DNA of 64,000 nucleotides, taken from NCBI GenBank assembly GCA_024720975.1, contig JANJXX010000003.1:64001-128000 (forward strand), in the 5' to 3' direction. This document shows, in pieces, positions 1 to 64,000 of this stretch. Each line of letters begins with the position of its first letter. Position 1 is the first letter of the stretch. The notes below the pieces were generated by a model. It ran no database searches, was not told the DNA's origin, and saw only the letters and a program-made list of their open reading frames with translations. Source of the stretch: Thermoproteota archaeon (GTDB lineage: Archaea > Asgardarchaeota > Njordarchaeia > Njordarchaeales > Panguiarchaeaceae). A program made the translations under genes and the position numbers.

Positions 1-3000
1 TCTTCAACACCTTCCCAAGGTGATAATAAACCGTATACGTCTTCCTTCTCTGGTCTACCGATTATTGTAAGGTATTCGTCATCGTACTGGCTATCAAGAT
101 AGGCATTTCCAATGTAATCATGGAAGGCATCGGTCCATTCAATATCTATCGTGGCACTGAGATCTTTAGTGCCACCACCTCCAAACCAAATGGAGTACGA
201 TGGCAGACTTGATGGAGCATCCTGTATCTGGGGTGATATGTAGTATTGCGCGGGGTCATGTGCTAGTGGATTAGAATTCTTATCTAGTGCTTTTAATTCT
301 TCAGCCTCACTAGATTTGTATGAACCACTTGTCCAGCTTCCTGTTGATGGCGGATCATCACCAGTATCATTGTCTTCGAAGAATATTGGATCATCATCCC
401 ATACTATCAACATTGAGTAATATACTAGCCATTCAGGACTCATAGGCACCTCTATCTTAAAGTATACTGTAACATACACCCATTGGTTGAAGTCTATGGC
501 TGGGGAAAGCCCCGACATACCTTTGAATTTTATCGTATTTGCTAATGAGGAGGTATCGTATATTCCTGTGAAGTTTAGTTTGCTGAGTTTGACATCGCGT
601 ATGTAGCATCCCCAAATCTTTAGATCAAACGTTACGTTTACTATGCTAAAGTTGTAGCAGTGATATTTTACCATGCTCCACAGCCAATCTTTAAGTGTGG
701 TGTTTGAGAAACCGCGAAATCTATTTACTCTCCAAAGTCTGACTTGTACATCAAAGTAGCTATCTTTACCAGCTTCCATGGTTAGATTGTTTATATACAC
801 CTCACCAAAGAAGTCATCTAATGTCCCAGAGGCTTGTTGGCCAGCTTTGCTACCAAAGTGATATCTTCCATTATAAACCAACAGAGCCTTAAAGTTCTCG
901 AGTCCTACATTAAATCCTAAGCTACCCACGGCCTGGTGATAATTAAGGAGAATCCAGTTATAGTTCCACAGATTTATATTGCTTGGATTATTATTCCACA
1001 CTGGAACTGCATAATTAGCAGCATTTTCGATGCCTCCATATAGGTCATTTGTGTAGTACGTTCCATAACCTATCGGTACAAGAGCAACAGCATCGGCATT
1101 TATGCCATTGACGTAAGTTTTAACCATTGAGTTTAATGCCGTTTGAATGACATCGGGTGTTATGATGAACATGAATTTCGCAGATAGTGCTTCAAGATTG
1201 CTTATATTAACACCGAATATTTCAAGATCTATCTTAGTACTCGCCCATACGTTTATTGACCATCCTTTTAAGGTTGCATCTAGGAACTCTTGTAAGTATC
1301 TGTTCTTAAGAAATACTATCTCTATCGTTACATTCGAAGGGACCCCGGCCCTCAGATCCGCTACTCCAACTATTTTTTGTATTCCAAAAGCCGTGTATGT
1401 GTTAAGAGGCTCCATGTGTAGAATTGTCTCCATTCTAAGTATTTTTATGTTCAGAGAGCTTTGCACTGGTTCAATTAATCTTATGGTAGCAGAAAGCTTA
1501 TCCTCACCAATTACCTTCCAAGATAAGTTCTCGGTGCTGTATCTAATTACATTGTTTAATAAAGCCGATGCATCAACTTCACCCTGCATTAGGGCTTCGT
1601 AGTAATCGCTTACGCAGTATCGAGTGTTGTTATACTTGAAGTTTATTTCAAGTACTAAGTAGTTCGAATCAAAGAGCCTTATTCTTACTGAGCCCCAAAC
1701 GTCCATTGTAACATTCTTTTTCACGAGCAGATCCTGTAAAAATCCTTGAAGTGCAATTCTGTTTGACTTGAATATAGTTACGTTTACACCAAACGTTGTG
1801 TTTTTATCCAAACTTAATTCTAGGTATGAAATGAATACGTTAGCTACTTTGACGCCGCCATATAGTATATCCACACTTAGGTTGTTAACTTCTACAGGTA
1901 TCTTAGACTTGGACACAGTCACATTGATATTTAGCAGCGCTGTTGAATAATCTTCCCCTAGTACTGTTATACTTCCTACAGTCATATTGAACATACTCAA
2001 AACGGTTTCTTGAACACCTGAAGACTCTAGTTGTTCACTTACGTTCCAACCGAATACCTGTCTGAGTGATATGTTTTGGACGGTGATTCCAAAGAGGCTG
2101 ATTCTGCCAACTCTTGCGTCTACATTAATCTCGATGTTGTAGTTGTTTATTAAGTTCATGAGAAATTCTGCCGTTTTTGGTCTGTCCGCGAGCATTATAT
2201 ATGCGACTATTGTGGTATTACCTAAGGCCGCTTCGATCTTAGGAACATTTATTTTGGCCACTACAGTATTGTCTTTGATTAATTTAGCATTTATATCATA
2301 CGCTGCGAACGATATGTTGAATCTATTCATAAAGTCTACTTCCGCACTAAGAACATAATATTTAACTTGATCCTGCTGATCATAGAAGCTACCAACGTAG
2401 TTGAGACTCTTGTACGCGATAAGCGATTTAAAGTCTACTGGTACTATTCCGGCGCTCGCGTTTGTGGCCGACATGTTAAAGGTTAAACCTTTTAAGTCTA
2501 GAGACAAATTCAAGGTTAAATATTGTGTTGAGCTGTCAAATAGTTGGACCACTATAGATCCGTTAACATTAACAACAGCGTTATTACCCGCTAGATAATC
2601 TTCAATAAACTTTCTAAGTGCAGGCGAACCTTTGAAGATTGTAATATCTAAGGATATACTTGTTGGCTGAATGGGTGATAATACCATATTGTTGCCACGC
2701 AGTCTGGCGATCTTACCTAGATCATTGCTGACGTCAAGGTTCATTTCATGCACTTTAATATAAACAGGCGTGCTATTGATGCTAAGACTAACTGTTACGT
2801 TTGCTGTGTATTCATCCTCACCCCAAACTTTTACTTGATCTATACCATATAGTGGAAAGAGGCTAGGCGTTATAGTGTTTGCTCCAGTGTTTATTTGCTG
2901 CGAGAGATTCATTGCTTGACAGAGGTTGTAATCGAAGCTTAGGTCATCTATTTCCGCTCCTAGGAATAGCAAGTCCGTAGAACCTCTTATTGTTACATTT

Positions 3001-6000
3001 ATGACGCCTCCAGAGATTATACTTTCCAGCAAGTCCTTTGCTCCTGGATTATCGTATATAGCTAGGTGCACCGATATATTTGACCAGTTATCTGGAAGAA
3101 GTGTATATGGTCTGTTTATGAAGATCTTAAGCGCTTCATAACCTGAATTAGATATCGTGATTTTAGTATCCCCTATAGTTATAGGCGCCGCTATTGGGAT
3201 CTTCAGGGAGGCATTTACCTCTAGGTCATAATATTGTCTAGCACCAAAGGTTTTTTGAGAGATGCCGAGGAGCTTAAACAGATCTTGCAGAGGTATGAAA
3301 GTGTATGGCGAAACTACTGAGCCATTGGCTGAATTATAGGATTCAAGGCTTTGGTTTAATGAGAGTTCTATCGGAATTTCGTTTATCCTGTATCCAAATA
3401 CCATTAAATCGAGTTTTCCAGAGACGTTGACACAAAGTATTTTCCTTTCAACAATATCTCTAATGAGTTTCTCTAAGGGTAAATTGTTCGGTCTGTATAA
3501 GAGAACTATCGTAGCATTTACTTTCGAAGTTGCTCCGCGGGTCATTTCCGCACCTGGAACTAGAACGTAACCAATTGATCCAAAGTTGTTTTCGAGCGTT
3601 AAGTTTAGGTTATAAATAGATACGCTTATTGGAACTTCTGTGATGCTGATGGATACATTAACCTCGAACTTCTGTCCATCGTAGTTCGTCGAGACAAGCT
3701 GAGCATTGGTAACGTTTATCAATGGCGCGGCAGCGGTTGCTTGTGGGAGCTCTTGCTTTGATAGATCGGCGAAGATTTTACTTGCAAGTGATATCTGTGA
3801 TATATTTAGTCCAAATAAGGATATTGATGCTACACCGCTAATTGTTACATTGATGCATCTCTGCCGTAGCAATTCCTCTAGAAAACTTTGAGTTGCTGGT
3901 GTATCCTTAATTTCTAGATATATTTTCATGGTTACATTTTGACCAGGAGCCACACTATAGGAGCCTGCAGAACATATTTCCGCAACTGTATAATCTCTAT
4001 AAATTACCTTGAAGCTTAGATATTCAATTCCCAGAGAGACATTAATGAAATTGTTGAATACATACTCAATTAGGAGCGTTCTTGGTCCTGTTTGCTCAAA
4101 CCTCTTAAGCGCCAGGATATTCTCTATATTAAGGGGAACTATTGATTCCGATAATGAGTCTGAGGATGACGTGTAACTTACGTTTTTAAGACTTATTTGA
4201 ACGGTAAAGTTCCATTCTAAGAGTTTCAAATATGCAGACACATTTAAGTCAACTATGGCATCCCCCTCGATGAGATCACCAATTATTTCTGCTGTGACAT
4301 CCTTCTTGTAGAATAGTACTTCAATTACGATGTTCATGAAATCCTTACTAAGATCAAGTGAGTCTACAAATACAGCCTCTATTGCTTTCTCTCCTCCCTT
4401 GCTTAAAACTGCTTTTAAGTCCCACACAGTGACAGGTAGCATGTACTCATTCGTTAGGTTTAGCTTTATCAAGATTTTTGCTAAGGTGGCGTTTTCCATT
4501 AATGTATCTATGTATAACTTATTTATTTTGAGTCGCCCAAGTGGCAAAGGACTTGATCCAAGGCTCTGCTGTCCGACGAGTTCTGTGCTTAACCTGTATG
4601 CGAGATTATATGTGATATTAACATTTATCACTTCAATACCATAGAATGTTATGTTCCCGTAACCCTTGATGGATGCATTGAAAATGCTATTTTCTATTAG
4701 ATCCTTAAGAAACTTATAAGTCTCATTCCTGCTAAATACATACATGTCGACTATTAAACTGGATGTTTCTTTCGGTCGCACCAGAGCATCGCTTATGAAC
4801 ACTCTAGCAACGGTAAGTTGATCTCTGATTACTTCTATTGAGAATGGCCCAACAGCGGCATCTACTCCGTACGGGTTCTTGAATGAAATTGATGTATTGA
4901 AATGATATGCTTTTATACCATTGATTATTTCCTCGCCTATGTACTTAAATTTATCTATGCTTACAGCAAGATTTGGAAGGGCACTAGCTTCGATAATCGC
5001 TTGAGTATTAGGAATTGATGTTATGTTGCTTAGCTTGAATGGCAAGGTTACATTCACGCCAAATATTTCGGCTGTGACTTCTCCACTTATTACTAGCGAG
5101 TGAAGTTTACCCTCGATTATTCTCTTAAGAACCTCTGCTGTGTACTCTTTATTTGATTTGTGTATCTTTATGTAAGCTTTTATTTGTTTTCCGTTGACAG
5201 TATTATACAAATCTATTGTAGAGTTTGAGCTCAAAGTTATTGCTGGAAGACTCCAGCCAATAAGCGATATATTCACTTCATACTGAAATACCTTTACGGG
5301 CAAGTGATCAAGCCTAGCCGAAAGAGATATCTCTAGCAACGTCTCACTTTGATTGTCATAAATTATGGAAATATCCTCTAGATCTAAACCTCCTAGTCCA
5401 CCTATATCCTGATATCCACCCACGCCAACACTATCAGTTATATTCACTAGTAGTCTTTGGATAAACGTTATTTGTGGAAATTCTACCCCAAATATTTTGA
5501 TGCCCACTCTTCCATCGATTGAAGCATTTATAAGCCCATTACAAGCCAGATCAACCAAGAAGTTTCTCATAGCCTCCTTTCCTTTGAATATGTATATGCT
5601 TACGCTTAGGAGTGTTACTTTCTTGCTTTCCAGTATGTATCTATCTTTCAACATAATTTTTACTAGTCTCTGACCATCTCTGCTTAAGTATATGCTTGCA
5701 TCCCAAAATTCTACCGTTATTCCCATCGTATTGTTAAATGTTACATTTACATCAAATCTAAAGGCATCCTCACCATCAACCTTTGTCTCTCCTGCATATT
5801 TAAATCCCGCGATACGGAATAGATTACTCAACCTAATTGAAGACAGAACTGACTGTTGAGTTTCCTCGGATGACATATCTATGCGAAAGTCTTTGAATGT
5901 TATCACTCCAAAGTCCCAATCAAATAACGACAAAGCTAATGTGGCATCTACGTATAATTCACTAACGTTACCATAAACTAAGCTTCTAATCATATCTACA

Positions 6001-8540
6001 AATTCACTCGATTCGTTACGAAGCACTATTTTTAATATCACATCCTTGTTACCTGGTCCTCTTATTGGTTCCTCGAGTATAACTTGAACTGGCGGATTTA
6101 TGCAGTCCTTCCTTAGGCTCACATCAGCAATTAGAAGACTTATAACCATCGGTATAGGTATATCAACAACTGTCTTTATGCGTATTTCGATTCGATTTGG
6201 ATACTCGGTCACATCAAGGAGCTCAACACTTCCACCGCCATAAGTCGATGTTATATCTTTCGTTCCTAAGAGCGTTAATGAGTCCATTAGCGAAACTACA
6301 AAATTCGTCTGAAAGTCTTCTAGGTTTATCTCAACTCCACCTAAGCATGCGGTAATATTTCCACGTATGATCACATTAACTGCTTTTCCATGAAGTGTAT
6401 CGTTTAAGAATTGACGTGCAGATTCCGTCTTGAATATATGTACATTAACAGCAATCAATCTTGATTCGAACTGTGGGATTCGAGTGGATTGCGGTATGAC
6501 AATTTCTAGTGCAGGTTCAATACTATTCGGAGGATATACATAGAGGTCTCCAGGTCCTATGTCTAATTCTGCACCAAATGGGTTAGTTATTGTCGCGTTA
6601 ACATATATTGCATAGCCCTCTAGATTATTAATGACAACTTTACCAGCATATTTAATGCCACTAATCTTGTAGAACTTAGATGCTTCTCCTGCTACTGGGA
6701 CACTACCACTGGAGAGGGAAATCATGCCCCCTCCTGCGCGTATAGGGACGCTATAGAACATTCTGCTGAGAAACTTCATGTCAATTGAACCAATGAACAT
6801 TACATCACTAGTCCACGTGCCTTTGATGAAAGATTTTATAAATTCACCTATGTCTGGAGAGTCTTTTCTGATTCTTATCTCTATTGTTGGCTGGCAAGTT
6901 ACTAGTCCTGTTTCTGACTCTTGATTAAGGTCTATATTTCTGATTTTCACACTTCCTATAGTACTAGAGTTGTATACTATGTTACCTCTAATTTCATATA
7001 TTGCCAAGGGCATTCTTTTATAGGTCAGTGTAACAAGCGAGTTGACTATGAGGTATTTATCTGTTGCGGTTATATTATACTTCATATCAGTTATATTGAA
7101 CCCAGCCATAAGGCTCGATAAGTCGAACCCCTGCCTCATGAATTCGCCCATATCTACTGCAGGAGCACTCACTTGACTAGTAGAGAATGTAGATAGGTCT
7201 ATCTTTTCTATCCATACGCCAGCAAAGTATACATCGGCTGTACCTGCCAAAGAGGCACTAAATTCATTGTTGTAGAGTAACCGGTTTAAGAATGCGTGTA
7301 AGTTCTCATTGTCTATAAAATCTGCACTTATGCGGAATGACCTGTTCTCATTAGGACTTACCAAGATTTTCTCATCTATTCTTACATTAAGAATTGATTC
7401 ATCATTTTCCCCTAGTAGATCAATGTATAGTGGTCCAAAACCTATCGTCCAGTTTAATTTGTTCGTTAGTTCGATCGCTACATCAAATGAGTGCCTTACT
7501 TCACTTCCGATGATTTGTTCCCCTAAGTAGCTTATATCTAGATTGCTGATTCGAAGATTCTTACTCAGCAACTTAAATATCGCATCAAATATTGATGATG
7601 AAGCCCCTGGGGATTGCACTGGTGATAGAAAACCAGAGAATTGAGATATGTCAAATTTTACCTCTGAATTTTCGACCTCTATTCCAAATATCTTCAAGGA
7701 GAGACTTCCTCTTAGCTTGCCACTGACTTTACCCTCTTTTATTGCAAGATTCAGGAAGTTTTCCAGGGCGCTTCCCTTTATAAAACGCAGATGTATTGAT
7801 GTACTGAAGTTACCACTTGCTGAGTCTAGGATGTATTCCGGTATGGTTATATCAAGCACACGGCCGAGACTAGTTAGCAAGCTTAAACTGACATCCCTAA
7901 TTTCTACGGTACCCACTTGGAGTAACTCGGTTGGAACGAAGCCACTTACGAATACCTTTGCCTCGCAGAAGCTTTTTGTCTCGTTAGTGAGTTCGATCTC
8001 TTTGATCTCAAAACTTGGGAAGAAGCTCGAAATCGAGATCGATGCACCGCCTCCTGCCGGGCTTAGGTCAATTAGATCTTTTAACGAAATGTCTAATGGT
8101 ATTCTAATAGCCTCTATCACCCCAAATAGTGATATCGGATATTCAACCCTTATTTTAGCATCTATTTGTTGGGAGGCTAGGTATGTCCTTATTAGTCTCT
8201 TCGTTGCCTCAGTTTTATATAATTTTAATGATACCGTTGATATACCCAACTGACCTGGATCTAGTGTTATTGGACTAAGGTATCCAATACCTATTAACCC
8301 ATCCGTCTGCGAATCTAATACTTTGAAGTTTATTGCAGGAACCCTCGTAGGTAACCAGTGATTGTTTCTAATCAACATCTTTATGCTTAATATGCTAGAA
8401 TCTTTCGTCTCACCAACGAATCTTATGGAGAGGGGCTTGAAGTCCATACCAAGGAGGGGCACTACTGAAATTACATTTACGGCAATATTACCTATAATTA
8501 GCAATATTACAATCGTCAATACTTTTCTCTTAAAGGTCAT
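1..8540 (-). CDS. Giant membrane-anchored protein (>2846 aa, 3' end outside window) with ~18 tandem LEA_2/WHy-like domains
   Basis: ATG at 8540 with GGTGA SD at 8546-8550. N-terminus MTFKRKVLTIVILLIIGNIAVNVISVVPLL (basic + hydrophobic). The same frame reads open in the many segments translated by hand down to position 3 (...GRPEKEDVYGLLSPWEGVE). Recurrent N-P/N-x loop and FG hairpin motifs about every 430 nt. Not in the ORF track because there is no stop in the window. Confidence 0.9.
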   Translation of the reverse strand, partial: MTFKRKVLTIVILLIIGNIAVNVISVVPLLGMDFKPLSIRFVGETKDSSILSIKMLIRNNHWLPTRVPAINFKVLDSQTDGLIGIGYLSPITLDPGQLGISTVSLKLYKTEATKRLIRTYLASQQIDAKIRVEYPISLFGVIEAIRIPLDISLKDLIDLSPAGGGASISISSFFPSFEIKEIELTNETKSFCEAKVFVSGFVPTELLQVGTVEIRDVSLSLLTSLGRVLDITIPEYILDSASGNFSTSIHLRFIKGSALENFLNLAIKEGKVSGKLRGSLSLKIFGIEVENSEVKFDISQFSGFLSPVQSPGASSSIFDAIFKLLSKNLRISNLDISYLGEQIIGSEVRHSFDVAIELTNKLNWTIGFGPLYIDLLGENDESILNVRIDEKILVSPNENRSFRISADFIDNENLHAFLNRLLYNNEFSASLAGTADVYFAGVWIEKIDLSTFSTSQVSAPAVDMGEFMRQGFDLSSLMAGFNITDMKYNITATDKYLIVNSLVTLTYKRMPLAIYEIRGNIVYNSSTIGSVKIRNIDLNQESETGLVTCQPTIEIRIRKDSPDIGEFIKSFIKGTWTSDVMFIGSIDMKFLSRMFYSVPIRAGGGMISLSSGSVPVAGEASKFYKISGIKYAGKVVINNLEGYAIYVNATITNPFGAELDIGPGDLYVYPPNSIEPALEIVIPQSTRIPQFESRLIAVNVHIFKTESARQFLNDTLHGKAVNVIIRGNITACLGGVEINLEDFQTNFVVSLMDSLTLLGTKDITSTYGGGSVELLDVTEYPNRIEIRIKTVVDIPIPMVISLLIADVSLRKDCINPPVQVILEEPIRGPGNKDVILKIVLRNESSEFVDMIRSLVYGNVSELYVDATLALSLFDWDFGVITFKDFRIDMSSEETQQSVLSSIRLSNLFRIAGFKYAGETKVDGEDAFRFDVNVTFNNTMGITVEFWDASIYLSRDGQRLVKIMLKDRYILESKKVTLLSVSIYIFKGKEAMRNFLVDLACNGLINASIDGRVGIKIFGVEFPQITFIQRLLVNITDSVGVGGYQDIGGLGGLDLEDISIIYDNQSETLLEISLSARLDHLPVKVFQYEVNISLIGWSLPAITLSSNSTIDLYNTVNGKQIKAYIKIHKSNKEYTAEVLKRIIEGKLHSLVISGEVTAEIFGVNVTLPFKLSNITSIPNTQAIIEASALPNLAVSIDKFKYIGEEIINGIKAYHFNTSISFKNPYGVDAAVGPFSIEVIRDQLTVARVFISDALVRPKETSSLIVDMYVFSRNETYKFLKDLIENSIFNASIKGYGNITFYGIEVINVNITYNLAYRLSTELVGQQSLGSSPLPLGRLKINKLYIDTLMENATLAKILIKLNLTNEYMLPVTVWDLKAVLSKGGEKAIEAVFVDSLDLSKDFMNIVIEVLFYKKDVTAEIIGDLIEGDAIVDLNVSAYLKLLEWNFTVQISLKNVSYTSSSDSLSESIVPLNIENILALKRFEQTGPRTLLIEYVFNNFINVSLGIEYLSFKVIYRDYTVAEICSAGSYSVAPGQNVTMKIYLEIKDTPATQSFLEELLRQRCINVTISGVASISLFGLNISQISLASKIFADLSKQELPQATAAAPLINVTNAQLVSTNYDGQKFEVNVSISITEVPISVSIYNLNLTLENNFGSIGYVLVPGAEMTRGATSKVNATIVLLYRPNNLPLEKLIRDIVERKILCVNVSGKLDLMVFGYRINEIPIELSLNQSLESYNSANGSVVSPYTFIPLQDLFKLLGISQKTFGARQYYDLEVNASLKIPIAAPITIGDTKITISNSGYEALKIFINRPYTLLPDNWSNISVHLAIYDNPGAKDLLESIISGGVINVTIRGSTDLLFLGAEIDDLSFDYNLCQAMNLSQQINTGANTITPSLFPLYGIDQVKVWGEDEYTANVTVSLSINSTPVYIKVHEMNLDVSNDLGKIARLRGNNMVLSPIQPTSISLDITIFKGSPALRKFIEDYLAGNNAVVNVNGSIVVQLFDSSTQYLTLNLSLDLKGLTFNMSATNASAGIVPVDFKSLIAYKSLNYVGSFYDQQDQVKYYVLSAEVDFMNRFNISFAAYDINAKLIKDNTVVAKINVPKIEAALGNTTIVAYIMLADRPKTAEFLMNLINNYNIEINVDARVGRISLFGITVQNISLRQVFGWNVSEQLESSGVQETVLSMFNMTVGSITVLGEDYSTALLNINVTVSKSKIPVEVNNLSVDILYGGVKVANVFISYLELSLDKNTTFGVNVTIFKSNRIALQGFLQDLLVKKNVTMDVWGSVRIRLFDSNYLVLEINFKYNNTRYCVSDYYEALMQGEVDASALLNNVIRYSTENLSWKVIGEDKLSATIRLIEPVQSSLNIKILRMETILHMEPLNTYTAFGIQKIVGVADLRAGVPSNVTIEIVFLKNRYLQEFLDATLKGWSINVWASTKIDLEIFGVNISNLEALSAKFMFIITPDVIQTALNSMVKTYVNGINADAVALVPIGYGTYYTNDLYGGIENAANYAVPVWNNNPSNINLWNYNWILLNYHQAVGSLGFNVGLENFKALLVYNGRYHFGSKAGQQASGTLDDFFGEVYINNLTMEAGKDSYFDVQVRLWRVNRFRGFSNTTLKDWLWSMVKYHCYNFSIVNVTFDLKIWGCYIRDVKLSKLNFTGIYDTSSLANTIKFKGMSGLSPAIDFNQWVYVTVYFKIEVPMSPEWLVYYSMLIVWDDDPIFFEDNDTGDDPPSTGSWTSGSYKSSEAEELKALDKNSNPLAHDPAQYYISPQIQDAPSSLPSYSIWFGGGGTKDLSATIDIEWTDAFHDYIGNAYLDSQYDDEYLTIIGRPEKEDVYGLLSPWEGVE

Positions 8541-8550
8541 ATACTTCACC

Positions 8551-11500
8551 TTAAAGATCTAATTCTTCCGATTCGAATATCTCCAAGAACTCTTTCTCAA
8601 TCTCTTCATAGCTTATTTCTCCTGTCACTGGCGCGGCTTTTTCATGGACACTAAACCTACTTCTTGCAATGAACTTTCTGAGAGCTACAAAAATCGCCCC
8701 AACACAACTAAACGTACCAAGAACAATAAGACCATACATTAAACCGGCCTCACGAGCGGGTTTCACTTCAATCAATTTACTAAGCGATTTATCTTTGTAG
8801 TGCCCATTTCCAAGCACTTCGACTTTGATTAAATGCTCCCCATGCGAATCAGGAACCCATATTATCTCTAGAGGTCCATTATAGATCGTTCTCACGAGTA
8901 GCCTATCACCGACAATTATCGACACAATAACACCAGCAACAGGCTCATTATCATTGTCCGTAATATAAACTTTTATCCTAGCTGCATTCCCAATTTCCAA
9001 TACGCTAGGCACATATACCTGGGCGTTCAAATCTTCTTCAAGAATAGTCAATTGCGTTTCAAATGAGCTGCTAGCATGAATACTCGTTGCTGAGCTTTGG
9101 ATAATGAGTACATACTCGCCTGGTTTAAAGCTCATCCTTACTATAATTTTGGCCGTTCCATTTTCATCTGTTATTGTCGTTACCACTGGGTATTTCACAT
9201 TACTACCATTTGAGAGATAAATTGATATAGGTATTCCCGCTAGAGTCTTATTATCTTGATCGATAAGGATAACATAAATTTCTATGAAGTCGCCGTATTC
9301 TACCATTTGGGGTGATAGTGTAGCGATTATCTCGGTAGAAATCGCTTCTATAACCAACGTGATCTTAGGACTATATACTAGCTCATAGAAGTTGCTCATA
9401 AGCTGTATCTCTAGGTAGTATGTTCCTGGTAGAAAATCTACATAGAATGGATAAGCAAGTCGTATTTGTGGTTTTAGAGTACCATTGTAAATGGTGTACA
9501 AGCCGCTGATAACGACGAATACTTGACCTGAATCATCTATAACTTCTTCTCCGTCGTTATCCGTAAGGAGTATTAATAGCTCCGAACTGTGTTGATAAGT
9601 TACAGTCCATGTGTAACTATTTGAGTATACCATCGCCCTTTCTTTGCATACATACACGTAGTACGTATAGCAAGCTTCACCAACATAGAGGTCACTCCAA
9701 ACTTTGACTATTATTGCTATTTGTTGGAGCGGAATGAACATATTCGTATTGACACTAAGAACAGCTGTGCCATCTTTTACCTCCAGGATTTTACACAGAA
9801 CAGTATTTCCTGAAACAATTGTTATATTAGCTATCCCTTGCACTATTGAGCAATAATCGTCATCAAAGGCATGTATTTTTATTAATAAGGAATCTCCCCA
9901 TTCAATGATACTTGCATTAGTACTTATATCGACGCCTTTGAGAACATCCTTCTCGACAATTAAATTGCGCGCCAGTGAAGCTTCATAAAACTTGTCACTT
10001 TCATAGATCATTATAATGTATACGTACTCGCCAGGAGTTAACCATTTCGGATAGCTACTACTGAGAATACGTACTACTAATCGACCGGATAACGAATAAT
10101 TTCCTCCTAGCAAATAGATGTCATCATTTATTACTACATACACCTCGGCGTATGCGTTCACTGGCACACCGAGTTCGGTTGATACATTAGCGCAGATTGT
10201 ACCACCATCAGAGAATACAATTGTAGCGTCGCTTGATTGAATTACCAAGTGAGCTTTGCTTACAGAAACCGCTACAAAGATCTCTGATGGATAATAACTC
10301 CTCACACTGTCCCCATCAAATGCTACACGAATTTCATATTCGCCCTCGGGCAGATTCACAGCCCAGTTTATTATAGCCTTACCAGATCGGTCTGTATACC
10401 CTTCAGCTAGGATTTCTCCTCCGTACGATAGATACACATATGCGTTGGATACAGGATCTCCGAACATATCCACTAGGATTATCTGTGCCACGACTGTCTC
10501 GCTCCAAACCGGCGAATTTGTGCTTAGTGAAATTGTTATGCTCGTTAGTAACCAAACATGTACCCAAACAATGTTAGACTTTGATTTAAATACAGTGTCA
10601 TTGAGACAAAACTCGAGTCTGAGGTAACCCGCTGGCGCGTGCAATGATGCCAGATCCACAACCACTTGACTATTCTCTCCATTATAATATATTTCAATCG
10701 TATGCATTAAGCCACTTGAGTTATACACATTGATGTATACTTTTTGTCCTTCAAGGGGGATAATGCCTCCATCGTTTCGATATGCACTAAATACTATCGT
10801 GATAGTCTCGTTAGCTAGGGCATTTATTTCCGATGCATTGAATGAGAAAATTACCTCTTCCTCCCTAATGGAAAGGCGCAAACAATATACAGAGAATGAG
10901 GAGTCACTTTCCCTATCATTATCCAGATCATAAATTGTTATCTCAATGTCGCAATCCCCAGCACGCAGTGGAGTGTCTATGATTAGAAGCAGCTCGAATA
11001 GAGTTCCATTTGTGTACAATACTTGAGCTTGTTTCACTAGCACTATACTATAAATCTTTATTACTATTGTTTCATTAACTCCGCTTGGATCACTCACAGA
11101 TATTCTAATACTTAGGCCCTCGTCAGCCTCAATAATACCATCTCCAGTGCCACTACTAAGATACTCTGATACACTTACATTGTGTATAACCGGTCCGTCG
11201 ATGTCATCATCTAGAATTTCCCCGTATGTTATGAATGAGCGTGCTACGGCAGCATCTCCCTGCCAATCATTATCTTTATCGTATGCTATTACTTCAAGAG
11301 AGAATGCAGACCCGACATAGTTTATCCAAATATTCCTCGGGATTATAATATATGCCGTATTTCCATTCCAGTAAATTGAATTGTTGTTGTATGTTATTGC
11401 TACATTGTACTTTTGGAAGTACACTATAAATGTCACAGAGCCTACTCCACTTTCTTGATCAGTTATAACGGCCCATATAACTAAGTCCTCGTTACTTGAG

Positions 11501-13611
11501 TCATATATCGTTATATAATTTCCAGGGAAGACTATTTCAGGCGGGTTTGGATCATCATCAACAAGCTCGACATAGAATCTTTGACTTATAACAGCATTGC
11601 CAGCTTTGTCGATACACTTTGCCTCCCAATACAGTTTCTTCCCTACATGTGGTTTCCATTCACTTGCGGATATCACTATCCGAAACTCTCCACTTATATA
11701 ACTTGCTACAATCCAATCACTCCAGTTTGTGCCACCATAACTATATCGTATTAGCACGCGCTCAACACCACTTATCTGGTCGCTGCACACAACACTAAGA
11801 ACTATATTATTAGTCGCATTGTCTAGGAACACTGTTCCAATTTGAGGTGAATAGCTAAGAATTCTTGGGGCTATTGTGTCTATCTGAATCGGTCCTTTTC
11901 TAGCGCTCTCATTCTCATTACCGGCGCGATCTACTGCGACGACACTTATGCTCCAAACACCCGACGGCAATCCAATGGTTGCATAGAGTTGCTCGTATGG
12001 ACCATACCAGTTAAAAAGAGAACCACTGCTATAGTTATAGACTCGTACCATATAGCATCTTATGCCACTCATACTATCCGTACTTTGACTCCATGCTATG
12101 TATACATTACTAGTATTGTACCATTTCGTGGAACTAGGTTGGGGATTTATGTTTATTATCTCAGGTTTCGTTGGTGGTACAAAATCTACGTTTATTCCAT
12201 GCTCCCAACAAAGCTCCCAAACTTTAGTTCTACTTAGATCAGTTCTCCAAGAGAGCAACCCATTTATAAACTCGAATATTGTTGTGGGTTTATAAGTTCT
12301 TACAACATACCAAATATCCGAAATACTGATACTCAGCGAATCTCCAATGCCATCGCCATCTTGATCATCATCACTTGAATCATATAGATCCCATAGAACA
12401 GCGGCGACACTACTTGCGACATCAAAATCATTGCGTGAGTTATCAGAATCGTAAAGCGTTTCTAAATCGCGAAGTTCAAAGTTTTCACTGCTTATGTAAT
12501 AGCGCTTTATAACTTCTGAGAGAAATATCGACCAACCAACAACCCAAGCTGTTTTTGGGTCTGTGTGAACATTAAAGTTATAGTTGCGCTCAAAGCTAGG
12601 TAATACGCTGCGTTGTGCCAGCAAAAATTGTGCAAAGGCCATGAAGAACTCCGTGTAGTTTGTAGCAGCTGCTGCCCATAGTCTTTTATCGGTAGTGTTA
12701 TAGAAATAAACGCTAGTTTGGGCTGGGTATGTTATATTTAATCCGGGTAAGCTGCTTTCACCTAAGACGCTGATTGCAAAATCTCTAGCTAGCATTGCAA
12801 ATAACATGATCTCTCCAGCTGGTCCTCCAAGAACATATACAATGGATTGAGGGGGTGTTACATAGCTAACGGTTGTGGCATCATTCTTATAAAGTTGTTG
12901 CCCGGATATTGGATCGGTCCAATAAGAACCTTGGATATATAGACTGTACGCACCTCCACCTAAATTGGAGTAGTCGTTATACATTCGGTATAGGTAAACT
13001 CTGTTGCTCGGATCGTATATAGCAACAACATTGGATATATCTGTATAAAATTGAAGAACAGGGTCTCTATTGCTAAGCTCCCCCCAATCAAACGCATCGT
13101 AGACTACACAGAAAGCTCCTTGACTGTCGGTTCTCGTAGATATTATAAATTGCCCACTGGGAGTATAACCGTCGCTATAGGGCTCTCCAGAGTCCTGATC
13201 CCAAACGTCCACTAAGATGCCCTGTATAGTTTTATACGCACCAGAGGATGTCCGTGAATATGGATCTCTGACTTTGACATAACCATAAAGGCGAACATCG
13301 CCGCTAGGAATACTAGGTGTTCCTGAGGTTATGTAGTAGTATAGATAGGCTAATATGACTGGATCCGTGTTTACCCTAGCTTTAAGTATATCTGCCTCGT
13401 TGGCATGCTTGAGCTTTGTTTTGGAGTGCGATACCACAATTACATTTTGTGCATTCTTGGTACCTCCTCTGTGAGCATCGGTATGCAAATCATCTGCTGC
13501 TTTGGAATCCACCCGCAGGTTTTTTATGTTTGCACTAATGATTGGATCTACTATCACTGCTAAAAATATTATTGAGACGAGCATAAACCTAATTATTTGA
13601 ATTTTGTCCAA
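8551..13611 (-). CDS. Large type-I membrane surface protein: signal peptide, degenerate zincin-like domain, FN3/Ig-like repeats, C-terminal TM
   Basis: 1686-aa ORF. Hydrophobic N-terminus; SVAAVLWDLYD and AWVVGW motifs; DxxxP linkers; C-terminal GLMYGLIVLGTFSCVGAIFVAL followed by RK; many NxS/T sequons. Confidence 0.85.
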   Translation of the reverse strand: MDKIQIIRFMLVSIIFLAVIVDPIISANIKNLRVDSKAADDLHTDAHRGGTKNAQNVIVVSHSKTKLKHANEADILKARVNTDPVILAYLYYYITSGTPSIPSGDVRLYGYVKVRDPYSRTSSGAYKTIQGILVDVWDQDSGEPYSDGYTPSGQFIISTRTDSQGAFCVVYDAFDWGELSNRDPVLQFYTDISNVVAIYDPSNRVYLYRMYNDYSNLGGGAYSLYIQGSYWTDPISGQQLYKNDATTVSYVTPPQSIVYVLGGPAGEIMLFAMLARDFAISVLGESSLPGLNITYPAQTSVYFYNTTDKRLWAAAATNYTEFFMAFAQFLLAQRSVLPSFERNYNFNVHTDPKTAWVVGWSIFLSEVIKRYYISSENFELRDLETLYDSDNSRNDFDVASSVAAVLWDLYDSSDDDQDGDGIGDSLSISISDIWYVVRTYKPTTIFEFINGLLSWRTDLSRTKVWELCWEHGINVDFVPPTKPEIININPQPSSTKWYNTSNVYIAWSQSTDSMSGIRCYMVRVYNYSSGSLFNWYGPYEQLYATIGLPSGVWSISVVAVDRAGNENESARKGPIQIDTIAPRILSYSPQIGTVFLDNATNNIVLSVVCSDQISGVERVLIRYSYGGTNWSDWIVASYISGEFRIVISASEWKPHVGKKLYWEAKCIDKAGNAVISQRFYVELVDDDPNPPEIVFPGNYITIYDSSNEDLVIWAVITDQESGVGSVTFIVYFQKYNVAITYNNNSIYWNGNTAYIIIPRNIWINYVGSAFSLEVIAYDKDNDWQGDAAVARSFITYGEILDDDIDGPVIHNVSVSEYLSSGTGDGIIEADEGLSIRISVSDPSGVNETIVIKIYSIVLVKQAQVLYTNGTLFELLLIIDTPLRAGDCDIEITIYDLDNDRESDSSFSVYCLRLSIREEEVIFSFNASEINALANETITIVFSAYRNDGGIIPLEGQKVYINVYNSSGLMHTIEIYYNGENSQVVVDLASLHAPAGYLRLEFCLNDTVFKSKSNIVWVHVWLLTSITISLSTNSPVWSETVVAQIILVDMFGDPVSNAYVYLSYGGEILAEGYTDRSGKAIINWAVNLPEGEYEIRVAFDGDSVRSYYPSEIFVAVSVSKAHLVIQSSDATIVFSDGGTICANVSTELGVPVNAYAEVYVVINDDIYLLGGNYSLSGRLVVRILSSSYPKWLTPGEYVYIIMIYESDKFYEASLARNLIVEKDVLKGVDISTNASIIEWGDSLLIKIHAFDDDYCSIVQGIANITIVSGNTVLCKILEVKDGTAVLSVNTNMFIPLQQIAIIVKVWSDLYVGEACYTYYVYVCKERAMVYSNSYTWTVTYQHSSELLILLTDNDGEEVIDDSGQVFVVISGLYTIYNGTLKPQIRLAYPFYVDFLPGTYYLEIQLMSNFYELVYSPKITLVIEAISTEIIATLSPQMVEYGDFIEIYVILIDQDNKTLAGIPISIYLSNGSNVKYPVVTTITDENGTAKIIVRMSFKPGEYVLIIQSSATSIHASSSFETQLTILEEDLNAQVYVPSVLEIGNAARIKVYITDNDNEPVAGVIVSIIVGDRLLVRTIYNGPLEIIWVPDSHGEHLIKVEVLGNGHYKDKSLSKLIEVKPAREAGLMYGLIVLGTFSCVGAIFVALRKFIARSRFSVHEKAAPVTGEISYEEIEKEFLEIFESEELDL

Positions 13612-13759
13612 GTTTCATCGCATGACCACACTCCCCATAAAAGTTTCTGAAAACTTTATCCTAAAGATTTAAAAGCCAGAGGGGTTAAACTAAGAAATTT
13701 CAATAAAACTGTTAAATTTCCGTATAAATCTCGGCTAGTATCTAACATATAATTATAGT

Positions 13760-13782
13760 AATTTGTGTTTATAAATATTTAT
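13760..13782 (-). promoter_or_regulatory. Candidate TATA box for the two-giant-protein operon
   Basis: Minus strand reads ATAAATATTTATAAAC in the AT-rich gap upstream of 13611. Confidence 0.3.
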
Positions 13783-13819
13783 CTCAGCGTTTCGAAGGAA
13801 GTATTACGCCAGTAGGATT

Positions 13820-15616
13820 CTATACTAGAATGGCTAATAAACTCAGCAGTACTGATAGGGCGAATGATAGTAGCATGTCTCTGATAAACACTTTAACATA
13901 GACGATAGATAGTCCCTTAATTGCTGCCGCATTGTTTCTACCTAAAACACGTAGATTAATAACTTTTGCCTTGTTTGACACTTCTGCCTCAGTCAAATTT
14001 TCAATGGCCTTCCTAACGGTTTGTATTGTGCATTCCTTAAGGATTTCGCCCTTTTTCTCACCTAATATTGTGTACAGCTTATTTGCGTCCAACGCGCAGA
14101 CTGTGTGCGTGTCTGTAGATAGTAGTTCTACCGACTCAGCTCCAAACTCCTCTCTTATTTTCTCTTTCATGTCTAAGTAGAACTTGGGATTTATATTGTT
14201 GGAGTCATAGGTAATGAGTATATGCAATTTTTGTCCTATTTTCATCGCAATTGCTACAATGCCGAGTCCTCCCAGACCATCTTTAGGCTTGACTTGTTCG
14301 CATTTACACTGATCCACCCCGATCATGAACTTCTTTGGTTCACAGACTTTAGTTATAGCATTTCTAATGAGTTTTCCAAGCATGTGATACTCTTTACTAT
14401 CAATGTCAAGCACTAAACCTTCCACTGGTTCGGATAGAGAATTATGGGCATCTACCAGAAATACATTCTTTCCTGACATATGACCAAGTTCCATTGCAAA
14501 ATAACCAAGTGACGTTTCTAAATCATCCGAATTCTGAGGAGCGTTAGAGGCTAGCAGATATGTTTGATTTCCGAGTGATAATTTAGTTACATGCAAGGAT
14601 CCATTATTAAATATTTCAGGTTCACATATTTCATCGTACCAAAAATTCTCATCAAAGATGCACTTTATTTCCCGCTCGATTACATCCAAGAGCTTGAATT
14701 GCTCCGCCAGGGACGGTAAATTGGCATCATGTGAGGATGCACCCTTGAGAAACAAAGTGGGAATTTTTAGCCTATTCTTCATCTCTCTGAAGAGTATCTC
14801 CGGAAAATCCGATGAACCGGAGTTAAGCAAGGGTCCTGGGTGTATTTGAGCCCCAACGATTGCGAATAGTGGCTCTTTTCTATCTTTGGATCTGAAAGCT
14901 GTTATTGCCACTGGTATTTCGCGATCGATGCTCATTCTCTCTAGTATTTTCTCGAACTCATCACGTTTTCGATCAAGTTTAAGCATTAGGAATGCTCTTA
15001 CGAGCTTCAGTGTGCCAATTTTATTTGTAGTCGGCCATATTTTTTCATTGGAGTAAATTATTGCAAGCGCGGTAAGTATTACCAGAGCGATTAAGAGTGT
15101 CACCTTTGCGAAAGGTGTAATAAAATTCAAAGTTGGGTTATACTGTGCTGTTAAACAATTGGTGCTTCGGATTAATGATAAACTTATGATGGAGACATTC
15201 GAAAAGACAAAGAAGGCCGACTTCCAAATGCCCCAATTTACCAATCCTAGCACAATATATAGCTCCAGGACTGATAGTATGCAGAGAAAGATTGGACAAA
15301 ACCACGCACGCAACAGAGTTAAAATTAATATGAGGTTAAGGAAACCTAGTAGTATATTAGAAATGGCAAGCGCTCTTCTACGATTTAGAGCTCTTACCTC
15401 TTGTGGTAGCTTTAATAATAGTAATGGCATGAAAACAGCTGCAACTGTTAGGATATAGACATCTATTGATGTGACATCTACCCTGTAAAGATTCCATAGA
15501 ATTACAAAGTATATAGAGAACTGAGCCATTAGTGTGAGAAGAGGAGATTTAAGACTAGGGAAAAGAAACATGAGGCGATACAAACGATTGATCTCTTTCA
15601 TCTCATTTTCGCTCAA
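13820..15616 (-). CDS. DUF2070 family membrane protein
   Basis: N-terminal TM bundle followed by HPGP, SSHD, DAHN, DSNN and TDTH motifs typical of this archaeal family. Confidence 0.8.
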   Translation of the reverse strand: MSENEMKEINRLYRLMFLFPSLKSPLLTLMAQFSIYFVILWNLYRVDVTSIDVYILTVAAVFMPLLLLKLPQEVRALNRRRALAISNILLGFLNLILILTLLRAWFCPIFLCILSVLELYIVLGLVNWGIWKSAFFVFSNVSIISLSLIRSTNCLTAQYNPTLNFITPFAKVTLLIALVILTALAIIYSNEKIWPTTNKIGTLKLVRAFLMLKLDRKRDEFEKILERMSIDREIPVAITAFRSKDRKEPLFAIVGAQIHPGPLLNSGSSDFPEILFREMKNRLKIPTLFLKGASSHDANLPSLAEQFKLLDVIEREIKCIFDENFWYDEICEPEIFNNGSLHVTKLSLGNQTYLLASNAPQNSDDLETSLGYFAMELGHMSGKNVFLVDAHNSLSEPVEGLVLDIDSKEYHMLGKLIRNAITKVCEPKKFMIGVDQCKCEQVKPKDGLGGLGIVAIAMKIGQKLHILITYDSNNINPKFYLDMKEKIREEFGAESVELLSTDTHTVCALDANKLYTILGEKKGEILKECTIQTVRKAIENLTEAEVSNKAKVINLRVLGRNNAAAIKGLSIVYVKVFIRDMLLSFALSVLLSLLAILV

Positions 15617-15696
15617 AGGAAGGCACCAACTGCTGAACTTGATAGTGTTATGATAGATTCATTGGTGAAATTTTACCTCCACCCGGTTAATGGCTG

Positions 15697-16407
15697 CTAA
15701 TAGTATTCATAATCTGAATAATCTTCAGACTCGTTGTATCCGTGCTCCACTATTGTGTATACTATAGCAGTTTTATACCCCAGCATACGACGCATAAATT
15801 TACTACGAAAGACTATTGCAAAAAGTATCCCGCCTATGATGCCACCAATGTGCGCATAGTGAGCGATAGTTGGAAATATGCCCACAATAGCAAACAATGT
15901 GAAGAGTGCCACTAGCATTGTGATCATTGCCCATGCGGGAAGAACAAGGAATGCGAAAAAGACAAACATGGCTATTCTTCTTTGAGGATAGAGAACAGCA
16001 TAAGCCCCTAAAATTCCAAAGACTGCTCCTGATGCTCCAAGCGCTGGGATGTCTTTGTAGGGACATAAGAGGATGTGCATAAACGCACCAAGAAGCCCAG
16101 AGAGAAAGTACAGAAGTGCAAATGCCTTATGACCAAAATTGCGTTCACACTCTGGCCCAAACATATATAGAGCGTACATGTTAAAGAATATGTGAAGAAA
16201 ATCAGCATGGAGAAACATGTGAGTTATTATAGTCCAAAGCATGGCACCGCGTAGAACTGCATTCGGACGCAGAGCGAAGTAATTGATCATAAGCGCTGGA
16301 TTAATGAGTTCTAAAACGAAGATAACTAGGTTTGATATTATTATAGATTTAACCACAATAGGATTGAAACGATAGGGTTCTAGTCCGTGTTCGTACCAGA
16401 AAACCAT
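15697..16407 (-). CDS. Rhomboid intramembrane serine protease
   Basis: HMFLHADFLHIFFNM, GASG catalytic Ser, AHIGG catalytic His. Confidence 0.93.
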   Translation of the reverse strand: MVFWYEHGLEPYRFNPIVVKSIIISNLVIFVLELINPALMINYFALRPNAVLRGAMLWTIITHMFLHADFLHIFFNMYALYMFGPECERNFGHKAFALLYFLSGLLGAFMHILLCPYKDIPALGASGAVFGILGAYAVLYPQRRIAMFVFFAFLVLPAWAMITMLVALFTLFAIVGIFPTIAHYAHIGGIIGGILFAIVFRSKFMRRMLGYKTAIVYTIVEHGYNESEDYSDYEYY

Positions 16408-16458
16408 TTTCTATCTCCTTAGTACTAAGCCAATTCTACCTTATAAGATAGTACTGAC

Positions 16459-17679
16459 CTAAATTTCTTCCCATTCATACAGCGTCGAAAGCCAAATGTA
16501 ATCCTCAACACCTTTTATTTTATCAAGTTCACTGGCTATCAACCCGTATGCTTTACCTAGTGTTCTAAGTTTCACTTGAACCACATAGTCATACTTTCCG
16601 GTAACTGCTGAAACTCTTATTACGCCTCTAATCTTAGATAGACTCTCCAGAATTCCTCGTGGCGATGCACCAGCTCTAATTCTTATTAATACAATAGCTC
16701 TAACCTCTGATAATGCAAGCAGTATTATTCCCATTGCAACCAAAACCGCCCCAATAACCTTTATAATGAGGATCCATACATTTGTACTTATCTCTACAAA
16801 GTAACCTGGAGATAATAAATTGCTAAGAATTGTGATAGGAATACCGAGAATTGCAGACACGGATGATACTGCCTGTACTATACTAGCCTTTCCCATGCCG
16901 ACGGCGCGAATATAAGTAACCTTAGCAAAGAAGGTTATCGTCATAGATACTACAACTATAATTATCACCTCGTTTCCAATTTTAAACATTTCAAGTACAT
17001 AACTCGGGTTCATTATGTATGTGACCACAAGAAACATCAAAGTTGTTAGCAATAGGTACCAGAGTCTAATATTTATCGAATCGTATCTTCTGGCATCCAC
17101 AACAACTGAGCGAACTTTCCTCTGAGATAAAGCTACTATCGTTGTTCCTCCATTTACTAGTGTCAGAACTATTATGAGACCGAGGACATCAATATTTCCG
17201 CTTGGAGACATCGAAGCGAGGAGTGCTCCAAACAATATCGAGGAGATAGCATGTAATTCAGAAATCGTAGGCGAATCTTTTTCGGTGAATATTTCGCATA
17301 GGATAATATAAGCTACCGCAGCCTGCATAAAAGGCAATATTGCAGATGGATCACTGAATGCATAAAGTACATAGAAGTAACCCAAAGAGGCGATGGTATT
17401 TCCAAAGGCCATTAAAACAATCTGCTTAAACGCTTTACCACTGATGAATTTAATTCTAGTAAAATTGGGATCGACGTACTTACCTAATGGCTTCCCTTTA
17501 ATTGGTACTAGGAGAAAGAAAACGATTAAAACACTTATGAGAGACCCAACGACAAAGGAGACGTTAGCGTAAATCCATATGTTTGGCGCAGTTTTCTCAC
17601 CAATTATGTCCAGTGGAATAACAATTGCACTAAGCACACCAGAGAGAATTCCTAGCAGGTAAAAGATTTTTCTTTTCAT
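16459..17679 (-). CDS. EamA/DMT transporter fused to a C-terminal Lrp/AsnC ligand-binding (RAM) domain
   Basis: About 10 TM helices in two EamA-like halves; C-terminal VSAVTGKYDYVVQV is the AsnC ligand-binding signature. Confidence 0.8.
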   Translation of the reverse strand: MKRKIFYLLGILSGVLSAIVIPLDIIGEKTAPNIWIYANVSFVVGSLISVLIVFFLLVPIKGKPLGKYVDPNFTRIKFISGKAFKQIVLMAFGNTIASLGYFYVLYAFSDPSAILPFMQAAVAYIILCEIFTEKDSPTISELHAISSILFGALLASMSPSGNIDVLGLIIVLTLVNGGTTIVALSQRKVRSVVVDARRYDSINIRLWYLLLTTLMFLVVTYIMNPSYVLEMFKIGNEVIIIVVVSMTITFFAKVTYIRAVGMGKASIVQAVSSVSAILGIPITILSNLLSPGYFVEISTNVWILIIKVIGAVLVAMGIILLALSEVRAIVLIRIRAGASPRGILESLSKIRGVIRVSAVTGKYDYVVQVKLRTLGKAYGLIASELDKIKGVEDYIWLSTLYEWEEI

Positions 17680-17691
17680 AGTAACCCCAAG

Positions 17692-17943
17692 CTATTCGGT
17701 AATGACTTCCTTCTCCACTATATGTGTTGTAGTTCGCTCCACACCATCAATAGCATGAATCTTCTCCGTAACTTCGAATAGTTCCTCGAGACTATTGCTA
17801 TGAACTCTCACAATGACATCGTACTCTCCTGCCACCACGGAAATTGATTTTACATGCTCGATTTTCTTAAGCTCATTGATAACGCTACGCATTTTGCCAA
17901 CAGTGACGTTTATCATTACATAAGCTATAATCAAGAAAGACAC
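17692..17943 (-). CDS. Stand-alone Lrp/AsnC ligand-binding domain protein
   Basis: AYVMINV...VAGEYDVIVRV...GVERTTTHI; no HTH. Confidence 0.9.
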   Translation of the reverse strand: MSFLIIAYVMINVTVGKMRSVINELKKIEHVKSISVVAGEYDVIVRVHSNSLEELFEVTEKIHAIDGVERTTTHIVEKEVITE

Positions 17944-17993
17944 CCGGTCACTGAGTTGAATTTATAATACACCGGATTCATATAATCAATTGG

Positions 17994-19385
17994 CTAGACT
18001 GTGTATTTATAAAGAGCTAAATCATACACACTCTCGATAATAAACCCACCAGGAGGGGCTTCTATAGAACCAACAGGTGCCGTAATGTACCACACTATAT
18101 AAGCTACATGAAAACCTCTCTGCTTGGCTAAATTGAGATACCTCTCGAAATCATCATCCGGATGTGTTACTAGAACATTATGACTATTGAGCGGCACCCC
18201 AGCCGCATAGGCACACGAAGCTTCTGCATGATGAACTATTATAGCTGAACTCTCATCAAGATATTCAAGTGCTTTTCTGAAGAGCTGTTTTGCTGCCTCT
18301 AACTGCCACGGGAATCCATTTCCACCAACCAAGGCCGGTGGAACTGTTTTACGGAAGGAGTCTCTTATAGGGTATATATAGAAAATTGCCGGGTAAATTG
18401 CTGAGATAGTGATGTTATACAGTATTAACAATTTATATATTCTTCGCCTGTCATGCAAGCCATTGATAAGCATAAATATAAATGCAAGCAGTGGATACGC
18501 TGCGAGAAATGTTATTCTGTATGTAAATTCGAAGACGAATGCGGCTGTCAAGATTGCAAAAATCCATGTTAGTAGTTTTCTATTTTCGGTATTCAGAATT
18601 AATGTGCGTGAAATTTCAGGTCTTTTGTGAAGGATCATTAAAATGATCGGTATGACTGGTGCGTACAACCAAAGTATGTATAGTGGAAGCTCTGCTCTAG
18701 ATACGTACCAGTAGGATTCAAAAATCTCCATCATAGGGAAATTCCATAAGATCATCTTAGTCAAAATCACTATACTCGCTCCAATAAGCACTCCAGAAGC
18801 CGGTATAACAGCTCGCATTTTCCGCATTACTAATAATTCATAAAGGATGCCAGCCCCGATAAAAATGGCACTATAGGGATGACCTAATCCGGCAAGAATA
18901 GACAAAATGAAGGCATTAACATCTTTGCCTTCCTTGTAGAATGCTAACGCCAATAGCGATAATGATATTCCAACAACATTTCTGTGAAGATCCCATAAGA
19001 TCCTTAGAATTACAAAGAAGGTGTAAGTAAAGGCGACAAATCTCAAAACATGATCCTCCTTTACCCCATATTTTATAGCCCAGTACGCCGTTGAGAACGT
19101 AAAAAATCCAGAAACAAGTACTGATCCTATCTTTATAGCTATCAGTACATTACCAATTGCACGATATAACAAGTAAAGGAAAATCGGGTAGAGGGGGGCA
19201 TCGGAAGCATAGTCCCACATTTCACATACACACATAAGCACGTACCACGCACTAGGGTCATATCCTACTGGAAATTCACCGTTGCAAATTTCAATAATTG
19301 CTCTCAAGATTACCCCTAGTAGAAATGCTTTCAGCAAAATTTTGGATCGTTTAGAAATCGCCCACCGGACCCGTATGTTGACCAT
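17994..19385 (-). CDS. Polytopic membrane protein, GT-C-like glycosyltransferase
   Basis: TM1 followed by PVGYDP acidic loop and PLYP, about 11 TM helices, soluble C-terminal domain. Confidence 0.55.
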   Translation of the reverse strand: MVNIRVRWAISKRSKILLKAFLLGVILRAIIEICNGEFPVGYDPSAWYVLMCVCEMWDYASDAPLYPIFLYLLYRAIGNVLIAIKIGSVLVSGFFTFSTAYWAIKYGVKEDHVLRFVAFTYTFFVILRILWDLHRNVVGISLSLLALAFYKEGKDVNAFILSILAGLGHPYSAIFIGAGILYELLVMRKMRAVIPASGVLIGASIVILTKMILWNFPMMEIFESYWYVSRAELPLYILWLYAPVIPIILMILHKRPEISRTLILNTENRKLLTWIFAILTAAFVFEFTYRITFLAAYPLLAFIFMLINGLHDRRRIYKLLILYNITISAIYPAIFYIYPIRDSFRKTVPPALVGGNGFPWQLEAAKQLFRKALEYLDESSAIIVHHAEASCAYAAGVPLNSHNVLVTHPDDDFERYLNLAKQRGFHVAYIVWYITAPVGSIEAPPGGFIIESVYDLALYKYTV

Positions 19386-19565
19386 ATAGAACCCCTAAAG
19401 AATAGCATTTATTCCCGCTATTAGTGGCTTCTATATCAATTATTCACTAACCTGCTTTTGGACACCCCATTCAGCAAACGAACTAAGTGTTGCAAGATTT
19501 TAAAATGGCTCTTTTTTATTATCTTTTTCTCCTTTAATATTACCACCATCAGTTGGTGAACATTA

Positions 19566-20117
19566 ATGAAAACCTTGAAAGACGAATCAGGTGACATCGA
19601 AAGTTTGATAACAACGCTTCAGGAGAAAATTCGCGATGAGGCTCGAAAATTTATAATAGAGGACGCTATGATAAAGATTCTTAAATACATCAAACTACTC
19701 AAGAAAGACTTCAGAGTCTTACCGGGCCTTGGTCTAGTTATCGAGGAAAAGGCTCAAGATCTTACCGTACCAATACACATAATTTTCATACCTCCGGAAT
19801 GGATAGAGATGAAGACCCTACTTGCAAGCGGTAAAGAACTACCATCTAATCTGGCGAATCAATGCCGAGTTTATGAAATCCTACTGAAATTAGCAAATGA
19901 TTTTGCTGAACTAAGTTTTAGCATAGATAAAGAGGAAAACCTATATGCGCGACAAAATATACTCGTGGGGGCTTTATCATTTGATGCCTTCAAGGAAGAA
20001 TACAATGCTCTTGTTCTATCGGCAGTGATATTCAGAAAAGAACTTCTTAAAAAATTCAAAGCATGCGTAAGAAAGTATGAGGAGTTTAAAAAGACTTTTG
20101 AATCTGAGTTGACTTAA
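19566..20117 (+). CDS. YbjN/CesT-like (T3SS-chaperone fold) protein, paralogue 1
   Basis: EWIEM...YEILLKLANDFAELSFSIDKEENLY pattern; similar to the next gene. Confidence 0.6.
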   Translation: MKTLKDESGDIESLITTLQEKIRDEARKFIIEDAMIKILKYIKLLKKDFRVLPGLGLVIEEKAQDLTVPIHIIFIPPEWIEMKTLLASGKELPSNLANQCRVYEILLKLANDFAELSFSIDKEENLYARQNILVGALSFDAFKEEYNALVLSAVIFRKELLKKFKACVRKYEEFKKTFESELT

Positions 20118-20125
20118 AGTAGAGG

Positions 20126-20584
20126 ATGAATATGCTAGCTGTCACTGGATTTGAGTCCTTCTTTATTGACAAGCTGGTGGAATATCTGTCCCTTATGAAT
20201 AAAAATTTCGAAGTACTACCAGAAGGAATTAACGTGTATGAAAAAATAAACGGTAAGGAAGTAAGAATTCTGATTCTGTTGTCCAATAAATGGATAAGAA
20301 TCTACGCAAGGCTGGGCAATCTGGTAGAATTTCCGGACGAAATAAAGGAAGAGCTCCTGGAAAGGCTGCTAAGAATTAATTGGGATTACGCAGAAGTAAA
20401 TTTCAGCATTGATTCTGAAGGCAATATATGCTCAGTTCAAGACGAATACATTCATGCCTTCTATTATGATGTCTTCGAGCAAGAGTATAATGCTGTGCTA
20501 GCATCTGTAAAACTGTTTGAAGCTACTAAAGAAGAGATACTCAGATCTATAAGTGCAAAAGCAACACGCGGAGAAAGATCCTAG
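20126..20584 (+). CDS. YbjN/CesT-like protein, paralogue 2
   Basis: KWIRIYARL...LLERLLRINWDYAEVNFSIDSEGNI, typical of YbjN. Confidence 0.7.
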   Translation: MNMLAVTGFESFFIDKLVEYLSLMNKNFEVLPEGINVYEKINGKEVRILILLSNKWIRIYARLGNLVEFPDEIKEELLERLLRINWDYAEVNFSIDSEGNICSVQDEYIHAFYYDVFEQEYNAVLASVKLFEATKEEILRSISAKATRGERS

Positions 20585-20733
20585 GGCTAAAACTTGCTGA
20601 ATCTCTTGACTAAATCCCTTTCTTTACCCTGTCACCACCACTTACAAGTCAATCCAGCCTCCTCATACACTCAAGCTTCACACTATATGTACTCAGAATA
20701 TGCGTTGGCACTCACAATAATTTTAAGCCCTTC

Positions 20734-22245
20734 TTAGTGCACTTTGCTAGCTATCTTCCATCGTATAATGTAATTAACGTACGATTCTTTTTTATTCACT
20801 AGACTTTTTCCGTCAAGACCTTTTTGTATAGGTATATCCAATAAAGCATATAGCGACGGAGCTATATCATATATCGAGATTACGCGATGGTTTGTTCGAG
20901 GTATGCTCTCAGATTTTGCTATTAGAACAGCATCGAAGTCATGATAATTGGTTATCTTGCGAATTGCTGGTACTCCCATAAGGACTGGCGATGTTATATA
21001 TCCCGCCTTAACGTTACCAAAGATACAAATATCAGGCGCCTTATTGACAAATGCACCCCAGTAAATCTGATCCTTCTTTGCCACGAGTCCAAATACCCTT
21101 CTGTTGTACTTATCTCTTATTCCTGACAGCAGCCTTACTACGTAGTTAGTATACTTATCCTTAGCTTCTATTTTGCTGTTGATGTTAATAAAGAATGCGG
21201 GTATGCTCAATGAAGCAAACGCTAGGGAGATGTTCGAATCTACAAAGAATCTTACATTGCTTGATATAACTTTTTTGTAAATTTGCCTATGAATGTTGTT
21301 AGCTAGGGGAACTCTTTGAAGGCTATCGAATAATACTGCCAGAGTCTTTTCTATGATGCCAGTCCTGCTAGGTTTATGCATCTGAAGCTTCTTTACGGGC
21401 GCTTTCTCAGATACTCTTCTAATTGTAAAGCCTCTCGCCAGGCCCAGTTTTCTTAGAATCGTGTTTACAAATACAACTTTGCTGTACGTTTTGAAACCGT
21501 GATCTGAAGCAATAATTATATCTAAGTTTCGTCTTATTGCTCTCCCTATCAATGAATCTACAAGGCTATCAAATTCATCCAGGACTTTTTTTATGAAATT
21601 TGGCACTTCATTTTTGCCGGTAATTACATGGTAGAAGCTATGCATTATCCAGTCTAAATCGCTTAAAACGATAAAGTAATTCTCCAGGAAATGAAACTCT
21701 AACAGTCCCTCCAGAACCCATTTTCTTATCTTTAGCTCTTTCTCTAAAATTTCGGCGAATTTCCGCCAACCAAGCACGCTTCTAAGTAGTGGGTTAAGAT
21801 ATACCCTCCTTTTTACGATATCCTCAATAAGGTTTCTTTTTTCGTGTTTGATTAAAACTTTACCATTTCCGGCTAACCAGTCTGGAACGCCAACGCCATA
21901 TAACACTCTGAATGGGTACGATAAGGGAACATTATATACCACCACGGATCTTTTATGCATCGATAGAATCTCAAATATGTAAGGAAACTTTACATCTAGA
22001 CTACTACAAACTCTGGTGCTGCCTCCTTCTGCATTAAAGAAACCAAACACACCATGCTTTCCAGGATTTACCCCGGTGAATATGGATGTCCAAGCAGGCA
22101 CTGTTTGTGGAGGAAAGCAAGCTTTGGCGATTGCCTTAAAATATCTCTCTGCTAAAAAGCTTATCGAATTTAGATGCCCTTTATTGGAAAGTCGCCTCAA
22201 ACACTCCAAGCTAAGTCCATCGATACCAAGAACAAAAACACCCAT
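20734..22245 (-). CDS. Alkaline phosphatase superfamily / type I phosphodiesterase (AlkP)
   Basis: GIDG, PPQTVPAWTSIFTGVNPGKHG, DWIMH, SDHG motifs. Confidence 0.9.
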   Translation of the reverse strand: MGVFVLGIDGLSLECLRRLSNKGHLNSISFLAERYFKAIAKACFPPQTVPAWTSIFTGVNPGKHGVFGFFNAEGGSTRVCSSLDVKFPYIFEILSMHKRSVVVYNVPLSYPFRVLYGVGVPDWLAGNGKVLIKHEKRNLIEDIVKRRVYLNPLLRSVLGWRKFAEILEKELKIRKWVLEGLLEFHFLENYFIVLSDLDWIMHSFYHVITGKNEVPNFIKKVLDEFDSLVDSLIGRAIRRNLDIIIASDHGFKTYSKVVFVNTILRKLGLARGFTIRRVSEKAPVKKLQMHKPSRTGIIEKTLAVLFDSLQRVPLANNIHRQIYKKVISSNVRFFVDSNISLAFASLSIPAFFININSKIEAKDKYTNYVVRLLSGIRDKYNRRVFGLVAKKDQIYWGAFVNKAPDICIFGNVKAGYITSPVLMGVPAIRKITNYHDFDAVLIAKSESIPRTNHRVISIYDIAPSLYALLDIPIQKGLDGKSLVNKKESYVNYIIRWKIASKVH

Positions 22246-22381
22246 ATTTCAAGCACCAGATTAAGGTATTAATTAATTCTGGTGATACAAAGGTTTGGTT
22301 TCTGTGAATGCTTCTCAGCGCCGCATCTGACCAAAGAAGTTGACTTATGCAGTATTGTATCTAAAAATAAAATGCTTTAAT

Positions 22382-23251
22382 TCAATATGCACTTAGCTCC
22401 CCTCGCTTTCTTACGCTATCATATGCAATACTAAAGATCTTTATGGATATCGGATATCCAACCACAATGTAAATGACCATATACAAGATGTCTCTAATGA
22501 TTCTTGAATGCAGCAGATTTGCGCCCCATATAAGCGAGTACCTTATTGCATCCAAAGAGAATGTTAGAGGTAATAGAAGAGAGACAAATCGAAGCTGCGT
22601 TGGTAGCAGCAAGACTGGAAAGAAAACTCCACTTAGGAGATTGTTTATCCATGTTATAAGCCATCCTATAGGATCCCCCTGCTTAAATCTTAAGACCATA
22701 GCAGCAGATATTATGCCTATAGGCAAATTCGCGAGCACTAGCAATATAACAAGAATAGAAAGAGTCAGCATTGTCTCCAGATTTATCACGAGTGCAGCAT
22801 TCAATGCCAGTCCAATCCCAATTATTAAGACAAGGAAAGCCGTAGAATATAGGAAGTAGTACAATACATCGCCTAAGAAAATTATGATGAAGCTTGTAGG
22901 AGTGGATAAGACACTTTCTAGCGTCCCATGAAATTGCTCAAATCTAAGCGTTATAGAGAGACTTCGAAGACTAGCTGTAACGTAGTGTGATACGGCAATC
23001 CCAATTAGAGCAAATGTGAAATAACTTTGTCCATAACCTGCTTGACTTATACTCTCAGGCTTAACTATGAAGGCAAGAAGAAAATACGTTAATACCATGA
23101 AGAACGTATTAGCAAAATCAAAAACGATCCATATCTTATAGTTAAATCGTATCTTTGCCCTCCTGATCATAGCGATTATAACTTTATCCCAAGGTGATAC
23201 ACTACTAGATTCCTTAGATCCAATAACTTCAAGAACTTCCTCAACACGCAT
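22382..23251 (-). CDS. ABC-2 type permease
   Basis: EQFHGTLESVLSTP, LSGVFFP, LPLT. Likely start ATG 23251 (ORF track extends to 23296). Confidence 0.88.
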   Translation of the reverse strand: MRVEEVLEVIGSKESSSVSPWDKVIIAMIRRAKIRFNYKIWIVFDFANTFFMVLTYFLLAFIVKPESISQAGYGQSYFTFALIGIAVSHYVTASLRSLSITLRFEQFHGTLESVLSTPTSFIIIFLGDVLYYFLYSTAFLVLIIGIGLALNAALVINLETMLTLSILVILLVLANLPIGIISAAMVLRFKQGDPIGWLITWINNLLSGVFFPVLLLPTQLRFVSLLLPLTFSLDAIRYSLIWGANLLHSRIIRDILYMVIYIVVGYPISIKIFSIAYDSVRKRGELSAY

Positions 23252-23261
23252 TAGAGGGCAC

Positions 23262-24155
23262 CTAATAGGCAGCCAGAATTCCCTCCTTCTTTGCAATTTC
23301 GAGATATTTATTGAAAACTTTGAAACCCAGGTAAACGAGCGGAAGGAACGCTATAAGAAATACCATGTGAAAGATCATTTTAGGATGAAGGAGGGGTAGT
23401 TCATCCATAAGCGTCCTCCTAAAAAGTTCTAATCCATGCGTAAATGGGAGAGATAAACTGATGTAATAAAGTGGCGCAATGTTATAGAGCAATGATATTG
23501 GATAGAGAACTCCACCTAGAAACTCCATAGCTACTGACAAGAAAAATAACATTGTCTCAAGCTCCTTATGCTTTATATACATTCCAGCGGCGATTACACC
23601 TATTCCGGAATGGACTACTATCGTTAGCAGCAATACAAATATTGCTTGAAACCAGGCTAGGAGGTTTGTAGATATACCAGCACCCAGGATCATGCCAATG
23701 ATTATAGCGCCAACAAACCAAAAAGAGGACCAAGAAAAGCCGTACATTATCTGACCAACAAGCCATGATTTGAGATTATCAACGTCTGCAACTACGAGGC
23801 TTTCAAGTGTTCCCTCTGATATTTCATGCGAGAGTTTGTGAGCTAATCTAGAAATTGACGACCATAGATAGCGAGATAGACTTATCCCAAGCACTGCAAA
23901 TGCTAGGTAGTCTGGAGAATATCCCAAAGAACTCAGAGCTTGTTTAGATATAAGAAAGCTCACGAAGTAGTATATCAGAACACTAATGGTTATGTCTATT
24001 ATATCTATGGCGATAGCCATTCTATACTCAAAGAGAATCCTAAGTTGATAGTATAGTGAGGCTACTGCTCTGGTAATAAAGGATTCATGCTTCTTTTCCT
24101 TAACCTGAAATATGTTTAAGACCTCATCAACCTCACTGACCACATTTAACACCAT
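23262..24155 (-). CDS. ABC-2 type permease
   Basis: EISEGTLESL, LGGVLYP, LPFTHG; paralogue of the adjacent permease. Confidence 0.88.
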   Translation of the reverse strand: MVLNVVSEVDEVLNIFQVKEKKHESFITRAVASLYYQLRILFEYRMAIAIDIIDITISVLIYYFVSFLISKQALSSLGYSPDYLAFAVLGISLSRYLWSSISRLAHKLSHEISEGTLESLVVADVDNLKSWLVGQIMYGFSWSSFWFVGAIIIGMILGAGISTNLLAWFQAIFVLLLTIVVHSGIGVIAAGMYIKHKELETMLFFLSVAMEFLGGVLYPISLLYNIAPLYYISLSLPFTHGLELFRRTLMDELPLLHPKMIFHMVFLIAFLPLVYLGFKVFNKYLEIAKKEGILAAY

Positions 24156-24169
24156 AACATCAAATTAGT

Positions 24170-25159
24170 CTAGACTCTCGGTTCCGTGCCTGCAAGTTTT
24201 AGAAAGGCTTCCTCCAATGTTGGGAGCATCCTCTGAACGGATTCTATATTGTATTCCCGGAGAGTGCTGGTTATCTCCGGGATTGCTGTAAAGTAATCTG
24301 TTACCAAAACCCTAATTACTATGTTTCGCTCAGAGACTTCCTTAGATAGAATTCCATTTACGACCGGAAGTTGTTCGAGCTTTTTTATGATATCTTCGAG
24401 GACGCCCTTATCTTCAACTAGTCGTATCTCAACTACCTTCATATTTGCTACTTTCTCTCTTAGCTCCCTGGGAGTTCCTAAGAATATTATTTTACCACGA
24501 TTGATCACAGCCATTCTATCGCAAAGCATTTCAACCTCTTGCATGTTATGAGATGTAAAAAGTATTGTTTTCTTGGCTCTATCAACAAGTTCCCTAAGGA
24601 GCATTCTAACATTCCTTGCACTCTCTACATCAAGACCCAGCGTAGGTTCGTCGAGTATTAGTATATCAGGATTGTGAATTAGCGCTCTTATTAACATGAG
24701 CTTGACGCGCATACCAGTGGAGTAATTCATTACGAGCTTGTGAATATCCTTCTCGAGTCCAAGGAATTTAATCATTGCATTGATCCTACGCTTAGCAACG
24801 TCCTTCGGAACATTTTGCAATCTGGCGAAGAACATCAAGTTGTCATACCCAGAAAGCCGCCAGTATAAAGCCCTACCGCCCGTTTCTCCCATCATCCAGC
24901 CAACTCTTTTTCTCACTTCAACAGGCTCCTTCAGTATTGAAAATCCATCTATCCATGCCTCACCTTCATCCGGAATTAACAATGTTACCAACATTTTTGT
25001 ATAAGTTGTTTTACCAGCTCCATTAGGACCCAACAAACCAAAGAATTCTCCCCGCTTAATTTTCAATGAGATGTGATCCACAGCAACAACTTCTTTTTTC
25101 TTTGACTTAAATATCTTCGTCAAATCTTCTGATACAATCACATAATCCAACACAAACAC
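24170..25159 (-). CDS. ABC exporter ATP-binding protein (DrrA-like)
   Basis: GPNGAGKT Walker A, YSTGM signature, LILDEPT Walker B, H-loop. Confidence 0.95.
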   Translation of the reverse strand: MFVLDYVIVSEDLTKIFKSKKKEVVAVDHISLKIKRGEFFGLLGPNGAGKTTYTKMLVTLLIPDEGEAWIDGFSILKEPVEVRKRVGWMMGETGGRALYWRLSGYDNLMFFARLQNVPKDVAKRRINAMIKFLGLEKDIHKLVMNYSTGMRVKLMLIRALIHNPDILILDEPTLGLDVESARNVRMLLRELVDRAKKTILFTSHNMQEVEMLCDRMAVINRGKIIFLGTPRELREKVANMKVVEIRLVEDKGVLEDIIKKLEQLPVVNGILSKEVSERNIVIRVLVTDYFTAIPEITSTLREYNIESVQRMLPTLEEAFLKLAGTEPRV

Positions 25160-25495
25160 CTAATAAGACCTTATTCTCTCAACAAGTTCTACTATTTTAG
25201 CGGATTCTTCCAATTTTCTTTGAAGCGTCAATTTCCCTTCATCTGTCAAAAAATAAACACGACGGGCGGGGCCACGATTACTTATCTCCAACTTAGATTT
25301 CACAAGACCCTTCTTCTCCAGGCGTCTGAGTACTACATATACAAGAGCTCTTGATATATCTTGATCCAGGATCTTTTTAAGAGCATCCGTCAATGCATAT
25401 CCGTGAAGGGGCTCTTTTGATAGGATTTTCAATACTGCTAGTGAAACTATACAGGTTTTAAGGTTCTTCCTTTGGTGTTTTTGGCCCCCACCCAG
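25160..25495 (-). CDS. PadR family transcriptional regulator
   Basis: PLHGYAL, LVYVVLRRLEKKGLV, GPARRVYFLTDEG. The frame stays open from the TTG at 25432 up to a CTG at 25495, which has an AGGTGA SD. Confidence 0.88.
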   Translation of the reverse strand: MGGGQKHQRKNLKTCIVSLAVLKILSKEPLHGYALTDALKKILDQDISRALVYVVLRRLEKKGLVKSKLEISNRGPARRVYFLTDEGKLTLQRKLEESAKIVELVERIRSY

Positions 25496-25637
25496 TTATA
25501 GTTCACCTAGTAAGCTAGTTAACAAAGTTATCTATGATGAAATTATAAGAAAATCTATATATCGGGAGATTGTTAATGACTCTATTATTCTTATTGATTT
25601 TTGAATGTTTGCTTAATAGTTAGGTAGTCAAGCACTG

Positions 25638-26300
25638 GTGAAATCATTGAGAGCTTACGAGGAAGCTGATCCTAGTCGGTTAAGTTATCTGGTAATGCTT
25701 ACGTTTGATAAATCTGTTGGACAAGATAAGATAGATGAATTCTCTGATTCTCTGCTTAGGAACTTAGGCGGAAGAAAGAGAATCTATAGTAATTTCTGTA
25801 TCATATCCAGCAGAGAGCGAATAACATTTATCTGGCCGGCTCAGAGTCAAACAAATAATGCTGTTGTAATTTCAAGAGCTAATACTATCCTATACAAAAA
25901 GCTCCAGAGGATACTCCTGAAGACATTATTAGGCTTAATTTTCGCTGCCCTAGCCGTAGCTGGTGTTGTAGCGTACTTGCTATGGACTGAATATTTTGAA
26001 TGGTCATTGTTTGAACGTGCGTTCAGAGTGGCTACACGCTTAGCTGTGTACACATTGAGTGCTTTCATAGCGGCATTAGCGCTAACTGAATTGATATCAC
26101 TTGATTTAAATCGTAGGTTCATCCATAAACTGGACTGGCTGAGAAATATTATTTTAAACAACGCAGAGAAAGTGTTTAGTGAAAAAGTTGAGAAAACATC
26201 TGACTTACCAGAACCTCTTCGAGGAACTCTTGCTTGCATTAAAGCACAACAACTACTAGCATGGGGTCAATTGGTAAGAATTAGGCTACCAGGACTCTAA
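25638..26300 (+). CDS. Hypothetical membrane protein (2 TM)
   Basis: 220-aa ORF with two hydrophobic segments. Confidence 0.6.
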   Translation: MKSLRAYEEADPSRLSYLVMLTFDKSVGQDKIDEFSDSLLRNLGGRKRIYSNFCIISSRERITFIWPAQSQTNNAVVISRANTILYKKLQRILLKTLLGLIFAALAVAGVVAYLLWTEYFEWSLFERAFRVATRLAVYTLSAFIAALALTELISLDLNRRFIHKLDWLRNIILNNAEKVFSEKVEKTSDLPEPLRGTLACIKAQQLLAWGQLVRIRLPGL

Positions 26301-26351
26301 AATTTTCAATTTTCAGTTGCTCAAAATTAGATAAACGGAAAATGGAAGAAC

Positions 26352-26957
26352 TTAAAGTGATTTTAGAAGAACTTCGAGCTGCACCTTTGCCTTATTAATA
26401 ACATCCATGTAAAGATTATTTCCGTGAGAATCTATCGCGACTATCAGTGGACCAAAATCCCTGACCTTAAATAACCATACAGCTTCCGGCACTCCTAACT
26501 CCTCTAACCAGAAGACGTCCTCTACATCCTCGATTGCCTTGGCTGCAAGCAGAGCTGCACCTCCAACAAATGCACCATAGAAAGCACCGAATTTTCTCAT
26601 TGCCTCCGTTGTTCTTTCAAACATTCCTCCCTTACCTATGACTCCTCTTATTCCTGTCATCTCAATGAACTCTGCTTCCATTATCTCCATCCGTGCAGAG
26701 GTTGTTGGCCCAGCTGCTACAACTTGCCATTTATCACCCACTTTTTTGACAACAGGACCAACATGATATACTAATAGGCCCTGCGGGTCAAATGGTAGTC
26801 TTTCACCCTTCTTTAGTAACTCAAGTATCTTCTTATGAGCAGCATCACGTGCTGCGAATATTTTGCCACTTATGTAAACTATATCTCCGACTTTAAGCTT
26901 TCTAACATCTTCCTCACTTAGTGGGGTTTTAAGATGGTACTCGACCATGTTTCTCAC
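26352..26957 (-). CDS. Class I fumarate hydratase / L-tartrate dehydratase beta subunit
   Basis: ARDAAH, AAGPTTSARM, IGKGG, DSHGN motifs. Confidence 0.92.
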   Translation of the reverse strand: MRNMVEYHLKTPLSEEDVRKLKVGDIVYISGKIFAARDAAHKKILELLKKGERLPFDPQGLLVYHVGPVVKKVGDKWQVVAAGPTTSARMEIMEAEFIEMTGIRGVIGKGGMFERTTEAMRKFGAFYGAFVGGAALLAAKAIEDVEDVFWLEELGVPEAVWLFKVRDFGPLIVAIDSHGNNLYMDVINKAKVQLEVLLKSL

Positions 26958-27827
26958 CTATTGATAGACCCTTATCTCATCACCAGAAACCTCAACAAAA
27001 GCTTTCCTTAGAGCCCAACAGCTGAAGCATACGCCAGTTAGGAGGGTTGCAGGGTGTCTAGACGCCCACTCTATTCTTGCATTAAATATTGTCCACCTAC
27101 CTCCAAGACCCATAGGCCCTATCCCGAGACTATTTGCCTTATCTACGATTTCGCGCTCGAGTTTAGCTAACTCCTCATTTTTGCTATTCTCGTCCATCCT
27201 CGCTAACAAAGCTTTCTTAGCTAGTTTCATTGCTAGGTCTTCTGTGCCACCTATTCCTATTCCAACGAATGTTGGAGGACATGGCATCGAACCGGCATCA
27301 AACACAGATCTTATGACAGCTTCAACAACACCTTTCAGACCCTTTGCAGGTGGAATTGAATGCAGTTTTGCAACATAGCTTGATCCACCACCTTTAGGTA
27401 GCACTGCTATCCTGAGAGTGTTCCCATCTACATGATCCCACGAGATGTCTGGTATGCCTTGTCCAACATTATTTCCAGTATTTTTCTCAGTTAACACGTC
27501 TATGGCATTGGGTCTTAACGGTATGCTTCTCGTAGCTTCAACTGTCGCATCGATAAGAACTTTTTTAATTTTTGAGGCTCTTATAGGGAAATCATCACCA
27601 ATCTCTACATAATAGCTAAATAGACCAGTATCTTGACAAATTGGTGCCCTCATCTCACGCGCAATACGCACATTCTCGAGAATCGCCTTTAATTGTGCTT
27701 TACCCATTTCTGTTTCAGTTTCATATGCTCTTCTAATCATGTTTTCTACGTCTGGAGGGAGATTACATTCAGCGAGAGTTATCGCCTCAACAACTTTTTT
27801 AAGCAATAAATTGCTCGATATTTCCAA
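26958..27827 (-). CDS. Class I fumarate hydratase / L-tartrate dehydratase alpha subunit (Fe-S)
   Basis: PICQDTG, KGGGS, PCPP, CWALR Fe-S cysteine motifs. Confidence 0.92.
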   Translation of the reverse strand: MEISSNLLLKKVVEAITLAECNLPPDVENMIRRAYETETEMGKAQLKAILENVRIAREMRAPICQDTGLFSYYVEIGDDFPIRASKIKKVLIDATVEATRSIPLRPNAIDVLTEKNTGNNVGQGIPDISWDHVDGNTLRIAVLPKGGGSSYVAKLHSIPPAKGLKGVVEAVIRSVFDAGSMPCPPTFVGIGIGGTEDLAMKLAKKALLARMDENSKNEELAKLEREIVDKANSLGIGPMGLGGRWTIFNARIEWASRHPATLLTGVCFSCWALRKAFVEVSGDEIRVYQ

Positions 27828-27962
27828 GATTTTTCACCGGTGGGAGTTTTCAGAAAAGAGGCATAAAAAATCAGGATATATCACACAGTATATATAGATC
27901 TTTCCTTGGCTTTAGAATTACACAGTAAGAATAATAATGATACACTTCGACATTAAGCTATC

Positions 27963-28859
27963 TCATTTTTCTAGACCCGGATCCCATACCCTAATTGTTC
28001 TGTCCTCACCACCACTGACCATCTTTAAGTCGGGGCTCCAGTCAACTGATACTACTTTTCCTGTGTGACCGTGCAGTTCTCTTACTAATTTTCCCTCAAC
28101 ATCCCATACTCTTATTACTCCATCATCACAGCCAGCTGCTATGTATAGCCCGTTTGGAGACCATTTCATAGTCATTATTCCTGCTGGACACCTAAAAGCT
28201 TTCACCGGTTTCCAATCTGGATAGCTCCAAATCCTTATTACTCTGCCTTCACAAGCACTAGCTAGGAGATTGGTTGCAGGATTCCAATGAACTAACTTCA
28301 CTGCTCCCAAATGACCTGATAGTTTCGATAATATTGATCCTTTCTCAACATACCATATAAATAGGTTATTGTCCGCACCACCTGTAGCTATATAAGCTCC
28401 TTCCCTCTTCTCCCAATCTACTGCTAAGACTGGGCCTAGGTGTCCTCTCAGTATTTGCAAACACTCTCCTTTACCTACGTCCCAGATGTTTATTGCCTTA
28501 TCAAATGATGCACTAGCTAATCTTTCTGACCTGTGGTCCCAGCTGAGCGCAGTTATCTTGTCCGTGTGGCCAACGAGCTCAGCTACATTTCTTTGTAACC
28601 TAGTATCATATACAGCTATCCTTAAACCATCCAAGACAAACGCAAACATTGCCGAATTGGGAGCCCAGCTCGCAAGAGTGACTTCACCCTTAACTCCAAT
28701 ATACCTCCTGGGACGTAACGTGTCTGGATCCCACATAATGAATGCCTTATCTTTGGCTGAGCTTAGAAATAGCTTGCCGTCAGGAGACCATGCCACAAAG
28801 TTTATTTGTTCTTTATGCTCCTCAATAACTGCATGGGAGGGTTTATTCAAATTCACCAC
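27963..28859 (-). CDS. WD40-repeat protein (7-bladed beta-propeller)
   Basis: Seven ~42-aa units with GH...WD/WSP motifs. Confidence 0.95.
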   Translation of the reverse strand: MVNLNKPSHAVIEEHKEQINFVAWSPDGKLFLSSAKDKAFIMWDPDTLRPRRYIGVKGEVTLASWAPNSAMFAFVLDGLRIAVYDTRLQRNVAELVGHTDKITALSWDHRSERLASASFDKAINIWDVGKGECLQILRGHLGPVLAVDWEKREGAYIATGGADNNLFIWYVEKGSILSKLSGHLGAVKLVHWNPATNLLASACEGRVIRIWSYPDWKPVKAFRCPAGIMTMKWSPNGLYIAAGCDDGVIRVWDVEGKLVRELHGHTGKVVSVDWSPDLKMVSGGEDRTIRVWDPGLEK

Positions 28860-28932
28860 CTAGGCTACTAAATATTGGTCTGAATTTTGGTTAAATAGGT
28901 TAGTATATGAAACTCTAGAAAGATTTGTATTC

Positions 28933-30828
28933 ATGACAAACCAAAATGCTGTTCAAGCGAGAAATTGTAGTGGTGAAAATGACAGCATGAAACCTCACGA
29001 ACTCTTTCCTTACAGCTTTAGAACTGATCAGAAGAAACTCCTCGAGGATATTTATGATTATGCTAAGATGGGAGCAACTATACTACTTCATGCTCCCGCT
29101 GGTTATGGAAAAACGATAGTTGTTCTCTCAGCACTACTACCAATAGCGCTTGAGGAGGATAAGACTATCATCTGGGCTGTTCGCACGGGGAATGAGACTG
29201 ATCGACCAATCGAAGAGCTTCGTGCCATAATAGAGAAGACCAAATTGCCTATATATGGGATCTCAATACGCGGAAAAAAGGATATGTGTCTTCTAGCAAG
29301 GAAAAAGGGAATACTAGACCATGAAGGAGTGACAGTACTTTGCGATAAGATGAGAAATAAATGTCCATTTTTCTCTGGTCTTAAACTCTTTCGTAGTATT
29401 CCAGACAAACCCCTTACATTTACTGAGTTACTGGATTTTGCAGCGACGAAGAAAGTATGCCCGTATTATTACCAGCTTAGGACGATACCAAATGCAAGAC
29501 TTGTGTCTGTCAACTATAATTATGTCTTCTCACCTTCTGTAAAATGGGCTTTGATGAGTTACGTTGATTTTAAAGACTCAATCCTTGTTGTTGATGAGGC
29601 TCATAATTTACAGCACGTCATGGCGAACGTAAATTCTGATAAAATAACGATTGGAACTGTAGATAGAGCAATAGATGAATTGCGAGGACACGCACCTTCC
29701 CATGTGGAGCTTCTCCAAAAGGTTATGAAACTTAGGGAGATTCTTATTAAAGAGGGGGAAAGCATTCCGACTGAGGATGATGTTTTTGATCCAATTGAAC
29801 TCATAGAAGGAGCTGACATAAATGAGGATGATTTTGAAACTGCGTGGGAAATTGTTGATGAAATTTACGCGCGAAAAATTGCTAAAGGCGTTTCACCCAG
29901 ATCATCCTTGAGACATCTTTTCGATTTCTTAGAGACGGCAATCAAAAATCGGGGAAAGAGAGGAATAGCATTCATAAAATCCAAGGAAAAAAACCAGTAT
30001 GCGTTTGAAGTGTGGGACATGCGCGCATCGGAGGTTCTCAAGCGTGTATGGAGGTTATTTAGTTCGAGGGTATTCATGTCTGGGACTTTAGAACCCCTAG
30101 ACGAATTCGCAGAAGTCGTAGGAGTTTCTTCGTATAGGAAACTGAAAGGTACTTTTCCAATACCAAAGGAGAACGTCCTTGCACTGATTTTGGAGGGAGT
30201 AACTACGCGTGGAGAAGAACTTCCAGATGATATGGTAGATAGGTACGTTGATTGTCTTAAGAGAATTCTGCAGGCAGTTAATGTAAACACTGCCATCTTC
30301 TTCGCAAGCTATCGAATAATGAACAGAATACTTCCCAAGCTATTAGATAAGCTAAGTGCGTCTAACAAATATGTAATAATTGAAAGAGAGGAAATGCGAG
30401 GAGATGAAGCCAAGAGAGCCCTAAGCTTACTACGAGAGAAAAAGAATGTCGCTCTTTTTGCTAGTATCTCCGGGAGATTTGCCGAGGGAGTTGATCTACC
30501 AGGCGAGACCCTAGATGGTATTATTACTGTGGGAATACCATTCGAGAGACTAACAGTAAGGACGATAGTTTACATGGAATATTACAAAGAGCTTTATGGA
30601 GATGAAAAGGGTGTATACTATAGTTACGTTTTGCCAGCCCTTCGGAAGGTTGCACAGTCAATGGGACGTGCTATTCGTTCGCCGAATGATAGAGCTTTTA
30701 TCGTCGCAGCAGATGAGCGATTCTCTGAAAGACGGAATTTTGAGCTCCTACCAGAATTCTTTAGAAAGTACTCTAAAAAAGTAGATATAGATGAAGCATT
30801 AGAGCTTCTGACCTCTTTCCTGTCTTAG
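28933..30828 (+). CDS. xpd: XPD/Rad3 Fe-S DNA helicase
   Basis: APAGYGKT, four Fe-S cysteines (MCL, LCD, KCP, VCPYY), DEAH, SGT, QSMGRAIR. Start may be ATG 28987. Confidence 0.93.
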   Translation: MTNQNAVQARNCSGENDSMKPHELFPYSFRTDQKKLLEDIYDYAKMGATILLHAPAGYGKTIVVLSALLPIALEEDKTIIWAVRTGNETDRPIEELRAIIEKTKLPIYGISIRGKKDMCLLARKKGILDHEGVTVLCDKMRNKCPFFSGLKLFRSIPDKPLTFTELLDFAATKKVCPYYYQLRTIPNARLVSVNYNYVFSPSVKWALMSYVDFKDSILVVDEAHNLQHVMANVNSDKITIGTVDRAIDELRGHAPSHVELLQKVMKLREILIKEGESIPTEDDVFDPIELIEGADINEDDFETAWEIVDEIYARKIAKGVSPRSSLRHLFDFLETAIKNRGKRGIAFIKSKEKNQYAFEVWDMRASEVLKRVWRLFSSRVFMSGTLEPLDEFAEVVGVSSYRKLKGTFPIPKENVLALILEGVTTRGEELPDDMVDRYVDCLKRILQAVNVNTAIFFASYRIMNRILPKLLDKLSASNKYVIIEREEMRGDEAKRALSLLREKKNVALFASISGRFAEGVDLPGETLDGIITVGIPFERLTVRTIVYMEYYKELYGDEKGVYYSYVLPALRKVAQSMGRAIRSPNDRAFIVAADERFSERRNFELLPEFFRKYSKKVDIDEALELLTSFLS

Positions 30829-30840
30829 AGAGTATCGCCT

Positions 30841-32577
30841 TTAGCCTTGACCCCAGCGGAATATCTTATCTTTGACAGTCTCTCTTATAAGATCAATTAT
30901 CCTATCAGGACGACCCCCTTCTAGTATATTAGGTGACTCGTTAACAATCCCTCTAACTGCAGATATTATCTCATTTGCTAGCGCCTCATCCTTAATTTTC
31001 ACTACATCTCTACCATCAATAAGCTTTATCCAAGGTGGAGTCACTTTCAGGCAAAATTTTCCGGCAACAACCTTAACGGCATCTTGTCTAATCTTAACCA
31101 CAGTTTCTCCCCAAACAAGTTTATATTCTTGAGGACTCGCCACCGCAGTAAGCTTTCCCCTCCTAACACTAATTCCTCTAGGAGAACTCAATACCGAGGA
31201 ACTACCCCAAGATACTTTGACTCTATTGCCCCTCACAGATATAAATACCCAGCCTCTATCAAGATCGCTTATGGCCAATAAAGTTCCTTCGAACGGCTTT
31301 TTAATTTCGTCTATCCTCCCCTCTTGGATCTTTATTGGACCAATTCCGACGTACTCTCCACTCCTGGTATCTATTACCGTTATTGGTCCGACCTTGACAT
31401 AATCCATATCCTCATCAGAGTACACCTTTATGAAGGGCAGCTCTACAATTGAACGTCCATGCCTAGCAAAATGCTTTCTTAGCACTTCCAGCGCCTCCTT
31501 AGCACTGGAGAATAGTTCACCAAAGTATATAACATCTCTCTCTGGCTGCATGCGAAGACTGCCCAGTATTTGTTCATAGACATTCTCATCGGTAATAATA
31601 CAAACTCTGTCGGCCTCACCTCTAAAGTTTCTTCCACTAACATCTACATCATAGGATATCTCTCCAAAGATGAACAATCCTCTAGGAGTCCCATCTATCG
31701 TTAGAGGCATCAGATATGAGTTGCTCTGAACTATGAGTTCTATATTACCAGGCAAAATCAAACTTTGAGTATGCTGGAGACTGTATATGTCGGTTTTTAT
31801 GTTAATCTTCGCCAATCTTGGCGAAATTCCTTCGAATCTTATCAATGCTATGGCGACTATTGCTGCGACAAACAATAGCGCTGTCGCCTGCCAAATTTGC
31901 GACAGGAAGATGCTCCATGTGGGATTGACTAGTTTTAGCAAACCAAGTATGGACGCAATTATACCTACCGCTAACATATACCAGAATGCTGTAATTACTG
32001 CACCTCTTATGGCCATTGCCGTGTAACCTAAGGACAAATTTATAGTGAAATTTCTGGCTACTGCGCTGACGATAAGCAGTAGTAATGACACTATTATTAG
32101 TTTGTCGGCGTCACCAAATATTGTTAATAGGCCTGTCATTATGTTCAATTTGACTAGAATCCAATAAGCAAAGATTCCAATACACGTAGACCTAATGGCT
32201 CTCGCAATTGTCACTAATACACTCTGCGAGACTCCAAGGAATTCATCTTCAAGATCTGTAGTTGACACGAAAGCCACTATTGATAACACAATGAATGCAT
32301 CTTGAAGCCAGACCGGAGCATATACTCCGGTGTTGAGTTTAAACATATCTGCAAGGATAAGAGCAATGGCTGCCAGCAGGAATAGTGCAGCCGTGCTCTT
32401 ATTAGCATTAGGATAATAGTTCCTCATTCGTATGATACCTATGCTCAGTAATACTGAGGCAATCAATAAAATAACCCAGCTCTCAGCAACATGGCAATAT
32501 TTGGTTATGTCGTCAAGACAAAGTATTATAGCGACACCCACAGCTACTAAAAGTGCATCAAGACCTCTACTCATCAT
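30841..32577 (-). CDS. Membrane protein with ~8 N-terminal TM helices and a beta-rich soluble C-terminal domain
   Basis: 578-aa ORF; hydrophobic first ~245 aa; repeated YVxVGPI strands. Confidence 0.7.
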   Translation of the reverse strand: MMSRGLDALLVAVGVAIILCLDDITKYCHVAESWVILLIASVLLSIGIIRMRNYYPNANKSTAALFLLAAIALILADMFKLNTGVYAPVWLQDAFIVLSIVAFVSTTDLEDEFLGVSQSVLVTIARAIRSTCIGIFAYWILVKLNIMTGLLTIFGDADKLIIVSLLLLIVSAVARNFTINLSLGYTAMAIRGAVITAFWYMLAVGIIASILGLLKLVNPTWSIFLSQIWQATALLFVAAIVAIALIRFEGISPRLAKINIKTDIYSLQHTQSLILPGNIELIVQSNSYLMPLTIDGTPRGLFIFGEISYDVDVSGRNFRGEADRVCIITDENVYEQILGSLRMQPERDVIYFGELFSSAKEALEVLRKHFARHGRSIVELPFIKVYSDEDMDYVKVGPITVIDTRSGEYVGIGPIKIQEGRIDEIKKPFEGTLLAISDLDRGWVFISVRGNRVKVSWGSSSVLSSPRGISVRRGKLTAVASPQEYKLVWGETVVKIRQDAVKVVAGKFCLKVTPPWIKLIDGRDVVKIKDEALANEIISAVRGIVNESPNILEGGRPDRIIDLIRETVKDKIFRWGQG

Positions 32578-32981
32578 TCTTTCTCACCTTGTAAGAATTT
32601 TTTATGAACGTCAACAATGAGAGAATATACTTCCTTACCCTTGTCGGAAATTACATACTTTCCTCGTGAACGTTCTTGAAGAACAAGATTAAATCTTTGG
32701 AGTTTAGACAAATGATGCTTCAGAGAGGATGGACCAAGTTCGAGTATAGATTCGAGTTCTGTAAAATATCTATCTCTCTCCCAGAGGAGTTCAAGTATCA
32801 TTATTCTCTCTGGGCTGCTAAGAACTCCAAAGAACTCTGCCAGTAGCTCTATATTCATCTTCATTTCTGGATAACGCATTATTCTCTTCTCTCTTTCTCG
32901 CTTAAGCTCTGCAATTTCCTGCTTAAGCCTCTCGATTTCCTGCAATAGCTCTTTAACCAAACTTGTTGAGTTGTTCGACAA
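32574..32981 (-). CDS. ArsR-family wHTH regulator with N-terminal coiled coil
   Basis: LSSPERIMILELL...SSLKHHLSKL...GKYVISDKG; heptad N-terminus; overlaps the downstream gene by 4 nt. Confidence 0.85.
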   Translation of the reverse strand: MSNNSTSLVKELLQEIERLKQEIAELKREREKRIMRYPEMKMNIELLAEFFGVLSSPERIMILELLWERDRYFTELESILELGPSSLKHHLSKLQRFNLVLQERSRGKYVISDKGKEVYSLIVDVHKKFLQGEKE

Positions 32982-33120
32982 TATGTATCACCAATACATA
33001 TTATTGTAGTATAATTTTATGTATTTAAACTTTATATTTTTGAATAATGCTCAACAGAAAAGAAAATAGGACAATCACCGAGCTCTGCATCGCTAGACCA
33101 TCTAATTCTGTGTTGTAATA

Positions 33121-33858
33121 TCATGTCCTTCCATACTCAAGCTCAGGCATGTGCTTTTTAGCCATTCTTATTATCAACTCTCCGGTTGGCAACATTCCAT
33201 GATTGTTATTAAGAAAGAAATATACTTCATCGCTAGGGTTGATCTTCTCTCGAACTTTTACAAAAATTTCCAGGAGCTCCTCCTCTGAGTACACATGACT
33301 GTACCAGGCCGTCCTACCATGGAGTCGCATATAGAGTTTGTTTGTTGTCTTGAATACTTGATTTACAAAGTCTGGAGCATCAACAGAAACCATCGTAGCT
33401 CCAAGATTTCTGAGCCACTTCTCCCACTTTTGATTGAACCACTCCTTATTTCTAAACTCTATCGCAAAAGTATCGCCTAAAGAGGTTTCTTGAATAAACT
33501 TCTCCAGTCTTTCTACCGCTGTTACTGTCGGTCTAAGCGATGGGGGACACTGGAAGAGGTAAAACTTTATTATACCCTCTTTTTCCATTGGTTCGAATAG
33601 ACTCCTAAATTTTTTCCATAAATCAAATGCTTTCTCACCAAATCTACATCTATGTGTTATGAGTTGATTAACTTTGATTGCCCAGGCTAGCGTTCTTCCT
33701 CTTCTGGCCCAGCTCTTAGGCAGCGATGCGTGTGGAAATCTATAGAAGGACATATTGAGCTCAATTGCATTAAACTCGACGTTCTCAATGTACCATTCAA
33801 GACTTCCGCCCTTGTTCCAGAAGTAGTTCCATCCGCTTGTTCCAACGTATAATATCAT
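33121..33858 (-). CDS. DUF72 family protein
   Basis: YVGTSGW, ELNMSFYRFP, FQCPPS, EFRN, YMRLHG, FLNN. Likely start ATG 33858 (ORF track extends to 33876). Confidence 0.92.
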   Translation of the reverse strand: MILYVGTSGWNYFWNKGGSLEWYIENVEFNAIELNMSFYRFPHASLPKSWARRGRTLAWAIKVNQLITHRCRFGEKAFDLWKKFRSLFEPMEKEGIIKFYLFQCPPSLRPTVTAVERLEKFIQETSLGDTFAIEFRNKEWFNQKWEKWLRNLGATMVSVDAPDFVNQVFKTTNKLYMRLHGRTAWYSHVYSEEELLEIFVKVREKINPSDEVYFFLNNNHGMLPTGELIIRMAKKHMPELEYGRT

Positions 33859-33939
33859 CCAAGACACTTCATTCACTAGAACTTTGGATTTGTATTGATT
33901 CTCTTACTAAAATTAATTTTAATGTATTGGTGATGATAT

Positions 33940-34821
33940 TTGACTACGAGATTACAATGCGCTACGTTCTCTATAGTTGCAGCCGACGTGGAGGCCGGCC
34001 TTTGGGGAGTTGCAGTGGCCTCAAAATTTGTTGCTGTTGGTGCTTTGGTCCCCTGGGCAAAAGCTAAAGTCGGTGCTATAGCAACCCAAGCATGGGCGAA
34101 CATATCATTTGGTCCGAGAGGGCTAGAACTACTCTCACAGGGATTCTCTTCTGAGGAGGTTCTTGATAAACTCCTACGTGACGACGATATGAGGGAACAC
34201 AGACAAGTGGGTATAGTTGATTACTTAGGTAGAGTTGCTGCTTGGACTGGATCGCAATGCATAGCCTGGGCTGGACACGTTATTGGCGAAAATTATGTTG
34301 CCCTTGGAAACATTTTGAGAGGTCCAGAGGTTGTAGAAGCTATGGCTAAAGCCTTTGAGACAACGAAAGGAGATATAGTAGATAAGCTACTAGCAGCGCT
34401 TGAGGCTGGAGACAACGCAGGAGGTGATCGACGTGGAAAGCAATCTGCTGCCATACTTGTGGTGAAGGAAGGGGGTGGGTATGGAGGCTATACAGATCGA
34501 TATGTAGATCTGAGAGTGGATGATCATCCTGATCCAGTAAAGGAGCTTAAGAGGATATTTAGGATTTGGGACTTGACATTGCTTACAAGAGAAGATCCTA
34601 GCGACGTTGTAAAACTCGAGGATGTTGCAGAAAAATTACAGTTAGCACTCAGTAAGCTCGGATATTACAAGGAAGCAATCAATGGAAAGCTCACTGAGGA
34701 GACATTAAAAGCTTTGGAGGATTGGATGCTCATAAATAACTTTGAGAACAAAATGAGAAAAGATGGTTATATTTGGGGCAGCGTTTATAGGTATCTCCTA
34801 GATCTAGCTGGCCTACATTAA
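33940..34821 (+). CDS. DUF1028 (Ntn-hydrolase-like) protein with C-terminal PG-binding-like domain
   Basis: TFSIVA, GAIATQA, GGDRRGKQSAA, DLRVDDH. Confidence 0.92.
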   Translation: MTTRLQCATFSIVAADVEAGLWGVAVASKFVAVGALVPWAKAKVGAIATQAWANISFGPRGLELLSQGFSSEEVLDKLLRDDDMREHRQVGIVDYLGRVAAWTGSQCIAWAGHVIGENYVALGNILRGPEVVEAMAKAFETTKGDIVDKLLAALEAGDNAGGDRRGKQSAAILVVKEGGGYGGYTDRYVDLRVDDHPDPVKELKRIFRIWDLTLLTREDPSDVVKLEDVAEKLQLALSKLGYYKEAINGKLTEETLKALEDWMLINNFENKMRKDGYIWGSVYRYLLDLAGLH

Positions 34822-35190
34822 AACATGAAACCACTAAACCGTTTTTCTCCATGAAATCTTTTAAGCCGTTTGAGCTGCTACAGGCACTTAGAACAAAAGA
34901 GAAACTAATGAAACAGAAAAATTTCTAAATACCCTTATGAACTAACATCAAGCCTCTTGCTTAATGGAGGCAAAATATCATCGGAAGCGGGAGGATATAC
35001 CTATCTCTCGAGAAGGGCTCAGTGGTGCCCGTCGATGCAGCTCCTGATAACCCTGCTAACCAAATGAGCAGATGCTGGAGGAAAGTCCGTGTTGACAATA
35101 TCTATATTCCAAAAATACCGAAAATAATAACACGGGCAGTCACAAAAAATCATACTGCAATTCAGGATAAAGGGCATTAGCAGCTCCAGT

Positions 35191-36507
35191 CTACTTATAT
35201 GCGGAAAAGATAGGTTTTGTTTTAAGTACACGTCTATGCAACTCAAATACTACAAATCCGGCGAGAGAAATAATACTGGATACAAAAGATAAGCAGGCTA
35301 TTGCAAATATTTCAACTTCGATACCACTATATCCCACACCAGAGTAGAAGCTTTTTAATGCATCCAGCAAAATTCCGGACGTTAGTATAGGTAATACACC
35401 AAAACTTAACGTTTCTACCATGTTGTATCGCCCTAAGTACTTGCCCCGAGCGTTTTCTGGAATAATATCAGCTACATAAGAGTAGGATACATTCATAAAT
35501 ATTACTCTATGCATACCCATCAATATGCTGACTGGAATAAACCAGATTATTTGTCTAGGAATAATATACAAGATTGGTAGGATTACACCTAAGAGAAAAC
35601 CGACTCTAAGTACCGGAACCCTACCTTTTTTATCAGAAATTCTACCAATTATTGGGTTCATAGCAAATTGTGTCATAGACGATACATTACTTAGCATGCT
35701 CATTTCAAGACTTGAAGCCGAAAGAGCTATTCTTAGGTAATAGTTGAGTATCCTGAATATTGATGCAAATGCTAGAGTGCTCATAGACATTGCCAACATG
35801 AATGCATATAATACATTCTTAGCTGCAAAATCTGCGCTTTCTCCCACTGGATTTCTCCTCGTTGGTTCTACTCTTCTAGTTTCTCTGACAGCTAATGCTA
35901 TCACTAGCACACTCACAAACATTATAGCTGAAGACATATAGAAGAGATAGGGAAAGCCTGCAGCTCTAGTTGGATAGTCATAAATTACGCCACCAAAGAA
36001 AACGCCAAACATTCTGCCTATGGCTTCGATGGAATATATTTGACCTACTACTAATCCTCTTGTTTCTTTCACAGTTAGATCCGCTAAAAGAGCAGACCAA
36101 GCGACGTTGCTCATCGACCAAATACTTTCTAATATTGTCAAACCCACTATGAGATAATACGCATATAGAGTTGGATTGTCGGTAACATCATACCCAGTAA
36201 ATACACTCCACGCGTGAGGCGTGAGTAGGATAAAAAATATGCCAGCTACTGTTTCCCCGACAATAATAAACGGTTTTCTCTTTCCCATGTAGTCAGTACG
36301 AGGACCCCATATAATTGATTGCGTTATAGAATTGGCAAGCATAGGAAGAGTCATGACAAGCATTGCTTCTGTAAAGCTTCGTTTAAGAACCTCAAGCATG
36401 TATAGGGTTAGAAATGCGTAGAATAGACCCCTTCTAACAGCCAACATAAATTGGAACGCGCCCAGACCCACAATATTTCGTTTTTCCAATTTCAGCGCCG
36501 AGGACAA
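35191..36507 (-). CDS. MFS transporter
   Basis: 12 TM helices; TDYMGKRK and SDKKGR motif-A loops. Confidence 0.9.
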   Translation of the reverse strand: MSSALKLEKRNIVGLGAFQFMLAVRRGLFYAFLTLYMLEVLKRSFTEAMLVMTLPMLANSITQSIIWGPRTDYMGKRKPFIIVGETVAGIFFILLTPHAWSVFTGYDVTDNPTLYAYYLIVGLTILESIWSMSNVAWSALLADLTVKETRGLVVGQIYSIEAIGRMFGVFFGGVIYDYPTRAAGFPYLFYMSSAIMFVSVLVIALAVRETRRVEPTRRNPVGESADFAAKNVLYAFMLAMSMSTLAFASIFRILNYYLRIALSASSLEMSMLSNVSSMTQFAMNPIIGRISDKKGRVPVLRVGFLLGVILPILYIIPRQIIWFIPVSILMGMHRVIFMNVSYSYVADIIPENARGKYLGRYNMVETLSFGVLPILTSGILLDALKSFYSGVGYSGIEVEIFAIACLSFVSSIISLAGFVVFELHRRVLKTKPIFSAYK

Positions 36508-36657
36508 ACATTCACTAAGCTTACGAAAAATTCTATCGAACTTTCCGTACTCGATAAAAATAATTATGGCACTATATCCAAACGCTTCCTACTTTTATAA
36601 ATAGCATATTAATTAACATCTCTACGAAAAAAGAGCTCTATTAGTATTTCTCGAACA

Positions 36658-37230
36658 CTATAAGAATTCTAACACTCTCCTTGGGTCTGTAGCTATGAAC
36701 TTTCCTTTTCCTAGATAGTATGCCTGGCTGGCCTTGGAGACGTCGAGAGTATAATCTTTGCTGAATAAATCCTCTCTATACCAGGCGTAAACTATTTCGC
36801 CTATAAAGAAATCATGGTCGCCAGTTCTAACAGTGTCAGTAACTTTACACTCGAGAACTACTATGCTATCAGCAATTAAAGGGGCTCTTATCTTTTCGCC
36901 ATTGAAGGTTTTAATGTTAAATTTCTCAAACTTGTCAATTTTAGCTCCACTTACGCTACCAACATCCCAAATCAGCTTGGATAATTCGAATGGAAGGAAG
37001 TTTACTCCAAATTCCCTATGTTCTGTAATCAACTTATGTGTGAATCTTTTCGGTGCTATGGATACACCATACAGCGGAGGATCCAAGGACAGGTACGTAT
37101 GCCAGGACGCCGCCATCGCTGTCGCTCTTCCCGGAATACCCGCTGTTACTACCACCGTTAATTTAGGATATGTTAGATATGCATAATTTTTGTCCTTGAA
37201 TGGCTTAAGCATAGCTGCATCACCACACAC
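36658..37230 (-). CDS. Flavin reductase family protein
   Basis: MAASW, PPLYGVSI, GSVSG, GDHDFFIGE. Confidence 0.92.
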   Translation of the reverse strand: MCGDAAMLKPFKDKNYAYLTYPKLTVVVTAGIPGRATAMAASWHTYLSLDPPLYGVSIAPKRFTHKLITEHREFGVNFLPFELSKLIWDVGSVSGAKIDKFEKFNIKTFNGEKIRAPLIADSIVVLECKVTDTVRTGDHDFFIGEIVYAWYREDLFSKDYTLDVSKASQAYYLGKGKFIATDPRRVLEFL

Positions 37231-37289
37231 TCATTGAACCTAAAATTAGTTTTAATTTTAGATCGTATGAGATGCCTATCTTCCAAACT

Positions 37290-38444
37290 TTATGGCGGCT
37301 CATTTTGACTCAGGACAGGCTTTCCTGCAATGTACGTTTGAATTACATTCATTTCAGATCCCCTTAGGACAATAGTTTTATAAATATCACCCACGAAGGC
37401 TACATTAGGTTTCGCTAGGTCAAATACGAAGAAGTCCGCTTGATAACCGATGTCTATTATTCCAGTCTTTAATTTAAGGGCTTTGCTGGGTGTTGCTGTA
37501 ACGGCAGATAGTAGCTGCTTTGGGTCAGGTGTTGCTCCTTGGATTCTAGACAACCTGACAGCAGTTTCAAGTTCTCTAAATATATCTGGCGAATTCAACA
37601 TTATATTGTCTGTCCCTAAAGCAAATGGAATGCTTAGTTCGATCGCATCAGCTATAGGTGGCGGCTTGAGTCCTAGATATAAGTTAGCTCGAGGACAAAA
37701 AGTGATTAGCTTGTTTTTCTGAGCAAGCAAAGCTAATTCTTCGTCTTCTGCATAATTTAAATGAATAACAAAATCAAAGTCCAAGTTCAATTCTAGGGCT
37801 CTGCTAATATCTGATACTCCAAACTTCTTGATACTTTCCTCACGCTGTTCTATTGTCTCTGAACAGTGAAATGCTAGATACTTATTCATTTCCTTTGTTT
37901 TTTCCGCGAAACTAATAAGTTCTTCATTCCGATATGCGTTAAGAGAACTCAATCCAAGACCGTCAGAAATTTCTAAGACATCCTCCACTGAGCATCCGTC
38001 AGGCCTTCCCATAGCAAATCCGTTGAGTGGAAATTTAGAAATAGCATCTCTCAAAAGCTTTACTCCTAGCACTCCACCCTCTCGAAAATCAAAGAAAGTC
38101 GTTATTCCCCTGGCAGCCATTTCTTTTAACGCCGTTACCATACCATCGACTAATTTTTCGGGTGGTGTCTCTGAGAGGATCTTAAACTTAATGCTATCTG
38201 GCCTGGCCACAGACTCAAATATTGTCAACCCGTAGGCCTTCTCACGAGCAATAGCATCACCGATATGAGTGTGCATATTTATGAATCCAGGAACAAGTAC
38301 AGCCTCCTCATAAAAGACATGAGCCTCACTTCGTTTTCCACCTATAAGTAACCTCGATATTTTGCCACTCTCAATGTAAACTAACACGTCTTTGCATAGT
38401 CTGAGGTCAGGACCTATTAGTGCGTATGTTGCACCAATAATCAC
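37290..38444 (-). CDS. Metal-dependent amidohydrolase (deaminase-like)
   Basis: PGFINMHTH, HCSE, HLN, LGTDN, GYQADF. Confidence 0.9.
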   Translation of the reverse strand: MIIGATYALIGPDLRLCKDVLVYIESGKISRLLIGGKRSEAHVFYEEAVLVPGFINMHTHIGDAIAREKAYGLTIFESVARPDSIKFKILSETPPEKLVDGMVTALKEMAARGITTFFDFREGGVLGVKLLRDAISKFPLNGFAMGRPDGCSVEDVLEISDGLGLSSLNAYRNEELISFAEKTKEMNKYLAFHCSETIEQREESIKKFGVSDISRALELNLDFDFVIHLNYAEDEELALLAQKNKLITFCPRANLYLGLKPPPIADAIELSIPFALGTDNIMLNSPDIFRELETAVRLSRIQGATPDPKQLLSAVTATPSKALKLKTGIIDIGYQADFFVFDLAKPNVAFVGDIYKTIVLRGSEMNVIQTYIAGKPVLSQNEPP

Positions 38445-38571
38445 GTTATGCTCCCCACTTATAGAACCTAAGCACTGATTGAAGGAATGAAACCTCTGCC
38501 TAAATATATCATAGCTATATTCTTAATCATTTATGCAGTTTGTATTAGCCAACAAGTTTTTGGTGAATTTC

Positions 38572-39528
38572 ATGAGAATGACCATAGATCTTCATGACAA
38601 GAGGCTTGGAGACGTCATCATTCACAATCCTAGGGATCCTGTAGATATTGGAATAATTGGAGCACCATTTGACGGCTCAACAAGGGGTAGACCAGGCGCG
38701 CGCTTTGCTCCTAGGTGTATCAGAGAAAGCCTGTATTCTATGACTACTTTTGTTAATGATGTAGACCTAGAGAATATTCGCATCGGTGACTTTGGAGATA
38801 TCGAAACGTCATTCAGCTCGGTTGAACGAAATAAGGAAGAAATATACTCAGCAGTTAGGGAGGCGCTAAGAAAGTGCAAAAGGATAATAGTAATTGGGGG
38901 AGATCACTCAATAACTGAACCAGCTTTCAAAGCCTTTAGCGAGAGTAGGGAAAGCGTAGGACTCATCGTTTTTGATGCACATCTGGATCTTAGAGATTTA
39001 AAAGCCGGAACAGTTTCTAGTGGTACCGTTATGGAAGATATTCTCAAGAATTTAGGCAATAAGATAAAGCCAGCGAACTTGGTCTATATAGGCATAAGAG
39101 ATTTTGTTAATCCTAAATATTACGTCGAGAAAGCAAGAAGACTGGGGGTTAAAATATACAAAGCACAAGATATACTTTACAGCACACCTGAAACATTTAG
39201 TGCACTACTTGAAGATGCTATAAGCAGGGCATCAGATGGCACTAATGGGGTTTACATAAGCTTTGATGCTGATGTTATTGATTGCTCCTTTGCGCCTGGA
39301 CTAAATGCTCCTAGTCCACTAGGATTAAGACCCGAACACGTTGTACAAGCACTTACATTCTTTGGATCTAAGGACGTAGGAGCTCTTGACATTACTGAAG
39401 TTTCGCCACCCTATGATCCGACAGGAAACACGTGCAAAATTGTATCCGCATGCATAATTGGTTTTATTGCCGGTTCGGCAAAAGTTTTAATGGAAACTCC
39501 ACATAAAGTAACTAGAACTGATCAGTAG
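38572..39528 (+). CDS. Arginase-family ureohydrolase (agmatinase / formimidoylglutamase-like)
   Basis: GRPGARFAP, GGDHS, DAHLD, SFDAD, EVSP. GGTGA SD precedes ATG 38572 (ORF track starts at 38533). Confidence 0.9.
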   Translation: MRMTIDLHDKRLGDVIIHNPRDPVDIGIIGAPFDGSTRGRPGARFAPRCIRESLYSMTTFVNDVDLENIRIGDFGDIETSFSSVERNKEEIYSAVREALRKCKRIIVIGGDHSITEPAFKAFSESRESVGLIVFDAHLDLRDLKAGTVSSGTVMEDILKNLGNKIKPANLVYIGIRDFVNPKYYVEKARRLGVKIYKAQDILYSTPETFSALLEDAISRASDGTNGVYISFDADVIDCSFAPGLNAPSPLGLRPEHVVQALTFFGSKDVGALDITEVSPPYDPTGNTCKIVSACIIGFIAGSAKVLMETPHKVTRTDQ

Positions 39529-39590
39529 CGATGCAATAATAGGGCATTTTTATCTCTCAATCAGAACTAAAAGATAAGAAGTGAAGGATT

Positions 39591-40016
39591 ATGAATGAAA
39601 GAATAAAGACTGGCGTGAGCCTACCAAAGGAAATCATTAGAATCCTGGACGAATACATGAAGCTCACTGGACTAAAAAGTAGATCAAAGGTTCTATCTGA
39701 TGCCGTTTTGAATTTCATTAATGAGCAAATTTGGCTAGAGACTGAAAGGGATATAACTGGAGTTCTCATAGTCGTCTACAATGAAAAGAGAGGAGATACT
39801 GTAAGGAGGTTCCTAGACGTCCAACACGATCATTTAGGTGAGATAGTAGCTACAATGCATACCCATGTAACGCACGATAAATGTTTGGAGGTCATACTAG
39901 TTAAGAGTAAATCAACATATATACGCCGCCTTGTAGGAGAAATCCAGAACATCACTGGCATTGAATACACTAAATTTGTCCCAATACCCATGCAACAGGA
40001 TTCTAAGCATGACTAA
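39591..40016 (+). CDS. nikR: NikR-family RHH regulator
   Basis: GVSLP RHH strand, SRSK, QH and HTH...CLE metal-site residues. Confidence 0.85.
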   Translation: MNERIKTGVSLPKEIIRILDEYMKLTGLKSRSKVLSDAVLNFINEQIWLETERDITGVLIVVYNEKRGDTVRRFLDVQHDHLGEIVATMHTHVTHDKCLEVILVKSKSTYIRRLVGEIQNITGIEYTKFVPIPMQQDSKHD

Positions 40017-40258
40017 TGGTGGAGAACTCTTTAAACATTTTTGAAATAGATGAGCTTAAAATAAACTCCACCTGTCGAATTCCTCGGCGCAGAACCTACT
40101 ATGAAGACGACCCCCTGTGGATGATACGATTCTCAATAGATGACTTTTCCTAGCACACGGACTCATGCTTGAAAAAGCTTTGACGCGAAGTGGTTTGACC
40201 CTAATAGTGACAGAAAACGTGACAAGCTCTGGAGGAAGCAAGGCTAATTAAAACTGAT

Positions 40259-40280
40259 GTCTACGTGCACTCACGTAGAC
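40259..40280. other. Perfect 9-bp hairpin between convergent genes
   Basis: GTCTACGTG-CACT-CACGTAGAC. Confidence 0.6.
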
Positions 40281-40307
40281 TAGAATTAACCCACGGATAT
40301 CTTAATT

Positions 40308-41249
40308 TCAACTGACTAACCCCAGAGTTTCCGTGTTTCGTTTGCCGGCGCTATCTATGAGTCTACAGAAGGCACACAATTCTGTCTCGCTTTCAGTTGG
40401 AAATTCACACTTCTTGCATAAATGTGTGGGTTGCTTGAATGCGGCCATCTGCTCACGCAGCTTAAGAATGGAACGAATAAAATTTATTTGAGACACAGGA
40501 TTCGTTTTTAGTATGTGGTCCCATAGGCTCCTATACTTATGCAATGTTGCCCCTTTACTCAGAGGACAATCCTCTCCAATCACTGGAATCTTATTAAGTT
40601 CTGCGTACAATCTGTTTTCCATTTCTGATAAGTAAAACTGAGGCCTTATTTTCCCAACTAGTTTGATGTCATTTCGAGGTGGTGAAAACTCCGATTGCAT
40701 CCTCAGTATCGTATACATGTCTTGAGAAAGTAAAGCCTTGAGAAGTATTGTTGATATATCATCTATGTTATGTCCCGTGGCTAAGTAATCGAAACCACAC
40801 TCATAAGCAACCTTGTTCAGCACCCATCTCTTAACAATACCACAAACAGCACATGGAGGTCTTTTACTCACTCTAATTAGCTCAGGTATTGTGTAACCTA
40901 TCTCCTTCTTGAGATCGTATACTATTAGTACGACCCCTAATTTTTTTGAGAACTCTCTCACTATCTCCTCGCTCTTTCTAGAGTAGTCGAAGATTCCTAG
41001 ATTTATGTGAAATGCAGTAAAGTTAGCTCTATCATCAACTTTGCTTATTTCACTAAGCGCGTGAAGTAAGGCCATTGAATCCTTCCCGCCTGAGGTAGCT
41101 ACAAGTACCTCTCCATGAATTTTATGCTTATCGAGGACTCTCCTGATCCTACCAATATAGTATCCTTTAAAATGCTCGCCGCACAAGGATAGGTTTGCAT
41201 ACGGGAGACGAACTATCGCAGAACTATCACAAAATCTACACTTTTTCAA
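40308..41249 (-). CDS. ttuA: TtuA/Ncs6-family tRNA 2-thiolation protein
   Basis: N-terminal CxxC..CxxH, SGGKDS PP-loop, CAVC, GHNIDD, CP, C-terminal CxxC..CxxC. Confidence 0.88.
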   Translation of the reverse strand: MKKCRFCDSSAIVRLPYANLSLCGEHFKGYYIGRIRRVLDKHKIHGEVLVATSGGKDSMALLHALSEISKVDDRANFTAFHINLGIFDYSRKSEEIVREFSKKLGVVLIVYDLKKEIGYTIPELIRVSKRPPCAVCGIVKRWVLNKVAYECGFDYLATGHNIDDISTILLKALLSQDMYTILRMQSEFSPPRNDIKLVGKIRPQFYLSEMENRLYAELNKIPVIGEDCPLSKGATLHKYRSLWDHILKTNPVSQINFIRSILKLREQMAAFKQPTHLCKKCEFPTESETELCAFCRLIDSAGKRNTETLGLVS

Positions 41250-41567
41250 AAGCCTTCACCCTTAGTGCTTTTCTCTTCCCGATCATTTAAGTAAATCAAT
41301 TTGTCAACGGTCCTCCCATGTACACGCACATGATATGCGGAATATGTGACTAAAAAATCGTTCAGAATGATTTAATGTGCAGAAGACTCATAGCAACTTA
41401 GTCTCTAGCGGTTTAATATTTAAAAAGATTTTTAATATTTGTATTCGAATCAACAGTCGTCTAAATCTTGCTAGATCAACTGATAGATGTTTTTGAAAAT
41501 TTTAAACGCCCTGAATTCCGATGCCATATGCACGAATAAGCAAGCACGGCGGGGAGAGTGATCCCCC

Positions 41568-42473
41568 TTGGAGCTTTCAGTTATAATTCCGACGCTTAAT
41601 GAGGAAAAAAACATAGGTTATGTGCTCTACAAGATACCTAAGCAAGTCTGGGAGATGGGAGAAGTCATTGTTGTTGATTCGTCAAGAGACAAAACTCCAG
41701 TTATAGCACAAAAGTTCGGTGCAAAAGTAGTGAGAACGCCTCCTAAAGGTAAGGGTCATGCCATGAAAATTGGAGCTCAGGAGGCTAGCGGGGATATTCT
41801 AGTATTCATGGATGGAGATAGAACAGATCCTCCCGAATACATACCACTAGCGGCTGAAGCTGCTAATGAATACGATGTTGTGATCTGCGCTAGAAATCCT
41901 GATCACAAACGAGGTAGCTATCGATACAGGTTATTTTCATACGTTTATATGCCCCCGCTCTGCAGGCTATTTCGCGAAATAGGCTTTGAAATACGAGGCG
42001 ATCCTCTTGCCGGTTTCAGAGCTATGAGAAAAAGTATCTGGAATAAACTCAAACTGAGATCTAACAACTTTCTCATCGAAACTGAAATGAATATCAAGAT
42101 TTTGCTCCTTGGATTAAGCGTTCTAGAAATACCTATACCGACTTTGCCGAGAGGCAATGGTATCCTAAAAAGCAAATTCATCAGAAGCTTCGACCAGCAG
42201 ATGCAGATCATAAGAACTCTTCTCTATCTTAAGAACTCAAACATTTTGCCCAGATTGAGCCGAGCCAAATTTACGTTCTTAAGTGAGGAACTCCTGAATA
42301 CGTTCAATGAGGAAGAACGCCTAATAATCGAAGAGGCACTTCTAGGAAGGCTAAGAGCGCATATATTCTGCTCCAAACTACCAACTCCATCAGGCTATGG
42401 TGGATACTATGGAGACTTCCTCATAAATTACATTAACTTTCAAGGATTCAATCAAAGATTGAAGATTTGCTAA
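41568..42473 (+). CDS. GT2 glycosyltransferase (DPM1-like)
   Basis: SVIIPTLNEE, VVD, GKG, MDGD, GFRA, IETE. Confidence 0.9.
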   Translation: MELSVIIPTLNEEKNIGYVLYKIPKQVWEMGEVIVVDSSRDKTPVIAQKFGAKVVRTPPKGKGHAMKIGAQEASGDILVFMDGDRTDPPEYIPLAAEAANEYDVVICARNPDHKRGSYRYRLFSYVYMPPLCRLFREIGFEIRGDPLAGFRAMRKSIWNKLKLRSNNFLIETEMNIKILLLGLSVLEIPIPTLPRGNGILKSKFIRSFDQQMQIIRTLLYLKNSNILPRLSRAKFTFLSEELLNTFNEEERLIIEEALLGRLRAHIFCSKLPTPSGYGGYYGDFLINYINFQGFNQRLKIC

Positions 42474-42501
42474 GTTAGAAGCATCTAATTGCTACCACTC
42501 T

Positions 42502-43197
42502 TTATGCATCCAAAATTTTCTCCAACTGTTTTGTAGACGACTTCTCATCGCTTCTCATAGCCATATACATGATTCCTATGATAAGCCATATTGTTGCAAG
42601 ATCTGCAATAAGGCTATTATTACCAATAGTATTAATGAACATCTCAGAGAAGAATATTATAGCGGCAATTAATATTAGTTTTCCAAAGAAACATGGAATG
42701 ATACTCCTGAGAAATCCAAATCTAGCAAACCCCAGTGGCACCAAGATTACATCATCTGGTATTGGAGTCATAGCCGCAAAAAATACGGCCGAGCAAACTT
42801 TCCATTTGTTTCTTTCTAGCACTTTTCTCAATTTTAAGTAGAATGCTTCATGTTTCTCTGTAATCTTCCTTCCTAGAGCGCCTAAGACATAACTAGACAT
42901 CTCCCCAATGGCCGCTGCTGACGCCGCTACAATTGCAAGAATCACTAAGTTTACGCTCGATTGAGCAGCATACATTAATACGAGAGGATAGGGGATTACT
43001 ATAAGCACACTAGCATTGCTTATGATTGTTACGATAAAGACAATTAAATAAATTGTCATTGGGTCTGCAGATTTGATAATGTCTAAAAAGTACTGTGATA
43101 TTGACATGCCGTGGTACATTGACGGATCATACAGGTTTATGCCTATTAAAACAAACGAGATAGCGAATCCAATCAGTAGCAATAGATTAGGCTTCAT
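42502..43197 (-). CDS. DedA/VTT-domain membrane protein
   Basis: AIGEMSSYVLG, TPIPDD, FFGK. Confidence 0.85.
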   Translation of the reverse strand: MKPNLLLLIGFAISFVLIGINLYDPSMYHGMSISQYFLDIIKSADPMTIYLIVFIVTIISNASVLIVIPYPLVLMYAAQSSVNLVILAIVAASAAAIGEMSSYVLGALGRKITEKHEAFYLKLRKVLERNKWKVCSAVFFAAMTPIPDDVILVPLGFARFGFLRSIIPCFFGKLILIAAIIFFSEMFINTIGNNSLIADLATIWLIIGIMYMAMRSDEKSSTKQLEKILDA

Positions 43198-43404
43198 TCA
43201 ATTCACTTTGATATTTTGGAACAAAGATTTAAAACACTTCTAGTAGAAAGTTTTCACTATGCACATTTTAAGTCTCTAGTGATTCTTACTTTAAAAAATT
43301 TAAAAACTATGGCTTAATCACTGGATCATTTTGGTGGCTTAATTACCCTAATTAAAGAAGAACCTCAGAAATAAAAGTTAGTAATAGGCTTGATGCTCTA
43401 AATT

Positions 43405-45597
43405 TTATAACCACAACAATACAAACAACGCACCAAAGACTATAGCGACGTTATTGACCAGTTTTAGGACTATATGTATACTTGGACCTGCCGTATCCTT
43501 TAAAGGATCACCAACGGTATCGCCTACAACAGCTGCTTTGTGCGTGTCTGTGCCCTTCATACCTAACCTCTCTAGGTATTTCTTGGCATTATCCATTGCC
43601 GCACCTCCTGTGTTCATAAAGAAGGCTAGGGCTATTCCAGACACTGTAACACCTAAAAGAAATCCTCCCACCGCAGTATAACCCAATGCAATGCCAACTG
43701 CTATTGGTGCAGCAAGAGATAGTAAGCTAGGTATTACCATACTCTTTTGCGCAGCCTTGGTTGTTATATCAACAACTTTCGCGTAATCAGGTTTTTCCTT
43801 CCACTCGAGTATTCCGGGTTTTTCTCTAAATTGTCTTCTGACTTCATTAATAATCTCTCCTGCAGCCGAACCTACCGCCCTGATTGCAAATGCAGAAAAC
43901 ACAAATGGCAGTATAGCACCTAACATTAGACCTATTATTATTGCAGGCTCAGCCAAATTTAGAACAATATTTTGACCATACTGTACGATTTGACCTGTGA
44001 ATTCATGAAGCGCTTTGACGATAACCTCTAAATATGCTTGAAACAGTAGTAAAGCAGCCATAGCGGCACTTCCCATAGCGAAGCCTTTAGCTAGAGCTTT
44101 TGTAGTATTCCCTGCAGCATCCAGAACATCAGCGGTCTTTCCGACTTCCTCCTCAATACCCGACATTTCTATTATACCACCTGCATTGTCAGCTATAGGA
44201 CCGTAGCCATCCATTGCTAGTATAATACCTGTCAGCGAAAGCATTCCTATTGTAGCTGCTACAGTTCCATAAATCCCTCCCAAGAATTTAGGATCAAAGA
44301 ATGCTATACCCTCTTGCACCTTGAGTGGGTAAACCTCCGCGAATTTCTGACCAAGAATGTATGCAAATATCAATGCCATAGCTACAATCACCACTGGCAG
44401 GCCTGTTGACTCCATACCAACTGATAATCCCATGTGTATATCCGTTGCTGGACCTGTCTCTGCCGCTTTAGCTATTCTTTTCACTGGAATGTGCTCGCCA
44501 GTGTAATACTCCGTGATAACTTCTATTGCTAATGCCGCCAACAGACCAGCGAGTGATGCTATATATAGGTATATACCCGCACTCCCAAACATGTAGATCA
44601 TAATGAAGTAAAACATCACCGATATAATTAATACGGACGCTATCAGACCATTTCTAAGCGATACTAATGGATTTATGAGTTCGTCCTTAGACTTTGGCTC
44701 TTTGGGTCTAACAAATAATGCACCACCTAGCGTAGCTAATAAGCCAAATGCTCTTGCCACTATGGGGAATAGTATGAAGTATACCTGTTTTGTTAGTAAA
44801 AATAGTGATGCTCCTATTATCATCGAACCTATGTTCTCTGCGGATATAGACTCAAAGAGGTCAGCACCGCGTCCGGCACAATCACCAACATTATCTCCCA
44901 CGTTGTCGGCTATTGTTGCCGGGTTCCTCGGATCATCTTCTGGAATTCCAACCTCGACCTTTCCGACTAAGTCAGCTCCAACATCAGCGCCTTTCGTATA
45001 GATACCTCCTCCTAGCTGCGCGAACAAGGCTGCAAGGCTCGCTCCAAATCCAAATCCCATTATTAGTTCCGGCACCTTGTCAAGCTTACCGAATGCTGCC
45101 CAGTATCCAAAGAATAGTATTGCAATTCCGAGTAAACTCATACTCACGACCATTAATCCTAGGACTAGCCCACCGTAAAAGGCTATTTTTAAGGGCTTTG
45201 CCTGAGATCCTCTGGCCGCTTGAGCTACTTTCACATTTGCTAGGGTTGCAACATCCATTGAAAGCCATCCTGCTAGGAGTGAGAATATTGCTCCTAGAAG
45301 AAAGGAAAATGATATGTAAGGTATTCCCGTATATATCTTTAGGTCTATTGCTAGATACACTATTAGAGCTATAACTATAGAGATCATCAGAACCGTTCGG
45401 TACTGTCGCTTTAGGTAAGCTTCGGAACCTTCTCTGATCGCCCTGTGAACTAGTATCATTCTCTCTGTGCCAGACGGCAGGGAGATTATGTACTTTCGCA
45501 AATATAAAGCTACTAATACTCCAACAACAGCAGACACAAATATTATTATGGAGAATGGATTCAGTAAGACGTCATGTAAATTGATCGAGTCAGTCAT
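43405..45597 (-). CDS. hppA: Membrane-bound pyrophosphatase, K+-independent H+-pump type
   Basis: GGGIYTKGADVGADLVGKVE, DNVGDNVGD, GNTTKA, GDTVGDPLKD. Confidence 0.96.
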   Translation of the reverse strand: MTDSINLHDVLLNPFSIIIFVSAVVGVLVALYLRKYIISLPSGTERMILVHRAIREGSEAYLKRQYRTVLMISIVIALIVYLAIDLKIYTGIPYISFSFLLGAIFSLLAGWLSMDVATLANVKVAQAARGSQAKPLKIAFYGGLVLGLMVVSMSLLGIAILFFGYWAAFGKLDKVPELIMGFGFGASLAALFAQLGGGIYTKGADVGADLVGKVEVGIPEDDPRNPATIADNVGDNVGDCAGRGADLFESISAENIGSMIIGASLFLLTKQVYFILFPIVARAFGLLATLGGALFVRPKEPKSKDELINPLVSLRNGLIASVLIISVMFYFIMIYMFGSAGIYLYIASLAGLLAALAIEVITEYYTGEHIPVKRIAKAAETGPATDIHMGLSVGMESTGLPVVIVAMALIFAYILGQKFAEVYPLKVQEGIAFFDPKFLGGIYGTVAATIGMLSLTGIILAMDGYGPIADNAGGIIEMSGIEEEVGKTADVLDAAGNTTKALAKGFAMGSAAMAALLLFQAYLEVIVKALHEFTGQIVQYGQNIVLNLAEPAIIIGLMLGAILPFVFSAFAIRAVGSAAGEIINEVRRQFREKPGILEWKEKPDYAKVVDITTKAAQKSMVIPSLLSLAAPIAVGIALGYTAVGGFLLGVTVSGIALAFFMNTGGAAMDNAKKYLERLGMKGTDTHKAAVVGDTVGDPLKDTAGPSIHIVLKLVNNVAIVFGALFVLLWL

Positions 45598-45791
45598 TCA
45601 GGACCCCCCACATAAGTCGACGATTTCATGAAATAGCTACTTAAATGCCGAATTTTAAGTGATTAGAATTTTAACGCGAACTCAATGCAGAGATCACTAG
45701 AAGCGATATTGATTATAGAAATATTCACTAAATTTTAAAGCTGTAAAATTCGTCATTGTTAGTACTGTCTTCACAATGATTAATTGTATAG

Positions 45792-47246
45792 ATGACTAAT
45801 TTGGTAAAAGAACAGCTGGGATCAACTAAGGAGATATTCACTGTAATTTCTATCGCAACACTAGCCAATTTTCTAACTGGCTTTAATGCTCGACTTGCCA
45901 TAGTTGGCTTGCCTACTATTATGTATGAATTAAGTGCTGATGTGTTCCAGCTGATATGGGTAATTCAGGGATTCATGCTTGGTTCAACTGCCATTCAGCT
46001 CATAGTTGGCAAATTAGCAGATCAATTTGGAAGAGTGAAGTTATTCAACTTCGGAATACTAGTCTTTAGCCTGGGGACTTTAGCTGCAGGCTTAAGCACT
46101 AACCCACTTTCTCTGATAATTTCTAGAATTATTCAGGGTATTGGAGGAGCATTTTTAATATCTCTGACTGTAACTATCTTAGCAGATAGTGTTTCGCCGA
46201 GCAGGCTTGCTACTTGGCTTGGCTTGAGTCAAGTTGCATGGAGAGCTGGAGCTCTAATGGGATTAACAATAAGCGGGTTCATAATAGACTATCTCGGCTG
46301 GAGATGGATTTTCTTGATACAATTACCTCTGGGTCTGTTTGCATTGACTTGGAGCCTTTTAAAACTTAGAGAAAGGTACAAGCCCTCTGAAAAACCTTTT
46401 ATAGACCTCATCGGATTCATCTCATTCACTGTAGCTATAGTTTCAATACTCCTTGGTCTGACTTTTCATGGATATGGCCTCTTAGAAGAATCGCTTTACA
46501 TTCTACTTCTCGGATTAGCCGTCATGGCATTCTTCATAATTTGGGAACTTAAGTCAAAGCATCCAGCATTGGATTTAAGAGTCTTCAAGATATGGCAATT
46601 CAGTGGTGGTATAGTATCACAACTACTTTATTCTATAGGATTTGGTGCATCATTGACACTACTTGCTATATATCTTCAATCTGTAGATGGGTTTACTCCA
46701 TCACAAACAGGACTACTACTGATACCATTTGAGCTTACCTTTCTCGTGTTTGGACTTATTGGCGGTAGACTTGCAGACGCCATCGGTTTTGCCCCCGTGG
46801 CAGCCACAGGCCTTGCCATTGGATCTATTGCACTCTACAAATTATCAACAATGAATACACTAACAGAAATACTCCTTGGGGAATTTCTACTCGGAGCTGG
46901 AACTGGCCTCTTTGTATCACCAAACACGGGCTCTATAATGAATTCTGTGCCACCACACAGAAGAGGAGTAGCCTCTTCACTCAGGACAGTATCATTTCAG
47001 ATTGGTTTCATCGCTAGCCTAAACATAGCTATTCTCTCTATGACTCAGATTCTACCTTATGAAGTTGTCTCAGCACTAATAACACATAGACATACAACCG
47101 GATTGAACAACAATCTTGGAGTTGAAATATGTAAATTATCAGGCGCTATCAAGCATTCACTTGGAATTCAAGCATTTATAATGGCACTTGGAATACCATT
47201 CACGATATCCAGACTTACTCTAAAGCGCAAAAACGTAGGTAAATAG
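45792..47246 (+). CDS. MFS transporter (DHA2, 14-TM drug:H+ antiporter-like)
   Basis: GKLADQFGR, RIIQGIGG, GWRWIF, PALDL. Confidence 0.9.
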   Translation: MTNLVKEQLGSTKEIFTVISIATLANFLTGFNARLAIVGLPTIMYELSADVFQLIWVIQGFMLGSTAIQLIVGKLADQFGRVKLFNFGILVFSLGTLAAGLSTNPLSLIISRIIQGIGGAFLISLTVTILADSVSPSRLATWLGLSQVAWRAGALMGLTISGFIIDYLGWRWIFLIQLPLGLFALTWSLLKLRERYKPSEKPFIDLIGFISFTVAIVSILLGLTFHGYGLLEESLYILLLGLAVMAFFIIWELKSKHPALDLRVFKIWQFSGGIVSQLLYSIGFGASLTLLAIYLQSVDGFTPSQTGLLLIPFELTFLVFGLIGGRLADAIGFAPVAATGLAIGSIALYKLSTMNTLTEILLGEFLLGAGTGLFVSPNTGSIMNSVPPHRRGVASSLRTVSFQIGFIASLNIAILSMTQILPYEVVSALITHRHTTGLNNNLGVEICKLSGAIKHSLGIQAFIMALGIPFTISRLTLKRKNVGK

Positions 47247-47323
47247 ATAGTTAAAGTCTTACTCTTTATGCTAATTACAATTATTAGATAATGCACCTCT
47301 AACTCGTTATATCACTACTATGA

Positions 47324-48205
47324 GTGTTCAAGGAGAGACAAATGAGAGAACGACTTTCGAGTGAGTTCGTAATTGGACTACTTTACACGATACTGATTGG
47401 TCTCATTACTATTTTCATGCTATATGTTCCAGCTATTTGGATCGCTAGTAGCTTTCTTATAACTGTTATAATTTTTGTATCACGTTTCTTAGCTGGATTT
47501 GGATTGCTCGGACTTATATTTACAGCCATACTTTACATACTGAAATACATCCCGAAGGATTACAGAAAAAAGAAGACGACCTTGGTACTCGTCCGTTTTA
47601 TACTTTGCTTGTCGTTAATAGCCTCGATAATTCTACCACTTTGGGGTTTGATTCCGATTGCTATAGGTGATGCGCATATATCACTGCCCAGCGTACTCTA
47701 TGGTTTAACCTCCTTCGTAATAACAATGTACCTAGTTCCATTGTGGCGCGAGAGAAAATTGCCAGAGGAGGAAAGAGGCTTCATTGAGTCTATAAGAGCA
47801 ACTTTCGGTAGATTTTTGAGAAAAGTGAAGAAAGGTTACTACTATTACTTTTCGAAGGATTATATAAAAGCATTTTCAGTCGATTTCATATATCTAAAAA
47901 CGCAGATAGATTCTAAACGCACTCGACTCGGAAAGCTTTTCTTTCCGCTGGTAATAGCAGCAACTGCTTACTGCCCCCCAGCTCTGGCCATTGGACTAGT
48001 GTATATTGCAAGACTTCGCAGGGAATTAATACGTATTGTCGACAATGTAGCACTTAGCATAATGCTTCTAGTCTCTCTTGTCGCACCGATGATAGTGTTA
48101 TCAGTCACGGGTTATGTCCTAATCTGGAATCTAGCATACTTTTTAGGTAGCGCACTGGCAGCAATGACTTTTGGTCCCACTGTTATCGACTTAATCAGAG
48201 GCTAA
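47324..48205 (+). CDS. Hypothetical polytopic membrane protein
   Basis: 293-aa ORF with ~7 hydrophobic segments. Confidence 0.65.
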   Translation: MFKERQMRERLSSEFVIGLLYTILIGLITIFMLYVPAIWIASSFLITVIIFVSRFLAGFGLLGLIFTAILYILKYIPKDYRKKKTTLVLVRFILCLSLIASIILPLWGLIPIAIGDAHISLPSVLYGLTSFVITMYLVPLWRERKLPEEERGFIESIRATFGRFLRKVKKGYYYYFSKDYIKAFSVDFIYLKTQIDSKRTRLGKLFFPLVIAATAYCPPALAIGLVYIARLRRELIRIVDNVALSIMLLVSLVAPMIVLSVTGYVLIWNLAYFLGSALAAMTFGPTVIDLIRG

Positions 48206-48336
48206 TTAGGGAAAGATTTTAACTCAGAGACACTAAAAGCTTAATACAGAATTGCTAATGGAAACTCGGTTACGGACAAGATTCAATCTAGTAACCATTC
48301 ATTAATATGAGAATGTCTCTATCTCGACGGCGAAAC

Positions 48337-49014
48337 TTAGATTGCGTCTGGAAGGCTTAGTAATACTCCTAGCAAATCCAATAACATAAGGAATATTCCT
48401 CCTCCAAGTAAAACAAACGAGAGTACTGATACAAAAAGATACACGCGAGCTATCAGAATTAGCCCTAGTGACAACAAAATTCTCGATGGGAAAGTTCCAA
48501 GGAAAGTGCGTCTGGCATCTACTAGTAGATACTCCTGGAGTTCATTTTTACCTTTTAGAATTTTTCTAAGGAGGTTTTCTGCTCTCTCCAGGTATTTTTC
48601 TTCAGAGTAAAATACATAAACTTCAGCTATGTGACCCTGATTTATATCTTTGGTGCTATTTAGCAGCTTCCTATGATAATCTTGAACAACTATTAGTAGT
48701 CTCTTCACTAGATTCATGCTCGACACATACTCTAACAACAAGCCAGAAGCTATTACGCCTAGGCCTATTGTTAGTGCACTTTCGTAGTCTAGGACTAAAC
48801 CCACTAGATCTAGAGTTAAGACGATGAGAATTATTACTAGGACTATTCCAGTGTACCGCTTTAGCTTATGCATTAGGGTATTAATGTCTTCTAGTTCCGT
48901 TTCTGAAATCACTAGATAACCGCGCAACTCGTCTACTTTCACTTTTGCTATACGAAGTGATAACTCGGACTCAGAGTTCAAATTCTCCTTCGTACAGAAC
49001 CCCCCGCTTTCCAC
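48337..49014 (-). CDS. Hypothetical membrane protein
   Basis: Two pairs of TM segments; start uncertain because it overlaps the upstream ORF. Confidence 0.55.
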   Translation of the reverse strand: MESGGFCTKENLNSESELSLRIAKVKVDELRGYLVISETELEDINTLMHKLKRYTGIVLVIILIVLTLDLVGLVLDYESALTIGLGVIASGLLLEYVSSMNLVKRLLIVVQDYHRKLLNSTKDINQGHIAEVYVFYSEEKYLERAENLLRKILKGKNELQEYLLVDARRTFLGTFPSRILLSLGLILIARVYLFVSVLSFVLLGGGIFLMLLDLLGVLLSLPDAI

Positions 49015-49330
49015 GGTGGTAATATTCTAATTTTAGCATGCATTTTTGGGAATTGAAAAGCTCTCGATAATAATAACGATTGATCTTGATGCGAAATTCC
49101 AAATTCGCCAGACATTGAACGCAAATTTTTTTAATTGCTTTGACTTGGAGGAATATGCTCAGCATCTTCTTATCTGTATCTACTTGCTCACGGAGGTCAA
49201 TTGTGTGACAGGGATTTGCAACATTAATGAAACCCCTAATAACTGTAAGACCGCCTATTGTCTCTAATGTTACCTGTTCTTGCACTGTTCCACACTTACT
49301 CGATAGGATTTCAAAGACGATACCACTCAT
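48971..49330 (-). CDS. Small Cys-containing beta-sandwich protein
   Basis: 119 aa; KCG, NPCH and ICVQC motifs. Confidence 0.6.
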   Translation of the reverse strand: MSGIVFEILSSKCGTVQEQVTLETIGGLTVIRGFINVANPCHTIDLREQVDTDKKMLSIFLQVKAIKKICVQCLANLEFRIKINRYYYRELFNSQKCMLKLEYYHRGKRGVLYEGEFEL

Positions 49331-49439
49331 ATGAAACCCCAGCGAAGCAGCACATAATAGCTAAACGGAAAAATTAATAAATATGTGATACTTATGCACC
49401 TGATACATCTTTAAATACTCACTGACCTTATATGTAATT

Positions 49440-49955
49440 TTGGGTGAGCTTGTGTTAAGGTTCTCTTATGATGAGTTGAAGTCATTCTTAACCGGAGCGA
49501 GGAAGGTCTCTATATTGGCTGTTGGTAACCTATTAAGAGGAGACGATGGCGTAGGTATAGTTGTGGGAAATATGATAAGAAATAGCGCTCCCGTGGATGT
49601 ATATATATGTGAAACAACACCAGAAAATTACCTGTACCGAATAGTCTCCGGAAATTATACGCACGTTATAATTATTGACTCTGCCATGGCAAATGCTAGT
49701 CCTGGTGACGTATTTTTTATTGATCACAATAAATTAGTGGAAACTACGATATCTACTCATGGCATTCCACTTTCTCTCATTGTTGAGTTTCTAGAGATGA
49801 ACAATATTAGAGTCCTGGTAATTGGCATACAACCGGAGGATACTTCTATCAGAGAAGGCTTGTCTGAGGCTGTTAGGAGGGCTGCAGTAAATCTGTCTCA
49901 AGTACTGATCAAAGCTTTTAATGAAGTTCTCAGCAAAGACCAAATCTCATCATGA
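49440..49955 (+). CDS. hycI: Hydrogenase maturation protease (HycI family)
   Basis: VGNLLRGDDGVG, PEN, IIDSA, STHGIPL, GIQP. Confidence 0.92.
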   Translation: MGELVLRFSYDELKSFLTGARKVSILAVGNLLRGDDGVGIVVGNMIRNSAPVDVYICETTPENYLYRIVSGNYTHVIIIDSAMANASPGDVFFIDHNKLVETTISTHGIPLSLIVEFLEMNNIRVLVIGIQPEDTSIREGLSEAVRRAAVNLSQVLIKAFNEVLSKDQISS

Positions 49956-50044
49956 ATCAGCGATTCTGGGGCTCATCATAGGAGTAACTCGCTAATAAGA
50001 TAAATTAATAGATTAAAGTGGGAATAAAAATATTTGGCAACTAT

Positions 50045-53000
50045 TCAGAGTTTTTGCATTTTGCGCTTCTTAATAAATAACAGTCCCACAAATACTACAG
50101 TAACTAAAATCGTTATAATCAGCGATATGAGGAATGGGCCAAGGATTATTATAGTTACTTTCATTGGCTTCCACAGATAAATGCTTCTTGATGCACTAAA
50201 GCCCCCAACACTGGCCCTTATTTCATATTCACCTAAGTCTAGTCTCTCATATTCTCTTACAATTCCTTGATAAAGGACGATTTTGCACTTTCCTTTTGGC
50301 GCATCTAGCTCATAAGTCCTTGAGTCTCTTCCAATTATCGTGACTTTAGCGAATTCGGGCTCCCTTAGATCATAGAGAACTTCGATAGTCAAGGTATACA
50401 GTATATGTATCTCGGACAGGTCTTCAGCAAATATTGGATACTCCAACAAGGTATCTATTAGCCAAATTCTCGAAAATCCATCAGCTCCCAGTGTAAAGAT
50501 TTGTGAGTTGATCACAGTAACGTTGGAGAACATCATTGCTAATATCGTTAGATCGATGAGTTCAGACGCATAAGCATCTATTCTATAGCCCATTTGTTCA
50601 TTGTAAAATTTAGTAACTCCCAGTATATTCTTAAGCTCTACGTGACCATAAACAAATACATCAACAATTCCAACTTGTGATTTACTGATGTATAGTCTGG
50701 TTCCATAGCCTGGATTTAATAGGCGCACAAAGGATGAAGAAATTTCCAGGTCGCTTGGGCCTCCTACAATGAGATATAATGATCTTGAATTATTCATCAG
50801 GATACTTGAAGACGCATTTATGAGAATTATTGACGCGCTTAAATTTTCAAGACTTACTAAAGCTCCATGAACCGTAATGTTGAGCATAGTTATCTCTACT
50901 TGACTAACACTTATGTTCCACGGCGCTCTATCAGCTATGTCAGTTGTTGTTGACTTGGGTAAAGAACCTTCTCCTAGATTTCTTAGAGTTAATCCAAGGT
51001 TAACGATGCTGAAGTTTAAACCAATCTTTGATTCATTTATAACAATGTCACCACCATATCTCATAGAGACGGAACCCACAGTACTAGACTTGATAATTAC
51101 TGTTGAGGTATACGATGAAACATCCACTTTATGTACCTTGGAGTCGCGTAATTCTAATCTCGAGAACTCCCCAACTACAAAGCTCCACCTTGATATTTTT
51201 GTATCGATAAATAATCCCCTTGAGAATAGCGGGATGTCTTCTGGGGCTGATGCTTTGTATAGATATGTTGGTTGAACCCCCTGAGCATAGGCTTCAGTGA
51301 AGATTATATATATCGATAACCCTATCTCTGACCCAACTATTGAGAACTCCGTGAGATAAGGCATGAAATCTCCAATATTTGAGTTTAATAACACGACATC
51401 ACAAAGAACCAATCGAGCTTTTTCAACGTAACTCGATGATATGTATGCCTCCGATCCTTCTGCTAGTATTTCATTTATTCTAGAATTTTCTACGAGAATT
51501 TTCGATTCCACTAGGTTCATAGTACGTATTTTGGAATTTCGTATGCTTATGTTTGAACGATATGCATCGATGCTTACCTCGAGAATCGTTGTGTTTATTA
51601 TCCTCAGGTTTTTGGAGATATCCAAGGAAATCGGCTTGTATGCCCCAACACCATCGATATTTACAACATCCTCGATCTGGGATAATCCAAGATAGAGGCG
51701 CGTAGCTGAGTTCCTAATTATCGCTGAGACGTTCGCTCCTCCTTCAAGATGCACCTCTGAGTATCCATAAACTCTACTATTTTCTAAGATCAACATTCCA
51801 TTGTAGGCAATTCCTACCGATATCACATCAGACTCGATAATCTCTAATTCAACGCGTCCATAAATTCCGAGTCCGATTGCATACCAACCAGTTATGGATG
51901 TATTAACCAACGTGAGCTTTATTGGTGTTGATGCGTTAACAAATTCGCTTAGGGTCGCATTCTCATAGTACCCAGGCCTTAGCTTTAGTCTATAACTACC
52001 CTCAAGAAATCCTAGTATTATGTTTGCTGTCGTCTTTGTCATAAAAACGTCTGATTCAATAATATATGTGTATATAGACGTAGTTTCATTGAAGGCAACG
52101 CTAGAGCCCCAGATTATTGTTATTGACGATAATTTTGAATTGTATATCACTAGTTTTGATCCGTAAATTCCCATTAAGTCGCTAACTATAACGTTTTTAA
52201 CTCTCGCTGTGGCATTGGATATGTAAAGTTGCGATAAAAGCGAATTCTCCACGGTGAATTCTCCTAGAGATAGATCTAAGATCCAAGACCCATGAGAGTT
52301 TACAACATTTATTCGCCAACTCTCATCAACATTTAGAACATCTGAATTCCAACTGGATATGTACCCAGGTTTAAGGTTGCGAATTACGGCATTTTCTTCT
52401 GATATTGCTATGTATATTGTGACCACGGATTTATCAATAAAAATGTCTGTACCACTTATTGCAGCTACAACACCTCCATAAGATGACAAGATACGTGCTT
52501 TAGCAGCATTGCCAAGGCCAGCTACGATATCAAATACCACGCTATTCAGGTTAATCTCGGCATTTCCAAGGACATAAACAGTGTTCAGAATTGATCTATA
52601 AGCATTTGTCTTAGATCCCCCCGATGCAAATATTGTATCAATTATTGACTCTACTATATCCACACTGGAATCATGTGTTACACGTACTAGTGACGCCTCA
52701 GAGGATTCAATCGATAATCGGCTGTTGTAGAAGAGATATATCCAGCCTAGGATTGAGCTTTTTACAACTATATTGCTATCGTAAGAAAGTATATCCCAGC
52801 CAAGTACATATACATTAGACAGATTTATCGACCAACCACCGCTTTTAACAAGAATCATATAATGTATATCGCCTGGCTTTAGATTCTCGATCTCCACATT
52901 TTCAAGCTTATAAACGAGACCGAACCAGATCATGCTGTCTCTTGCCAGTATGTTAGCCGAATCATAGACTCTAAGCCAGTATAGAATCTTCGACTTTTCC

Positions 53001-56000
53001 GAGATTAGTTTAGACGAATTCTCAACATCGATTACCGCAGATCTTGAGTCGGATAACGTTACATTTGAGATGCCACTTATTCTCGCCTCAACTATAGTTG
53101 AATTGACTATAGTCACCTCTGAGGTTCTTGCTTGTATGCATTCTACTCTCGATGATGATACTTCCATCTCGGAATTTTCAAGATCCATTACAGTTACGAA
53201 ACTAGTGCTAATGCTTCCAACTGAGCTATTTAACTCAACATTTTTAGCTTTCACATTCTGAGCACTAAGCTCAGAGTTTTCTGCTATATATACCCTCAAC
53301 AAATCCGATACATTTTCAAGAGCAACAGTACTCGTTTTCAATACTGATAGGAATGTTAAGTTTGCACATAAAATAGTAAGCGTCGAATTTTCTGATTCTA
53401 TTATCAAGAGCCTGGAATTCTCTATCCTAATTGACACGTTCTTTAGAAGGAGACTCCAGCCTCTAACATAAGCATCTTGGAAGGTTATATTGGAATCTCC
53501 TACTGCTAGGATTCGATCATGTTTTCCAGGCATCAATTCATGCAGTATTAGATCTCTAAAATTGGCTAGTACTAACGAAACTGTAATGTTAGATGCGAAG
53601 AGAGAGGCTTTAGAAGAGTTGATATAGATATTAGCAATTATCGAACTTCGCACTGTGACGTTGCCTTTAGTGGTATAAACGCTTGTTACTGTTACATTAT
53701 CTAAGTATATAGACCCGTTCCAAGATATAATGCCAAGTGCTATCGTTGAATTCAAAACGAGACAGTCAAAACCTATATGCGACAAGTTTAGGTATTCTAT
53801 AAGACCTTCACGCAGATTCGATAGCTCAATTGAGCTGTCCACCGCCTTCAATACTAGACTAAAAGTCGAGTTAGACGCATTTAAGGTATTACCTGGGACT
53901 ATCTCGATGCTACTAAGCACTGTCTTGTAAATTTTTAGTGACGAATTTGACGCAACTAATCTTGCTACCATAAGAGAATCTGTCAAATTGGCTTTAGCGT
54001 TTCTAAGGTATACGTCCATGCTACTCAGTATCGTACTATTTCTTACGGTTATATTAGAGTTAGCAATGTCTACCCAGCCGTTCAATATCATTATTGAGTT
54101 TTCAACTATGATGGTTGAATTATCGCAGAGTAAGTCATGTATTATAACGGTTTCATTCTTCACTAACAGGCTGCCGTTGATTATTGTCACATTCCCCTTA
54201 TCAATAATGTTACCAATAGTTTTGGGTACTATAGAGAGTGTAGGATCGCCTAGTAAGACATACTCAGCAACGGTTTTCCAATCAATGTAATAGCCCGTGA
54301 TAACATTCGTTATTGGATTTCCTGCAACATATTCTGCAATTGTTCGTGCCCAAACCTGTCCAAGATTTCGCACTGATGCGTCGAATACGTTCTTTATTGT
54401 TCTCCAGAAGATCTCACCCATAAGCCCAGTTGTTACTAACTCTCCTATGTATCCCCAGGCTATTTTCGTGGATCCCAAGAACGCAATAGCACCGCCATTC
54501 GGGTTTAGAACTAAAGCTTCGCCAAGGCCATCTATATCCTTAAACCATCCGGCATCACATGAAAGTGCTATGAATATGGGATATATCTTGTTTATCTGGG
54601 CATATGCATCTCCGATGGTATACATCTGCGAGAATGTAAGAGCGAGACTGTCTGGTAAACCATGACCAGTGAACGCTATAAGATATGCTCCCTTATCGAA
54701 CTCTACTCTGAAAGTTGCTCGGGTTAGGTTTCCTAGAGTCTCATAAAGCTTCACTATTGTTGCATTCCTCACGAAGTTCTTTGAGAATTCAAGCAGGTAC
54801 TCACCCTCGGGGTAACCTATTTGGAAGGTATCAGTTCCAGCGAATATGACCCTTGAGTACATAGGACTTGTAGGATAGTACTGCGCTATCTTTTCGATGA
54901 CGCCGATAGCTTCAGTCAGATTACTCGCAGGTATACGCCCGATAAGCACATCTGGAATTCCATCTACCTTGTCATATCTAAGATCTCCCCAAAGACCATC
55001 TCCATTATCGTCCCAAGAGTACTGTAAATCTGCATAGTACAGATCTGTCTCCACGAATTTACCATCTATCTCTGGATCATCGTCATAAGCACCGTCTGGT
55101 ATGTATACCTCCCTGACTGGGACAACATCACTATCTCCTAGAATAATGACATATATAACGTTGTAGTTCTGAACAAAACTTCTTATGCAGTTTCTTATTT
55201 TCTCTGGAGAATCTCGTCCTTCGAATTCACTATATATGTCTTCTACGAATTTTACTACAGATCTTAGACCCTCCCTGGATTTTAGACTTACTAGTTTTTC
55301 TGCAGCTGTTGATAAATGTCTTGACGTTATTATCAGTAGATCAATTGAATCTTCACGAGCCTTCGTTGCTGGCTCTCGTACTTGGTACCTTAGATCCATG
55401 CGAATATCTTCATAGATTACTACTTGATTTTTGTCCAATAGTCTTAAGGGATATATGCGAATCACAAGATACGTTGTTCTCTCCAAAGTTGCTGGGTCTA
55501 TACCGCGATAAATGTTCACCGTGTAAAGTGGAAAGTCTGCTTTGGGGTATGGTCTCACCAATCTGAGATCTCCAGCAGTTGAAGCTAGTGCTATTGGGTA
55601 ATTACCGCTACTGTATCCATATAGGTATCTTTTTGAAATAGGCTCCAAGAACACTCTCACATTTTCTGCATTGTAAGGCAATTTTATTATTGTAATATTG
55701 ACCGGAAGTAAATTGCCCTCCACCGGCAGAATCTTAGTGTTCGAAATAGAAGGTATGGCTCCGGTAGACCAAGTATCATCAAGCAACCTAAATCTCAGAT
55801 GAATAGACATTTTAAGTGTCTTGTCGGGGTTCGTTATTAATTGATTGAGAATTCTACTTTCCTTGATGTAATTTGGATCCTGGTAATCATTCATAATATT
55901 TGCGGTGGCGTTATCTTTATCGAGTACGAATATCACTTGTAGTGACTGAGCAGCGGCCACTGGCGTCATGCTCATTAATATTACTATTGCAAGTGTGGCG

Positions 56001-56011
56001 TATTTATTCAT
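50045..56011 (-). CDS. Membrane-anchored gingipain-like (peptidase C25) protease with a long beta-helix stalk
   Basis: Signal peptide, propeptide region, LGD..VP, DLYYA, IGRIP, FTGHG (His) and LSCDAG (Cys), LLGDP; then ~1300 aa of I/V-x-N/D-S repeats; C-terminal TM followed by KKRK. Confidence 0.9.
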   Translation of the reverse strand: MNKYATLAIVILMSMTPVAAAQSLQVIFVLDKDNATANIMNDYQDPNYIKESRILNQLITNPDKTLKMSIHLRFRLLDDTWSTGAIPSISNTKILPVEGNLLPVNITIIKLPYNAENVRVFLEPISKRYLYGYSSGNYPIALASTAGDLRLVRPYPKADFPLYTVNIYRGIDPATLERTTYLVIRIYPLRLLDKNQVVIYEDIRMDLRYQVREPATKAREDSIDLLIITSRHLSTAAEKLVSLKSREGLRSVVKFVEDIYSEFEGRDSPEKIRNCIRSFVQNYNVIYVIILGDSDVVPVREVYIPDGAYDDDPEIDGKFVETDLYYADLQYSWDDNGDGLWGDLRYDKVDGIPDVLIGRIPASNLTEAIGVIEKIAQYYPTSPMYSRVIFAGTDTFQIGYPEGEYLLEFSKNFVRNATIVKLYETLGNLTRATFRVEFDKGAYLIAFTGHGLPDSLALTFSQMYTIGDAYAQINKIYPIFIALSCDAGWFKDIDGLGEALVLNPNGGAIAFLGSTKIAWGYIGELVTTGLMGEIFWRTIKNVFDASVRNLGQVWARTIAEYVAGNPITNVITGYYIDWKTVAEYVLLGDPTLSIVPKTIGNIIDKGNVTIINGSLLVKNETVIIHDLLCDNSTIIVENSIMILNGWVDIANSNITVRNSTILSSMDVYLRNAKANLTDSLMVARLVASNSSLKIYKTVLSSIEIVPGNTLNASNSTFSLVLKAVDSSIELSNLREGLIEYLNLSHIGFDCLVLNSTIALGIISWNGSIYLDNVTVTSVYTTKGNVTVRSSIIANIYINSSKASLFASNITVSLVLANFRDLILHELMPGKHDRILAVGDSNITFQDAYVRGWSLLLKNVSIRIENSRLLIIESENSTLTILCANLTFLSVLKTSTVALENVSDLLRVYIAENSELSAQNVKAKNVELNSSVGSISTSFVTVMDLENSEMEVSSSRVECIQARTSEVTIVNSTIVEARISGISNVTLSDSRSAVIDVENSSKLISEKSKILYWLRVYDSANILARDSMIWFGLVYKLENVEIENLKPGDIHYMILVKSGGWSINLSNVYVLGWDILSYDSNIVVKSSILGWIYLFYNSRLSIESSEASLVRVTHDSSVDIVESIIDTIFASGGSKTNAYRSILNTVYVLGNAEINLNSVVFDIVAGLGNAAKARILSSYGGVVAAISGTDIFIDKSVVTIYIAISEENAVIRNLKPGYISSWNSDVLNVDESWRINVVNSHGSWILDLSLGEFTVENSLLSQLYISNATARVKNVIVSDLMGIYGSKLVIYNSKLSSITIIWGSSVAFNETTSIYTYIIESDVFMTKTTANIILGFLEGSYRLKLRPGYYENATLSEFVNASTPIKLTLVNTSITGWYAIGLGIYGRVELEIIESDVISVGIAYNGMLILENSRVYGYSEVHLEGGANVSAIIRNSATRLYLGLSQIEDVVNIDGVGAYKPISLDISKNLRIINTTILEVSIDAYRSNISIRNSKIRTMNLVESKILVENSRINEILAEGSEAYISSSYVEKARLVLCDVVLLNSNIGDFMPYLTEFSIVGSEIGLSIYIIFTEAYAQGVQPTYLYKASAPEDIPLFSRGLFIDTKISRWSFVVGEFSRLELRDSKVHKVDVSSYTSTVIIKSSTVGSVSMRYGGDIVINESKIGLNFSIVNLGLTLRNLGEGSLPKSTTTDIADRAPWNISVSQVEITMLNITVHGALVSLENLSASIILINASSSILMNNSRSLYLIVGGPSDLEISSSFVRLLNPGYGTRLYISKSQVGIVDVFVYGHVELKNILGVTKFYNEQMGYRIDAYASELIDLTILAMMFSNVTVINSQIFTLGADGFSRIWLIDTLLEYPIFAEDLSEIHILYTLTIEVLYDLREPEFAKVTIIGRDSRTYELDAPKGKCKIVLYQGIVREYERLDLGEYEIRASVGGFSASRSIYLWKPMKVTIIILGPFLISLIITILVTVVFVGLLFIKKRKMQKL

Positions 56012-56905
56012 CTAAACCACCCCCACAACTTTAAGGCTCATAAGACGTTTACGCACATTTTCAATAATTCTTCGCCCTCGCCCTGCATTTAAAACTCCTA
56101 AGATGAAGAATATGAAGGCAAGAGTGGCAAGACCTTGGATAAATATTGAGAGCAGATCTAAAACACCACATGCAATGTACATATTTCCTCCACTCCTCAT
56201 ACTTTTGGCTCCTGACATAATTTCTCTCATGATATCGAGACCTATCATTCCTTCCTTAGATACTTTCTCATACCCAGCTGGGGAGGCCATAGTCATTGAT
56301 CCTGTAGATATTCCATAGCCACTAAATGTTGCCATTGCCTGAATACTAGAAATCAGCTTGTTCGCAAACTCCTTTATGCTAATTCCAATAAAAATAAATG
56401 CTAAGCCTATGCAAAGGTATACTACAGCGTTTGAGGCCGTTGCATATAAATTTAAACCTAGTGATATATGTTGCAATCTACTCTGAATGTAATCAAAATC
56501 TAGAAGAGGCAGGTGCGTATTTATGTAGTCGAGTTCTGCAATATAACCCCATAGAATAAGAGCTATGATTAATTCAGCCAAACCGCTAACGAAGAAAAGT
56601 ACTCCTGATGCTATATTGTACTTCTCTCGGCGTTCAATTCGAAGCGCCGAATACAGTATGTAGAGGGTCACGATAAACCATATTACACTAGAGATTACGT
56701 TAAGCGTAAATATCTGATTTTGCGCACTAAGTATCTTTCTCATATAATACAACTCCGTATATTCAACTACACTGTAGTATATCTGAAGACTCCAACCCTG
56801 GAATACAAACATTAGAATCCATAAAGCGAATATTCCATGCTCAAAAGCTCTGCCCCTTCGTTCCTCTCTCACGCCAAGAAGCTCATCTAACTTCGAAATT
56901 TCCAT
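56012..56905 (-). CDS. Hypothetical polytopic membrane protein
   Basis: 297 aa, ~6 TM helices; its stop abuts the gingipain ATG. Confidence 0.65.
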   Translation of the reverse strand: MEISKLDELLGVREERRGRAFEHGIFALWILMFVFQGWSLQIYYSVVEYTELYYMRKILSAQNQIFTLNVISSVIWFIVTLYILYSALRIERREKYNIASGVLFFVSGLAELIIALILWGYIAELDYINTHLPLLDFDYIQSRLQHISLGLNLYATASNAVVYLCIGLAFIFIGISIKEFANKLISSIQAMATFSGYGISTGSMTMASPAGYEKVSKEGMIGLDIMREIMSGAKSMRSGGNMYIACGVLDLLSIFIQGLATLAFIFFILGVLNAGRGRRIIENVRKRLMSLKVVGVV

Positions 56906-56975
56906 GTCGAACGTCCTCTTTTAGAGCCGAGTTTAGAAATGCAAAAATGTCTACATAAAGCTGCATCCAACATTA

Positions 56976-57824
56976 CTACAAAGTAAAAGGAGGCCTGCTC
57001 AGTTTTATAGGCTTTCCATTAACAAAAGTTTCGATTTCAACATAATCGGAGAGAATCCCTGCTCTGACCTTTTTCATTAATACTTCCTCTACTTGGAAAA
57101 CTCCCGCTCCATCGGTCATATTAATTTCTATCCTTATTGGCTTCTGATGTCCCTTCTTTATATCAACCTCAACTATGCTCAGCGCTGACAAAGAATGTAT
57201 ATCGACTTTTCCAATGCTGTAGGGACGCCTGCTACGGCCAGCGGCCATATCACAACCATCAGCAATTTTAATCACAGAACCTTCCACAGTATATGCAAAC
57301 ACATCTTCATCGTGGCTGTATATTGCATTTGCTACATGCGCATAGATAAGCCACTTCTTTTCTAACGGCTCGTCTCTCCAGATTCTCCTGACGTACTTCC
57401 AAATAATCTTATTTGCTACAAGCAACGAGAAGCCATAGTGAAATTCTCTGTGAACCATATTACCTAAGTCGTGAATAAACGCTGCCAGTGCCACAACTGC
57501 AGCAGCGTCGTCGAAAGAGCCAACATTTGACGATACAATATTTGGTTGCACATGATCCTTGAGTAATATTAGAATCTTCAGCGCATTTCTAGTTGTTATT
57601 ATTGCATGCGCACGTCCATGATCATTATACTTTAGGTACTGGACTATTATGTGATTGGTGGCATTCTGTGCAGCTTTTATTTCTGGATCGCGGAGCATGG
57701 TCTCAATGAGGGCCATAGTCCTACTCAGACCGTTCTGCCTTGGAATATCTCTTAGCTCACTTACGATGTTCTTAATGCGCATTTTTTCTGAAATCTGAGG
57801 CTTTATTTCCAGGTAGTCGCTCAT
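56976..57824 (-). CDS. HD-superfamily phosphohydrolase
   Basis: NDHGRAHA, IHDLGN, HD, ADGCD...GRSR. Likely start ATG 57824 (ORF track extends to 57851). Confidence 0.9.
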   Translation of the reverse strand: MSDYLEIKPQISEKMRIKNIVSELRDIPRQNGLSRTMALIETMLRDPEIKAAQNATNHIIVQYLKYNDHGRAHAIITTRNALKILILLKDHVQPNIVSSNVGSFDDAAAVVALAAFIHDLGNMVHREFHYGFSLLVANKIIWKYVRRIWRDEPLEKKWLIYAHVANAIYSHDEDVFAYTVEGSVIKIADGCDMAAGRSRRPYSIGKVDIHSLSALSIVEVDIKKGHQKPIRIEINMTDGAGVFQVEEVLMKKVRAGILSDYVEIETFVNGKPIKLSRPPFTL

Positions 57825-57934
57825 GGAATACACACTCTTACAACCAAACAACAGAGGTAAAAGAACGCAGGTAGTATCAAAGCGTTTTGGAGAATTTTAA
57901 AGACAATTAAAGGAGTCGAGTTAAAAATAAGAGA

Positions 57935-59800
57935 TCAAAACATATGCCATTCTTTTTCTAGTGCTATTGGGTCAGCACCCAATGCCCTGCGGATTAATTC
58001 TTTTATCTCAGTCGAAATTAAAATTGGTGGCCTCTTCAACCTGTAGCGTACCTCTCTTATAAGGCTTTCTACTTCATCTTTTCTTCCACTAAGGTCTAGC
58101 TGCACTAAGTTAGCTTTTGTTCCTTTTAGTAGCGTCTCCGCCGTGTATACTATCAGACCGATTCCTACGATCCATCCTATTATAGGTATCATCATCAAAG
58201 CCACCCCGATGAGTATTAAGACAACTCCTAGAGCTGTATTTAAGGCTGTTGGCTCCGCTTTCAGGATGCTTATCGTTTCAGTTATTGACATGTCTCCCCA
58301 ACATGGATATTGTAATACTAGCCTGTCACCTCTTTTCCTGAAGAGCATTTTCGAAATCGCAGTCTTTTTATCAATACTACAATAACTTCTATATGATGAT
58401 GAACTTATTATTGCTTCAGTCACATCAGTGATTTTTAGTTTAGGATTGCCCTGAAATGGACTAAATACTCTTGTTGCAATTGCGTAAAGCCTCACTGATG
58501 TGCGCATTTCCCGCTCAATAGATGGTTTCGGAAGCTCTTCCTTTACTCGCGCTTCTTCCATTGGTTTAGGCATAACGGGAATTTTAGTCTCCACACTTAT
58601 TTGCTCTAATTGTTTAGCTTCTGACACTATTCCCCGCTTGCTGATTATGTCTCCAAACCCAATGAGATTTACCTGTCTTATAAACTCTCGTATTCTATTT
58701 GGATCTTTAGACTTCGAGATTGCCTCCTCAAAAGCTCGTTCAGCGGCTTTTCTTAGCAGCTCTCTAAAGCTAGCTTCTGGGAAAATATAAAGTAAGTCGG
58801 CAATTTCTCCACTTAACAGGCCCCGGCTTTTTCCCTTAAGAACGTCTGCCCAAGAATCGTGAGGCAATCTGAAGGAGTAGTGAGGTGCTCTAGCAAGGTA
58901 TCTTCTAATCTTATTCAAAGTTTGGCTTCCTAACAAAACTGCTCGAGGGGGTGCCTCCTCACCTTTTATCTCTCTTCTAGCCTCAATATACACCGCATCA
59001 AACAAATCCTGGTGCATTTCATACTCGGGCATTAGTGTCATTGTCATTAATGTCAGGAGAGTTTCCAATCTATCATCAGCATCACCGACAACACTCCAGA
59101 GTATTCTATCAACATACTCAAGCATACCCTCCGGTATCTTATTAGCAAAATCGATGTCTAAAACATTCCTACGGGAGATCACAAGATCCCTTATGACTTG
59201 CCAAATGTACACTGGAAGCCTTCCAGCCTTCTTGACAACCACATCCGCTGCTTCGGGTTTTACCTCTATACCCTCCCTACGAGCAAACCTAGATAATATC
59301 TCATTCAAATACTTCTCAGCCATTTCCTCAACTAATACTATTCTGAAAATCGAATCCGGTTTTTCTCCAAGCTTCGATCTAAGTTCATCTAGTAACTCAA
59401 TCCTAGAAGTAGCTATAAGCATTCTCGGACGGTTCTCAACAATTGATCTCAAAGACCGGATATCCATCCCAGGAATATCATCATAAAACAAAACTATACC
59501 AGCGGATTCATGATCCCTTCTCAAAACCTCCCCATTTATAACCTTAGCCACACGATAACCCATGTCCATGAGTCTCCTGAGAACCATAGATAATAAAGCG
59601 GTCTTCCCAGTACCAGCTTTACCAATTATTAGAACGCACTCACCTCTCTTAATGTGTTCTATTGCTTCATCCAGAGCCTTTGAGCGATTATCATCGAACA
59701 CGAACTCATCGTAGATATAACTAGGTAATCTTAGGAATCCCTCCGCACCTACCAGTTGATCAGGAGAGTTTATGACTTCATAATACGACATTGTTATCAC
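57935..59800 (-). CDS. STAND-like P-loop ATPase with C-terminal TM hairpin
   Basis: GKAGTGKT, VLFYDD, LIATSR, AGRLP, LPHD; TM hairpin ALGVVLILIG...IGLIVY. Confidence 0.75.
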   Translation of the reverse strand: MITMSYYEVINSPDQLVGAEGFLRLPSYIYDEFVFDDNRSKALDEAIEHIKRGECVLIIGKAGTGKTALLSMVLRRLMDMGYRVAKVINGEVLRRDHESAGIVLFYDDIPGMDIRSLRSIVENRPRMLIATSRIELLDELRSKLGEKPDSIFRIVLVEEMAEKYLNEILSRFARREGIEVKPEAADVVVKKAGRLPVYIWQVIRDLVISRRNVLDIDFANKIPEGMLEYVDRILWSVVGDADDRLETLLTLMTMTLMPEYEMHQDLFDAVYIEARREIKGEEAPPRAVLLGSQTLNKIRRYLARAPHYSFRLPHDSWADVLKGKSRGLLSGEIADLLYIFPEASFRELLRKAAERAFEEAISKSKDPNRIREFIRQVNLIGFGDIISKRGIVSEAKQLEQISVETKIPVMPKPMEEARVKEELPKPSIEREMRTSVRLYAIATRVFSPFQGNPKLKITDVTEAIISSSSYRSYCSIDKKTAISKMLFRKRGDRLVLQYPCWGDMSITETISILKAEPTALNTALGVVLILIGVALMMIPIIGWIVGIGLIVYTAETLLKGTKANLVQLDLSGRKDEVESLIREVRYRLKRPPILISTEIKELIRRALGADPIALEKEWHMF

Positions 59801-59913
59801 AATTAAAACGACTAAGATAACGTGCGGTCAATTAATTAAAATATTATTAATTGAAAAATAAATTAGCTACTATATCGAGAACAAAAACGAAGAAAAATCT
59901 CTGAGAATGATAC

Positions 59914-60246
59914 CTAACGAACACGCGAACCAAGTTTGACTGGCTTATCTATTGTCAAGACGGATACTTGTGAACCATCGTCAGCGGCGAGAAGCATTCC
60001 CTGGCTAGTTACTCCTCTAATAACTTTAGTCTCTAGATTAGCTAACACTATTACGTACTTTCCTAGAAGTTCCTCCTTAGGATACCAAGGTTTTATACCT
60101 GCCACTAGCGTTCTTACTTCATTTCCAATATCTACTTTAAGAATATATAGCTTATCTGCCTTAGGGTGATCAATAACTTCTGTTATTTTACCAACACGTA
60201 GTTCCAATTTTTCAAAGTCTTCGAGGGACACCACTTTCATGTGCAT
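59914..60246 (-). CDS. Stand-alone tRNA-binding OB-fold protein (Trbp111 / MetRS C-terminal domain-like)
   Basis: LELRVGKI, HPKADKLY, LANL, SQGMLLAA. Confidence 0.93.
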   Translation of the reverse strand: MHMKVVSLEDFEKLELRVGKITEVIDHPKADKLYILKVDIGNEVRTLVAGIKPWYPKEELLGKYVIVLANLETKVIRGVTSQGMLLAADDGSQVSVLTIDKPVKLGSRVR

Positions 60247-60869
60247 TACCCCATAACTAAAAGCCTCTTTCTTAGATTATCGAGTATTTTTTCCCTAGCT
60301 ACTGATGCATCCCACTCTCCTTTTGTGAAATACTTTTGCGTAACAGAACAAAGTCCAGCTCTAGATAAGTCCTCCAATAAGGTATTGATTATGGACTCTA
60401 TAGTTTTGTCATCGAGTTTATTCAGGAGCTCAGGAGCATGTTCTTTGACCGCATCTGCGAAGACCTCAGTTATTTTTCTAATTTCTCTTCTCTTAGCTGT
60501 ATCCATAAATTCTACTAGCTTTTCTGCGATTTTCGTAATGACATCCCCTAAGGCTCTCCTCGTCACACCTGCTGCCTCCTCAGCAATTTCACTAATTGGA
60601 GGTTTAGCACTTGGTAGTGTTATACCGTACTTTTCTAGGATTCTTCTTAAGAGATCGATATTAATCTCGTGCATAGATTTTCTTCGCTCGTCTACTGGGA
60701 GACCTAATTTCTTCACCAATGGAAAACTCAATCCTAAAGCTTCAATTTCTTTTCTAGAAAATCCTTTTCCTCTCACCAAACGTTTTACTCGGGGGCTTAA
60801 GACGAGAATTTCGTTTCTTAGTAGGATGATATCCTCATTAGAGACCCTAGGGAATTTTCCATGTGACAT
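60246..60869 (-). CDS. rpl13e: Ribosomal protein L13e-like domain fused to a C-terminal helical domain
   Basis: RGKGFSRKEIEALGL...KLGLPVDERRKSMHEIN is the L13e signature. SD GGTGA precedes ATG 60869 (ORF track starts at 60887). Confidence 0.75.
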   Translation of the reverse strand: MSHGKFPRVSNEDIILLRNEILVLSPRVKRLVRGKGFSRKEIEALGLSFPLVKKLGLPVDERRKSMHEINIDLLRRILEKYGITLPSAKPPISEIAEEAAGVTRRALGDVITKIAEKLVEFMDTAKRREIRKITEVFADAVKEHAPELLNKLDDKTIESIINTLLEDLSRAGLCSVTQKYFTKGEWDASVAREKILDNLRKRLLVMG

Positions 60870-61160
60870 TTGAGAGTCACCTATCAAAGATTCGTACCAG
60901 AGTTTAATTCCGATGAATTTGATCTATTGAGGATTATTGTATAAACTTTATAATGGAGACCTTAAGCTAGAATGTTCTACCAACAATCACATAAGCATTA
61001 TTGAGCCCCTGAACGCTCAGTACTGTGACACCAAAGTAAATAGTAAGCTCAAGAGTGTTGAAGACACTTAATCCAGAGCTACGGATCACTTTTGCGCGTG
61101 TGATGCATCTGCTTTAGGTACTGCATGCAGCGTTAGTTGCTGATGTTCTTCGTTTTTATT

Positions 61161-62552
61161 CTATAATGTTTCTATTAGGACCTGTTGTTTTGGACCAATT
61201 TCCGGTCTCCAACCATAACTGAAAACTATATTCTCACCGCTGCGGGCTAGGTTTCTTTTTATGAGCTCCTTTTTCATCGTCTCAAAATCAGGCATGGACT
61301 TTGTGTAGATTGGTTTTGCTCCCCATATAACGTTCAAGTATCTTGAGGTCCTCTTAGAATTTGCAAAGCCGTATACAGTGATTTTTGGTCTAAACCTCAC
61401 TATTGCCAGCACGGTTCTACCATATGTCGTATACACTGCTATTTTGGCGTTGATCATATTGGCCAGTGCTACTAATCCCCTGTTAAATTTAACGTACGTT
61501 GGATCATCCTTATCCGCTTTTAATTCACTGAGCTCGATATGTTCTTCTGCTTCACTAGCTATCTTCGCAACGGTTCTGACTGCATTTATGGGGTCATTAC
61601 CTATAGCAGTTTCGCTACATAGTATGACGCCATCAAAACCTTTCGCTACCAAATTTGCGAGAATTACTGCATCACTTCTCTTTATCTTTGAGTTGAAGAC
61701 TAAAGACTCTAACATTGGAGGTACAACTAAAATTGGCTTTAGGGTCTTCAGGGCTACTCGAATGGCCAAATCTTCTAGGAACATATCCGAAATAGGTCGT
61801 TCCTCCTCGACTAGCATATTTTCGATATTTTCCTTTGCAAAAACGATTCCATCGCTTTTTTCGGCGATTGCTTCTAGCTTGGGTAGAGCTTCAGCATTTT
61901 CAATTCTAGCCAGAATACGAACATCTTGTTTATACGTGTCTAGAAAACTTCGAACAACTTCTAGATCACTTGGATCAAGAACATCGGGTATCATTAAAAT
62001 ATCTATGTCTCTTTTCATCAGAAAATCTATTATTTTCTCATCCTCACGAGTTATAGGAGGTAAGTTTAAGAGGGATTTTCGGCGAAGAGCTATGCGGGCG
62101 CTTGATCTAAGAATACCCCCATCTATTACTGTCCCCTCAACTTCAAAGTCTTTTATATCATCTACACGAATAGCGATCCTACCGTCAGCAAGAAGTATTC
62201 TATCATTTGGACTTATAATCCTGGTTGGAATCTCATATGGTACCGGAATCACGTGAGTTTCCTCACTTCTTTCAGTGCCAAATTCTAAGACAACTTTTTC
62301 TCCGGGATCCAGACGCGTCTCCGGCATATTACCTATTCTCAGCGTGCGCCCCTTGATCTCTGCAATGATGGGTATAGGCTCCTCTAGTTCATCCTCAATT
62401 TTTCTTATGGACTTTATTATCTGATCCTTCTCGTCTAGTGATCCGTAGACCATATTTATCCTAAAGGCGGAGACTCCAGCTTTTATCATTTCATATATCG
62501 TTTTTAGGTTGCTTGATGATGGACCTAATGTTGCAGCTAACTTTATTTTCAT
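61161..62552 (-). CDS. Pyruvate kinase homologue with degenerate active site
   Basis: ATLGPSS, DRILLADG, SETAIG and the C-terminal domain are retained; ARGDLG, KIE and ATQM are substituted. Confidence 0.85.
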   Translation of the reverse strand: MKIKLAATLGPSSSNLKTIYEMIKAGVSAFRINMVYGSLDEKDQIIKSIRKIEDELEEPIPIIAEIKGRTLRIGNMPETRLDPGEKVVLEFGTERSEETHVIPVPYEIPTRIISPNDRILLADGRIAIRVDDIKDFEVEGTVIDGGILRSSARIALRRKSLLNLPPITREDEKIIDFLMKRDIDILMIPDVLDPSDLEVVRSFLDTYKQDVRILARIENAEALPKLEAIAEKSDGIVFAKENIENMLVEEERPISDMFLEDLAIRVALKTLKPILVVPPMLESLVFNSKIKRSDAVILANLVAKGFDGVILCSETAIGNDPINAVRTVAKIASEAEEHIELSELKADKDDPTYVKFNRGLVALANMINAKIAVYTTYGRTVLAIVRFRPKITVYGFANSKRTSRYLNVIWGAKPIYTKSMPDFETMKKELIKRNLARSGENIVFSYGWRPEIGPKQQVLIETL

Positions 62553-62558
62553 AGTATT

Positions 62559-64000
62559 CTACCAGTAAATTTCTCTTTCAAAAAGGGAGATAAGCTCTTC
62601 CTCTATGCCTTTCTCCTCCATTTTAGCAAGTATATACATGCACGTAAGAGGCCCAGTTCCGCTTTCTTTCAGAGCTTTGTTAAGTAACTCTCCCGTTTTT
62701 TTAAGTGCCCTCACAGCAGTTCTCAGGGTGACTATGGGTCTGTATCCAGAAAGAATCATTTTAGACACAACGAATGGAACATTACTGAGTGCTAGGTTTC
62801 TTAGTGCACATGGAACTTCAACAAATCCCATAAGAGGATCGCAGGCAAGTCCTTGTATAGCTTGTAATGCGATAGAAGCCGCGTCTAAAACCATTTTTGA
62901 CCTTACTTTTGGTTCCTGACTGCCGGCGAGCAGGTCGACAATCGCTGATGCCGCCATGGCGAGGGAAACACCTATCTCTGCCTGGCATCCATGTAGAGAT
63001 CCTGATAACGACATATTATTACCAATGAAGCCACCTATCAGACCTCCAACGTAGATTCCATTCGTTATTTCCTCAATGCTAAGACCAAATTCTTCCATAG
63101 CCGCTCTAAGAACCGCTGGGAATACACTTGAGGCTCCGCCTGTTGGAGCACTAACAACGATTTCCATTTCAGAATTACGTACAGCTACATTCAGTGCATA
63201 ACTAAGAACTCTTGAGTGAAGATCATCATTTGAAAAACCCTTCATTGGAATCTCGTGCCTGAGGAACTTGGAGTATCTTAAGCTATCCGGGGGGCTGCTC
63301 GTAGAGTTATACATAACATCCCAAAGTTCCCTGATAATTCTTCTGGATTCCGTTATGATGCTAGATTCCCTGTAGGCTACATACTCGCCAACGGTTCCCT
63401 CTTTAACTTCTTTGAGGATAATCTCATCAGCATTTTTAAGAAATTCTGCTCCGGAATTTATGTCTTTTTTTGAGAAAGGAAGCCTATCTTCCAAATGATT
63501 CAGAGTGTCAGCTGATAGGTAGATCCATATCGGTATCGATTCTGAAAATAAATTTGCTAGTACATCTTTCATATTATTCTTAATATTTGGAATGTTTAAT
63601 ATACCGCCTCCAATAGAATCAAACAGCGCGTTGGTGACACCATAGGTGAGCTCCAGCCTCCACACTATATCCTCATCTTCTAGACTGCTAAATGCTACCT
63701 CGAGTGAGTGCGTTAGATCGTATTCATTTTCATTTTCAAATGTTCGCTTAATCTCTGAGAAGACCTGTCTTCCCTTGTCAGAAAAATATGCACCAAGTAG
63801 ACCTAAGATAAGTGCTCTAATAGATCTATGTCCTATGAAGGAATACATCGTTTTTGACGGATTCTTACACGATATTACGATTCTAAGCTTTTCTTTTAAT
63901 AAGTCTAGTGTTATGTCCTGACCTAGATTTGCCAGGTAATTGCGGAATATATATCCCATTACGAGCGGGGCCGCTGAATGAGAACTCGAAGGCCCTACTA
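62559..64000 (-). CDS. sdaA: Fe-S L-serine dehydratase, fused beta+alpha chain (5' end outside window)
   Basis: APTGGA, GCQAEIG, GLACDP, VPCALRN. The frame continues upstream of ATG 63959 as VGPSSSHSAAP (beta-domain motif) to the window edge. Confidence 0.88.
   Translation of the reverse strand, partial: VGPSSSHSAAPLVMGYIFRNYLANLGQDITLDLLKEKLRIVISCKNPSKTMYSFIGHRSIRALILGLLGAYFSDKGRQVFSEIKRTFENENEYDLTHSLEVAFSSLEDEDIVWRLELTYGVTNALFDSIGGGILNIPNIKNNMKDVLANLFSESIPIWIYLSADTLNHLEDRLPFSKKDINSGAEFLKNADEIILKEVKEGTVGEYVAYRESSIITESRRIIRELWDVMYNSTSSPPDSLRYSKFLRHEIPMKGFSNDDLHSRVLSYALNVAVRNSEMEIVVSAPTGGASSVFPAVLRAAMEEFGLSIEEITNGIYVGGLIGGFIGNNMSLSGSLHGCQAEIGVSLAMAASAIVDLLAGSQEPKVRSKMVLDAASIALQAIQGLACDPLMGFVEVPCALRNLALSNVPFVVSKMILSGYRPIVTLRTAVRALKKTGELLNKALKESGTGPLTCMYILAKMEEKGIEEELISLFEREIYW

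Follow-up and report, generated by a model that had tools for sequence, protein, structure and literature searches.

The question raised by this locus is what a hot-spring Asgard archaeon (Panguiarchaeum/Njordarchaeia), reduced in its genome and probably a symbiont, does with a protein of almost three thousand residues, encoded by the longest ORF in the assembly of a small genome. The window, meaning the whole 64,000-nucleotide stretch of DNA that was analysed, opens inside this gene: a minus-strand ORF spans positions 3..8549 without an in-frame stop and runs off the window at its start; followed further along the contig, it terminates 349 nt outside the window. An earlier note, made from the window sequence only, had described a long frame of more than 2846 aa and proposed following it outwards, and this was borne out: the complete protein has 2962 aa if translation starts at the ATG at 8540 and 2965 aa if it starts at a GTG at 8549. 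A 2962-aa member of one shared 90% cluster is present on five independent MAG contigs. At the DNA level, Tandem Repeats Finder detected no ~430-nt repeat, which indicates that the repeated units of the protein are old and diverged rather than an assembly artefact. The single N-terminal membrane segment that had been noticed is a strong helix (Kyte-Doolittle 2.55 over 19 residues), and a hydropathy scan of the whole protein revealed no second hydrophobic segment of comparable strength. A lipobox cysteine is absent, and the N-terminal 31 residues contain no Cys at all, so the N-terminus would be a type II signal anchor with a short cytoplasmic stub, MTFKRK.

1..8540, minus strand: part of the giant LEA-2 array gene that lies in the window (residues 1-2846 of 2962; from ORF calls; stop at contig C23:63652-63654)
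8454..8522, minus strand: N-terminal membrane helix, residues ~7-29, after the six-residue MTFKRK stub (hydropathy)

Beyond the helix, an iterated self-HMM delimited 17 units, 127-140 aa in length, over residues 32-2471; their E-values are 1e-24 to 1e-41, and fifty shuffles of the protein gave a maximum of 5.2 bits. The units follow an alternating A-B pattern, share only 10-22% pairwise identity, and recur with a period of ~143 aa, which matches the ~430-nt unit of the earlier note. An eighteenth, degenerate unit gives a weak HMM match, aligns with the others and displays the strand/helix order in a low-confidence model, so that the ~18 tandem domains originally proposed are seen as 17 clear units and one decayed unit. 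The motifs that had been quoted also fall where they were placed, for example LTNKLNWT at residue ~360 (near 7460) and ITNPFGA at residue ~654 (near 6580). The features are as follows, with units 1 to 17 taken from the self-HMM and any further source given in brackets.

8040..8447, minus strand: LEA-2 unit 1 (residues 32-167), closest to the membrane and without any sequon
7599..8012, minus strand: LEA-2 unit 2 (177-314)
7152..7535, minus strand: LEA-2 unit 3 (336-463)
6681..7100, minus strand: LEA-2 unit 4 (481-620)
6252..6656, minus strand: LEA-2 unit 5 (629-763)
5847..6245, minus strand: LEA-2 unit 6 (766-898)
5403..5804, minus strand: LEA-2 unit 7 (913-1046), top score, 126.9 bits
4977..5387, minus strand: LEA-2 unit 8 (1052-1188)
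4560..4949, minus strand: LEA-2 unit 9 (1198-1327)
4137..4532, minus strand: LEA-2 unit 10 (1337-1468)
3729..4133, minus strand: LEA-2 unit 11 (1470-1604)
3315..3719, minus strand: LEA-2 unit 12 (1608-1742)
2874..3278, minus strand: LEA-2 unit 13 (1755-1889), modelled; 3BUT aligns to model residues 1-123 (AF2)
2454..2858, minus strand: LEA-2 unit 14 (1895-2029), modelled (AF2)
2010..2405, minus strand: LEA-2 unit 15 (2046-2177), modelled; its second half starts the best DUF3712 stretch (Pfam, AF2)
1593..1991, minus strand: LEA-2 unit 16 (2184-2316), modelled; bears the Pfam LEA_2 match (Pfam, AF2)
1128..1520, minus strand: LEA-2 unit 17 (2341-2471)
501..983, minus strand: degenerate LEA-2 unit 18 with insertions (~residues 2520-2680; weak HMM match and alignment)
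1..500, minus strand: first part of the C-terminal head (residues 2681-2962), the remainder lying outside the window

The C-terminal head is ~280 aa long, acidic and aromatic, and conserved among orthologues. No Pfam family matched residues 2460-2962 at E 0.01, NCBIfam also returned nothing, a language-model Atlas search with the head gave no usable match, and a word-indexed search for shorter proteins bearing it found only fragments of orthologues. An AF2 model of the C-terminal 463 residues, built from seven sequences, reached a pLDDT of 45 and was left out of the fold search.

That the units are LEA-2 domains, as the earlier note had proposed in preference to ordinary Ig or CARDB domains, is supported by Pfam, by the unit profile, by the predicted topology and by the fold search. 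With the whole protein as query, Pfam DUF3712 (PF12505) matched in three stretches with 66.3 bits (cut-off 24.1) and LEA_2 (PF03168) with 29.2 bits (cut-off 25.4); when the units were scanned singly at E 0.1, LEA_2 was detected in one of 18 and DUF3712 in three. The best DUF3712 stretch is out of register, covering the second half of unit 15 together with the first half of unit 16. A search of the PDB with the unit profile placed 3BUT (E 3e-4) and 1XO8 at the top. AF2 modelled each of units 13-16 as strands b1-b5, a helix and strands b6-b7, with a short strand 4' in unit 13 (pLDDT 76.7, pTM 0.58; at this pTM the packing between domains is uncertain). In an exhaustive fold search of 48,161 solved chains, 3BUT came first with a Z of 10.0 and 117 of 125 residues aligned, followed by 1XO8 (Z 6.9) and TMEM106B (8B7D, Z 6.8). 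Generic Ig-like chains reached a Z of 5.7 at most, far under 3BUT and slightly under 1XO8 and TMEM106B. Pfam found no Ig-like, CARDB or Big family in the protein, and an archaeal CARDB cluster met in the Atlas search had a TM of only 0.28. Families of the bridge-like lipid transfer type (VPS13/AsmA-like) were seen neither in the Pfam results nor among the listed fold matches, and AF2 predicts units 13-16 to be separate sandwiches. A Foldseek search of the PDB with the model of four domains was uninformative, returning only multi-Ig chains with a TM of 0.1-0.2, and the closest multi-domain shapes in the ESM Atlas were fungal Tag1/DUF3712 clusters (~340 residues aligned, TM 0.41). The membership of TMEM106B, Tag1 and DUF3712 in one LEA-2 superfamily, stated in the earlier note, agrees with a published analysis (Levine, bioRxiv 10.1101/2021.03.12.435176).

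Several features suggest that the array lies outside the cell. Its orientation is indicated by the KRK of the stub and by the sequon load: N-x-S/T sequons, already described as dense, number 75 compared with 29 expected from composition, and their density of 2.5 per 100 aa contrasts with a proteome median of 0.29, ranking 14th among 505 long ORFs (top 3% of the proteome). The lack of sequons in the membrane-proximal unit and the presence of an encoded AglB/STT3 point the same way, and the ectodomain is probably heavily N-glycosylated.

Four orthologues of 2962-2983 aa carry 17 units at matching positions, at identities down to 40%. Compared with the most distant of them, units 1-2 are 40-42% identical, units 3-15 only 27-41%, the lowest conservation anywhere along the protein, and units 16-18 together with the head 51-56%. 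The distal end is thus the best conserved and may be the functional tip. Two genomes whose array proteins are 40% identical have urocanases that are 86% identical, a difference that would suit a surface protein and is counted in favour of that location. The array was found in all five genomes of the genus (g1), but in only two of the four genera of the class and in no other family sampled in the phylum. The survey of homologues that the earlier note had suggested, covering 201 sampled genomes of the phylum, detected arrays of at least 17 units only in g1 and its sister genus g2 (G001), which carries 28 units and a divergent head.

The array gene does not stand alone. A second long gene ends immediately upstream on the same strand, and the TAA stop of this gene is separated from the array ATG by a 10-nt spacer, GGTGAAGTAT, which includes GGTGA.

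8541..8553, minus strand: gene junction, with the upstream-gene TAA stop, the 10-nt spacer and then the ATG
8551..13611, minus strand: operon partner, 1686 aa, conserved (ORF, Pfam)
13612..13819, minus strand: AT-rich intergenic stretch that precedes the gene pair and contains TTTATAAA (read from sequence)

The partner begins with a signal-like helix and a head of ~450 aa without a Pfam family, continues with Ig-like domains (Big_1, CarboxypepD_reg), and ends in a membrane helix and an acidic tail. The two genes adjoin again in G013. From this arrangement, the array gene is predicted to be translationally coupled to that of a 1686-aa surface protein anchored at the opposite terminus, and the AT-rich stretch is likely to be the promoter region of the pair. 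A scan for bacterial-type promoters and terminators showed no excess over shuffles, the models being bacterial and not applicable to archaea.

The lipid genes of the host lineage bear on what such an apparatus might do. None of the five g1 genomes yielded HMG-CoA reductase, polyprenyl synthase or GGGP synthase, while all five retain CarS, so this genus must import its lipid cores; in the sister genus g2 (G001) the lipid genes are present. These gaps agree with the published picture of Panguiarchaeum (PMC12411855), with which we provisionally equate g1 on habitat, gene content and record labels.

The earlier note had offered a spacer, an adhesin or a lipid conduit as possible roles, and these alternatives appear to be narrowed by the results above. 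We consider it somewhat probable that the array is a fixed-length contact stalk, made together with the oppositely anchored Ig-like giant. The six-residue stub would lie in the cytoplasm, a single helix would serve as the anchor, and ~2930 residues would extend outside the cell as 18 LEA-2 beta-sandwich modules followed by the conserved head, which the stalk would hold far from the membrane. With the modules packed end to end, the inferred length would be several tens of nanometres, and the head could contact another surface, most plausibly that of a partner cell, for an archaeon that depends on others. The length is taken to be fixed because the four orthologues keep it along with the positions of 17 units; the rod shape and the contact function themselves we infer. 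Alternatively, the array could serve the cell's own wall as a scaffold or spacer, for example as a stalk under an S-layer-like canopy, and take no part in cell contact or lipid handling; this would suit the fixed length, the heavy sequon load, the membrane anchor and the second anchored giant. SlaB/SlaA and tetrabrachion are membrane-anchored stalk-plus-lattice pairs of archaeal envelopes, and the two-giant pair recalls them. The finding of the array in only two of the four genera of the class, and in no other family sampled in the phylum, however, argues against a basic role in the envelope of the lineage, and 40% identity within the genus is a faster divergence than expected for a lattice-forming scaffold, so this explanation seems to us improbable. 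The family name alone might suggest a plant-type stress-protective LEA protein, and a spurious ORF or assembly artefact could be imagined, but with a membrane anchor, 2962 aa, abundant sequons, a frame conserved in independent MAGs and no DNA-level repeats, we regard either as very unlikely indeed.

The contact stalk may also have a more specific activity. As a mechanism added to that reading, and not a replacement for it, the array could be a lipid-scavenging conduit, in which LEA-2 grooves bind isoprenoid lipid and pass it along the array, or the head extracts it, to supply a cell unable to make its own lipid cores from the membrane of a partner; we hold this as a plausible proposal of fairly low probability. 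The LEA-2 superfamily has been predicted to transfer lipid, and in the crystal structure of 3BUT a hydrophobic groove of 27 Å is occupied by an unmodelled ligand that is probably a lipid (Levine, bioRxiv 10.1101/2021.03.12.435176). In the fold search with unit 16, the LEA-2 structures were followed by the lipid-binding sandwiches UNC119B and PDE6D at a Z of 5.8 (PDE6D over a 3-unit span), a weak similarity. The missing lipid-core genes with CarS kept, and the presence in every g1 genome of the array, whose gene is longer than any other in a small genome, are consistent with this proposal. On the other side, g2 has both the array and the lipid genes, so the array predates the gene loss, and that loss was one evolutionary event, which makes the co-occurrence a single case (n=1). 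The middle units, through which lipid would pass, are the least conserved. We know of no report that gives experimental proof of lipid transfer by any LEA-2 domain. In the published analysis of DUF3712 it is a prediction, and the groove of 3BUT is described as closed at one end, which fits a pocket more than a through-channel (Levine, bioRxiv 10.1101/2021.03.12.435176). The fullest version, an extracellular lipid-acquisition machine with a partner-binding head and 18 lipid-binding modules that carry isoprenoid cores, and perhaps polyprenyl carriers, to a cell without mevalonate pathway, polyprenyl synthase or GGGP synthase, is in our judgement unlikely.

To our knowledge, no lipid-uptake protein has been named for archaeal symbionts, and the array is a concrete candidate for that role in lipid-auxotrophic members: its gene exceeds all others of a small genome in size, it is carried by every genome of a genus lacking lipid-core synthesis, and it belongs to the sole beta-sandwich family predicted to carry lipid. 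If the lipid-acquisition reading holds, it would be the first named candidate of this kind and would for the first time place long LEA-2 arrays, those of fungi included, in a functional context. If the array is only a contact stalk, it would still, with its operon partner, define the surface apparatus of an Asgard archaeon proposed to be an obligate symbiont, and would offer an archaeal counterpart to the unexplained 15-domain fungal arrays. Short recombinant fragments of the array should be suitable for lipid-binding and structural work.

Long LEA-2 arrays are already known from fungi, and the archaeal array of 18 units with a head extends them. Yeast Tag1 has 3 LEA-2 domains, UM15053 of Ustilago maydis has 15 without gaps, and some fungal multi-LEA-2 proteins exceed 4000 aa (Levine, bioRxiv 10.1101/2021.03.12.435176). 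Fungal Tag1/DUF3712 proteins and the archaeal array share a type II anchor, gapless tandem domains and an out-of-register Pfam DUF3712 match; the array differs in its 18 units, its A-B alternation and its operon with a second giant. Tag1_C (PF22786), present in most members of the closest fungal clusters, was not found in its C-terminus. A particular affinity with the fungal proteins, as a hint of a link between Asgard archaea and eukaryotes, was considered and rejected: there were no fungal proteins in the top 45 by best single-domain score, their high overall ranks being due to the summed scores of many units. Archaeal LEA-2 proteins are usually short, as the earlier note had stated; 3BUT is Af_0446 of Archaeoglobus fulgidus, and the Thermococcus litoralis protein has 311 aa (Levine, bioRxiv 10.1101/2021.03.12.435176). 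Proteins of the 3BUT type are likewise membrane-tethered tandem LEA-2 domains outside the cell, but with two domains in ~311 aa and a predicted lipid anchor after signal cleavage, in contrast to the 18 domains, plain membrane helix and extra head of the array. The giant Ig-like adhesins and surface stalks of bacteria and archaea resemble the proposed stalk in being long rods in which beta-sandwiches follow one another up to a functional domain at the far end, and in diverging fast; the array units matched no Ig-like, CARDB or Big family in Pfam. The domain type of the array recurs in tandem in Asgard proteins annotated as 'DUF3712 domain-containing protein' (953 aa in Hodarchaeales, 964 aa in Asgardarchaeia) and in arrays of ~1900 aa on contigs that look archaeal (P0029, P0031); each of these proteins has 6-12 profile matches and one third to two thirds of the giant's length. 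Among the sequencing runs listed as carrying the array DNA none was an RNA run, and the DNA is present in hot-spring metagenomes from at least five studies.

A single stop-free open frame lies on the minus strand at positions 3–8549 of the window, runs off its start and ends 349 nt further on in the contig. With the ATG at 8540 as start codon, the encoded protein (the LEA-2 giant) has 2962 aa; a GTG start three codons before it would give 2965 aa. Its frame is the longest ORF (2968 codons, versus 1988 for the second) of an assembly of 1.36 Mb in 29 contigs that is 81% complete and in which the window is C23:64001-128000. The earlier note had described an ORF of more than 2846 aa with one N-terminal transmembrane segment and about 18 tandem units, and this description holds over the full length, with no in-frame stop splitting the ORF and all of the quoted motifs and coordinates correct. 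The sole strongly hydrophobic segment, residues ~7–29 (2.55 over 19 residues), follows the stub MTFKRK, and a hydropathy scan of the whole protein found no comparable second segment and none at the C-terminus. An iterative self-search, started from a profile of one stretch, recovered 17 units of 127–140 aa within residues 32–2471 (E 1e-24 to 1e-41 for each), and the maximum for 50 shuffles of the protein was 5.2 bits. An 18th unit, with insertions, is found at ~2520–2680, followed by ~280 residues that are not repeat-like and that we call the head. Since the units share only 10–22% pairwise identity and the gene has no tandem repeat at the DNA level, the array is old. Odd-numbered units are closer to one another than to even-numbered units (local scores average 68 and 53 inside the two classes and 48 across them), a pattern of sequence similarity that points to an underlying A-B double unit. 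Within unit 17, the plus strand has a 151-aa antisense ORF (1147–1602) with 46% identity to one in the corresponding position of G013, a genome from the same genus; it most likely reflects the conservation of the coding strand opposite.

Searched against Pfam, the whole protein matches DUF3712 (66.3 bits, cut-off 24.1) and LEA_2 (29.2 bits, cut-off 25.4), in agreement with the LEA_2/WHy fold proposed in the earlier note. The best DUF3712 stretch extends from the second half of unit 15 into the first half of unit 16. DUF3712 corresponds to strand 4 of one LEA-2 domain through to strand 3 of the next (Levine, bioRxiv 10.1101/2021.03.12.435176), and exactly this out-of-register relation is seen here. 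When scanned one by one, only 4/18 units reached E 0.1, so the units have diverged. [quoted passage not shown] In an AF2 model of units 13–16 (mean pLDDT 76.7, pTM 0.58), every unit folds as five strands followed by a helix and then two more strands. This order is the topology published for LEA-2 domains (Levine), and the modelled units do not resemble plain Ig or CARDB domains. Exhaustive alignment of this model against 48,161 solved chains again placed 3BUT first (Z 10.0, 117/125 residues), followed by 1XO8 (Z 6.9) and the TMEM106B luminal domain (Z 6.8); generic Ig-like sandwiches fell below these three (Z ≤5.8). By shape, the nearest multi-domain entries of the ESM Atlas were fungal Tag1/DUF3712 clusters.

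Long LEA-2 arrays as such are already known from fungi, where they are gapless, have a type II anchor, as is probable for the LEA-2 giant, and comprise up to 15 domains in proteins of more than 4000 aa (Levine, the only source retrieved by a literature search for DUF3712). Archaeal members are usually short, as stated in the earlier note, with two domains and ~311 aa being typical (Levine), in contrast to the 18 units and 2962 aa found here. A profile search of 1.84 billion representatives returned 275 proteins at E ≤0.001, including fungal giants, Asgard proteins of ~950 aa to which NCBI gives the label DUF3712 domain-containing, and ~1900-aa arrays from contigs that look archaeal. In a sample of 201 genomes of the phylum, only the genus of the window genome (g1) and its sister genus (g2) have arrays of at least 17 units, with 1–4 units seen in other genomes. 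Of the prokaryotic LEA-2 arrays found here, the LEA-2 giant is the longest, and it has a head and an operon partner of its own.

A search of 5.8 billion proteins gave three further full-length clusters (62, 61 and 40% identity; 2966–2983 aa), each with 17 profile-detectable units at matching positions. Five full-length sequences of 2962 aa, each from a separate MAG contig, fall in the window's own 90% cluster; those that NCBI names are listed as hypothetical proteins from archaea of the Korarchaeota, Crenarchaeota or Thermoproteota. The 40% orthologue comes from G013, whose urocanase is 86% identical to that of the window genome; the LEA-2 giant is therefore fast-diverging, yet its length and unit count are kept. 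Identity to this orthologue is 27–41% over units 3–15, 40–42% over units 1–2 and 51–56% over units 16–18 and the head, for which no Pfam family or Atlas look-alike was found. Another g1 genome, G012, has 34 unit matches and two head copies (contigs C78, C123, C286, C209 and C230), and probably carries two array genes.

The neighboring and other relevant genes in the window are:

8551–13611, minus strand: operon partner gene (1686 aa, stop TAA), directly upstream of the LEA-2 giant
13820–16407, minus strand: DUF2070 membrane protein (598 aa) and rhomboid protease (236 aa), co-directional with the two-gene unit and immediately upstream of it
50048–56011, minus strand: Peptidase_C25 (gingipain-type) giant (1988 aa; domain at residues 226–593, E 1e-56)

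The TAA of the partner is separated from the ATG of the LEA-2 giant by a 10-nt spacer, GGTGAAGTAT. The partner is a type I surface protein, with an N-terminal signal-like helix, a ~450-aa head, Ig-like domains, a C-terminal membrane helix and an acidic tail, and its topology mirrors that of the LEA-2 giant. The head, which matches no Pfam family and lacks an HExxH motif, carries an invariant DDQDGDGIGD motif that resembles a calcium site. An Atlas feature search gave weak leads only (0.86–0.87), to clusters with mycolysin-type domains in a minority of members. The gene directly upstream of the array in G013 encodes a 1747-aa homologue (32% identity), and a second paralogue lies downstream; in G012 the start of a partner paralogue is found 3' of the head. 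The two genes are a conserved unit, and the partner family is as rare as that of the LEA-2 giant (five homologues found). Downstream of the LEA-2 giant are genes for ferredoxin and aldehyde:ferredoxin oxidoreductase; no functional link of the unit to these, or to the DUF2070 and rhomboid genes, was seen, although cleavage of a single-pass anchor by the rhomboid is conceivable in principle.

The LEA-2 giant has 75 N-x-S/T sequons, versus 29 expected from composition, which bears out the dense sequons previously reported. This density of 2.5 per 100 aa compares with a proteome median of 0.29 (rank 14/505 among ORFs of at least 300 aa), and 4/4 orthologues carry 75–90; none lies in the unit adjoining the membrane. 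The genome carries an AglB/STT3 gene. The natural reading is that the protein is probably N-in, C-out and N-glycosylated.

Hot-spring metagenomes of at least five studies contain the window DNA. Lipid genes were compared across 14 species genomes of the class, in four genera.

LEA-2 array and lipid genes in the class sample (genomes with the feature)
Feature: g1 (n=5), g2 (n=1), g3 (n=1), g4 (n=7)
LEA-2 array: 5/5, 1/1, 0/1, 0/7
C-terminal head: 5/5, 1/1 (36% identity), 0/1, 0/7
HMG-CoA reductase: 0/5, 1/1, 1/1, 6/7
GGGP synthase: 0/5, 1/1, 1/1, 6/7
Polyprenyl synthase: 0/5, 1/1, 1/1, 6/7
CarS: 5/5, 1/1, 1/1, 6/7

Three independent genes are absent from all five g1 genomes (75–83% complete), making an assembly gap unlikely, and the polyprenyl synthase search succeeded in 14/14 control genomes. 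The pattern agrees with what has been published on Panguiarchaeum, a Njordarchaeia (Asgard) lineage with a reduced genome and no mevalonate pathway that keeps CarS, PgsA and PssA and is thought to obtain lipids from a partner (PMC12411855), and we infer that g1 is Panguiarchaeum. The window genome and g1 combine AglB/STT3 and a very sequon-rich surface proteome with the lack of a detectable polyprenyl synthase (5/5), so that a dolichol-type glycan carrier would also come from outside, besides lipid cores. Public labels within g1 include Korarchaeota, Crenarchaeota, Thermoproteota, Nitrososphaerota and Njordarchaeota, with one orthologue-like fragment labeled Altiarchaeales, and are unreliable for this lineage.

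Taken together, an anchor, a probably glycosylated chain of constant unit number, a conserved tip and a co-produced second rod incline us to view the LEA-2 giant as a contact stalk of fixed length. From the membrane anchor, the long glycosylated chain of sandwiches would form the stalk body, its unit number held constant while unit sequence drifts; the conserved tip would sit at the stalk end, and the stalk would be produced jointly with the partner as second anchored rod. A lipid conduit through the array, as a mechanism added to the stalk, is suggested by the LEA-2 fold itself and by the lipid auxotrophy of g1, but the co-occurrence of array and lipid loss represents a single evolutionary event, and the g2 genome (G001) carries the array alongside the lipid genes, indicating that the array is older than the gene loss. 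Likewise, there is unmodelled lipid-like density in 3BUT (Levine), and unit 16 (for PDE6D, a three-unit span) is weakly similar to the prenyl-/acyl-binding sandwiches PDE6D and UNC119B, but no demonstration of lipid transfer by LEA-2 is known and the middle of the rod is its least conserved region. We regard such a conduit as rather unlikely, a purely self-directed envelope scaffold as more improbable still, and give any other explanation very little weight beside the contact stalk.

One contig that looks archaeal (NOG1, Arf/Roc-like GTPase, OapB/OapC) carries a DUF3712 array of 1890 aa that adjoins, and is convergent with, a MacB/FtsX-type ABC transporter (L023:8001-17924). In bacteria, such transporters extract lipid-linked cargo. 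The Peptidase_C25 giant of the window, encoded by the second-longest ORF of the assembly, is presumably also a surface protein.
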